DNA of 64,000 nucleotides from Eledone cirrhosa (Eukaryota): NCBI GenBank assembly GCA_964016885.1, contig OZ024741.1, forward strand, positions 231,384,001 to 231,448,000, read 5' to 3'. The translations under genes were made by a program, and so were the position numbers. The notes below the pieces were generated by a model, which ran no database searches, was not told where the DNA came from, and was given only the letters and a program-made list of their open reading frames with translations. Positions 1 through 64,000 of this stretch are shown here, piece by piece; the stretch's first letter is position 1; every line of letters begins with the position of its first letter.

Positions 1-68
1 AAACAGTGAGTGTGTTCTGTTATTATTTCTGGCAATATTATTACAACAATATGACCCTCCCCAAGTAT

Positions 69-114
<46 letters not shown>

Positions 115-119
115 TTATA

Positions 120-1440
120 TATAAGAGAGTATTGAAGTTTGCTTGAAGCATTGTGGAATAATAAGGTACATTTCTTCAAGTCGTTTGGAAGCCTCGACAA
201 TACAGATGGGTAAATCTCCGGGTAACAAGATCCGGTGGTGTAGAGAGAGATGTAAGTGGGTGTACGTTGAGATGCGTGGCGTGTATAAGACTGTAACGTG
301 TAGAGGAATGAAGGAAAGAGCGTAAAGGATAAAAATAAAAATAACAACACGAGAAAGTGTTACCTTGGGAGAGATTTAATTGTCCCTATATATTTCGGAT
401 TCACATCCATCAAGTGGAGTTTTTTTCCGGGGTGGTGAAACGTCTGTCGGAAAGGTGCGAAACGTGTCCTCCGCTGTTGGTTGTTTTGAATATCTGAGGT
501 ATTCAGCAGAGCGCGCGTGCGCGTGAAATGTGGTCGGTCAGGCAGAGGCCAGCGGCCGAAGTAGTTCTTTCAATTGTGGGAGTGTGGTGGAGCTAGCTGT
601 CAGTCCATTCTCTGCCTGTTTGGTGAATGTTATTGAGTGTGTGTGTGGGCGTGGGTTATTGTCTCGCTTGAGTGTGTGTGTGTGTGCGTGTATTAGTGCC
701 TTGTTCCTCTGTATTGGCAGTTTAGTATGTTCGTATGGTGGAATGCTACTGTGTGTGTGTGCGTGTGTTGCTGTCTCGCTTGTGTGTGTGTGTGTGTGTG
801 TGCGTGTGTTGCTGCATCGTTTGTTAACTTAAACCAACCACCTCATTTCGCTTCTCTCGGATCGGTTGTTTAATTGTGGCCCTAGGCGTTTGATCCAAAG
901 TGCTTCCTTGATACGTAACGTGCTGACGTTTCTTTCTGTCACTACAATTGTGACAATGAGCCTTCCGACTTTATTTCCGCATTTGTTTATGTGTTTCAGG
1001 AAAGACGAGGCCCTGGTTTTAGTGTGTTCCTTGATCCGGATGTGCAATGGCCGGCTTGTGCTACCTATATAGCATTGGTTGCTCTTGTTACATTCTATCT
1101 TATATACGACGTATGTGCGTAGGCAACAGTTCGCATGGCGCATCGGGCAGTCTCTGAGGGAGCACGCGTCAGTTGATTTCGCGGGTTTCCTGGAGAGGCA
1201 TCTTCGCAGGGAGGGGCCCGATTTGGCCAGGTGGATATCGAGGCCCTCCCTCCGTATAGCCTTGCGGATAGCGTTGGTAGTATTCTCGCCCAGGTGTGGC
1301 ATTTTAAGGAAGCACTTGCCTCTGTCTCTTGTGTCTGGTGTCTCCTGCTCTGTCTGTGAGCGAGGTAGGGTACCCGTTCATCTCCAGCACGTCGAGGAAT
1401 CGCTTGGTATGACTGACACCACTCGCAGGATCGCTGCATC
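120..1440 (-). mobile_element. Penelope-like retroelement 3' fragment with GIY-YIG endonuclease (ORF 829-1302) and non-coding tail
   Basis: ORF 829..1302 has VVYKIECNKSNQCYIGSTSRPLHIRIKEH and LRIKEALWIKRLGPQLN, matching the PLE GIY-YIG motifs. The tail ends in (TA)n near 120. Confidence 0.85.
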
Positions 1441-1602
1441 TGTAATTATATATATAAAATTGATCGTTTTAACACTTTGTATCTCAGCTCTGTAAAACAT
1501 TTGAAAACTTGCATTGAGCCTTTTGTCAAACCGGTAACTGGCTAGTACTCAGTACTACCCTACATATTTATATCAAATATATGTAAATATAAATATTCTT
1601 AT

Positions 1603-1677
<75 letters not shown>

Positions 1678-1730
1678 TATATATATATATATATATATAC
1701 ACATGTATATATATATATATATATTTATAT

Positions 1731-2237
1731 ATATTTATTAAAATAACAGATTAAAGTTTAAGCACATAATCGCTGCTTTCACCCTTAACGGGATCTTCTG
1801 AAACTAACAAAGTCAATCGGTAACGCAGAACTGGATATTTCAAAAACCGTTGCAACCGGAGGAAGACAGGAAGGCGATACTTTGGTTCGTGGTTTTAGGT
1901 ATGTTTTCCTGCTTTGTACTGGTATGTTCTTTGTAGAAATATTCAGATGTTGTTTCTGCATGATGAAACTCCTTCGGTTGAGCACTTTACTGACTTATAT
2001 TCATCATGCAGAAACAACATCTGAATATTTCTACAAAGAACATACCCGTACAAAGCAGGAAAACATACCTAAAACCACGAACCAAAGTATCGTCTTCCTG
2101 TCTTCCTCCGGTTGCAACGTTTTTTGAAATATCCAGTTCTGCGTTTACAGATTGACTTTGTTAGTTTCAGAAGATCCCGTTAAGGGTGAAAGCAGCGATT
2201 CTTTGCTTAAACTTTAATCTGTTATTTTAATAAATAT
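1731..2237. repeat. Fold-back (palindromic) PLE terminus with ~237-bp arms and ~32-bp spacer
   Basis: 1731-1967 is a near-perfect reverse complement of 2000-2237. It is flanked by (TA)n and each arm carries an HHR-like motif. Confidence 0.9.
2163..2213 (+). ncRNA. Atypical type I hammerhead-like motif (core CAGAAGA); mirror copy at 1755-1805 on the - strand
   Basis: AGTTT-CAGAAGA-TCCC gttaa GGGT-GAAA-GCA n9 TGC-TT-AAACT. All three stems pair; deviations are U4>A and U.U at 10.1/11.1. Confidence 0.55.
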
Positions 2238-2575
2238 TTGCTCTACGGTTCTTATATATTTGATATATATTTTCCTTATCGAGCCCTCTTTGGATTTTAG
2301 TCTTCAATTTTATTATTATTACTATATTTATATATATATATATATAGTAATAAGAATATTTATATGTTCATATATTTTTATATCTGTATATCTATTTGAC
2401 CCGAAAAGGAGATCGAATCTTCGGTGTGTGGATGATTAGTTTAACCACGATCTCAGTGTGTTTGGCCTTTAACGTAAGTTGTAAGCTCTAATTCATTTGA
2501 ATTATTGAGCGCTTAACTCGAAAGTGTTTTCTCATTATTTCATGGGCTGAAATTCGATTCTCGCTAATTTTTACT

Positions 2576-2612
<37 letters not shown>

Positions 2613-2886
2613 CAAGGTTCAATTATGCTAAGCAGACAAAAAGGAAATTGTTTAAGTGACTGAGTTAACATGCTGTGTTAACTTATACAGAATTGTCAGG
2701 TCTTTACACACACAGCCCCCCCCCCCCCCCCCCCCACACATGTATATACATAAAAACACATCTATAAAGACCTGACCATTTTGTATCGTTTAACACACCA
2801 TGTTAACACAGCCACGTAACGAATTACATTTTTGTTTGCTTTGCATAACTGAACCTTCAAAAAAATAATATATATATATGTATGCA

Positions 2887-3017
<131 letters not shown>

Positions 3018-3038
3018 ATATATGTATATATATATATA

Positions 3039-3610
3039 TGAAAAACATCCTAACACATGCCAAAGTACTGCCAACCACAACAACGAAAGCCACAGTAAAA
3101 AAATGCGATAGACCCAGCTGTGGCATTTGCATCAACCTAATAGAGGGTTCGGAATTCTATTTCAAAGAAGGACAACGTTTTATAGTAAAACACAATGTCA
3201 CATGTGCATCGGAAAATCTAATATATGTATTAACTTGTTCAGGTTGTCGAGAACAATACATAGGCCAGACCAAATCCAGCCTCCGCCAACGCATCACTGT
3301 CCATAGATCCCAAATTAAAATACGGGAATACAGGAAAATACCACTGAGTGAACACATTGATACCTGTGCCGCCCAAAATCATCCCAACTTCAGAATCTTT
3401 CCCCTCTACAAATTTAAAGATAATGCCACCCACACCCAAACGCATCAGCAACAAATCTTACTTTATTAACAAATACGGACCCCGTCTAAACACTTCTCCC
3501 TAAGACGAACCCACAACATACACACGTCAACATACATACCTACATCAGCACATATCTCTACCCACATATAAACACAATGACATACGTAAACACTCATGTT
3601 CTATGGTGCA
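3039..3610 (+). mobile_element. Penelope-like element fragment (Neptune-type linker plus GIY-YIG endonuclease)
   Basis: CDRPSCGICINL Cys motif followed by TCASENLIYVLTCSGCREQYIGQTKSSLRQRITVHR, in the 3' part of ORF 2882..3469. Confidence 0.85.
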
Positions 3611-3614
3611 ACAG

Positions 3615-3655
<41 letters not shown>

Positions 3656-3679
3656 ATATATATATATATATATGTATAG

Positions 3680-3814
3680 TGAATATCATTTCACACCTTT
3701 TATTATTAAGGTTTTTGATGTTCTATTGAGAGAATCTATTTTACTGAAAATATCGAATAATGTACACCATTTACCAGGGAAAAATACTGGTCCACCCATA
3801 CACACACACATTCT

Positions 3815-3848
<34 letters not shown>

Positions 3849-4019
3849 CACACACACACGCGTACATTAACATTCAAAGAGACTTATACACACACACACA
3901 GACACACACTCCTCCGTATAAGACAAGAGCTGAAAAATATCTTTTAACATGTTAAAATATCCCTCACTCACTTACAGAGACATTCCTACTGACCATCCCT
4001 ATACCACGAATTACTCTGC

Positions 4020-4083
<64 letters not shown>

Positions 4084-4573
4084 TTAATATGCATTTGAAC
4101 TGTCAACAGGCTGCGGTTCGCACACACATCCCTGCTAACCATTATCACAACAACGAGCACTTTACTACTACTACTACTACTACACACACACACACACACA
4201 CATATTTGTTGTGAAAGAGTCATTTCTCAGTCTTGGCGCAAAATCAATTTTTTACATTCACATGACCTCTACCGACCAATCAAAATTGTTTTGACCACAA
4301 GAATTTTTGCAACACGAATTGGCGCAAAAACCTATTTTAATACCGCTGGAGCCACTTTTTTAACATAAAAACAGGTAGAATTCCCAAAACTAATCAGATC
4401 AGAGCAAACATCACGGACGCTCTATCTCAAAATTATTTTTGAAAAGCATTTAGAAATGCGCAACCTTAAAACCAAAACTGAATACTAACCAATACAATTA
4501 CTAATCCTCACTTATTCCTAATTAAACTATTTTTCACTGTGAACAATGTCAACATTTTCTTTTCCGTTTACCA

Positions 4574-4575
<2 letters not shown>
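3680..4575 (+). mobile_element. Non-coding PLE tail/terminus, same family as the 22650-23286 fold-back
   Basis: 4230-4575 matches 22860-23000 (reverse complement) and 23040-23286, and ends TTTTCCGTTTACCAA before (TA)n. Confidence 0.65.
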
Positions 4576-4607
<32 letters not shown>

Positions 4608-4628
4608 GTATGTATGTATATATGTATG

Positions 4629-4664
<36 letters not shown>

Positions 4665-5102
4665 TGTATATGTATGTACGTATGTATGTGTGTATTTGTA
4701 TACGTATATATGTGTATGTGTGTGTGTATATATATATATACTCTCACGGAGGTCAGGACTGCCTTTTGTCGCTCCCTGTTTCACCGTCTACTCAGCCTCG
4801 TTCTTATGTCCAGTAGCTGATGTTGACCGGCTTTTCTTTCTCTTCCGTTGCTACGACACGTGCTTCTCGTGTTTCCCTCTTCGGTATTTTTTTCCCGTTA
4901 TTTTCGGATATTTTTTACGTGTTTTTCTTTCTTTTTCACCTTCTGTTATATTTTTGTCTCTCTCGCAATTTTCCCCGAATAACTTCCTTTTGTTATTGAC
5001 GCACTGGAGCTAGACATCTTGTCTTTAATGCGTAGTACTGTCCGTGATCTCCAGAAGAAAACTGATGAAGGTAAATTACCCCCCGTTCGTGCTTTCCTCA
5101 TA

Positions 5103-5189
<87 letters not shown>

Positions 5190-5577
5190 GAGTGTGTGAG
5201 TGTGTGTGTATGTGTGCGTGTATGTGTTAGTGTTGACATCTGACCATTTTTGTAGACCTCACCAATGAATAGCTATTGTTTGCTTGGAATAAACGAACTT
5301 TGAAAATTAAGAGTGTCTCTCAGTGTGAATTTGTCTATAGTTTCTTGGGTTGAATTTGTTTTCTGCCTTTGTAACTCTAAATATAGTTTTCAAAGAATTC
5401 GCTTTTCTTTAAATCCATCAACCATCAACCAATGACCTGCACCTATTTCAATCATCACCCTCTTCTACGACCAGAAAATGTATAAATTCCACAATATTAC
5501 TTAGACAGTCGGCTTCCTGATCATTTCTTTCGAGTGAAACAGTTCTAGTCGTGTAGAAGCCATTTCTATATTATATA

Positions 5578-6101
5578 CTAGCCGAATGACCGGCGCCTTG
5601 ATGCGTTTCACACATAAGAAAGTAGAAGCATTAACTAATAATTGTTGTCATAATTCTAGTGAAGTTTTGCCATAGATAAAATGTCTAAATTAGCTAAATT
5701 TTACTATAAAAGAGAGGTGCACTTTTTGTTGAATTTCGTTTAATTAATAGAATAACCCCGTGATAATAGAGGTTCCAAAATCTTCACTGTAGGGGGTTTA
5801 ACCCTCATTAGGGTGTCTTAATATTGTTGGAATTTGCAGAAATTTTGCGAATAGGCATCATATCTTCTCATTCACCTATGGTTTAAATTTCATATAAATC
5901 GAAGGAAAAAAGTTTTCAGTGGGGGATTGTGCCCCCTCAAACACTTTGATAACAATAAAATATACTTATGCAAGTACCCTGGGCAATGTAGTTTCAGAAT
6001 ATATATGGTTATTGGGGTCTATCTCCAAAACCATAGGAGGAGTTCGTGCACAAACAAACGAACAAACAAACAGACAGGAACGACAACTTTATATATATAG
6101 A
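5578..6101 (-). mobile_element. Non-autonomous Helitron
   Basis: The minus strand begins A|TCTATATATATAAAG and ends GCCGGTCATTCGGCTAG|T: 5'-TC, 3' hairpin plus CTAG, and an A|T target. Confidence 0.75.
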
Positions 6102-6678
6102 TATATATGTATCTACACTACCAGACCTGTTTGATTCGTATGGAATTATCCGGAAAGAGTTCACGTTCCTGGTGATTTCATAGGAACCAAGGAGTTCTAT
6201 TCCTGAAGAAGCCATTTCTAAATGAAATAAAGATGCTTATACGCTACTAACGTATTGAAAAATCTTTTAACTGTAGTCACCTCCCGTTAGATCTCGGAAA
6301 TCCACCTATTATATATGTATATAGACATACGAAATTCACATACATGTATGTATACAGCTATTCCGAAGCTATATTTTAAATCTACTGTTCAGTTGAGCCA
6401 AATTATACAGCTTCGTATGCAAATATGGCTAATAGGACCTCCTCCACAGGCGTAAACATTGCATATTTTCACCTGTTTCATGTTCCAGCAAAAAGCAAGA
6501 CGAAGCACTGTTCTTATGCGAGCCAGAAGCTCAGTTATGCATAGAGAGTTATCCTCCGCTGCTTCAGCTGGAATCCACTACACAGCGCTGGCCGTCAGCC
6601 TTTCAATTCGTAGCTGGGCTTTCAAAATATGTATACAGCTCTGCCGAAGCTAAATTTTAACTGTGTGTACGCGCGCGC

Positions 6679-6733
<55 letters not shown>

Positions 6734-6829
6734 TGTGTGTGTGTGAAACATATACAGAAATAACGACACAATCGGTACAGTATATGGAAGGAATATATTA
6801 GGTTAACTCTTGAAATCACAGGAAGAGGG

Positions 6830-6865
6830 TCTTAACGTTTCGGACGCTAGTCCTTCATCAGAAAA
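6830..6865 (-). ncRNA. Minimal type I hammerhead ribozyme (PLE type)
   Basis: Minus strand TTTT-CTGATGA-A-GGAC tagc GTCC-GAAACGTTA-AGA. Canonical core with a palindromic minimal stem III, typical of dimer-dependent PLE HHRs. Confidence 0.8.
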
Positions 6866-7429
6866 AAGAATGAGAAATAAGATAGATTGAAAGGACGGGC
6901 GGGAATATAAGTATATATAACATAGATTAAGAAAATTAACATAATTTGCTTCAAATAAGAATAAAACAAATCTTTTTATCAGCTATCACCTGAATATCCC
7001 TGAAATTTCAGTAAACAAATCGATATCTGTAGTGGTACCATTAGCTTCAAAACATCTACCAAATAAAGAACGACTTATTAAAACACGAGAAATACAAATC
7101 ACATTCGTTGCACTGAGATATTTTGACTGAAATTAAACAAAACAAAATAAAACACAGAACAAGAATGCATACACATATACCAGTGAATGAAAGTAATACA
7201 ATATGTGGGCATTACTCTTAGGAATAAAGACAAATGTAAGGAACAGTGAGACTGTTATCAGCCATCGATGACGTTTACATATTCGGTAATTACCCCAAAA
7301 TAAACTATATGAATTTGTGAGTATGAAGAATATACTGAAGACTTATATTCTTGACTAAATACAATTAAGAGGCCTTGTTATGTATGAGATGAAACGGATT
7401 TTCCTGAACACATTCCAAGTGAAAATTTA

Positions 7430-10400
7430 AAAGCTGACATCGAATGTCCAAGGGTAATGTAATTCACCTTTAAAGAAAAAGGGAATCTCAAAAAGAGTAT
7501 TAACAGAGAACAAGGGAAGTCGATCTACACTACTTCATCGACGGTGTTTGATATAAAATCCTCTCCACAGGAAAATGAAAGCGACATGACTTTCGAGTTC
7601 AAAGCGATGGTCAAATTAGAAAAAGTTAGCCGCAAATCAGACGACTTCCAGTTCGAGAACTGTGGACGAATAATGGTGGTAGTGTTGGGCAGAAAATCAA
7701 ACTGCTACAAATGTGGGAATATAAACCAACTTAAGGCTTGTTGTTCAATGGAAAAGGTTACAAAGGACATATTTCCAAATCACTACTAGCAACACACCAA
7801 ACGCATCCATAGGAGACCATACTTCACAGATACTGAGACTAGTTCAGAAAGGAGACACACCTCTCCCCAACAGGACGAGAAAGCATCAGCAACTGCTACA
7901 CAAGTTCCACAGGCAGACATATGCTCCACATTCACTACCACAAACCTTAAGAACGAAAGGAAAGAACCCATGTGGCAAATGGTGAAGGTCCAAAAGAAAG
8001 AAAAGTTGTGTAACTTACGCCAGTGCTTCAAACTCTAAACGCCTAAAATACATTAGGAATGCAAACAACACAATAAAACAGCCTAAAACAACATCGGTAT
8101 TGTCAGCTCTATAACGATAACTACATGAGCTTCAGAAAAAACAATAGTAAAAAACAATGAAAATATAGCAACCATATCGCAACATGATAAAACAAACAAC
8201 TTGGCGCCAAGAATGCTACCAACCACAACAGAACACAAACAAAGCTACGGTAAGAATCACAGCAGGAACCTCAACATAAGCAACAACAACAACCAAAGGA
8301 ACGATGACCAGAAGGTACCAAAAATATTGAACAAGACCCTCAACTACACCTGTTTTGTAAGTAAAACATAGATGCGATGTAATTCATACATATAAAAAAG
8401 AAAGAAGGCTTTGTGCGAGGGACAGGATGTGGCAACGCTCTCCAGAACATTACCTGGGAGAATCATAGTGAGGAATGCATTTAAAATGTTTAGATCTCTC
8501 AGACATGTCCTTTATTGGGGATTCTATAAAATACAGACAGGTGTGTTTAGAGAGACCGTAACCGACTTCGTAGTACAGCTCGAATAGCCAGAGAGAGGAA
8601 GGGACCAGCTTCCTTTTGGTTTTACTTCTCGTCCACTTAATAGTCTTACTCAATTTAGTCTGCATAAATGGAAATAGCGTCATTTGTTCCACTATCGCAG
8701 TTCACTGTATTTATATGTGGTAGCTCTTAGCAACATCAGAATTTCCGCAGTTCAGTCGTTCACTCTCCTTGGCGTTAACAAACCAACGCATTTTTTGGTT
8801 AACTGCTATTTTTGAAAGACATGAATATAGGGATAAGAAAAGATGTTAGATTAGTTGTCCTGGATTCGAGAAGCCGTAAAGGCAAAGATGATGCCTTCAG
8901 ACACTTTCGATTTTTTAGATGAACCAACTTGATAGAAATAGTGTGTATTACCCACATTTGATAGTTGTCTACTCAGAACACAAACTCAGGATATATAGTC
9001 AACGTAGAACAGATCAACAGTCAGGTTGTGGATTCCTGGAAGCTAAACGCGTCTTTACGGCACGAAAAGAGTTCAGGGACCGGGTCAGTAAACTAGTCAA
9101 GTGGTAATTGACGGGAGTTGTAATCATCTATATGTGGTTAGTCTCACAAAGAAAAAAATATATTTAACATCAGTTAGCTTTAAATAAATGTTATAACCAA
9201 GGAAAACGCTTAGATGAGGCGAACAGACAGAGGATTGCAAGCGACATTCTAGTTGTTAGACAGGGTCTAGCCCCTTTCTTCCACGGGAAACTCGAAGAAA
9301 GAGTTCTCCATGAGACTTCGAAAGATATACAATGAGCCTAGGCAGCTGGCGGAAGAGCAGTGTGGCAACAAGACCACAATTAGATACCTGACAGACAGCA
9401 GCGTGCGAGTGATATCTGACACTGGACATGTATGTGCACGTTGATACCTATATTGATGCTCTCCAGCGACTCCCGTTCAGGAAGGCAGAGGGATGCGAAA
9501 AACGAATCCCCTCAAACGAGGTAGATGAAGCATTACGCCGCTGTAAGATGGAAAAATCTGATCTGGGTGGTCTGCCCACCGCCCTCTACTTTCAAATTCC
9601 AGGAATATTTGCTATTGCATTGGGAGTCGTCTAATGTGGCTGGTAGTAGACTAGTACCATTCCCAGTCGTGTTAGCCGTGAATGGCAGGTTGGCATAGAA
9701 AGTATCTGAGCAAAGGAGACACAATGATAAATGTTTTGCCCATAACACTACTAATCCCAGAAATAGATATTTTAGTAAGGGTGGCCGTCAAAAGGTTGTC
9801 GCATGTCGATAACTAAGTCGCTGAGGTGGGATATACCTGCAAAATGTATCCATAAACAATTCAACCTCATGTAATACATGTAACGAGATGGGATTATATT
9901 TTGCGTCGACGGGGAACTGGTATATCTAAGCAGTCCAAAAAGGGTTAGCCATCATTGTTTTATGGGCAGCCGAATTCGCTATTGTTTTTCGTGGTTTGAA
10001 GGCTAGAATATACAACCGCATTTGTTTAGTGGTCAAATTACAGGGCTACATATCAGACTCATTCAACGCTGCACGCTCGATCCACGAGGAATGACATTAA
10101 ATTAGTCTCATTTATGTGTTAGCCGTTAGACATTTACTGAGGAAAATTGAGACTCTAAAAGGTATCCCAATAGAACTGGGGTACACGACAAACATTATGA
10201 CTTATGCCAATGATTTGACCCTCATTGAATAGGACATGTTCCATGCGGAGGTGGTAGGTGCTATACTGGATAAATGGAAAAATGTGCCAAAATGTCCATC
10301 GCTGGGTTGCAACTCATCTTCTGCAAGAACGTGACCGTGTGGATCAACAGCAATTTCTCTCACTGAAAGGAGGGCCTAGATAAGTCACACGTGATGTTAT

Positions 10401-10850
10401 TTATACCAGATCAGCATGTTAAAATGAACTGGAAGGTGCTGGTGATCAGGTTGGCCAGTTTCACTCAGAAATGGGATGGGAGAAATCTGTTTTTGAATGG
10501 TTGGGTTAAATTGGTGAATGTCTAGATCGTCTAAGTAGTGTTTTATCTCCTGTACGACGAGACTTGTCCCAAGAAATATTTAACCAATTTGGTGCATATA
10601 GTCTTACGTTTCTAGTGGAAGGGAACAAGTTCCGATGATCAGCGAATCCATCTGCTGCGGAATATCTGGTTTCGAATGTATGAACCACAGGTCTTATACT
10701 ATGACAAGAGGGAAGGGAATTAGTGCAGTAAACCGGTGATGTAATGTTGCATCTTGGAAAGAAAGCCATGATTCGTTTTCTCGTGGCTTTCAGTGGTGCT
10801 TTGCTAGAAGTAATGGTGTTGGATTTCAGTGCCTACCTCGACGAATTACT
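7430..10850 (+). mobile_element. Heavily decayed Tx1/L1-like LINE (ORF1 zinc knuckle and RT remnants)
   Basis: ORF 7544..7789 has VVLGRKSNCYKCGNINQLKACC (degenerate CCHC knuckle). ORF 9428..9634 has EVDEALRRCKMEKSDLGGLPTALY (K..PG.DG-like), and a YAND (YADD-like) motif lies near 10203. Boundaries are approximate. Confidence 0.6.
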
Positions 10851-11169
10851 ATGACTATCGGTGAAAGAATCAACTAAGTATGACGTGCCGATAACGGTCA
10901 CCGAAGTACAGGCTATAATAAACGGATACATTTTGGCGCAATTCTGTTGGTTTGGAAGGTCTAATGGACTAATTATACGACTGTACACAGACTCCTTCGG
11001 CCATTTTTTGGCAGATGTCTGCCGCAAATTCTTCTACTTCGCTCAATCATTTCTGAGAGGTTCGACGGCGCAAAGTCCTTAAAAACTACTTTCCGCGGGT
11101 TCTGTCAGGAACAACCATCTCCAACTGATCCGGCTGGATCTCCAAGTGAGACTAGGCAAGCTCATTTAT

Positions 11170-11450
11170 GTTATCCAAAGATTTTGATCTGAGTCTACCC
11201 CCTCGGTCTCCTGCAGGTTGAATTTGCCCTTAAATTCTGTCCAGCGATTCGTTCCTGAGACATTCTAAACTCATGTCCATAGTATCGGACATGTGATCCC
11301 TCAATGCGGAGAAGTAGCGTCTCTACGTGGAGTGATTCTCTGATCCCCGAGCTACGTACTCTATCAAGTAACATTACTCCAAAGAACCTACTGAAGAACC
11401 CCATGTATCCTCGCGTATTGGAGAGATTAATTTGCTGATCTCCCAAACGT
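11170..11450 (-). mobile_element. RTE-clade LINE 3' fragment
   Basis: LLDRVRSSGIRESLHVETLLLRIEGSHVRYYGHEFRM...RRPRG resembles the RTE C-terminal region. Confidence 0.7.
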
Positions 11451-11633
11451 GTGCACCTGAGAGCGGTGACTAACGAGTCTCATCCGTGAAAAGGACCACC
11501 TGCTGCCATCATACTGACAGGGGAAACTAAGGATATTGACAGATGATTTTACCGAGAAACAAAGAATAAACAATGGAAAATAACTAATATCATCATGAAC
11601 GATATATTTGTGATATTTACGTATATATCTATA

Positions 11634-12271
11634 TCTATATTACTTAAACAGAGAATGTATGTTTGTCTGTCTGTCTGTACAATCACTTAAACTCGAGATT
11701 CACCCAACGGTTGTTTTCAAACTTTACACATGTAATGCTTATGATCCTACTGAGTGTTCTGAGCAAAAGGAATTTCAAATGTTCAATGCCCTAGGGACCG
11801 CATTAGGCGATTTAGCGATCTCTTTCTCTCTCTCTTAGTTTTTCTCTTTTTAGATAGATACATAGATATGACGTCAGGCCTTTATAATATATGTCTGTAT
11901 GCCTGCTGTCTACATTACGCCATTTTGACGAGATCAGTGTGTGTGTCTGTATATATGAATATATAGTGTGTGTGTATATATATATATATATTCTTATGCT
12001 AGGGAACATCTTCACGAACCAAATATCGTCTTCCTGTTTCAACTTTATTCGAAATATTTACATCTGCGTTCACATATTGATTTTTTCAATTTTAGTTTCA
12101 GAAGATCCTGCTAAGGGTGAAAGCAGCGATTCTTTTCTTAAACTTTAATCTGTTATTTTAATATATATATATTTATAATTATTTATTCGTGTACAGATAT
12201 TTTTGCATACACAATAACAAAATATAAGAACCCTAGAGCAAATCCCGAGCAAAGCCGGGCCATTCTGCTAG
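11634..12271 (+). mobile_element. Non-autonomous Helitron carrying a captured PLE terminus with an HHR-like motif (12094-12144)
   Basis: Starts A|TCTATATTAC, has the hairpin CCCG-agcaaagc-CGGG at 12244-12259, and ends CTAG|T at 12268-12271. Internal 12000-12160 matches 2060-2230. Confidence 0.8.
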
Positions 12272-12313
12272 TATATATATACATATATATATATATATAC
12301 ATATATATATCTA

Positions 12314-12436
12314 TCCACTGATGATTTATAAGCGCCCACCTAAATATATTCTTACATGAATATATATTAGGCTTCTACATAAACTGGAAATATTCTCCCA
12401 ACTTGTAGAAAACTTATAATGAAACAATTGTTTGGA
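12314..12436 (+). ncRNA. Type I hammerhead ribozyme with a 96-nt branched stem II
   Basis: TCCA-CTGATGA-T-TTATAAG...CTTATAA-T-GAAAC-AATT-GTT|TGGA. The insert holds the hairpins CCTAAATATATTC/GAATATATATTAGG and TTCTACA/TGTAGAA. Confidence 0.75.
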
Positions 12437-13299
12437 AACGGAGATATACTTTAACTTTAATTATATCTCATAAAATAATACGACTGGTTTTTCCACATTA
12501 TACATATTGTTAGCAACCCAAACACATAAATTGGGTTTATATTTAAATATAACCTAATGTTTGTTGAGTGAGATGGTTACCAGTCAGAGTTTAGCTTTAA
12601 ACTATCTCTGTTATTGTATTAAATATTTACTCTTGATTGGCCAGAGGTGTTTATTTCCAGGTACCTTATGAATTTGACTTTCCGTATTTATTACTGTAGT
12701 GAAATGTTGTGGCTTTTTTTGGTTGTAACTTCTCTGTTTTTTAGCCTAAGAAAATATATATATGCCTATGTATATAATTACATGCATACCTTTATTTTCT
12801 TTAATTAATTGAGTTCTTTACACGAGGAATTAATATTAGTTGTGAAATAACTGATTAACCCGCGTGTGTTTTATATTTTACTCTTAATTCGGCCGGAGAT
12901 TTACATTCCCATTTGCCCTTTAAAGCATAACTTTCTGCGGTTATGAGATGTGGTTCTTATTCAGGTACAACTTCTGATTTTAGCCTAATAAAATATCTAT
13001 ATGCGTGTATAATTTATACACGCATTTATTTATTTTTTTTATTTTCAATTGAGTTCTTAACACGTTGGATTGATAATGTTTTCGAAAAAACTAATTAACC
13101 CGCGTGTATATTATTTTTTTCCTCCTTTCGTGGATCGTAGTTGTCTCCCCTTCCCGCTTCGTGTCGCTATGATACTTCCTCAGTCAAAAACTGCTGGAAT
13201 TTCAAATTTGGCGGTCATTCGAGGCGAGAAGGAGCAACTTAACAGGCACGATTTTTGACTGCGGTAAGAATGTCTTTCTTATATCAAAGTTTAATGGGC

Positions 13300-13424
13300 T
13301 TCCACTGATGATTTATAAACGCCCACTTAAATATATTCAAACATGAATATATATTAGGCTTCTACATAAACTGGAAATATTCTCCCAACTTGTAGAAAAC
13401 TTATAATGAAACAATTGTTTGGAA
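13300..13424 (+). ncRNA. Second copy of the long-stem-II hammerhead ribozyme
   Basis: TTCCA-CTGATGA (13305-13311) ... GAAAC-AATT-GTT (13417-13419) | TGGAA. Confidence 0.75.
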
Positions 13425-13606
13425 AGAGAGATATACTTTTACTTTAATTATATGTCATAAAATAATACAACTGGTTGTTTCACATTATACATATTGTTAG
13501 CACCCCAAACACATAAATTGGGTTTATATTTAAATATAACCTAATGTTTGTTGAGTGAGATGGTTACCAGTCAGAGTTTAGCTTTAAACTATCTCTGTTA
13601 TTGTAT

Positions 13607-13647
<41 letters not shown>

Positions 13648-13648
<1 letters not shown>

Positions 13649-13860
13649 AAGGCGTGTGGTTGAGTGGTTAGAGAATTGGATTCGCAATCGAAAGGTTGTG
13701 AGTTCGATTCCTGGACTAGGCGATGCGTTATGTCCTTGAGCAAGACACTTTATTTCACGTCGCTCCTTCTACGTGGAATTGCGACCGATATATAGTATTA
13801 GCAATTGGAAAGACCAACGGAACCATTGTTTCCTCGGTCCGATTTGACGTAGGTCGATCG
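13648..13860 (+). mobile_element. tRNA-derived SINE (CORE-like domain)
   Basis: A box TGGTTGAGTGG, B box GTTCGATTCC, then TGTCCTTGAGCAAGACACTT. Homologous 3' fragments lie at ~26825-26920 and ~38525-38630. Confidence 0.75.
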
Positions 13861-13949
13861 TTCCTTTAAAATATATATATATATATATGTGTGTGTGTAT
13901 AGCAGTGAAAGAGTGAAGAGTTTTTCTGGGTAAAGTCGAGCGCTTTATT

Positions 13950-15984
13950 TGGGAATATGGAAGAGTAGCAGTTATTGATATCAAAGTGTATGAAGTTGGA
14001 TGCTTCCCTACTGTCTATTTTACTAAACCAATCTATTGCGTCGTTAGTGTTACCCCAGGAGGAATTTTTAGAGATGACACGCTCCTTTTACCTAAAAATT
14101 TAAATTATCAAATCATGGAAAGGTTACGGAAAAACATCAGAATCTTCTTCAATAGACTAGGCCTATCACATTCCAACTTAACTCTAAAAAAGCAAATTTC
14201 TTAGATGTAACACTCAACCTAAACACAGGATTAATAGAGCCTTTCCATAAAAATAATGAGAATCTAGCCTGCATTAGTTATAACGCAAACCACCCTTGCT
14301 CCATATTTAATTCGATAGCACCTACTATATCCCTCAGAATATCCCGCCTATCTTCTAAACTGGAGATGTTTAACGAACACGCAAACTACTTTAACATAGC
14401 TTTACATAAGGCAGGCCACAAGGAGGGGCTCAAATGCATACCAGATAGAGGGAGCAACTACAAAGCTAACGACAACTACACTACTCTCACCCATAGGAAT
14501 AACAAATATAGAACTAAACATGGAAATAGACACCAGAAATATCCGAACCGAACACTAATATAGGGACCACTAGGAACTACAGAAAATCCAGAGATAGGAA
14601 ATACTTATGAGTTAATCCAATCTTCAACTCTTCTATAAAAACCAACCTTCCATCAACATTCTTTAAGGTAATTGACAAACACTTCCCTACACTTCACAAA
14701 TACCATAGAATCTTTAACAAAAAAACTATCAAACGCTCTTACTCTACTACAGCCAACATAGAAGAATCACACATGCATAAATTCAACTAAAGAAGAATCT
14801 CTAAGGAAAATAACCTACCAACATACACCATAGCACCAAATACAAAACGCAAACACATAACAACATCACAACCACACACACGTCAGGGAACATCGCAACA
14901 AACCATCAATAAACCTAAATCTCAGCCCATCCCTAACAACATGTCGCACTGCAGACTTTGGAATATGGAGTTGCTGCATATTTTAAATTATGATAAAATG
15001 ATGCTTAACAACAAAATAGAACGATCAATTTTCAGTAGGCACAAAGCAGCTACCAAGTTCTCTAACTTCAAACCGGCATGATTCGATCCAGCAATCTCAG
15101 AATTCAAGCAGTACCACCCGGCTTTTATTGTACTAGCTCCACACCACCCCTCTGTTATTAGCTGTCAACTGACCAACTGGTCATTAAATCAACATCATAA
15201 ATCTCCCAACATTTCTTTCACTCTCTCTATAGCCACAACACCTCCATTAAGATAAAACAATCAGTCTGCCAAACATTAACCACCCGACTATCATCACTGC
15301 CCCTTTCACTTTTTATTCTCTATCTATCTATCTACTCCTTCCCCGTCCTTACCTACCCCTTATGTCTCATTCTCGAATCCTTATCCCCACTCTCTGTCTC
15401 CTGTCTCTTATCTATTCCTCTGTCACTTATTTTTTATTTATTATTTTTTATCTTTTAACTTTTATTTGTTATTTTTCATTTTTTTATTTTTTTTATTCTA
15501 ATCCTCTGAGATTTGATCATATCTCTTGCATCTATACTACATATAATGTATTTAGCGTTCCTTTTCATGTTATTGTTATCTCTACCGTCATCATTACTTT
15601 ACATACCCACTTACTCACCACTGTAACTTCAACTACCGATGCCACCACCATTAATATTATCAGCAATCGTATTCTGTACTTAACTTTTACTTATCTTTTA
15701 CATCTTTATCATTTTCATTCTAACTTCTTTTTTATTATCTTTTATTATCTTTTATTATTGATGTTGTTGTTTTGATTTTCCGATGTATCTATAAATACCA
15801 ATGCCATGTGTTACACCCACCAGTATTCCGAAGATTTGATCAGAGACACAAACTGTATTTAAGGTCGAGTGACGCAACGTCGAGTGTTAGCGGCCTTTAG
15901 ACTCCCTTGATCAATGAAACAATTGTTGATACTGTAAATAAACCCTTTTTGAACAGCCGACCATGTTATTCTTCACTCTTTCAC

Positions 15985-15990
<6 letters not shown>
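13950..15990 (+). mobile_element. Decayed Penelope-like element (RT C-terminal half, linker, tail with HHR)
   Basis: Fragments GIFRDDTLLL...ERLRKNIRIFF, LDVTLNLNTG and MFNEHANYFNIALHKAG are collinear with the PLE ORF at 28082-29248. There are many stops and frameshifts. Confidence 0.8.
15821..15934 (+). ncRNA. Hammerhead-like motif with an 81-nt stem II (core CCGAAGA); decayed copy at 24182-24296 on the - strand
   Basis: CAGTATT-CCGAAGA-T-TTGATCA...TGATCAA-T-GAAAC-AATT-GTT|GATACTG, located at the 3' end of a PLE. Confidence 0.65.
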
Positions 15991-16046
<56 letters not shown>

Positions 16047-16048
<2 letters not shown>

Positions 16049-16230
16049 TTCTACTTTAGGCACAAGGCCAGCAATTACCCAGTTTCTTACTGGTACTTTA
16101 TGTTATCGACCCCGTAAGGATGAAAGGCAAAGTCAACCTCGGCGGGATTTGAACTCAGATCGTAAAGGGACGTAACTATGCTGGAAAGCATGGCATCCGA
16201 CCCTCTACCCATACTGCCAATCCACTGCCT
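16047..16230 (-). mobile_element. tRNA-derived SINE (octopus-type, Nin-like central domain)
   Basis: The minus strand has GAGTTCAAATCCCGCCGAGGTTGACTTTGCCTTTCATCCTTACGGGGTCGATAA and the tail GGCCTTGTGCCTAAAGTAGAAAC. Same family as 29646 and 40347. Confidence 0.85.
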
Positions 16231-16231
16231 C

Positions 16232-17027
16232 AACGGAAAAAATGAAACGAAATTTCATTTCCCACTCTTAGTACGGCTGTTACTTAAATATAAGTATGTA
16301 CACGTACATACATATATGTATACAGACGTACAGTAGTATGTATATATATATATACATGCATGCACACATATGCACGTATGGATTCACCGAACATTTATTA
16401 TAATGCTCGGTGTGTTTGTAAACAAACATCCCGTATTAAGCCGTAGTGTCTAGCAACCATCGTTGCTCGTTTGTTCAACACTGACAAAGGAAAGCTGTAC
16501 TAGTTTCAAGCTTATTAGCTATCGTCAGCAACTTATACCTTTCTGCCAGATTGTTGAACGTATATACTTACATTATGCATATTAACGGCTGAGTAGTCCA
16601 ATTTGCATATCGAGTGGGTTAATCGGCCGGGTGCACCGAAAACGATAAACGGAAAAAATGAAACGAAATTTCATTTCCCACTCTTAGTACGGCTGTTACT
16701 TAAATATAAGTATGCACACGTACATACATATATGTATACAGACGTACAGTAGTGTGTATATATATATATATATACATACATGCACACATATATACATGCA
16801 CGTATGGACGATAGCTAACAATCTTGAAACTAGTACAGCGTTCCTTTGTCAGTGTTGAACAAACGAGCAACGATGGTTGCTAGACACTACGGCTTAATAC
16901 GGGATGTTTGTTTACAAACACACCGAGCATTATAATAAATGTTCAGTGAATCCATACGTGCATGTATATATGTGTGCATGTATGTATATATATATATACA
17001 TACTACTGTACGTCTGTATACATATAT
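16232..17027. repeat. Complex direct plus inverted duplication (A-B-C-A-B'-A')
   Basis: 16232-16382 recurs directly at 16648-16808, and 16310-16527 recurs inverted at 16809-17027. Confidence 0.85.
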
Positions 17028-20000
17028 GGTCTCACCGGGAATTGGGATCGCCGGAAATCGAACGTGATATCTGACGCCGAGGGGAAAAGGTTAATCCTTG
17101 GAATGAAAACATTCTCCCCTCTCCCGCACTCCATTACAATGGTGGCCTCAATCAAGTGTGGAGTCAGTGACTTGACGGCGATGCGAGTACCGTTGCACTG
17201 CTTTGGTGGACGCAAGTTCCTTATTAGCATAATGGGACAGCCAACCCTAATATTAAGAATGTGAGCTGGGTGCCCTGGGAGCTCAAGGGAATTTAATAAC
17301 TCAACCGGATAATTACCGATATCGTCGGGGTCTGACCTCTGGTCGATAGATTTGAAGATGTGCTCTTTACCGGTAATCAGCTGCTCCTTAATAAAATTAA
17401 TCATGGCATTTTTTGGAGCAAGGATGGCTCTTTCGCTGAGCCGATCGAGGTTTTTAAAGTTAGATGAGACATTAGGAAAAACTGCTTCCCAAACGTCAGA
17501 AGGGCTGCTCACAATGTTGAAACAGGGAGTCGATTGCTATGCCGCCCTTGTCATCCCCAGGGACCTTGCCCTCACCAAGTGCTAAAATGTTCTGAGCAAA
17601 TGCTGCAGACATGTTGTCACCATGCAAATGAGCACGCATATTTGTGCTCAAGTACAAACTCTTCACCTGAGGCCACAACGTGGACGACTTAAGGCAGACA
17701 CGCACTTCATCAACTCTTGTCCCTTTGGGGATGACAGGCAGCGTTTGCCGAAAATCCCCTGATAGCAGAAGGGGTACACCACCCATTGGAGCCGTAGAAT
17801 CCCTAATGTCATTCACGGTCCCGTACAATGCCTCAAGGGCACCCTTGTCTGCCATTGTGCACTCATGCCAAACAATGAGGCAACATTGTTTGAGAAACAG
17901 AAATTCGAAACTGATATTGCATGTTGTTGTCTCAGTTTTTATTAAATCCAAGGGGAGTTTAATGTGCTGTCCTGCAGCGAAGTAGCAGCTATCCCGGACG
18001 ATGCAACGGCCAATGCAATTTATTTTTCCTGCAGAATCTTAGCGAGTATCAATCTCTTTACAAAAGGTTTTTCCGGTACCCCAGGAGCATCTCGAAAGTA
18101 AATAACCCCAGTCTGATTTTGAACCGCGTCAATGATAGTTAAATAGGCCAACCTTTGGTCCGATAGAAGTTTGGGCTCATTTTTCTCTAAGTATTGGGAA
18201 AGAGATTCAATGTCATATGCTATTTCCCGCAGCAAATCCGGGGCTAACGTTTTACTTCCTCTCTGGCGGTTGACGGCAAGCCATATGTCGCCAACTCACT
18301 CCCACCCATGTCGAGGAGGGCGTCCTCGATATCAATGAGTGCCCTGTTGTAGATAATGTAGCTGTAACCAACTTCCACTGAAGGATACTGCAGATGAGCC
18401 AGGTGCAGGAAGTCCTCAGACATGAATTCTCTGTACTTGACCCATAAAGATTTGGGATCACCCAATTCACACTTTTGAAGCAAAATGGCAAAGATTGCCG
18501 TAGACTTTTAGGTGATTTCAGCAAAGCACCCTCTGCTAAAGTCGAATCCCATTGCGAATCATCTTCCAAAAGACCACGCTTAAAGAAGGCTTCCCGGTAC
18601 GTATCACATATTTCTCTATCAACAATTTTGAGGTCCTGAACACTTTGTGGGCTTACAAATTCATGCAGAAGAAGGTGGAGATGAAAGCATTCATGCTGAC
18701 TTAGGGGCAGCTGTCAAATTTTACACCAGATGTCTTTCAACAGCCTGACCTGATTTTCTTCGCACCCAAGAGTTTTTCGACCATATAAAGTAGGATCGAA
18801 CCTGGGGGTACACAATTGTTTGCGCAAATGTATCGAAATGGCAAAGTTTGAAGAAACCCGTTACAGTGTTCTCTTTCGGATCGGCGGCCAACTTGGCGGC
18901 GGTTTGGTCTGTAAAGTAAACCCTTTGCCCATTTTCCAAATGTACCGCAAGCTGTACGATGGCGGGGTGCCGTTGGTGTAGGGGTAAACCAAATAGGCGC
19001 CAAAAAGCCTCATTGCTACTGATGTACCGCCCCGCCAGCTATTCTGTGACCTCGTCCTTGCTTGAAATGCGAACATTGCGGCATCAGAGCCCATATTTAC
19101 ATATTTGCATATGTATTTTATCGACTTGACGGAGTTGCAAAACTCAACGTTGATGTGGGCTTTGAACATCTTCAAGAGAAGCGGGAAGTAAGTGAACACA
19201 TATCTATTGCCGACTTGACCTCCATTTACTGTTGTGGTGAAGCCACCGTTCTCGGACCGTCTGCGCCTGTAGAGGGGGTACCCGTCGCCACCAGACTGAG
19301 TCACGTCACATTTGTTTTGGGGTATCCCTTACTGCACAACCCCCCACCCCTCTTTCAGACACGTGTGATGCTCATTAGGACCCGACGCACACGGACCATG
19401 AACCATTTTAGCTTTGACGCTGTCATGTAATTCCTGGTCAGTTGCTGGGTTAGGGATTTCAGCCGAAATGAAGCTGTCTATGGCATTTGAATTGATTTTA
19501 TCAGCTAACCAAATCAAAATGTGAGCATGTGGCAACCCTCGCTTTTGCCATTCGACGGTGAATATGTCACATTTTACACCGCCAAATATCTGACCCTTTT
19601 TTATTAAAGCCATGAGTTTAGCCAGTTTTAGTCTCAACACTCTGGCAATGAGGTCATGTCTGTTCGAATAATTTTGCCCAGGAAATAGTTCACGGGTTAT
19701 CTCAACCCATGTCGGATTACACCGGAATGTAATGAACAGATCTGGGCGACCATAATGGCGCACATACGTCATGGCATCCTGGGTTTTTTCGTGCATGTAT
19801 CGAGGACCCTAACGTAGCTAGAGGGCAGGATACAAACCTTTCCAAGGTTTCTGGGATCTGCATCACTCCTTATGGCATCACAGAGGTGAATGTAGCATTC
19901 AGAAGCAACTGTTTCTGATGCGTGTGAATGAAGCATAACCTTTCAGACTCCATTTTTGCAGCCATATCAACTGCAAACTGATGGTAAAGCTCTCGTGATC

Positions 20001-22600
20001 TATGAATATTATTAAAACTATTCTGTCTGATCATGAAGCGGTAGGAATAAAAATCCATACAGGATACGCTTTTATTTGACGTCTTGTCAGGATTGTTTAA
20101 CGTCTGGTCAGGATTGTTTGACGTCTCGTCAGAATTGTTTGACTTGCTTTGAGGAATACCGAAATGGTATCCGTCTTCCCCATAAGCAAAAAGCAGTGGA
20201 TATTGTAGGCTGTCGTATGACCGATGCGTTTCACAAATCCTCTGCAGCGTATCGTCACGACTTTTAATGAGAATGTCCCTTTTTTATGCTGTTTTCCATG
20301 GAGAACAACGGCTAGTTCATTGCATGCGGGGGCGTTATAGCGGTGAGCATGCTCCCCAGATGGCCTTTTGTCAGCATCAATAACGATGTTGTAGTTGGGT
20401 ACAGGTGTTGATTCCAAGGCATATTTGAAGCTCTGGACGTAGCTATTGTTTTCATGAAGCATGCGTTGAAGACCGTGTAATACTACTCTCTTTGTCAACA
20501 GATTTACTTTTCTCGCCGTTAGACTTAGAAATAATAGAAATACACATGTCAGCCTGTCTATTGTCGTCAGTTATAAAGTACATTTGGAGAAACGCAGACC
20601 TTTCCGTTTGTTGAGGCTGGAGTGATCCAATTAGATGGTATATCTGTCCCTGAAATTTAAATGTGGGCACCAACCCTTCTTCTCAGACGACGCGTGCCCA
20701 GAAAGAGGTCATCTGAAAGGCACAATTATACTTTCTGATGAGTTCAAAAAATCTTTTCACCTAGGAGTTGTGCCAGTAAGAGGTTCTTTCAAAGGCTGCG
20801 GTGGGTCCTCTAGGGTGAGTAAATTAACCTTGCCATTGGAGCAGCACATTCCAGGTGGTTCTCCAGCCCACTTATTTGCACTACAGAACTTGCAAATTAA
20901 ACTCATATTCCCAATCTGGATGTCAGGCCGCATTGAGAAGTTAAGTGTTCGATCATAATTAAAAGCTTTTAAAAGCCAATATGAATTATTTTGACTTTTT
21001 ATGCCCCGGGCAGTTTCTTTACGCCGATTGTTCTTTTCAAGTCTAATACTGCGATCGTTGTGTGATTCTTTGGCTCTAGCAGCGGCAGTAGCCACAGCAT
21101 TACGGGAATTACAGATAGAACGGTCTAAATCACTAAGCTTAGCACGCGACGATGTATAGTAAGATGTATTGTTGGCTAGACGCGCACTACGCCTGTCGTC
21201 GGTTTCAGCAGCTCGTCTATTTGCTGAACGTAAAGCACTTTGTGACAATCGCAATTCAGTTTCCTCCTGCGATTCATTCAACCGTCTTTTCTGTTTAGCT
21301 GCAGACATCGTTTTACGACCAAGTGAGCATCTCTTTTTTGGAGGCATTATATCTGAAAATGTTAAACAAAAACCTTATGAAATTCTAAACTAAATGGTAA
21401 ACACATTTGAATGGAAGATGAAATGGCAAGGAAAAAAAAGTAAATAGAGATGCAATATTCAAACAAAATTGGGGGTAGGTATGACTAATTATCTACCAAC
21501 TGGTAGTATTTGGACGGAAAAGCAGAATATATGGGGGGAAAAAAAATCACTGAACAAACGTATTTGTAAGCTTAAAAGTGAAATGTTATGCTTAACAAAG
21601 TATTGACAAAATATTTTTAACAACGTAAAAGAAAGAAGAACATACAGGTAAACTTGGCTTGAAACCGAATAAGCTTTTCGAATTCTTATTTTAAATACCG
21701 TGATCGAGTGTTTCTGCTTCATGACCTTCTCCTGACCAAAAGCAATAATTGTCCCGACTTTGAATAGAATCTGTTGGAAATAAAACACTGGAAATATTAG
21801 AATTTATATGAAAATAAAAATAAAATATTAACAGACACTCACCTAATCAGTGTATTCGGCAGAATTGCCAGAACTACAACACTGTGGGTGTTGTTATATT
21901 CATATTTAACCAATTAAAGTCGTAAAAAATAAATAATTTAAACATTCCTATTCATATGGCTATAGAATTAATATGTTATATGAAGTGTTATTTTGCGGGT
22001 TGTTATTTGCAATAAGCCGATTTAAAATGCCCCAGAAAAGCCGTATGTCAATACGGAATGCCAATGACTCCCGCAGCAGTTAAATTATAGGGAGAGGGAA
22101 TGAGCTATTATAGAGAGAGGGAAGAGCGATGGAGAGAGTAAAGCTAAGAAACTATAGGGAGGTGTGCCGTATGTCAATACGGAACGCCAATGACTCTCGC
22201 AGCAGTTAAATTATAGCGAGGGGTAATAATCTATTATAGAGAGAGGGAAGAGCGACGGAGAGAGTAAAGCTAAGAAACTATAGGAGGTGTGTAAAACAGT
22301 GTTGTCATATAGAGAGTGAAGAGCGCCAGAAAGAGTAAAGCAGTTAAATTATAAAGAGGGGAAATGATCTATTATAGAGAGAGGGAAGATCGACGGAGAT
22401 AGTAAAGCGAAAAAACTATAAGGAGGTGTCTTAAACTTCAAAGCATGATCGATTTTTGCCCTTATTCTTGATTGATTTGAAATGTTTTTCCGTTCCAGAC
22501 CTTCTCCTCACCGAAATCAAGAAATGTCCCGACTTAGAATAGAACCCGTTGGAAATTGTGGAGGTGCATACGTTACAAAACTTAACTCACACATCATCAG

Positions 22601-22612
<12 letters not shown>
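17028..22612 (-). mobile_element. Decayed autonomous Helitron (RepHel: Zn finger, HUH Rep, PIF1-like helicase), 3'-truncated
   Basis: Zn finger CKFCSANKWAGEPPGMCCSNGKV. Rep motifs PDLFITFRCNP, EWQKRGLPHAHILIWL and KSIKYICKYV. Helicase motifs DAPG, LLLSGDFRQTLPV, TNMR, ILAPKN and LIRNLRPPKQCNGTR. Multiple frameshifts; the 5' end merges into (TA)n. Confidence 0.95.
22040..22430. repeat. GA-rich subterminal tandem repeats of the Helitron
   Basis: GCCGTATGTCAATACGGAA...GCAGTTAAATTATAG...AGAGAGAGGGAAGAGCGA...AGTAAAGC recurs 3-4 times. Confidence 0.75.
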
Positions 22613-22649
<37 letters not shown>

Positions 22650-22653
<4 letters not shown>

Positions 22654-23286
22654 TAAACGGAAAAGAAAATACTGACAAATTGTTCACAGTGAAAAATAGT
22701 TTAATTAAGAATAAGTGAGAATTAATAATAGTATTGGTTAGTATTCAGTTTTGGTTTTAAGTTTTACCGGTTGCGCATTTCTAATGCTTTTCAAAAATAA
22801 TTTTGAGATAGAGCGTCCGTGATGTTTGCTCTAATCTAATTAGTTTTGGAAATTCTACCTGTTTTTATGATAAAAAAAAGTGGCTCCAGCGGTATTAGAA
22901 TAAGTTTTGCGCCAATTCGTGTTGCAAAAATTCTTGTGGTAAAACAATTTTGATTGGTCGGTAGAGGTCATGTGAATGTTAAAAATTGATTTTGCGCCAA
23001 ATGTAGGTTTGTGTCGGCTGATTGAGAAGTCACTGAAAAATAATACCGCTGGAGCCACTTTTTTAACATAAAAACCGGTAGAATTTCCAAAACTAATCAG
23101 ATTAGAGCAAACATCACGGACGCTCTATCTCAAGATTATTTTTGAAAAGCATTAGAAATGCGCAACCGGTAAAACGTAAAACCAAAACTGAATACTAACC
23201 AATACTATTACTAATTCTCACTTATTCCTAATTAAACTACTTTTCACTGTGAACAATTTGTCAGCATTTTCTTTTCCGTTTACCAA
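22650..23286. repeat. Fold-back PLE terminus with U3-A8 HHR-like motifs (23139-23174 +, 22762-22797 -)
   Basis: 22650-22897 is the reverse complement of 23041-23286. Motif TTT-TTGAAAA-GCATT aga AATGC-GCAA-CCGG-TA-AAA, with A13>C. Confidence 0.8.
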
Positions 23287-23321
23287 TATATCATAACTTG
23301 TGTGTTACACCTCTATTCTTT

Positions 23322-23381
<60 letters not shown>

Positions 23382-23434
23382 ATTGAAAGAGTGAAGAATA
23401 ACATCGTCGGCTGTACAAAAAGCGTTTATTTACA

Positions 23435-23745
23435 GTAACAGAGATTGTCTGTCTGTCTGTCTGACTCCCTAAAATTCGAGAACCACCCAACCGATGTTTT
23501 TCAAACTTTACACATCTAATAATTATGGTCGTTTGATTATTTTGAGCAAAGGATAGTTCAAATGTTCAATGCCCTAGGGACCGCATTAGGCCGTTTAGCG
23601 ATCTCTCTATCTCATTCTTAGTCTGTTCTTTTAGATAAATACGTAGCTATAAGGTCGCGCCCTTATAATATCTCTCTGTATGCCTGGCTGTCTACATTAT
23701 GACATTATGATACTATCTCTGTGTGTTTGTATATATGTATATATG

Positions 23746-23776
<31 letters not shown>

Positions 23777-23900
23777 GTGCGTAAGGTTTTTCGAAATATT
23801 TACTTCTGCGTTCACAGATTGATTAATTTAGTTTCAGAAGATCCCGTTAAGGTTGAAAGCCTCGATTCTTCGTTTAAACTTTAATCTGTTATTTTAATAT
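23435..23900 (+). mobile_element. Partial second copy of the 11634-12271 Helitron family, with the same HHR cargo (23830-23880)
   Basis: Collinear with 11648-12160, e.g. CAAATGTTCAATGCCCTAGGGACCGCATTAGG and AGTTTCAGAAGATCC. Confidence 0.75.
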
Positions 23901-23936
23901 ATATATATATATATATAAATATATATTTATATATAT

Positions 23937-24130
23937 ATCTATCTATCTATCTATCTAAGGCGGGTAAAATTCCCGAGATCCATGGACGAGTTCTCTCCAG
24001 CGGTCTCTGTCCCTCATTATCCCTGCCATGTCTTGCGTCTCCAACAGACCAGTGTCTGTCCTTAGGGCATCAACATACATTAACCTTGGTCTTCCTCTTC
24101 TAGTGTGTCAATGTAGGGGCTCCCAAAGGA
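23937..24130 (-). mobile_element. RTE/RTE-X LINE extreme 3' fragment with a (TAGA)n tail
   Basis: The minus strand translates as RRGRPRLMYVDALRTDTGL...MRDRDRWRELV and is followed by a tetranucleotide tail. Confidence 0.65.
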
Positions 24131-24369
24131 GTGAAAGAGTGAAGAATAACATGGTCGGCTGTACAAAAAGGGTTTTATTTACAGTATTAACAATTGTTTC
24201 ATTGATCAAGTGAGTTTAAAGCCTGATAATTACTCGAAATTGCGTCACTCGACCTTAAATTCAGTGTGTGTCTCTGATCAAATCATAGAAATACTGGAGG
24301 GTGTAAGATTCTTTCAGCATATATACCATATACCATGTGCGCTTTTCACCCACATATTTTAAAAGTTTC

Positions 24370-24441
<72 letters not shown>

Positions 24442-24553
24442 GATCAAAAAATGGTTGAAAGAGTGTTTATTGTGCGTATTTCAAAAACAAATACCATAAT
24501 GGGATGATATTAGCGTTCTCATCAGATAAAATAGGGAGACATGATATGAAGCT

Positions 24554-24624
24554 TATTTTATCTGATGAGAACGCAAATATCATTCCATGATGATATTTGT
24601 ATTTGAAATGCGCATAATAAAATA
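24554..24624 (+). ncRNA. Type I hammerhead ribozyme with an extended stem II; mutated inverted partner at ~24464-24533
   Basis: TATTTTAT-CTGATGA-(36-nt hairpin)-GAAA-TGCGCA-TA|ATAAAATA, with an 8-bp stem I and a palindromic stem III. Confidence 0.8.
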
Positions 24625-24733
24625 CATGGAACTCTTTTAACCATCTTTTGATCTTATATTATTTATACTCCAGTCCTATAAACTGTCTAGTGCTACTTAT
24701 CCGATATTTGTGGTACAATAAAACTCACCTCCT

Positions 24734-24825
<92 letters not shown>

Positions 24826-24829
24826 GTGA

Positions 24830-25331
24830 GGTTTCTTTACAAAATGAAAAATAACCGAGGTGTCCTACACGGATGAAAGTATAGAGAAAAAAAGATGAAA
24901 TCGAAAATGCAACTGGAGTCTTATTTTTAGAAAATAAAAAAAATTATTTGGTTCCATTACCGGTTTCGCAGTTCTTCTGCCTTTCAAAAGTAAAGTTGAG
25001 ATGGAGGGTCTGTCGTTTTTCTCACATCTGGTTGGTCTTTGAATGTTACTTGTTTTATATGGAAAAAAGTGGCTCGAAACGCCAGGTTTTCAGAGAAGTA
25101 ATTTGATTGGTTGGTCAATAAATATAATAAATTTCGCGCCAGTTCGCGTTACAAAGTTCTTCAAACAAGGGGGCGGGGGGCTCAGGGTTTTTTTCATATA
25201 TGAGTGTTTGAATTACCTTTTACTTAAAAAAGGGGGCTCACGAAGGCTTTTTTGTTATAAATGTAATTTGAATGGTTATAAATGAAATTATGGCTGTCAC
25301 GTGAAGAAGTTCATTAAATTTCTCGCCCGTA

Positions 25332-25379
<48 letters not shown>

Positions 25380-25414
25380 TGAGTGAGTGAGTGAGTGAGT
25401 GAGTGAGTGAGTGA

Positions 25415-25486
<72 letters not shown>

Positions 25487-26800
25487 GAAAATGATTCCGT
25501 TAGTAATTCCATCAAAAATATTCCTACTAACGGAATCATTTTCTTACACACACACACACACACAATATATATATATATTCTCTTCATCTTAACATGCTAA
25601 CCATATTCCCACACACACATAACACCCACACACATAACCCCCACCCACCCCCACACACACATCTCCCTCCTCCATTTCTACTAATAGAATCACTTTCCTA
25701 CACACATATACACACACACAAAATATATATATTCTCTCCATCTTAACATACTACCCCCCACACACACACATTACACCCATATACACACACAAACAACCCC
25801 CTCCCCATTTCTACTAATAGAATCATCTTCCTATACACACACTCACACACACACAAGCACACAAATAAACATACATATCTTTACTTTCTTTATTACAATA
25901 GAAAATATGAATTCTGACACCCCAGCGAACCAGCCATATTCACTGAACCAGAACAATTCTCCCATTCCATTTCTCTTGACCATTATCTTTTGCTTGTCAT
26001 AACATTCTCTAAAAGGCTACAAAATAAATTCCCAAACACGGGCGCGAAAGAAATTTAATGAACTTGTTCACGTGACAATCATCATTTCATTTGTAACCAA
26101 TCAAGTTATATTTATTAAAAAAAGCCTTCGTGTGCCATTTTTTTAAAGTAAAAAGAAATTCAAACAAACTTACGCGAAAGCTGATATATTTATTCACGCG
26201 ACTATATCAACCAACCAAACTTCACTCATATATGAAAAAACAACCTGCTATATTCACTGAACCAGTTCAATTTTCATCATTCCATCTCTCCTGACCATTA
26301 TTATTTGTTTGTCATAAAATGATCTAAAAGGCTAGAAAATAAATTCCCAAATACGGGCGCGAAATTTAATGAACTTCTTCACGTGACAACCATAATTTCA
26401 TTTATAACCAATCAAATTATATTTATAAAAAAAAGCCTTCGTGAGCCCTTTTTTTTAAGTAAAAAGAAATTCAAACACTCATATATGAAAAAACAACCTG
26501 AGACCCACCCCCTTCTTTGAAGAAGTTTGTAACGCGAACTGGCGCGAAATTTATTATACTTATTGACCAACCAATCAAATTACTTGTCTAAAAACCTGGC
26601 TTTTCGAGCCACTTTTTTCCATATAAAACAAGTAACATTCAAAGACCAACCAGATGTGAGAAAAACCACAGACCCTCCATTTCAACTCTACTTTTGAAAA
26701 GCAAAAGAACTGTGAAACCGGTAAAGGAACCAAATACATATATACATTTTTTTAAAATAAGACTCCAGTTGCATTTTCGATTTCACCTTTTTTTCTTTAT
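24830..26800. mobile_element. Non-autonomous PLE-like fold-back element; U3-A8 minimal HHR at 26691-26726 (+) and 24955-24990 (-)
   Basis: ~24885-25330 is inverted at ~26350-26795, with an internal direct duplication 25935-26170/26245-26480. Motif CTT-TTGAAAA-GCA n7 TGT-GAAA-CCGG-TA-AAG. Confidence 0.75.
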
Positions 26801-26934
26801 ATATATATATATATATATATACACTCTTTATATCACGTTGCCCCTTCTACCTGGAGTTGCGACCGATAGATAGTACTAGCAACAGGAAAAACCGACGAAA
26901 CACTTGTTTCCCCGGTCCGATATATATATATATA

Positions 26935-29220
26935 TATAGGAACAAGTAAGACCCCGACGGCTGAGCTCAAGCCGTTTCGACAGCTAATTCTGGACTGATT
27001 GAAAATTTATTCTGGTATTTAAATAGCCGAGCTTATCAAGGGGTAATTCCATATATGGTCAAAGAGACAATCACCAGGATTGGTCACATCACAAGTTAGT
27101 AGTAAATCGGTGATGGCAAATTGGTGGGAGAAGGGGTAGCTAAACCTGCCTGTAGGAGAAAAAGGGAGAGCGGGTGGAGTAGACCCATTCATGCGTTGGT
27201 AGTGCCGGCTACAGCTGGGCGTGAGGTCAAATGGATACTGGGGAGGGGGAGGAATTCGAAACGGTAAGTAGAACAATGAAGGGTAAAACTATAAACAGTA
27301 CTGAGAGAGAAAAAAATAAGCAAAGTCTGGTTACTAAGACTTAAGTCTCTCGCTATTGCTAGGCTAAAGAAATACATAAATAAATAAATAAACAAATACG
27401 TGAATAAAAGAATAGATAAATAAATTTTAAAATATATATAATGAAGAATAAAATACTAAAGAGACTGCCACGAAATAATAAAGGTGTCTACCCCAATCAC
27501 AGGGCCAGCAACCACCCAGTGCAAGAAAGTAAACTAGTACGAGAATATAATTTAGGGTCCCGCAATACTAGTGCTAACTCTAAGGGTACAGCCACGAAAC
27601 GAAAAGTCTTATACACGCTACATGAAAGATCGTACGAAGTAAAAGTAAAGAACGGAAAATTAATACAGAACCCCCCCCCCCCCCTCCCCAACAAAGGGAA
27701 AAAGAAGAAAGAAATACTGGATAAACGAGAAATTAAAGCAAAGATGCCACTAAGAAATATAGAAGGCACGGAAAAAAGGTACAGCGGTCGGAGAAGGGGG
27801 CAAGTATCCGAAGTCTAACACCTCTGCTATAAAAAGCGGAGTCAGTCAAATCTATCATAGAATAGTGGAGGGGGGTGGGGGTGCTGAAGCTACAAGGGAC
27901 CGAGGGGCTACCTCGGGTGGGCGAGAAAAAGACGACGACAAAGAAAAAGAACTGGGGTAGAAGGACTAGGGAGGGATGGGGGAAGAAGGAAAGCGATAAA
28001 AGAATGTAAAAGAAGATCTTACGTCTCCATTGGCAAGCAGAGATTACCCATTACAAAATAGGCAAGTGGGGTGTTATAGCCCTAGTCTACCACCCCCCGG
28101 GTCATTATGGGGTTTGAGGGGAGGTAAGTCCTACGTAATCGGTGTTTACATGCAGTAACCAGTTCATCTTTCTTGTTTAGGAGTTGGTCCGTCGAAAACA
28201 GCATTTGTAAAGTTTCCCCCGAGCATAAATTGCACGGACGGCGTCCTCCCGTGTAAGAGTTGGCTCTGGACAGTAATTTCCAAGTGAGATCATAGTTGAT
28301 GTTGTTGTCCTCGAGGTCCCATATGTGGCCCGAAAGTGTAGTGGCGTGACGCCGGGCCGGATTTCGGAAGGTATGTCTGTGTTGGTATAGCCGGGTCTTG
28401 AAGTCACATGCGGTTAATCCTATATAAGCTTTGTTGGAGGTGTCCGTGCTCACGTTGCACTGGTAGATCACATTACGGTCTCTGCATCTGTTGTCGAGGG
28501 GGCAACTGGGTCTATCAGGACAATTGCACCTCCTGGTCGGCTCTCCACTGCTATTTAGGTTGTTTCTTCCATCGGGGTTGAGTTTTTTGTTGTTGGAGGA
28601 GACGATGTTTTGTGCGAAGTTAGGAGTAGTGCTGTAAGAGAGTTTGATGGTATTTTTGTTAATTTTGTTGTGGTAGCCGTGTTGTGGTGGGAAGTGTTTT
28701 TCAATGAGCCTAAAGAAAATTTTCCCGATGGGAGTTGTCACCTCGGCGTTGTGGGGAGGATTGAACCATGTTACATTGCGTGAGCGGCGGTGTCGCCTGC
28801 TGGTTCCGCTAATGGGAGCTGGACAGTAGGATATTTCCTCCCGGAAACCACTCCGCTTGAGGGCCTGGTTGTAGTATGGCGCATGTTCATCGAATATCTT
28901 CTCATTAGCTGACAAACGGGATATGCGGAGGGAGATGTTTTTGACCAGGTTGTTGGTGATGTTCCTAGGATGGTTAGATCGGCGGTGGTTGTAGTGCAGG
29001 TTGTCATTGGGTTTCCTGTATGGGTAGTACAGGTCATTATTGAGATCAAGGGTAACGTCCAGGTAACGTCGGGTCAGGGACGTTTGTAGGGTTATTTTAA
29101 ATCCCCAGTCGCGGAAGAAGCTGATTAATTGTTTACGGACCCGATCTGTACTACTGGGGTTGTACCCTTTAAGGGTAAGGAGCCCATCATCACGGTACAA
29201 TCCACCACCGAAAGCAGGAA
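26935..29220 (-). mobile_element. Penelope-like element 3' half: RT C-terminus, linker and GIY-YIG (ORF 28082-29248), probably Naiad-type
   Basis: GLYRDDGL, YLDVTLDL, WFNPP, CNCPDRPSCPLDNRC, NVIYQC...AYIGLT...FKTRLYQH and CNLC, followed by a 3' UTR ending in an HHR. Confidence 0.95.
26951..27044 (-). ncRNA. Type I hammerhead ribozyme with a U3-A8 core at the PLE 3' end
   Basis: Minus strand ACCCC-TTGATAA-G..CGGCTA...TAGCTG.C-GAA-ACGGCT tgagctc AGCCGT-C|GGGGT, with a GUC triplet. Confidence 0.7.
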
Positions 29221-30529
29221 TTAACTTTACCTTCGGATGCTCACGCAAAAAATCGATCTATTTGCGAAAAGACTTAGATGGAGAACTTTTTTCTACGACA
29301 GATTTTGCGACAATCAGGACTTCGGTACCAAGGAGAGATTCGGATTTATTACCTACAAATCTCCCCCCCCCCAAAAAAAAACCTTTGCTCTCACCCTTCG
29401 AGAATGACCTCTTCCAACTGGTCAAGAACCTTAAATTCAAACCCAGACACAACCTATTCCTACAAAAACTCCGTAGCAACTTAACAGAGTATGATAACAC
29501 CAATGACATCATGGTGCATTCGGATAAAACTCGGAACCTATACTTTGTCAACCCCGACAGATACCACACACTGATCAGGAGCAGCCTAAACTCCACCTAT
29601 AAAAGGCTAACCACTCATGCATCGAGGACATTAATCGAGATGGACTGGCAGTATCGGTAGAGGGTCGGACGCCATGCTTTGACGCATAGAGTTACGGCCC
29701 TTGCCATTCTGAGTTCAAATCCCGCCGAGGTTAACTTTGCCTTTCATCCTTACAGGGGTCGATAAAATAAAGTACCAGTAATGTACTGGGTAATTGCTGG
29801 CCTTGTGCCAAAAAGTAGAAAGAATTAATCGAGATGGACAACAAATTACCTCCAGCCTCGGGGTCGCTGACCGCACCGAACCCCTAGACACACGGACACC
29901 ATACTTCACACTGAAGGACCACAAATCCGATTTCGACCGTAAACCATCTATCAGGCTTATAAACCCAACGAAGTCCGACATAGGGAGAATCAGAAAAAAA
30001 TCCTAGACCGCGTGATACCAAAAGTCAAGCAACACGCCCGACTTAGCCTATGGATCAACACCCAGGAAGTTATCTCATGGTTCAGCAATATGGAGGATAA
30101 ACGAGACACCAAATTTATCCAGTTCGACATAGAGAGCTACTATGCTTCTATCACCTTACCGCTACTTACTGCCGCCTTGGACTTCGCCGAAGCACTTGTG
30201 CCCATTACCGACCAGGAAAGAAAAATCATCCTCCACGCCAGGAAGACAGTCTTACCCTTTGACAACTCCAAATGGATAAAAAGAGCTCCCGACTCACCCT
30301 TCGACGTCAGCATGGGCGCGACGGATTCGGCGGAGGTCACAGATCTTATAGGATTATTCCTTATAGCCAAACTCACCGATATGTTTCCTGCTTTCGGTGG
30401 TGGATTGTACCGTGATGATGGGCTCCTTACCCTTAAAGGGTACAACCCCAGTAGTACAGATCGGGTCCGTAAACAATTAATCAGCTTCTTCCGCGACTGG
30501 GGATTTAAAATAACCCTACAAACGTCCCT
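29221..30529 (+). mobile_element. Inverted 5' half of the same PLE (RT N-terminus to YRDD), interrupted by a SINE
   Basis: SDKTRNLY, LKDHK...RLINPTKSDIG, FIQFDIESYY, FDVSMGATDSAEV and GLYRDDGL. 30385-30529 is the exact reverse complement of 29076-29220. Confidence 0.95.
29646..29823 (+). mobile_element. tRNA-derived SINE with a 16-bp target-site duplication
   Basis: TSD ATTAATCGAGATGGAC at 29630-29645 and 29824-29839; B box GAGTTCAAATC. Confidence 0.9.
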
Positions 30530-30877
30530 TAACTTTACATCATTTTTCTCTTCGTTAATTTTCAAATTCTTTTAATTTACACATTGTCTTCCAACGGTTT
30601 TTTCAACCTCACTATGTAAAACAATATATTTTTCTCAGTTATAAAAGCTATCTCTCTCTCTCTATCACCCATCTCTCCTCCTATCTCATCCTTCCTCACT
30701 ATACTCCTCCCCCTCCACTTTTTACTCTCATCTCCTCCTCTTTTTCATCCTTTCCAACCTCCCCCCCCCCTCCATTTTTTTTTTCCCCAATATCACATAT
30801 CAATCTAAAACTACTTTTCATATGTTGATTTAAAACTGCACTATCCACAAGTGTTTTTTAACCTTCATATCATGTCC

Positions 30878-30946
30878 TATTTTATCTGATGAAAACAAAT
30901 GTTATTGCATGATGATATTTGTTTTTGAAATGCGCATAATAAAATA
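30878..30946 (+). ncRNA. Type I hammerhead ribozyme (same family as 24554) at the end of a PLE tail (30530-30980)
   Basis: TATTTTAT-CTGATGA-AAACAAATGTTATT...GATGATATTTGTTT-TT-GAAA-TGCGCA-TA|ATAAAATA. Confidence 0.75.
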
Positions 30947-31093
30947 CATGGAACTCATTTAACCATCTTTTGATCTTATATATTATATATATATATATAA
31001 GTATTGAAGTTTCCGTTGAAAATTGAAAAAGTCATAGGAGTGAAAAGTGCTCTATGTAAGTACCAGAGCAAAATTTTAAAATAATTATTATAC

Positions 31094-31145
<52 letters not shown>

Positions 31146-31204
31146 TGTATGAGTATTTATGTATTTTGTATATGTGTATATATGTGTATATCTGTAGATG
31201 GGTT

Positions 31205-31274
<70 letters not shown>

Positions 31275-31694
31275 TAAAATGATAAAATATGTGGGTGAAA
31301 ACCGCATCTTGTATATTTGCTAAAAAGGATCTTAATAACATTTATAAAAAATTGATGTCAAGAAAGCCCCTTTTCTCCATAATGGATCAACAAATTATTT
31401 GTAAGTAGTTTTAATTGTTTTTATTTCTTTTTTTTTTTCGTTAAAGCTCCTGCATGCTCAATTTTGAAAATCAACATGCAGGTATTTTTACCAAAACAAT
31501 TTAACCTAATAAGAAATGTATTGAAGATCCAAAACGGAGAAAGCGGGCTTTGCTAACGTGAATGTTTTATAAAGATCCTAGTTATATATACCAGCTGCGC
31601 TTTCCAACTTTGTTATTCTTATCATTTTCTTTAAATCACGTGATCTGTATAGAACCTTTTCTAATGTCCACATCAATTTTTCACTATATATATA

Positions 31695-31792
<98 letters not shown>

Positions 31793-31936
31793 AGGGTTGA
31801 CGGACCCACCATATTTATCAATGCCAGTACCGGTTGTATCTCAGCGCACTCAATGGGCAATGTAAGATACATTACCAGAGTATACACATAGTTATTTGCC
31901 TCAACACAACACAATTTGCATATACGTATTTTTCAG

Positions 31937-32071
31937 AATGTAAATCCGGAACATATGGCATGAATTGTTTATCGATTTGTAACTGTGCGGACAATGCACC
32001 ATGCGGCACCGCATCTGGGAACTGTTCAAATGGCTGCCCGACCATATATTCAGGATACGACTGTCAGACAG
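31937..32071 (+). CDS. Host gene exon: EGF/laminin-EGF-like repeat (MEGF10/SCARF/receptor-PTP-like ectodomain)
   Basis: ttttcAG acceptor and GTtggt donor; 135 nt, phase 1-1; (E)CKSGTYGMNCLSICNCADNAPCGTASGNCSNGCPTIYSGYDCQT. Confidence 0.85.
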
Positions 32072-33146
32072 GTTGGTATTTTACTTTGATTGTTGCTCGG
32101 TAAAATATTATTCTGTGAATCCTTAATCGTCTCAGTTGCTGTTGATTTTGTTGCTGTTGGTATTATTATTTTTTTGTTCATGTTGTACTTAGCGTCCGAT
32201 AAGTTTTCGATATATTTGATATGTGAACAAGTTAATAACACCAAATTCTACGCCCCAGTTTCAGTGATATAGGGCAGGTGTACCCATCGGACAAAATTAC
32301 TAAGATATAAACGTGGTGTATATACAGGTAGAACTCATGCTATATCAGCCATTCTACCTCAACGGAGCCCTTTATCAGGCAAGCCACTTCCATCCTTAAT
32401 TTGCAGAGGAAAACCGTAGTTTCATGACCGAGGACACAACAGGTCCAGACGGTGATCAACACTATCGGGAAATAGTCAGTCAAATTATGGTATTCAGCTG
32501 TCTTACTCTCGTCTGCATTATGGGCAAAATTGCTGGGATTTGTGGCCCCCGAATAGTTTTCTCATTTTCTTTTTGACATTGATTTTCTCTTTGGAAAATA
32601 CAAAAAACTTTGTGTGCAAGCTTCGCGAGACCTGGTGCAATAAGCGTTACTAATGTTGTCTTGAAATTGTTGCATTTTGATAGATACAGTAGGGAAAAAT
32701 CCTGTACAAGCAGAGAAAGATTGTAGCATGTGATTTGGGGATATGTGATTTGCGATCTCAATTGGTTTCATTGGTAGGCATTTTATTTGAATTCATTAGT
32801 CAGAAAGTAGAAGGGCATGCCAATGTAACTTTTCAATACATTTCAATGTAGTTTGGGGGAGGGAGGCAAATATCTCCAGTGAAGAGAATTGTCAAAAAGT
32901 ATTTTAAGCCCGTGGCCTCATCTAACGTAACATAATAGCCATGTAGAGACATTAACTCTGGTAGCTCACACGCTCTAAGTACATAGGTCATTTCAGCATT
33001 TACAATTTAGAAATCAAACTGCTGAAAGAGATAGAACAAGGTTTTTCGTCCTACATTGTAACTATTCTGCCAACCCCTACCCGCACTCTATTTTATTTTG
33101 CTTTGATAAACACATAACTAATCGCTGTGCACGGTTCATTCTTTTT

Positions 33147-33222
<76 letters not shown>

Positions 33223-33261
33223 TACACGGGTGTGTATGATTGTGTATAGAAGATTATATTA

Positions 33262-33437
33262 ATAAAAGGAATTACAACTTTGTCTGATTTACTCATTTTA
33301 TTTACAATCCTTTAAAATGTATAATGGTATTAGAATGAAATAGTATGGTAGATTCTACCATACTATTTCATTCTAATAACATTAAAAAGGTTAAAGGATT
33401 GTAAATAAAACGAGTAAATCAGACAAAGTGGGAATTC

Positions 33438-33444
<7 letters not shown>
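33262..33444. repeat. ~180-bp imperfect palindrome between (TA)n tracts
   Basis: Centre AGAATGAAATAGTATGGTAGA t TCTACCATACTATTTCATTCT; the arms extend to ATAAAAGGAATT/AATTCCTTTTAT. Confidence 0.85.
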
Positions 33445-33497
<53 letters not shown>

Positions 33498-33529
<32 letters not shown>

Positions 33530-36500
33530 GTTTAACGTCCACCTTCCACGTTTGCATGGATTTGGACGGGAATTTTCCCACTTGCGGCAAGATTGGTTGT
33601 CTTGCTCGTATAGGACTGTCTGGTTGGTTTTCTACGGCTGGATGCCCTTCCTAACACCAACCACGTTTACAGTGTGGACTGGGCGGTTTTTACCGTGTTA
33701 CCTACAAGGCCACATTAGAGCGTGGACTGTGTGTTTTTTTGTCGTGACACGTACACGACCTCATTTATTTCGGACTGCATGTTGAGATACCAACATAACT
33801 TTACATCGAAAGGGGTGGTGTGGATGGGGTGGTGGTAGTGGGACGGGGGTGTATTTTTGTTAAGAGGTGCCTACTGACTGTATGTTTCGCTTTGTACTTA
33901 GGCAAGGCGGGTGTTCTGTATTACTGTGTAGCGCCAAAGATCTCGGTCCAGTGACATTGTCTTGGAGAGGTGTGTGTGTGGTCGGAATTTATCAAGTCGT
34001 CCCAGGTTTTCCTGGGTCTGCCTACTCCGTGGCTACCGTCTATTTTTATCGCCCTGCACTTTTTTATACAGCTGTCGTCTTTCATGCGCATCACGTTACC
34101 ATCCCAACGTAGTCTTCTCTCGACTAACAACATCTGATCCCTCTTATTCCTAATTTCTCCCTTAGTTCATTTATGCTTTGTCGTTCACGTATATTACTAT
34201 TACACATCCAACGGAGCATGCAAGCTTCGTTCCTCTCCAGTTTACGTATATCCTCTGCACACAATGCCCAAGTCTCACTGCCATGTAACATTGCTGTTCG
34301 TATGCAGGCATCATACAGCCTACCTTTCATTTTTAGAGATAACCCTTTAGCGGCCAATAGTGGTATAAGCTCTCTGAACTTTTTCCATCCCGTTCTGACT
34401 CTAGCTACTGTACTTTCAGTGCACACTCCACCACTGCTGATTGTGTCACCCAGGTAACGGAAGGTGTCCACTATTTCTATAGAACCATCTGTCCAATGGA
34501 ATGAACTAGTATTCTGTGGGCACTTGCTGCTACTTATTGCACCTGAGCACCGGCCACATATAAAATCTATATTCTTAGTTAGCTTACTTGTGATCCCACT
34601 ACATCTTTTATACACTCATACTTTGCATTTGGGACATAAAATGGAGTTTCTGCCTACTCCTTTCCAACACACTGAGCATGGCCATTTCCCAGATGGGACC
34701 AATGCCCTATTTTCCTTCATACAAACTAGAACTTTAGTCTTAGACAGGTTAATTTTAAGGCCTTTAGATTGAAGACCATGCTTCCATGTTTGTAATTTCT
34801 TCTCTAGTTCAGCCATTGATTCCGCTAAGAGCGTTAAATCATCTGCGTATAGGAGTTCCCATGGACAGCCGGCCTTGAACTCCTCTGTTATAGCCTGAAG
34901 GGCAATAATAAATAGTAGGGGGCTAAGGCCGGAGCCCTGATGAACACCAACTTTTACGCAAAACTCTTCACTATATTTGTTGTTAATTCTAACCTTGCTG
35001 ACTGTTTCTTTATACATGGCTTCTATAGCTCTCACAAGCCATTCATCAACACCTAATTTTCTAAGAGCCCACCAGATAATGGAGCGGGGGACTGTCAAAG
35101 GCTTTCTTCAAGTCAATAAATGCTAAGTATAGGGGTTTACTTTTAGCTAGGTACTTCTCCTGTAGTTGTCGTACAATGAAAAGAGTGTCTGTGGTACTTT
35201 TACCTGACACAAACCCGAACTGTATTTCACCTAGATCAATTCGCTCTCTGATTAGTTAAAATATTACTTTTTCTGTGACCTTCATGACCTGGTCAATTAA
35301 TTTAATGCCTCTATAGTTTCCCCTATCTAGGGCATCTCCTTTACCCTTGTATCAGTTAATGATGCTGCTGCTACGCCAGTCCTTCAGAACGACCCCATTC
35401 TGTATGACTTGGTTTACTATCCGGGTAACCATACTGTGTTCCACCGTTCCATATGTTTTCAGAATTTCAGCAACTATTTTCGAAGGCCCAGCCGCCTTGC
35501 CTGTCTTCATATCTTTGATTGCCTTACTTATTATACTATCTTCAACTTGCACTGCTGGTCCCTCTATTGGATTGATGTGGGGGAGACTGTCTTTCTCCTA
35601 TTTGTTCTCCTCATTTAGTAGTCTTTCGTATTGGCACTTCAAGCTACCTTCTTATAAGCGTCAGTGATGGCAAGTACACCATCATCATTAAGCACACACT
35701 TCTCCCCGACAATATCACGGTTTTCCATGACACATTGGTTAGCAATCCTGAACACATCACGTTTTGGTCCTCGCGTTGTAGAACATGCTTGAACTTTCTT
35801 TCCTCTGCTTACCTTCTTGCGAAGTACACTTGTCTCCTAGCTTCTCTCCTGGCCACTTGATAGTCTTCTCTACTTCTCCCATCACGCCATGCTTTCCAAG
35901 CCTGCTTTTTGGCCTTGATTGACTCCTCCACCTTACTGTTCCACCACCAAGTTACTCTCCTCCTGCATGTAGGTCTGCTCCAGCCACATATTTCATCTGT
36001 CGCCTTCAGCGGGTTAGCTTTCAGGAATCCCACTGTTCCTCTATATTGTACGACTCTAATTGCTCTTCCTTACTATCAAAAGCATCAAATAATATGCTTT
36101 TAAATTTATTACTCTGCTGTGGGGTCCTTTAGCTTCCATATTTTTCTCCTGGGGATAATCCTCCTCTGTTGTCGAGTACGTCTCGTCCTGACTATGAGGT
36201 CGCTAATTATGAGTCTATGTTGAGAGGTGCATTCTTAATGGGGGAGGGATTTAGTATTTACAACAGACACTCTGTCACGTCTTCTGGTAAGGATATAATC
36301 TATCTGACTGGCCTGTTCCCCTGATCTATAGGTGATCCAGTGATTGTCTCGTTTTTTGAAGTTAGTGTTACAGATAGTTAGGTTATTTGCGTCACAGAAT
36401 TCCAGGATTCTGGAGCCTTCCTCATTTCTAGTACCAAACCCATAGCCTTCGTGGATTCCGTCATAATGTTGTCCAACGTGACCATTTAGGTCGCCAGCGA

Positions 36501-37027
36501 TAATTATGTAGTCACTGTCGGTTATTTGGGAGGTAGTGAGCATTAACGACTCATAGAATCTGTCTTTTATAACGCCAGGCAGTCCGGATTGGGGTGCATA
36601 TGCAGATATTATTGTCACAGTAGTTCTATTGAGGACAAGTCATATTTTAATTATTCTGTCGTTCACTCTATTTACGTCTATTATCTTAACTTCCCACTTT
36701 TCTTGTACGATGATTCCTACTCCACCCAGTCCATTGTCAATACCCACCCAGAAAAGCTTATAGCATAGTTTTTTACCCACAATGAATCTAGCAGACCCGT
36801 CCCTCCACCTGGTCTCTTGAATACAGCAAACATCGACCTCCTTACGTTCAAGCATTTCTACTACCTCGTTAGAGCAACCTTTTAAGGTGCCTACATTCAT
36901 GGTACCAACTCTGAAGTTTTGGATTGCGTTTGGAGGGTGGGAACGGTGGAGAGCAGGGGGGGGGGGGGTGAGATGAGGTTATGTTAGCCATCCGTGGCCG
37001 AAATAAAGAGGAGTCCTTGCATTCTCG
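33498..37027 (-). mobile_element. Near-full-length RTE-clade LINE (APE endonuclease, RT, PHD-like Cys module), pseudogenised
   Basis: APE motifs MNVGTL, CIQETRW, ISAYAPQ, GDLNGHVG and SQIDYIL. RT motifs GVHQGSGLSPLLF and LLYADDL. Likely ATG at 36991; (GAT)n 3' tail; inserted in (TA)n. Confidence 0.95.
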
Positions 37028-37784
37028 TATATATATATATATATATATATATGAGGTGGGTGCGTGTGTGTAGAGTCAAGAATTTCCGGATATGAGATAA
37101 AAGAAAAAAGGGTCTATATTAAATACAAAGCTAAATTATATTATCATAAAAAGATTTCCAGCACAACTGCATGCTGTATAAGGTTTCAAAACCTTCTCTA
37201 CCATAAATCTCACCGCATATTCACCAGTGTTGCTTATCGTTCAGGCAATATTAAGATGTCCGAAGTTTTTTAAATGACTCCACTTTTAGATGGTATTCTA
37301 TAACATTTAAATTTTTTAAATTTAAAATTTTACAAATTTACAATTTTACTATCTAAGTCTAACAAGACCTTTGTTAACTTTGGTGGAAAGATTTTTCCCT
37401 CAAATGATGACATGTCTTTTACACCTCATTAACTCTTCTTCAGGCTCACACTCATATTCTTTAAATATACAACAACAAAATATGAGTTTATATCAGTTTG
37501 AAAATCGCCACCGACGAATGCGAGAAATTTCTCCAGAAAGTTAACCAGGATTTTCAAAAGTTTTCCCGCAAAGTTACCAAAGGATTTTTTAAACCTACAT
37601 ACCAAAATTGTAAAATTAAATGGTTATAGAATACCAACAAGTGAAGTCATTCTTTTCTTTTTTTTCAAATACATACATATATATATATATCAGATAGGGT
37701 GTGCTAAAAAAACAGCTGGACCATAACCCCCCAGAGTACTCGATAAGTGGGTTAGTTGAGTGGGTAATAGGAAAAGATTCTGGA

Positions 37785-37859
37785 TCCCGACGGCTAAGCC
37801 CCGGCTGTTTCGTGAGCTAGATCCGAACTCTGAAACGGGGGAGAACACTAATCATGGAA
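37785..37859 (-). ncRNA. Hammerhead-like motif with an A3-U8 core, related to 26951
   Basis: Minus strand TTCC-ATGATTA-GTG...CAC-GAAAC-AGCCGGGGCTTAGCC-GTC|GGGA. Stems are short and imperfect. Confidence 0.45.
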
Positions 37860-38268
37860 ATACCCAATGCAATTGGGGGTGGGGTGCATAGAGATAGGTA
37901 AAAACACGACAGCGTCGCCGTACAGGTTTAGCTTCAGTCACCAATTCATCTACTCCATTGCTATAGGCTGAACACTGCATCACAAGTCGAAACCGCTTGG
38001 CGCTGAAGTTGGCATTTCAACTCTCTCTCTCTCACTCACACACACACTCTTATGTATGTATATATATATATACTTATATAACTATTTGTGTTTGTATGTA
38101 TACATGCCAGTATCTATGTATATACGAATGTATGTATATTTGCCTGTATATGTGAGTGTGAGAGAGGAAACAAAACGACATAATTAAAAATACTGAGACA
38201 GTGATTTGAAACTGTGCTCTTATTTCTCATTTACTTTAAAACTTACTCAAAATTTACATATTTTACAG

Positions 38269-38359
38269 TTTCACCTCTGTTCTATATTTTACTTGGAATC
38301 GTTCTATTACTGTTACTGATTTTGCTGATTTGTATTTGTTGCTGTATTTTGTTTCCTCG
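38269..38359 (+). CDS. Host gene exon: transmembrane helix with a Cys-rich juxtamembrane segment
   Basis: ttttacAG acceptor and GTAAGC donor; 91 nt, phase 1, compatible with the EGF exon; (V)SPLFYILLGIVLLLLLILLICICCCILFP(R). Confidence 0.8.
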
Positions 38360-39335
38360 GTAAGCGTTCCTATAATATATTTCAATTCATGAATTCATAA
38401 TATGAGATTTATTAAATATAATCAAGCCGTATTCATTACAGTATTATTAAGAATATATGTTTCACATTCTATTGTACTTCATGATATGTTTTGTAAATGT
38501 GCCCTAGTATGCATTGTAAAGGCGCAAAAGACACTTTATTTTATATTGCTGTTTCTGCCAGGAGTTGGAGCCAATAGATAGTAGCAATGGGAAGACGAAT
38601 GGAAACATTGTTACTTTGGTGCCATTTAATGAGCTCCATCCCACTTGGTAATTGAATAGATTCTGGGATCTTGTAGATTGAATCCTATCCCTATATACTT
38701 AAAATGTATTTATCACCCAGTTGCATACAACTATGGTATGGCAGATTTAGCTATAAAAGTTTAAGTTGAATATATTTACGATATTTAGAATATATTTTAA
38801 TATATATTCGGAAATATTTTTATATATCGGAAATTAAAACTCATCCAATTCTTCGTTACGTACGGAATACTTATGATAATACAGTTTGGATTATAATCAA
38901 TCATACTTTCCGTTACATAAATAGTTCCAGAAGATATCTTCGTTTCTCAGAGAAAGTTGACAGAAAATAACGTAGTATGGAATTTGAATTGATGAATTAA
39001 ATATTATTGAGGAAATTCCTTATACGAACTTGGTAAAACCGTTTTTATTAACTATGTTATTATACTGAACATATTACCTTCTGTCATTTTTACACATATG
39101 CTATGGAACAACAGATTTATTTAATACAGGAAAAATAACGTGTCTTTGCATTTTAATAGATGACTCTAAACAGTTTTCTGCATATAACAATGGAATATAA
39201 TAATACAAGACATTGGAACAATTATTTTATCAACCATCTCATTTTCGTTCGCTAAATTTTGTCCATGTGTTTACGATATGTTTCGTTATGTATTGTTACA
39301 CCACTAACTTTCTTTAAATTGTTGAACACAAACAC

Positions 39336-39395
<60 letters not shown>

Positions 39396-39614
39396 CTGTG
39401 TTTGTCACTGTGATCTTTAATGCAAAATAATGCTTTCAAATTTCTTTACATTGGGAAAAGATGTAGGACACCTAAGGAAACCGAGGAAGAGAAACCAATG
39501 ATGGGCGGAATAACTGAAATAAGTAAAGATAGAGTTCCAAAAGCAGGAAAAACTGGAAAAATCAAATATAAACCTGTGAAGGAAGACAGAATTGGCATGT
39601 TAAAAAAAAAGAAA

Positions 39615-40170
39615 TATTGAATGAAAATCAGAAAGAGCACTGGGATCTGAAAACCTACAGAAAACTAGCACTAGACAAACACATGAAAATACACCTAGAT
39701 TTAAAGACAATCCTGGGGTTGTACAGATTCCGGAAAAAAAACAAAAGTACCCAGGGATAGAGAGGTAGCTGATGATATAGGCAAACCCGAGATAACTCAA
39801 AAACCCAAAAGTAGACGGATACCTTAGGATGTACAGGTATCTGAATGGACTAAAACACCACGAGGTAGACAAGTACGTGAGGATAAACACCTTTCTCGGG
39901 TGTCTGTTTATCCTCAGACACTTGTCTACTTCGAGGTGTTTTAGTCCATTCAGATACGTGTACATCTTCAGTTACCCGTCTACGTTTGTGCTTTTAAGTT
40001 ATCGCGTGTTTCCCTGTATCATCAGCTACCTCTCTATACCAGAGTATTTTTTTTCCGGTATCTGTACAATCTCAGAATTGTCTTCATATCTGGCTGTATT
40101 TTCATGTGTTTGTCTACTACCAGTGTTCTGTAGGTTTTCAGCTCCCAGTGCTATTTCTGATTTTCGCTTG
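39615..40170. repeat. Fold-back element with ~270-bp diverged arms
   Basis: 39622-39890 is an imperfect reverse complement of 39905-40165; the antisense ORFs 39600..39965 and 39829..40191 are paralogous. Confidence 0.85.
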
Positions 40171-40346
40171 ATTTTGTGTTGTAGGGAATAAAGGTGATAA
40201 AAAGAAGAGTAGAGGAAGAATAATTAGTTACTCGAACACTTTTCTTAAATCCACATTTTTGATCTGCACAGCATATATTAGCAGATAGCGTAAACACTAA
40301 GAATCTTCTTCCCTGGATCTATGTTATACATATTATTGTTACCGTT

Positions 40347-40437
40347 TAACTGTGCCTTTCATCCTTACGGGGTCGATAAAATAAAGTACCAGTAATACAC
40401 TGGGATAATTGCTGGCCTTGTGCCAAAAGTAGAAACA
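40347..40437 (+). mobile_element. 5'-truncated SINE with a 15-bp target-site duplication
   Basis: TSD ATTATTGTTACCGTT at 40332-40346 and 40438-40452; body GCCTTTCATCCTTACGGGGTCGATAAAATAAAGTACCAG. Confidence 0.85.
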
Positions 40438-41689
40438 ATTATTGTTACCGTTCAGCTTCAGGCTACATATAATGCAACATACCTATGATCATATCTTTAG
40501 AGCTTAGGAGAAATTTGCTGGTGATATTATTCTGGTTTTCTGTGCTCTGAGTTAATATCCCGCTGTAATAAAGTTTGCATTTCAATTGAATCCTTTCCGT
40601 CTCGAGAAGTATATTACATTTACATAGTTGTAGATTAGCAGAATTCTAAAAGCCTTGTGGAGGATGTTTTGTGGCGTCTGCTCTCTTCAGTATGAGTACA
40701 ATTTTCGCGAAAACTGGGAAAATGACGACAAAGATAATAGGGATAGCACATAGTTAAAAAATATATGAGGTGAGATCTTTCATGTGAAACCGAATAAATC
40801 TATAGTTGTATGAGTCGTAAACACATTACAGGTGACATAGGATGACAGTTGGTTGAGCAAATACATTAGCACTCCAGTCAGAATTGAAGAAGTATGGTTT
40901 ACATATGTCTTTTTTATTTAAATGTATGATTGTCTGTGTATATATAGTATTTACATAGCACGATATTTGCGATAATTTAATTTTCAAATGTTATAAACAA
41001 TCAGAATGTAGCCGAAGGGATATGTTTTCAACGGAATGGTTTTCAAAATGATATTAACTAAATAATAGAATTTATAATTGAAATTTATAAAACAAATGTG
41101 ATATCAGTTCAGGGGAGAAGGGTTAGAGCTACGAAGCTGTATTTTCTTCCGATAAAGTAAAAAAAAAATGAAAACTTATTGAATGAAAATGTGAAGGGAG
41201 AGCTTAAAATAAATTTGTCTGTGGATAGCCGACTCAAAACCACAAAAAAATGTGTTCATTTTCTATTTGTTTGTTCTTTTCCATAAAGCACCCAACAAAT
41301 GCCAGAAGCAACAACACAGTCATGGGTATGATACAATTGATCTAGCATTACTTATCCCACCAATTATGAGGTACATACAAAATGAAATGGTTATGTGTAC
41401 AAATGTGACTGAGGCTTCGGTAAGAACTCGCATTAAGACGTTAACACTTAAATTTTTATGTATTTTGTTAGTTATTTTATATTGCAAATTTTGACTCATA
41501 GCTTCGCTACTTTTACGTCTTCAAAGATCCCAAAATCTATATCATTGTCTTTTATTCAAGGGAATGTCTAACTAAACACAGAAAAATCTTACTAGAGAAG
41601 TCCTACTTAGAGAATTGGTTTTTAAGTGTATATACCGATATGTATTGCTGACAGAAGCCCTCGCACACGCACACACACAGACACAGACA

Positions 41690-41749
41690 TATATATATAT
41701 GTTTATATATATATATGTGTGTGTTTATATATATATATATGTGTGTGTT

Positions 41750-41780
<31 letters not shown>

Positions 41781-42611
41781 ATATATATATGTTTGTATAT
41801 ATCTATACATGTGTATATGTATATGTGTGTGTATATATATATGTGTGTATATGTGTGTATATGTATATGTGTGTATATATATATGTGTGTATATATATAT
41901 ATGTATATATATATATGTGTATATATAGATATATGTGTATATAGATATATGTGTATATATATATATGTGTATATATATGTGTATATATATGTATATATAT
42001 ATGTGTATATATATGTATATATATATGTATATATATATGTATATATATATGTATATATATATGTATATATATATATGTATATATATATGTATATATATAT
42101 GTGTATATATATGTATATATATATGTATATATATATGTGTATATATATGTGTATATATATGTGTATATATATGTGTGTATATATATGTGTATATATATGT
42201 GTATATATATGTGTATATATATGTGTATATATATGTATATATATGTGTATATATATGTGTATATATATATATGTTTATATATATGTTTATGTATATGTTT
42301 ATATATATGTATATATATATGTTTATATATATGTGTATATATATGTGTATATATATGTATATATATATGTGTATATATATGTGTATATATATGTATATAT
42401 ATATGTGTATATATATGTATATATATATGTATATATATATGTATATATATATGTGTATATATATGTGTATATATATGTGTATATATATATATGTTTATAT
42501 ATGTGTATATATATATATGTTTATATTTATGTATATATATATGTGTATATATATGTATATATATATATATATGTATATATATGTATATATATATATATAT
42601 GTATATATATG

Positions 42612-42644
<33 letters not shown>

Positions 42645-42695
42645 GTATATATATGTATATATATATATATATGTATATATATGTGTATAATATAT
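41690..42695. repeat. (TA)n/(TG)-interrupted microsatellite array
   Basis: Direct inspection. Confidence 0.95.
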
Positions 42696-42696
42696 A

Positions 42697-43101
42697 TAAG
42701 GAGGAGGTTATAGTTCACTTGAAGCATTGTGTAATGAGGTATAAACGTTTGTATATGTATAATAAAGCCAAAACAATGCAGGTATGGACATAGAATAAAG
42801 AATGCAAATGCAAAAGATATTGTTGACAATTAGTCTTTTACCTTAGATTTATTTAAATGTCCTTAATTTTCGAGATAATATCTCTTCTTCGGAGGGAAGT
42901 AAAGCGGTTAAACTAGTTTAACCGCTTAAACTGGTTTAACCGCTTTACTTCCCTCCGAAGAAGAGATATTATCTCGAAAATTAAGGACATTTAAATAAAT
43001 CTAAGGTAAAACACTAATTGTCAACGATAGCTTTTGCATTTGCATTCTTTATTCTATGTCCATACCTGCATTGTTTTGGCTTTATTATACATATACAAAC
43101 G

Positions 43102-43110
<9 letters not shown>
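42697..43110. repeat. Fold-back PLE terminus with a minimal HHR-like motif in each arm (42952-42986 +, 42861-42895 -)
   Basis: 42740-42913 is inverted at 42934-43107. Motif CCT-CCGAAGA-A-GAGAT att ATCTC-GAAAATTA-AGG. Confidence 0.8.
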
Positions 43111-43150
<40 letters not shown>

Positions 43151-43153
<3 letters not shown>

Positions 43154-45368
43154 ATACAAAAACAGTAATAAATACGGAAAGTCAAATTCATAAGGTACCT
43201 GGAAATAAACACCTCTGGCCAGTCAAGAGTAAATATGTAATACAATAACAGAGATAGTTTGAAGCTAAACTCCGACAGGTAACCATCCCACTCAACAAAC
43301 ATTAGGTTGTATTAAAATATAAACCCAATTTAAGTGTTTGGGGTGCTAAACTCTGACTGGTAACCATCTCACTGAAATTCCAGCAGTTTTTGACTGAGGA
43401 AGTATCATAGCGACACGAAGCGTGAAGGGGAGACAACCCACGAAATGAGGAATAAAAAAATAATATACACGCGGGTTAATTAGTTTTTTTGAAAACATTA
43501 TCAATCCGACGTGTTTAAGAATTCAATTGATAATAAAAAAAATAAATATATGCTTGTATAAATTACACACGCATATAGATATTTTCTTAGGCTAAATCAG
43601 AAGTTTGGGAGAATGTTTCCAGTTTATGTAGAAGCCTAATATATATTCATGTAGGAATATATTTAGGTGGGCACTTATAAATCGTCAGTGGAAGCCCATT
43701 AAACATTGAATATAAGAAAACAAATTTCTTACCGCTGTCAAAAATCATGTCCGTACAGTAGTCTCTCTCACATCGAATGACCGCCAAACTTGAAATACCA
43801 GCAGTTTTTGACTGAGGAAGTATCATAGCGACACGAAGCGGGAAGGGGAGACAACCCACGAAATGAGGAAAAAAAAAATAATATACACGCGGCTTAATTA
43901 GTTTTTTTGAAAACATTATCAATCCGACGTGTTTAAGAACTCAATTGAAAATAAAAAAATAAATATATGCTTGTATAAATTACACACGCATATAGATATT
44001 TTCTTAGGCTAAATCAGAAGTTGTACCCGAATAAGAACCGCTTCTCATAACCGCAGTAAATGCAGAAAGTTATGTTATAAAGGGCAAATGGGAATATAAT
44101 TCTCCGGCCGAATTAAGAGTAAAATATAAAACACACGCGGGTTAATTAGTTATTTCAAAACCAATATCAATTCCTCGTGTAAAGAACTCAATTAATAAAA
44201 GAAAATAAATACATATATGCATGTAATTATATACGTAGGCATATATATATATATTCTTAGGCTAAAAAACAGAAGTTACAACCAAAAAAAGCCACACTAT
44301 TTCACAACAGTAATAAATACGGAAAGTCAAATTCATACGGTACCTGGAATTAAACACCTCTGGCCAATCAAGAGTACATATTTAATACAATAACAGAGAT
44401 AGTTTAAAGCTAAATTCTGACTGGTAACCATCTCTCTCAACAAACATTAGGTTATATTAAAATATAAACCCAATTTAAGTGTTTGGGGTGCGAACAATAT
44501 GTATAATGTGGAAAAACCAGTTGTATTATTTTATGAGATATAATTAAAGTTAAAGTATATCTCTCTTTCCAAACAATTGATTCATTATAAGTTTTCTACA
44601 AGTTTGGGAGAATGTTTCCAGTTTATGTAGAAGCCTAATATATATTCATGTAGGAATATATTTAGGTGGGCACTTATAAATCGTCAGTGGAAGCCCATTA
44701 AACATTGAATATAAGAAAACAAATTTCTTACCGCTGTCAAAAATCATATCCGTACAGTAGTCTCTCTCACATCGAATGACCGCCAACTTTGAAATTCCAG
44801 CAGTTTTTTACTGAGGAAGTATCATAGCGACACGAAGCGGGAAGGGGAGACAACCCAAGAAATGAGGAAAAAAAAAATTATATACACGCGGCTTAATTAG
44901 TTTTTTTGAAAACATTATCAATCCGACGTGTTTAAGAACTCAATTGATAATAAAATAATAAATATATGCTTGTATAAATTACACACGCATATAGATATTT
45001 TCTTAGGCTAAATCAGAAGTTGTACTCGAATAAGAAACGCTTCTCATAACCGCAGTAAATGCAGAAAGTTATGTTATAAAGGGCAAATGGGAATATAATT
45101 CTCCGGCCGAATTAAGAGTAAAATATAAAACACACGCGGGTTAATTAGTTATTTCAAAACCAATATCAATTCCTCGTGTAAAGAACTCAATTAATAAAAG
45201 AAAATAAATACATATATGCATGTAATTATATACGTAGGCATATATATATATTTTCTTAGGCTAAAAAACAAAGAAGTTACAACCAAAAAAAGCCACAATA
45301 TTTCACAACAGTTATAAATACGGAAAGTCAAATTCATACGGTACCTGGAAATAAACACCTCTGGCCAA
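43151..45368 (-). mobile_element. Minus-strand tandem array of the ~1-kb HHR unit (period 999 nt), with rearranged partial copies; HHR at 44567-44692
   Basis: Reverse complement of the 12314-13612 unit. ATCGTCAGTGGAAG occurs at 43681 and 44680. The HHR core reads CTGACGA...GAATC (A15.1 mutated). Confidence 0.85.
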
Positions 45369-45401
45369 ATGTATATATATATGTATATATATATGTATAT
45401 A

Positions 45402-45528
<127 letters not shown>

Positions 45529-45627
45529 GTTTATATATATGTATATATGTATATATATTTATGTATATATATATATATAGATATATATGTATATATATAT
45601 ATATGTTTGTATATATGTATATATATG

Positions 45628-45754
<127 letters not shown>

Positions 45755-45768
45755 GTATATATATATAC

Positions 45769-45801
<33 letters not shown>

Positions 45802-45802
45802 T

Positions 45803-48800
45803 AAGGATTAAAATACTGGAGCGTGTTGGAGTTAAACACCCTCTTCGTATTATAGAAATGACAGTAAACGGTATAGCTCAATGCAGTTAAACAGCCAAAA
45901 AATTAATAGAGTAAAACAAAGAAGCCTTTAATACATCAAAAGTTTTTATTAGCCGACAATGTTTCGTCATCCATAAGTTAACCCACTGGACTCGTAATAA
46001 GTTAACCCACCATAAGTTAACCCACCATAAGTTAACCCATCCATAAGTTAACCCACCGGACTCGTAATAGCAAATATAATACCTCTAGGAGACAAGTTGA
46101 ACCCCCTGTGCGCTCACGCATTGGTGATGGTTTTGCTGGATCTTATTCTAAAAATGTTGCTCCTACTGATCCTATCATTGGCCCTAATCCTTTTGAAGGG
46201 ATTCCGGACAGCAGCAGATCTACTGGAGGTAGAAACTATAATAGACATAATGAAATTATGGCTGATTCTATGAATGTGGCTTTAACTAATCCTTGTAGTA
46301 ACCCTAGTCTCGATGGTGGGACATTTGATAAAGGTAGGGTCGGTAAGAATAAAAATAGAAGGCTATTAAATACTTATTTTAACCCGCCATATAATCAGGA
46401 TGTATCAACTAATATCCCTAGGTCTTTCTTCACTATCTTAGAGAAAAATGTCCCCCCTTCTCATAAATACCATGGTATTTTTAATAAAAATGTTATTAAA
46501 CTCTCATTCTCTACCACCCCTAATATTAGTTCTCATTTAGCTAGTACTAATAATAGGAAAATTAGGGATGGATTCTCCTCTCTACATACTACTAGTCTGA
46601 ACGGATCTGACAATGCTTTACCACCAGAACAGTCCTTATCTAATAGAAATCCTACGTGTAATACATCACCACTCGAGCCAACCAATAACACCCGGAAGTG
46701 CAATTGTAGAGTGAGTTCTAACTGCCCTTTAAACGGTAACTGCCTTTCTAAGAACATTGTCTACGCTTGCGAAGTTATAACTAATTCCTCTAATAGAACT
46801 TATATAGGATCTACTTCAAACACTTTTAAGACTAGGTTTAACTCTCATACCTCTAACTTCAAACATGTTAGGTTTAAGAATTCTACTTCTTTAGCGCATT
46901 ATATCTGGGCTCTTAAGGGAGCTAATATACCATATAGCTTTAACTGGCGTTTAGTAGCACGCTCTAACCACCTTTCTACACATACTAAGTTTTGTAATCT
47001 CTGTATCCTTGAGACACACTCTATAATTTTCTCTAGCGTTTCCTTACTTAATAGAAAGTCTGAGATATTCTCTTCTTGCCCCCACGCTATTTCTAATTCT
47101 TACTTTTATTATAAACCCAAACGTTCTAGTAGTACAAATTGTACCCATTAGCAGATATATTCCATTACTTATTTTTTAGTTTAGGTTCTTTTGTTTGCCA
47201 ACATTATTGTTATCATCATTATTACCATTGGTTTTTGATGACTCTTTATTCTAGCTCTCATAATCATTTGGCTACTGTACCATATCTGTCTTCTTACGCA
47301 TTATATTTTCACTATTACACCTTGTGAATATATATAAGATTACACACTTTACGCCATTTACTTTATTTTATTATTATCTTCATTTTTATTTTTATTTTTA
47401 TTTTTTATTTTATTTTTTATTTTATTTTTATTTTTAGTTTTATTCAGATTCATCTTCGGATAACCCCCCCCCCCCCATGCACACGTAAACTTATTGTCAA
47501 CCCCTCCAAATTGACTATGATTATATTTAAACCCCCCCCCCCTCTTTTACGCTCCGTTCTATTATTTATTATAGTATATCGACTATATTTTATGCCCCTT
47601 TGCATCCTCCATATATTTCTTCAATTCTGTCCCCATTAGCCTACCTTAATTCTACTTAAATCAGTTTTTTAGATATCATTATGTATATGATAGAAAAAAA
47701 TTTCATTCCTTTTTGTAAACATTTGTAACGAAACATTAAAGTTTATAAACTTTAATGACTTAAATTATAGCTAATATTATACTACCTTATTGGATAGTTT
47801 TAAAATTGTTAATATTAATTTATCAAATAGGGTTTTGAGTCATTTACAGGGATTGTTTTCCTTAGTTTTTACCTAACTACTTAACCGCATGTGAGACCTA
47901 AATGTATATATTTGTTTTTGTTTTGTAATTTCCGGTTGATTATATTTATTTATTTTATTCTATATTTTATAATCTATTTACTATTCACTGTCTGGCATTT
48001 ACTTACACATCCACATATGTCTGTCTGCAAACCTTATAAGTATTTATATATTATTTTATGTCAATTTATTTTATATAATATATTATATTATATTGTATTG
48101 TAATATTGTAATATTGATCCTTATTACTTACTGTTCATTATATGTAACATTATGATATTTAAACTTTATATATCATGTAAGATGTCTGTATTTTTTCTGT
48201 ACCATCATAATTTTTTTCTGTACCATCATAATATTTTTTTGAGTATTGTATAATTTATTTTTCCTTATTTACTCTGTAACCCAGTATGAATCGATTTGTA
48301 TATATTGTTTATTGTAAATGTTAGTACATTGTTAACATATTATTATTATATTATTATTGTGACATCTATATTGTTTGTGTATATTAACCGGGGATTATCT
48401 ATTATATTGAATTATATAATTTTATTGTTTATTATTTATTATATGTGTTTCTTGTAATTATATCATATTATTACCTAATGTATATTGGGTAGATGTATTG
48501 GTATTATTATTATTATTATTTTCACTCTTATCATGCTTATTTTTATATTCAAACTCCTAATAAGGTTTAATTTGTGTAGTTGAAGATAGATGTGCGTATT
48601 GTTGTATGTGTGTGTGTGTGTGCGTGTGCGCACATATATACATGTACATATTGTATCTTTTTATTGTAATTTTAATGTTGGTAAAGGTATATTATTATAA
48701 TGTATTATGTTATATTACATTGTGTTATATATAATTCCTGCTCTATATAACCACCTTTGTTTAGCTTTAGGTTATTTGCTTTGGACTATATTTGTAATAT

Positions 48801-49045
48801 GGTTCTTAATGTTATATACATCCTTAGTTATACTTATTATATATTTTTATTATTTTTATTTTAATTATATATTTTTGCAAGACTTTAGTGTATGTACACT
48901 CCATATTCTTCGGAGCTTCCGGCTTGTATCTGCCGATATTACTTCTTGTTGTTTTAATTGCCCTGATGAGTCCTTAATAGGACGAAACATTGTCGGCTAA
49001 TAAAAACCGTTGATGTATTAAAAGCTTCTTTGTTTTACGCTCTTA

Positions 49046-49047
<2 letters not shown>
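45803..49047 (+). mobile_element. 5'-truncated Penelope-like element with an inverted terminal copy at its 5' end; GIY-YIG ORF 46108-47151
   Basis: YFNPPY, CNCRVSSNCPLNGNC, NIVYAC...TYIGST...FKTRFNSH and CNLC. 45903-45968 is the reverse complement of the 3' end 48981-49047. Confidence 0.92.
48960..48997 (+). ncRNA. Minimal type I hammerhead ribozyme (canonical core)
   Basis: GCC-CTGATGA-GTCCT taat AGGAC-GAAAC-ATT-GTC|GGC. Confidence 0.88.
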
Positions 49048-53278
<4,231 letters not shown>

Positions 53279-54552
53279 AACTTAACACACTTTCAGATAA
53301 TTACCCTCCATAAACTCTTATTATTCTCTTTTTAATTACCCTTTCTGACTTACTTTCATTTATAGCCTTGTCATTAATTTCATTTAATTTTATTTTTATT
53401 ATTTGTTTATTTTTATTTTTATTTTTATTTTTTTTATTTTTGCGCAGCCAATCTTACAATTTTATATTTGTACTTACTTAGCCACAAGTTTTTTACACCC
53501 TGTATCAATATGGCTGAACGTCTTAATGTGTGTATACTTTCTATATATGTACATGAGCGACTACGTATGTGCGCGCGCGTGCGTGTATCTATATCTCTCT
53601 ATATATATCTATGTATATATATATGTGGGTGTATGTATATGTGTATGCGTACGTGTATGTGTCTTTATATCCGTGTTCTTGACATCTAGGTTTTATGTTT
53701 TGTTCCTCTTTTCTTCTCCCCCCCCCCTTTTTTACTTACTCATTTTTATGCGTGTGCATGCAAACAGGTCAATATGCGCGAGTGTAAGTATGTGTGTGTG
53801 TGTGTGTGTGTGTGTGTACGTATCGAACGTATGGATGTGTAAGTGTGCGTGTGTATATAAGCTGTATATTTTTGCGTATCTTTTGTGAGATATGCGTGTC
53901 TGTGTATGTATGTACCCGTTTTGTCTTCTTTTCTTTAATTTTTTCTTTCTAAATTTTTTGTTTCTAAATTATTGTTCCATTTTTATAAATATATCGAGAT
54001 TGATACTTTCCTTTAATTAGTACACTCCCTTACCTCTTTTACTTCCGCATCTAAGTGTACGTGTGTGTAGGTGTGTTTATGCGCGCGCCTTCATATTCAT
54101 ATTCTTATGATGTATCTATTCTGTCTGTAGATTACAGACAAACAGATACATTTGCCCTAAATTTTATATTTACGCACACTTTTTCACTATACGTATACAT
54201 ATGTGCATACACATATATGCACATCTGTGAGCGTATATACATACATATACACACACCTAAATATATTTCTTGAAAGATTATTATATATTTCATATTCTAA
54301 TTCATTTGTCTATATCTTTTTTTTTTTTATTTTCTTGACGAGACTTTCCAAGTATTTACCCATGTTTTATATTGCCTCGTCTGACGAACGAATGAAGACG
54401 CTTCTTTCGTATTCGCCTCATTCGGGAAACCTCTGGTAATGAGGTAATTATATTGTATTGATTTTTATACATTAAATTTTGCTCTGGTACTTACATAGAG
54501 CACTCTTCACTTCTATGACCTTTTCTGTTTTCAACGGAAATTTCAATACCGA
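53279..54552 (+). mobile_element. Non-coding PLE tail/pLTR copy 1; copy 2 at 56835-58292
   Basis: Both copies start AAACTTAACACACTTTCAGATAATTA and end CAACGGAAATTTCAATACC plus (TA)n. The terminus also occurs inverted at ~31000-31080. Confidence 0.8.
54371..54448 (+). ncRNA. Full type I hammerhead ribozyme with a canonical core
   Basis: ATTGCCTCGT-CTGACGA-A-CGAATGA...TCATTCG-G-GAAACC tct GGTA|ATGAGGTAAT, with a 10-bp stem I and a GUA site at 54436-54438. Confidence 0.85.
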
Positions 54553-54649
54553 TATATATATATGTATATATATGTATATATATGTATATATATATATGTA
54601 TATATATATATGTATATATATATGTATATATATATATGTATATATATGT

Positions 54650-54749
<100 letters not shown>

Positions 54750-54796
54750 GTATATATATATGTATATATATATATGTATATATATATATGTATACA

Positions 54797-55291
54797 TAAA
54801 TTATTAAAAAAATTATGAATAAACAAAGAAACAGTTCCTTATATTAAACCAAAACAGTTCATTATTTTACGATCGTTTCTAGGACATATATGTGTTAGAA
54901 TTGGTATGCATATTCAAAAGATCTACGTACAAAATTATACAAACTATCAGAGTGAATATACATACCTTCACATATATATGCTGTCTTCAGAAATAATGAT
55001 GCTTGTTTATTGATAATAACAACAATTCAAAATAATAGCTCTGTTTGGGAACAGATTTTAAGTAGACCAATGAAATAAAGATTGAGATACATAAAAATTT
55101 ATCAACAAAATACAGTTAGGTGCGTATATATGTATGTAAATACGCTCACAGATGTGCATAAAAGTGTATGCTCATATGTATACGTATAGTGAAAAAGTGT
55201 ATGTAAATATAAAATTTAGGGCTAATGTATCTGTATGTCTGTAATCAACAGACAAAATATATATATATATAAAAATACATATGTATGCATA

Positions 55292-55364
<73 letters not shown>

Positions 55365-55525
55365 GTATGTGTAGAGATGTGTGTATGTATGTGTATATAT
55401 GTGTGTATGTATGTGTATATATGTGTATATGTGTCTGACTGTGTACATATGTGTGTGTATGTCTATATATATATATATGTATGTCTGAGTGTGTGTGTGG
55501 TTGTATATATACATGGGTATGTGTG

Positions 55526-55556
<31 letters not shown>

Positions 55557-56635
55557 ATATATAGGTGTATATTTATATGTATGGGTATATGTTTTACGTA
55601 TTTTTATGTGTGTGCATACAAACAGGTCAATATGCGTGAGTGTAAGTATGCGTATGTGTGTGTGTATGTATGTACGTATCGAACGTATGGATGTGAAATG
55701 TGCGTGTGTATACAAGCATGTATATTTTATGTCTCTCTTTTATGTTTTTTTTATGTTTCTTTTGTGAGTCATGCGTGTCTGTGTATGTACGTACCAGCCC
55801 CCCTTTTTTTGTCTTTTTTTGTCTTCTTTTCTTGAGTTTTTTTCCTTCTATAAAAATGTTTTTTTATTTTTTTATTTCTAATTTATGAATACATTTTTAT
55901 AAGTATGTCGAGATTGACACTTTCCTTTAATTACTATACTCCCTTACCTCTTTTACTTCCGCATCTAAATGTAAGTGTGTGTGGGCGTGTTTATGTGAGC
56001 GCCTCAATATTCATATACTTATGATGTATATATATATATATTTTGTCTGTTGATTACAGACATACAGATACATTAGCCCTAAATTTTATATTTACGTTCA
56101 CTTTTTCACTATACGTATACATATGAGCATACACTTTTATGCACATCTGTGAGCGAATTTACATACATATATACACACCTAACTGTATTTTCTTGATACA
56201 TTTTTATGTATCTCAATCTTTATTTCATTGGTCTATTTAAAATCTGTTCCCAAACAGACCTATTATTTTGAATTGTTGTTATTATCAATAAACAAGCATC
56301 ATTATTTCTGAAGACAGCATATATATGTGAAGGTATGTATATTCACTCTGATAGTTTGTATACTTTTGTACATAGATCTTTTGAATATGCATACCAATTC
56401 TAACACATATATGTCCTAGAAACGATCGTAAAATAATGAACTTTTTTTGTTTAATATAAGGAACTGTTTCTTTGTTTATTCATTATTTTTTTAATAATTT
56501 ATTTTGACTCTGTTTTCCGTTTATCTTTCACCGAAAGTGATTTTTGAATGCATCTCTTCTTTTCATGATATCCGGATTATATTGAGTTCTTCATCCGGAG
56601 TGGACACTACCAGAAACTTTTGGTAGATTTATCTA
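54797..56635. mobile_element. Fold-back non-autonomous PLE-like element with ~460-bp arms
   Basis: 54797-55270 is inverted at 56030-56501. The interior 55600-56180 is homologous to 53740-54260. Confidence 0.8.
56299..56439 (+). ncRNA. Type I hammerhead ribozyme with a 104-nt stem II; mirror copy at 54859-54999 (-)
   Basis: TCATTATTT-CTGAAGA-...CATATATATGTG..GGTATG TATATTCA...TGAATATG CATACC..CACATATATG...-GAAAC-GATC-GTA|AAATAATGA, with a 9-bp stem I. Confidence 0.78.
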
Positions 56636-56641
56636 CATATG

Positions 56642-56680
<39 letters not shown>

Positions 56681-56705
56681 GTATATATATGTATATATAT
56701 ATATG

Positions 56706-56757
<52 letters not shown>

Positions 56758-57138
56758 TATGTATATGTATATATGTATATGTATATATGTATATATATAT
56801 ATATATGAAATCACACCTGCTTTCCAGCTCATATAAACTTAACACACTTTCAGATAATTATCCTCCATAAACTCTTATTATTCTCTTTTTAATTACCCTT
56901 TCTGACTTACTTTCATTTTTACCCTTGTCATTAATTTCATTTATTTTTATTTTTATTATTTTATTATTTTTACTTTTATTTTTATTTTTTTATTTTTGCA
57001 CAGCCAATCTTACAATTTTATATTTGTACTTACTTATCCACAAGTTTTTTACACCCTGTATCAATATGTCTGAACGCCTTAATGTGTGTATACTTTCTAT
57101 ATATGTACATGAGCGACTACGTATGTGCTTGCGCGTGC

Positions 57139-57180
<42 letters not shown>

Positions 57181-57866
57181 ATGTATATGTGTATGCGTAC
57201 GTGTATGTGTCTTTATATCCGTGTTCTTGACATCTAGGTTTTATGTTTTGTTCCTTTTTTCTTCTCCCCACCCCCTTTTTTTACTTACTCATTTTTATGC
57301 GTATGCATGCAAACAGGTCAATATGCGCGAGTGTAAGTATGTGTGTGTGTGTGTGTGTGTACGTATCGAACGTATGGATGTGTAAGTGTGCGTGTGTATA
57401 TAAGCTGTATATTTTTGCGTTTCTTTTGTGAGATATGCGTGTCTGTGTATGTATGTACCCTTTTTGTCTTCTTTTCTTTAATCTTTTCTTTCTAAATTTT
57501 TTCTTTCTAAATTATTGTTCCATTTTTATAAATATATCGAGATTGATACTTTCCTTTAATTATTTCACTCCCTTACCTCTTTTACTTCCGCATCTAAGTG
57601 TACGTGTGTGTAGGTGTGTTTATGCGCGCGCCTTCATATTTATATTCTTATGATGTATCTATTCTGTCTGTAGATTACAGACATACAGATACATTTGCCC
57701 TAAATTTTATATTTACGCACACTTTTTCACTATACGTATACATATGTGCATACACATATATGCACATCTGTGAGCGTATATACATATACACACATCTAAA
57801 TATATTTCTTGAAAGATTATTATATATTTCATATTCTAATTCATTTGTCTATATCTTTTTGGGGGG

Positions 57867-58066
57867 NNNNNNNNNNNNNNNNNNNNNNNNNNNNNNNNNN
57901 NNNNNNNNNNNNNNNNNNNNNNNNNNNNNNNNNNNNNNNNNNNNNNNNNNNNNNNNNNNNNNNNNNNNNNNNNNNNNNNNNNNNNNNNNNNNNNNNNNNN
58001 NNNNNNNNNNNNNNNNNNNNNNNNNNNNNNNNNNNNNNNNNNNNNNNNNNNNNNNNNNNNNNNNNN
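57867..58066. other. Assembly gap (200 N)
   Basis: N run. The paralogous copy (54316-54330) has only a short poly-T at this position. Confidence 0.98.
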
Positions 58067-58111
58067 GGGATTTTCTTGACGAGACTTTCCAAGTATTTAC
58101 CCATGTTTTAT

Positions 58112-58189
58112 ATTGCCTCGTCTGACGAACGAATGAAGACGCTTCTTTCGTATTCGGCTCATTCGGGAAACCTCTGGTAATGAGGTAAT
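58112..58189 (+). ncRNA. Second copy of the 54371 hammerhead ribozyme
   Basis: Same core and stems; one substitution in the stem-II loop region. Confidence 0.85.
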
Positions 58190-58335
58190 TATATTGTATT
58201 GATTTTTATACATTAAATTTTGCTCTGGTACTTACATAGAGCACTCTTCACTTCTATGACCTTTTCTGTTTTCAACGGAAATTTCAATACCTATATATAT
58301 ATATGTATATATATGTATATATATGTATATATATG

Positions 58336-58370
<35 letters not shown>

Positions 58371-58371
58371 G

Positions 58372-58402
<31 letters not shown>

Positions 58403-58669
58403 GTATATATATGTATATATGTATATATATATATGTATATATATGTATATATATATATGTATATATATGTATATATATGTATATATATGTATATATATGT
58501 ATATATATGTATATATATGTACATATATATATTTATATATATGTATATATATATATGTATATATATGTATATATATATATATGTATATGTGTATATATAT
58601 ATATATATGTATATGTATATATATGTATATATGTATATATATATATGTATATATGTATATATATATGTA

Positions 58670-61255
58670 TTAAGAGAGTAAAACAAAGAATCCTTTAATA
58701 CATCAAAAGTTTTTATTAGCCGACAATGTTTCGTCCTATTGAGGACTCATCAGGGCAATCAAAACAACAAGAGGTAATTTCGGCAGATACAAGCCAGAAA
58801 CTCTGAAGAATATGGAGTTTACATACACTAATGTCTTACAAAGATATACGATAATAAAAATGAAGATAAAAATAATAAAATTATAATAACTAAGGATGTA
58901 GATAACATTAAGAACCTTATTACAAATATAGTCCAAAGTCACCAACTTAAATCTAAACAAATTTGGTTATATAGAGCAGGAATTATATATAACACAGTAT
59001 AATACATTATAATAATAATATATCTATACCAACATTAAAATTCCAAATTAAAAATCAAAAGGTACAATAAATACATGTATATGTGCGCACACACACACAC
59101 ACACACACACATATTACAATACACATTGCCAACACTAATGTTATCATTGGTTTTTGATGACTCTTCATTCTAGCTCTCATAATCATTTGGCCACTGTACC
59201 ATATCTATGTCTTCACTATTACACCTTGTTAGTATACATAAGATTACACACGTTATTATCTTTAGATATTCTTTTATTATCATTAACTTTAATTTTTAAT
59301 TTTAACATTATTTTTATTTTTATTTTTAATTCTATTTTTATTTCTAAGTCTATTCTGATTTATCTATCGACCCCCCCCCCCCCTTATTCACCCCCCCCCC
59401 CATGCACGCATAAACTTATTGTCAACCCCTCTAGATTGAATATGATTATATTAAACCCCCCTCTTTTATGCTCTGTTCTATTATTTATTATAGTATATCG
59501 AATATATTTTATGCCACTTCGCACCCTCCATATATTTTGTCAATTCTGTCCCCATTAGCCTACCTTAACTCTACTTAAGTCAATTTTTAGATATCGTTGC
59601 GTATATGATAGTGTAATTTTATTCCTTTTTGTAAACATTTGTAACGATACATTAAAGTTTATATACTTTAATGACTTAGACTATAGCTAATTTTATACTA
59701 CCTTATCGGATGGGTTTGATATTTTTAATATTAATTTATCAGATAGGGTTTGGAGTCATTTAAAATGATCGCTTTCCTTGGTGTTTACCAAATTTCTTAA
59801 TGCACGTGAGGCCTAAGTGTGTATACATTTGCTTTGATTTGTAATTTCCGGTTGATTGTATTCATTTGTTTTATCCTATATTCTATTTACTATTCACTGT
59901 CTGGCTTCGTTCACTCATCCACACATGTCTGTCTACTAACCTTGAAATTATAAGTATTTATTTATATATTTTATGCCAATTTTTAAAATATATTACATTA
60001 TGATATAGATCCTTATTACTTACCGTTTATTATATATAACATTATGATAGTTAAACTTTATATATCATATAAGATGTCTGGATTTTTTAATATTTTAATA
60101 TTGTAATATGTAACATTATGGTATTTAGACTTTACATATCATGTTAGATGTCTGTATATTTTTTCGGTAACATCATAATTGTTCCCTGTACCAATATAGT
60201 TTTTTTGAGTATTAGTGTATTATATTATATGATTGATATTTCCTCATTTATTATGTAACCCAGTATGAATCATGTTGTACATATTGTTTATGGTAATTGT
60301 TAATATAATGTTAACATTTTATCATTGTATTTCATTGTGACATCTATATTGTTTCTTTAAATTAACCGGGGATTATATATTCTACTAGATTATGTATTCT
60401 ACTTTATTATATTGTATTGTATTATATAATTTTGTTGTTTATTATTTGTTATAAGTGTTTCTTGTAATTATATCATATTATTGCCTCATGTATATTGGGT
60501 AGATGTATTAGCATTATTTTCACTATTACCATGCTTATTTTTGATATTTTTGTTTCTTGTAATTATATCATATTATTGCCTCATGTATATTGGGTAGATG
60601 TATTAGCATTATTTTCACTATTACCATGCTTATTTTTGATATTTTTGATGTTCAAACTTCCAATAGGGCTTAATTTCTGTGTAATAGAAAATAGATATGT
60701 GTATTGTAATATGTGTGTGTGTGTGTGTGCGCGCACATATACATGTATATATTGTACCTTTTGATTTTTAATTTGGAATTTTAATGTTGGTATAGATATA
60801 TTATTATTATTATTATGTATTATACTGTGTTATATATAATTCCTGCTCTATATAACCAAATTTGTTTAGATTTAAGTTGGTGACTTTGGACTATATTTGT
60901 AATATGGTTCTTAATGTTATCCTACATCCTTAGTTATTATAATTTTATTATTTTTATCTTCATTTTTATTATCGTATATCTTTGTAAGACATTAGTGTAT
61001 GTAAACTCCATATTCTTCAGAGTTTCTGGCTTGTATCTGCCGAAATTACCTCTTGTTGTTTTGATTCCCCTTATGAGTCCTTAATAGGACGAAATATTGT
61101 CGGCTAATAAAAACTTTTGATGTATTAAAGGATTCTTTGTTTTACTCTCTTAATTTTTCGGCTCTGTTTAACTGCATTGAGCTATACCTTTTACTGTCAT
61201 TTCTATAATACGAAGAGGGTGTTTAACTCAAACACGCTCCAGTATTCTAATCCTT

Positions 61256-61256
<1 letters not shown>
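58670..61256 (+). mobile_element. ORF-less fold-back derivative of the 45803-49047 PLE family; intact HHR at 58719-58756 (-), mutated HHR at 61067-61104 (+)
   Basis: 58670-59125 is inverted at 60700-61152. 59125-61150 is homologous to 47200-49047. The + copy core is CTTATGA (G5>T). Confidence 0.85.
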
Positions 61257-62980
<1,724 letters not shown>

Positions 62981-63690
62981 AGACTGTAAAGGGCTCAGGT
63001 CTCGGTAAATGTTTCTCTGGCGCAAAAACACCAAAGCTATTTTGGATGCAAAATGCCATGCAGTGGGTCCTATTCGAGATCTCAACTACATAGGCATACC
63101 TATGTGCATATGTAAAATTAGGGAATACATTAATGTAGTGTGTTAACCTGATAGTGAAAACAAATTAATGTGAATGGTTTTTTGAACAGATTACAATTAA
63201 TCTCTCAGCGAATACAATGACAGATTTGATCTGATTGTAATCTTCACATATATTTATATATCTATGGATTTTTTTGAGAAAATCATGAACTTTACAGTAT
63301 CGTATGTAAATCGCTTTAAAATCTATGCGTCACACCAATATAGGGTAAAGATTTTCCGGTTAAGAAATAAGGCAAATAGCCCTCTCAAGATTAAGTATGG
63401 CATTAATCGTGAGTACTTTCTCCTGAATGCACTATCAACATATATTTCACTTTCAGTCGTTCATAGGAGAGAAATTAATGCTGAATTAATAATTGTTACA
63501 TCTCAGCAAACCGAAATAAAACACTGCAATTCCTTCCAAGCAAAGCCAGTAAAGTGTTAATGTATGTCAAAAATTAAAACGAACATTTCTATATGATGCA
63601 CATAATTGTTCAGATGAGTGTCCTTAATTTCCGTGTCATAATCACAACGTTTGGAACCTTATTCCGAATTAGAAGCATTTTAGTTCATAA

Positions 63691-63845
63691 CTAGCAGAAT
63701 GCCCCGGCGTTGTTCGGGATTTTCTCTAGGGTTCTTATATATTTGATACATATTTATTCTTCTCGTGCCTCGTCAAGTAAATGCGTTTGTTTATATTGTG
63801 TTATTGTGTATGCAAAAATATCTGTACACGAATATATAAATAACA
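63691..63845 (-). mobile_element. 3' end of a Helitron (11634-12271 family)
   Basis: Minus strand ...ATCCCGAACAACGCCGGGGCATTCTGCTAG|T; matches 12180-12271. Confidence 0.75.
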
Positions 63846-64000
63846 GTACAGAGAAGTACAGAATACCTTGGCCTCGGGTTGGCGTCTAGATTTTGCGCTT
63901 ATAAAAGAAATTCGTCGTACATTACCAGGGTTTTTTTCTGTTCGAAGAAAATCAATACTTTATCGCGAAATAAATAATTTTGTTAATAAGTGTATGCAAA

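Follow-up and report, generated by a model that had tools for sequence, protein, structure and literature searches.

A probable non-LTR retrozyme family with a branched hammerhead ribozyme in (TA)n microsatellites of Eledone cirrhosa

The non-coding insertion at positions 12314-13612 of the window, a 64,000-nucleotide stretch of the Eledone cirrhosa genome, is one aged copy of a large family of elements that carry type I hammerhead ribozymes. We consider it probable that this insertion is a non-LTR retrozyme, or non-autonomous Penelope-like element (PLE), which entered (TA)n by way of a circle and rolling reverse transcription by a borrowed PLE reverse transcriptase (RT)/endonuclease. This reading builds on what is observed, namely a large family whose copies share a fixed 3' end, vary at random in their 5' ends, form tandem laps, lack an ORF, and have a conserved, covarying ribozyme fold; from these features we infer the individual steps of the mechanism. 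A preliminary description of the window had proposed that type I hammerhead repeats stand here in tandem, as in non-LTR retrozymes, and the assignment stands: the units are tandem, of type I, non-coding, and dispersed in high copy number, and autonomous PLEs are present in the same genome.

The insertion and its genomic family

The insertion consists of one 987-nt unit followed by a second lap of 312 nt. Its features, and a second family member in the window, are as follows.

12272..12313 (the run reaches 12314), no strand: (TA)n target microsatellite, 5' side
12314..13612, plus strand: whole insertion, 1.3 laps of the 987-nt unit, 5'-truncated, with a fixed 3' end that merges into (TA)n
12314..12436, plus strand: left type I hammerhead, predicted cut after U12432; stem I 12314-17/12433-36, CUGAUGA 12318-24, GAAA 12421-24
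12424-31: palindromic stem III of the left hammerhead, ACAAUUGU
12325..12420, plus strand: branched stem II, 96 nt, from folding and covariation; U.U at 10.1-11.1, a 7-bp helix, single-stranded GCCCA 12334-38, hairpin A 12339-71, hairpin B 12373-12410
12433..13419, plus strand: predicted monomer, 987 nt, non-coding, 31.7% GC, which double cleavage would release
12626..12874, plus strand: internal duplication, copy A, identical to copy B in 181 of 257 columns (70%)
12877..13114, plus strand: internal duplication, copy B
13280..13300, plus strand: predicted distal stem I strand and loop I motif (UAUAUC 13280-85; UGGGC 13295-99)
13295-99 with 13321-25: predicted pseudoknot, UGGGC with GCCCA
13301..13423, plus strand: right type I hammerhead, predicted cut after U13419, with private changes in the hairpin A loop
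13420..13612, plus strand: segment of about 190 nt between cut site and fixed 3' end, the putative internal RT priming site, ...CTGTTATTGTATTAA
13609-13613: interval within which the 3' boundary of the insertion lies
13610..13639, no strand: (TA)n target microsatellite, 3' side
43155..45368, minus strand: second family insertion, rearranged, about 90% identical, with two hammerheads (44551-44713 and 43554-43714)

The two laps form a direct repeat (12314-12613 and 13301-13600, offset 987 nt) with 96% identity, which extends to about 312 bp with 12 substitutions. The earlier picture of two hammerheads 987 nt apart within a direct repeat of some 310 bp holds, both cores being readable, as do the (TA)n runs at the two ends (12272-12314 and 13610-13639) and the lack of a credible ORF: on both strands of the circularized 987-nt monomer there is no ATG ORF of more than 60 aa, the length of the longest. 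The internal sub-duplication is likewise present, with a larger extent than was first claimed (12626-12874 versus 12877-13114). The element had also been said to begin exactly at stem I and to be delimited by its hammerheads. The former is true of the 12314 copy but is no rule for the family: among at least 41 distinct loci with a TA junction up to 30 nt upstream of the hammerhead start (these come from the first 100 of 187 matches listed), 4 begin at stem I and the rest are scattered over those 30 nt. The latter has to be abandoned: what is fixed is the 3' boundary, some 190 nt beyond the cut, and the 5' start is a random truncation. In the 30 best loci, some of which overlap, almost every copy terminates in ...CTGTTATTGTATTAA(TA)n, the 5' ends vary, and only the 12314 copy starts at position 1. 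Since the 5' ends of the family are random and its 3' end is fixed, the start of this copy at stem I is a matter of chance, and the family appears to be bounded by a fixed internal RT start and a random stop rather than by its ribozymes.

Searched genome-wide, the core-plus-stem-II pattern has 2,168 exact matches (reversed control, 0), a looser pattern for divergent forms has 526 that partly overlap with these, and there are 1,777 occurrences of the exact 3' end with TA directly after it. A DNA search of the same genome returned 2,664 candidates; 39 were scored, many of them full-length at 91-97%. The family is also abundant in four sequencing runs, of unspecified kind, from one study. Arrays, with one type I hammerhead per unit, reach about 4.7 laps, and the family is thus high in copy number, TA-flanked, and tandemly arrayed, as had been supposed. 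Copies were sized from the first 100 of the 1,777 3' ends (30 with only 1.5 kb of flank, which one copy ran off) and have a median length of 478 nt. Strict core matches number none in 51 of these copies, one in 43, and two or more in 6, and TA stands at the 5' junction in 75. Beyond the stem III/cut motif, 60 of 76 copies run on for 179-193 nt before reaching their 3' end. The family hence combines a fixed 3' end, variable 5' truncation, partial tandems, and a microsatellite target, and its fixed-3'/random-5' copy pattern is that of Penelope-like elements.

This layout resembles the ends of PLEs in the genome, which carry a hammerhead 85-260 nt before the (TA)n end, and the unit could accordingly be read as an autonomous PLE's pLTR/3'UTR encountered apart from its ORF, or else as a satellite spread by recombination, with a chance hammerhead-like motif. 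Either is highly improbable, and the reading is largely refuted: a PLE ORF, an attachment that the preliminary description had itself raised as the alternative, is joined to 0/100 of the sized copies; in every subfamily observed, full units wrap back onto their own 3' end, such that upstream of a full monomer lies its own 3' end without an ORF; the insertions are dispersed and polarized; and the covariation discussed below obeys hammerhead rules. A plant-type LTR retrozyme was also considered and rejected, the hammerhead being of type I and not type III and the 5' ends varying, without fixed ends.

Unit lengths are 687-768 nt in the divergent subfamilies and 987-1030 nt in the young subfamily. 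The 250-nt duplication is absent from the 690-770-nt subfamilies, and in a ladder-like, midpoint-rooted tree of 32 rows, the 15 long units form one clade (100/100) nested among short ones. Given this nesting, the 990-nt unit is best seen as a young clade derived from the 690-770-nt units by the 250-nt duplication; the size of about 1 kb would be a recent accident of that duplication, as the short units are without it and the long units are one nested clade. The label "unusually large" given to the element does not survive, since published retrozyme consensus lengths span 51-972 bp, from a search that was capped at period 1000 (bioRxiv 10.64898/2026.07.22.740005).

The hammerhead ribozyme and its branched stem II

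Each repeat reads UCCA-CUGAUGA-(96 nt)-GAAA-C-AAUU-G-U-U^UGGA, which provides the CUGANGA, GAAA, and NUH elements of the core with the stems in type I order, a proximal stem I of 4-5 bp, and a stem III of 2 bp closed by a palindrome, a hallmark of dimeric cleavage (PMC4209133). Both cores place the predicted cut where the preliminary description had put it, after 12432 and 13419. The ribozyme had been called atypical, as is borne out by its 96-nt branched stem II and the U.U at 10.1-11.1, where the 12314 copy lacks the canonical R10.1-Y11.1 pair. A T at 10.1, giving the non-canonical U.U, is present in 23/42 aligned copies, other subfamilies having G-C, G-U, or A-U, and a U.U at the base of helix II is tolerated in the weakly active axolotl HHR_Amex2 (PMC7229834). 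Rfam returns no hammerhead family match at E<=10 across 12250-13650, and among the 150 of 289 matches listed for the whole window, which are mostly microsatellite noise, none is a hammerhead at the element; the 96-nt stem II is the likely reason for this miss. A minus-strand ribozyme was sought at the element and not found, leaving one polarity only.

The left hammerhead region folds with z = -4.1 (0/200 shuffles as low) and the right one with z = -3.1 (2/200). The catalytic fold is distinct from the predicted minimum-energy fold, at a cost of 2.5-3.2 kcal/mol for the left ribozyme and, for the right one, 2.6 kcal/mol alone and about 9 with flanks, all computed with a program that cannot model the pseudoknot; this cost, like the U.U at 10.1-11.1, weighs against activity. 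Across 42 diverse copies, a structure comprising stem I, the stem II helix, the two hairpins, and the stem III palindrome has 91.5% of its cells paired, against 87.3% in shuffles (0/500 as high) and 39-48% when slid. One pair in stem I is U-A in 29 copies and C-G in 11, one in the stem III palindrome is G-C in 20 and A-U in 19, and 6 of the 13 pairs of hairpin A have changes on both sides, although the copies are related, so that these counts are inflated by kinship and are not of independent events; the invariance of the core in this set is, moreover, partly circular, many of the loci having been found with core patterns. For these two reasons the retest used 64 copies picked by their 3' end alone. 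Here the core is intact in 49/64 copies, and conservation is 96.7% in the core versus 87.6% in the insert; position 17 is U in 52, C in 6, A in 5, and G in 0, with 1 gap; and loop III is either AAUU or GAUC, with matched counts of 41/41 and 22/22. As judged from these alignments, the conservation pattern is that of known hammerhead rules and supports a conserved, covarying hammerhead that would be under selection.

The predicted distal stem I has 88.4% of its cells paired and the putative YGGGC/GCCCA pseudoknot 88.5%; both display little covariation, two pairs of the pseudoknot having one double change each. Pseudoknots in which stem I contacts stem II are common in hammerheads (PMC3088659). 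One possibility, which we advance tentatively and hold to be somewhat improbable, is that the 96-nt stem II is a functional domain that docks onto loop I by the pseudoknot, and serves as a switch or as the site where the Penelope protein binds, so that cleavage would be coupled to mobilization. Were this so, natural hammerheads would include a structural class that Rfam and short-stem descriptors fail to see, and PLEs regarded as "hammerhead-less" or "half-core" may hide ribozymes with a branched stem II. Owing to 5' truncation, the left ribozyme of the 12314 copy is without the distal stem I and the UGGGC loop, and hence without the predicted loop I contact. This, along with its barely monomeric length and the 4% divergence of its repeats, suggests that the copy is probably a weak or dead donor.

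Template topology and the source of the reverse transcriptase

In the mechanism we favor, a locus with at least two hammerheads (6/100 sampled copies) would be transcribed; two ribozymes might then pair through the palindromic stem III and cut at NUH to release a monomer of 0.7-1.0 kb, which a host ligase such as RtcB could close. A PLE protein would nick (TA)n and start cDNA internally, at a fixed site some 190 nt beyond the cut, and the RT would cross the ligation junction in a run of variable length (median 478 nt, up to about 4.7 laps), after which the cDNA end would join the target, often at TA microhomology. There is precedent for several of these elements: retrozyme circles, RtcB ligation, and dimeric cleavage (PMC7229834), and a PLE RT that starts internally on RNA and nicks AT-rich DNA (PMC11167929). 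A point against the mechanism is that only one of nine Xenopus retrozyme dimers was cleaved in vitro (bioRxiv 10.64898/2026.07.22.740005).

The circle might, however, be unneeded. A non-autonomous PLE could move as a linear multimeric transcript, as MRC1 does in Chlamydomonas, with the hammerhead trimming the 5' end or being a passenger, and the tandems inherited from tandem donors. We rate this as rather unlikely overall. It accords with the internal start of the PLE RT on linear RNA, with uncleaved RNA being the main substrate and hammerhead cleavage being dispensable for insertion in vitro (PMC11167929), and with the same partial tandems being generated by non-autonomous PLEs that have no hammerheads (PMC8557442). 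Certain of the 5' ends point the same way: of the 20 loci that begin at the cut site (15 at the first base after it; no clear excess over the 13 and 19 in two control windows), 15 are single pieces of about 190 nt, as cleaved linear templates would give; further, among the first 100 of the 1,777 3' ends, 16 copies have their 5' end 160-186 nt away from the 3' end, compared with a single copy at 187-262 nt. These starts at the cut site and the pile-up just 3' of it are hints of cleaved linear templates, but the pile-up coincides with a TA-rich microhomology stretch. Against a linear template also stands the palindromic stem III, which is kept by compensatory change. Moreover, given that only 6/100 copies have two hammerheads, near-identical arrays of up to about 4.7 laps would be hard to sustain from shrinking linear donors; as only these 6% of sized copies can yield a monomer, length must be regenerated in the family.

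The arrays themselves bear on the circular template that we prefer. In 36 loci, 58 locus-private variants are common to the laps of one array versus 235 confined to one lap, and the median divergence within an array, 1.4%, is only modestly below the 1.9% to the nearest locus, being lower within the array in only 21/36 loci. In the array at C2:73.04 Mb the full laps have 0 differences in 300 nt, with 5 to the nearest other locus. In an array at C1:343.058-343.063 Mb, full units of 995 nt alternate with deleted ones of 711 nt, and between the two short units there is 1 difference in 690 sites. This alternation is possibly the trace of a heterodimeric circular template, or else of local duplication.

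The circular monomer is predicted to fold at -231 kcal/mol with 61% of bases paired, far better than chance (z = -6.8, 0/30 shuffles). In mussels, moreover, retrozyme circles vary in sequence to a degree described as consistent with replication of the RNA (PMC7229834). Together, these points might suggest a viroid-like replicon that copies RNA to RNA, the genomic copies being endogenized by-products, and the preliminary description had indeed spoken of a replicon. We find such a replicon very hard to credit. The fold is branched and not rod-like, the ribozyme lies on one strand only, and nothing supports RNA-to-RNA replication; the ladder-like tree and the thousands of polarized, 5'-truncated insertions are explained by retrotransposition alone. 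The element has no match in the phage collection, nor, searched as an exact pattern, in viral and metagenome contigs.

As for the RT, the genome has two very abundant families with tens of thousands of first-look candidates and intact ORFs of 915 aa and about 995 aa, which we label PLEs on the basis of a GIY-YIG hit, a weak RVT_1 hit, and the pLTR layout; their hammerheads lie 85-260 nt before the (TA)n ends. The first is represented in the window at 46027-49046; it has a GIY-YIG domain at its C terminus, an AT-rich 3'UTR 1.9 kb long, and, at 48963, a canonical hammerhead. Copies with the intact 915-aa ORF carry two pLTRs with hammerheads, and their 3' end takes one of two positions about 100 nt apart. 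A further copy of this hammerhead lies at 58717-58753 on the minus strand, and one match to the Rfam Hammerhead_1 family is listed for the window, at 58715-58759. In the second family (38,944 first-look candidates), about 260 nt separate the hammerhead from the longer 3' end, and another end follows the hammerhead at about 190 nt. PLE RT fragments that are broken and have their 5' pieces inverted are seen at 13911-14799 and 28109-30518.

Blastn and nhmmer comparisons of 10 natural units with 10 PLE loci of these two families (8 with long ORFs and 2 others) found no terminal similarity to a PLE partner, the sole match being a separate, nested retrozyme copy. By eye, a short 3'-terminal resemblance (AAAGCTT..CT.TGTT..TTAA) is discernible in the 915-aa PLE and the 356-nt repeat described below. 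The family closest in 3' motif was rejected as a partner, being itself non-coding. PLE fragments lie beside three of the 100 sized copies, at least about 500 nt away and unrelated. The suggestion that the PLEs neighboring the insertion supply the RT is therefore not upheld: the pieces at 13911-14799 and 46027-47148 are broken, and the two intact families share no DNA with the unit, such that the proximity likely reflects the shared (TA)n target.

Several other elements were observed. A non-coding tandem family with a unit of about 356 nt (1736-2232, 11990-12160, and 23790-23895; 1,205 first-look candidates) has a hammerhead-like motif, with CAGAAGA replacing CUGANGA and a U.U at the base of stem II. 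Its predicted cut falls about 20 nt before the (TA)n end, and over its final 30 nt it is similar to the 3' terminus of the 12314-13612 insertion. Genome-wide, at least 12 further families carry a hammerhead-like core that precedes a (TA)n end by 40-360 nt; stem II is long and irregular in several of them, and the genome appears to be rich in hammerhead-bearing, TA-targeting elements. Directly after the 3' (TA)n, a short element at 13645-13860 with a tRNA-like head and a B-box-like GTTCGATTCC is probably a SINE; ARAGORN predicts no tRNA there. The window also contains Helitron remnants with PIF1 helicase and Helitron_like_N domains (17003-21374, minus strand) and an RVT_1 fragment of a LINE-type element (34616-35107, minus strand).

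Relationship to known systems

If active, this family would add to animal ribozyme-made circular RNAs a class of 0.7-1.0 kb, and to natural hammerheads one whose stem II is branched, conserved, and overlooked by standard searches. With thousands of copies, an RT start fixed some 190 nt beyond the cut, and lap numbers that vary, the family allows a direct test of whether Penelope-type tandems and pseudo-LTRs arise from circular templates, and of what purpose the hammerhead serves. In the literature consulted, neither the family nor a hammerhead with a branched stem II is described, and supplementary files or Repbase/Dfam may list the family; the terms ribozyme, retrozyme, and hammerhead have 0 occurrences in the accessible text of the octopus repeat-annotation paper (PMC13282606).

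With the PLEs (PMC4209133, PMC11167929, PMC8557442) the family shares partial tandems giving pseudo-LTRs, 5' truncation, microsatellite targets, and a fixed RT start downstream of a dimer-type hammerhead, and non-autonomous PLEs such as MRC1 are known (PMC8557442); the Eledone unit differs in having no ORF and in its large, structured stem II in place of a minimal one. As in the pseudoknot hammerheads (PMC3088659), a Watson-Crick contact is predicted between the stem I and stem II regions, but the stem II partner is here the junction strand of a branched insert, conserved with little covariation. The definition of Li, Clavereau, and Pollet (2026), at least two consecutive hammerhead units, applies to the family, the size of which lies at the top of the 51-972 bp range in their sample of 31 vertebrates, 3 insects, and 1 anthozoan; homology to pLTRs was reported there for 24/57 Xenopus families, in contrast to none here with the two PLE families (bioRxiv 10.64898/2026.07.22.740005).

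The closest counterparts are the metazoan non-LTR retrozymes (PMC7229834), which are similarly non-coding, low-GC tandems, present in thousands of copies and having a single type I hammerhead in each unit, a short palindromic stem III, co-occurring PLEs, and, in the axolotl HHR_Amex2, the U.U at the base of helix II. Circles have been demonstrated for those retrozymes, whereas the Eledone family is known here from its DNA sequence; its units are 690-1030 nt versus about 170-400 nt, and it differs in the 96-nt four-way-junction stem II, the strict targeting of (TA)n, and the fixed internal 3' end. The finding hence extends and does not overturn the current understanding: the kind of element is already known in animals, and this family is set apart by its conserved four-way-junction stem II and its strictly (TA)n-targeted, internally primed insertion.
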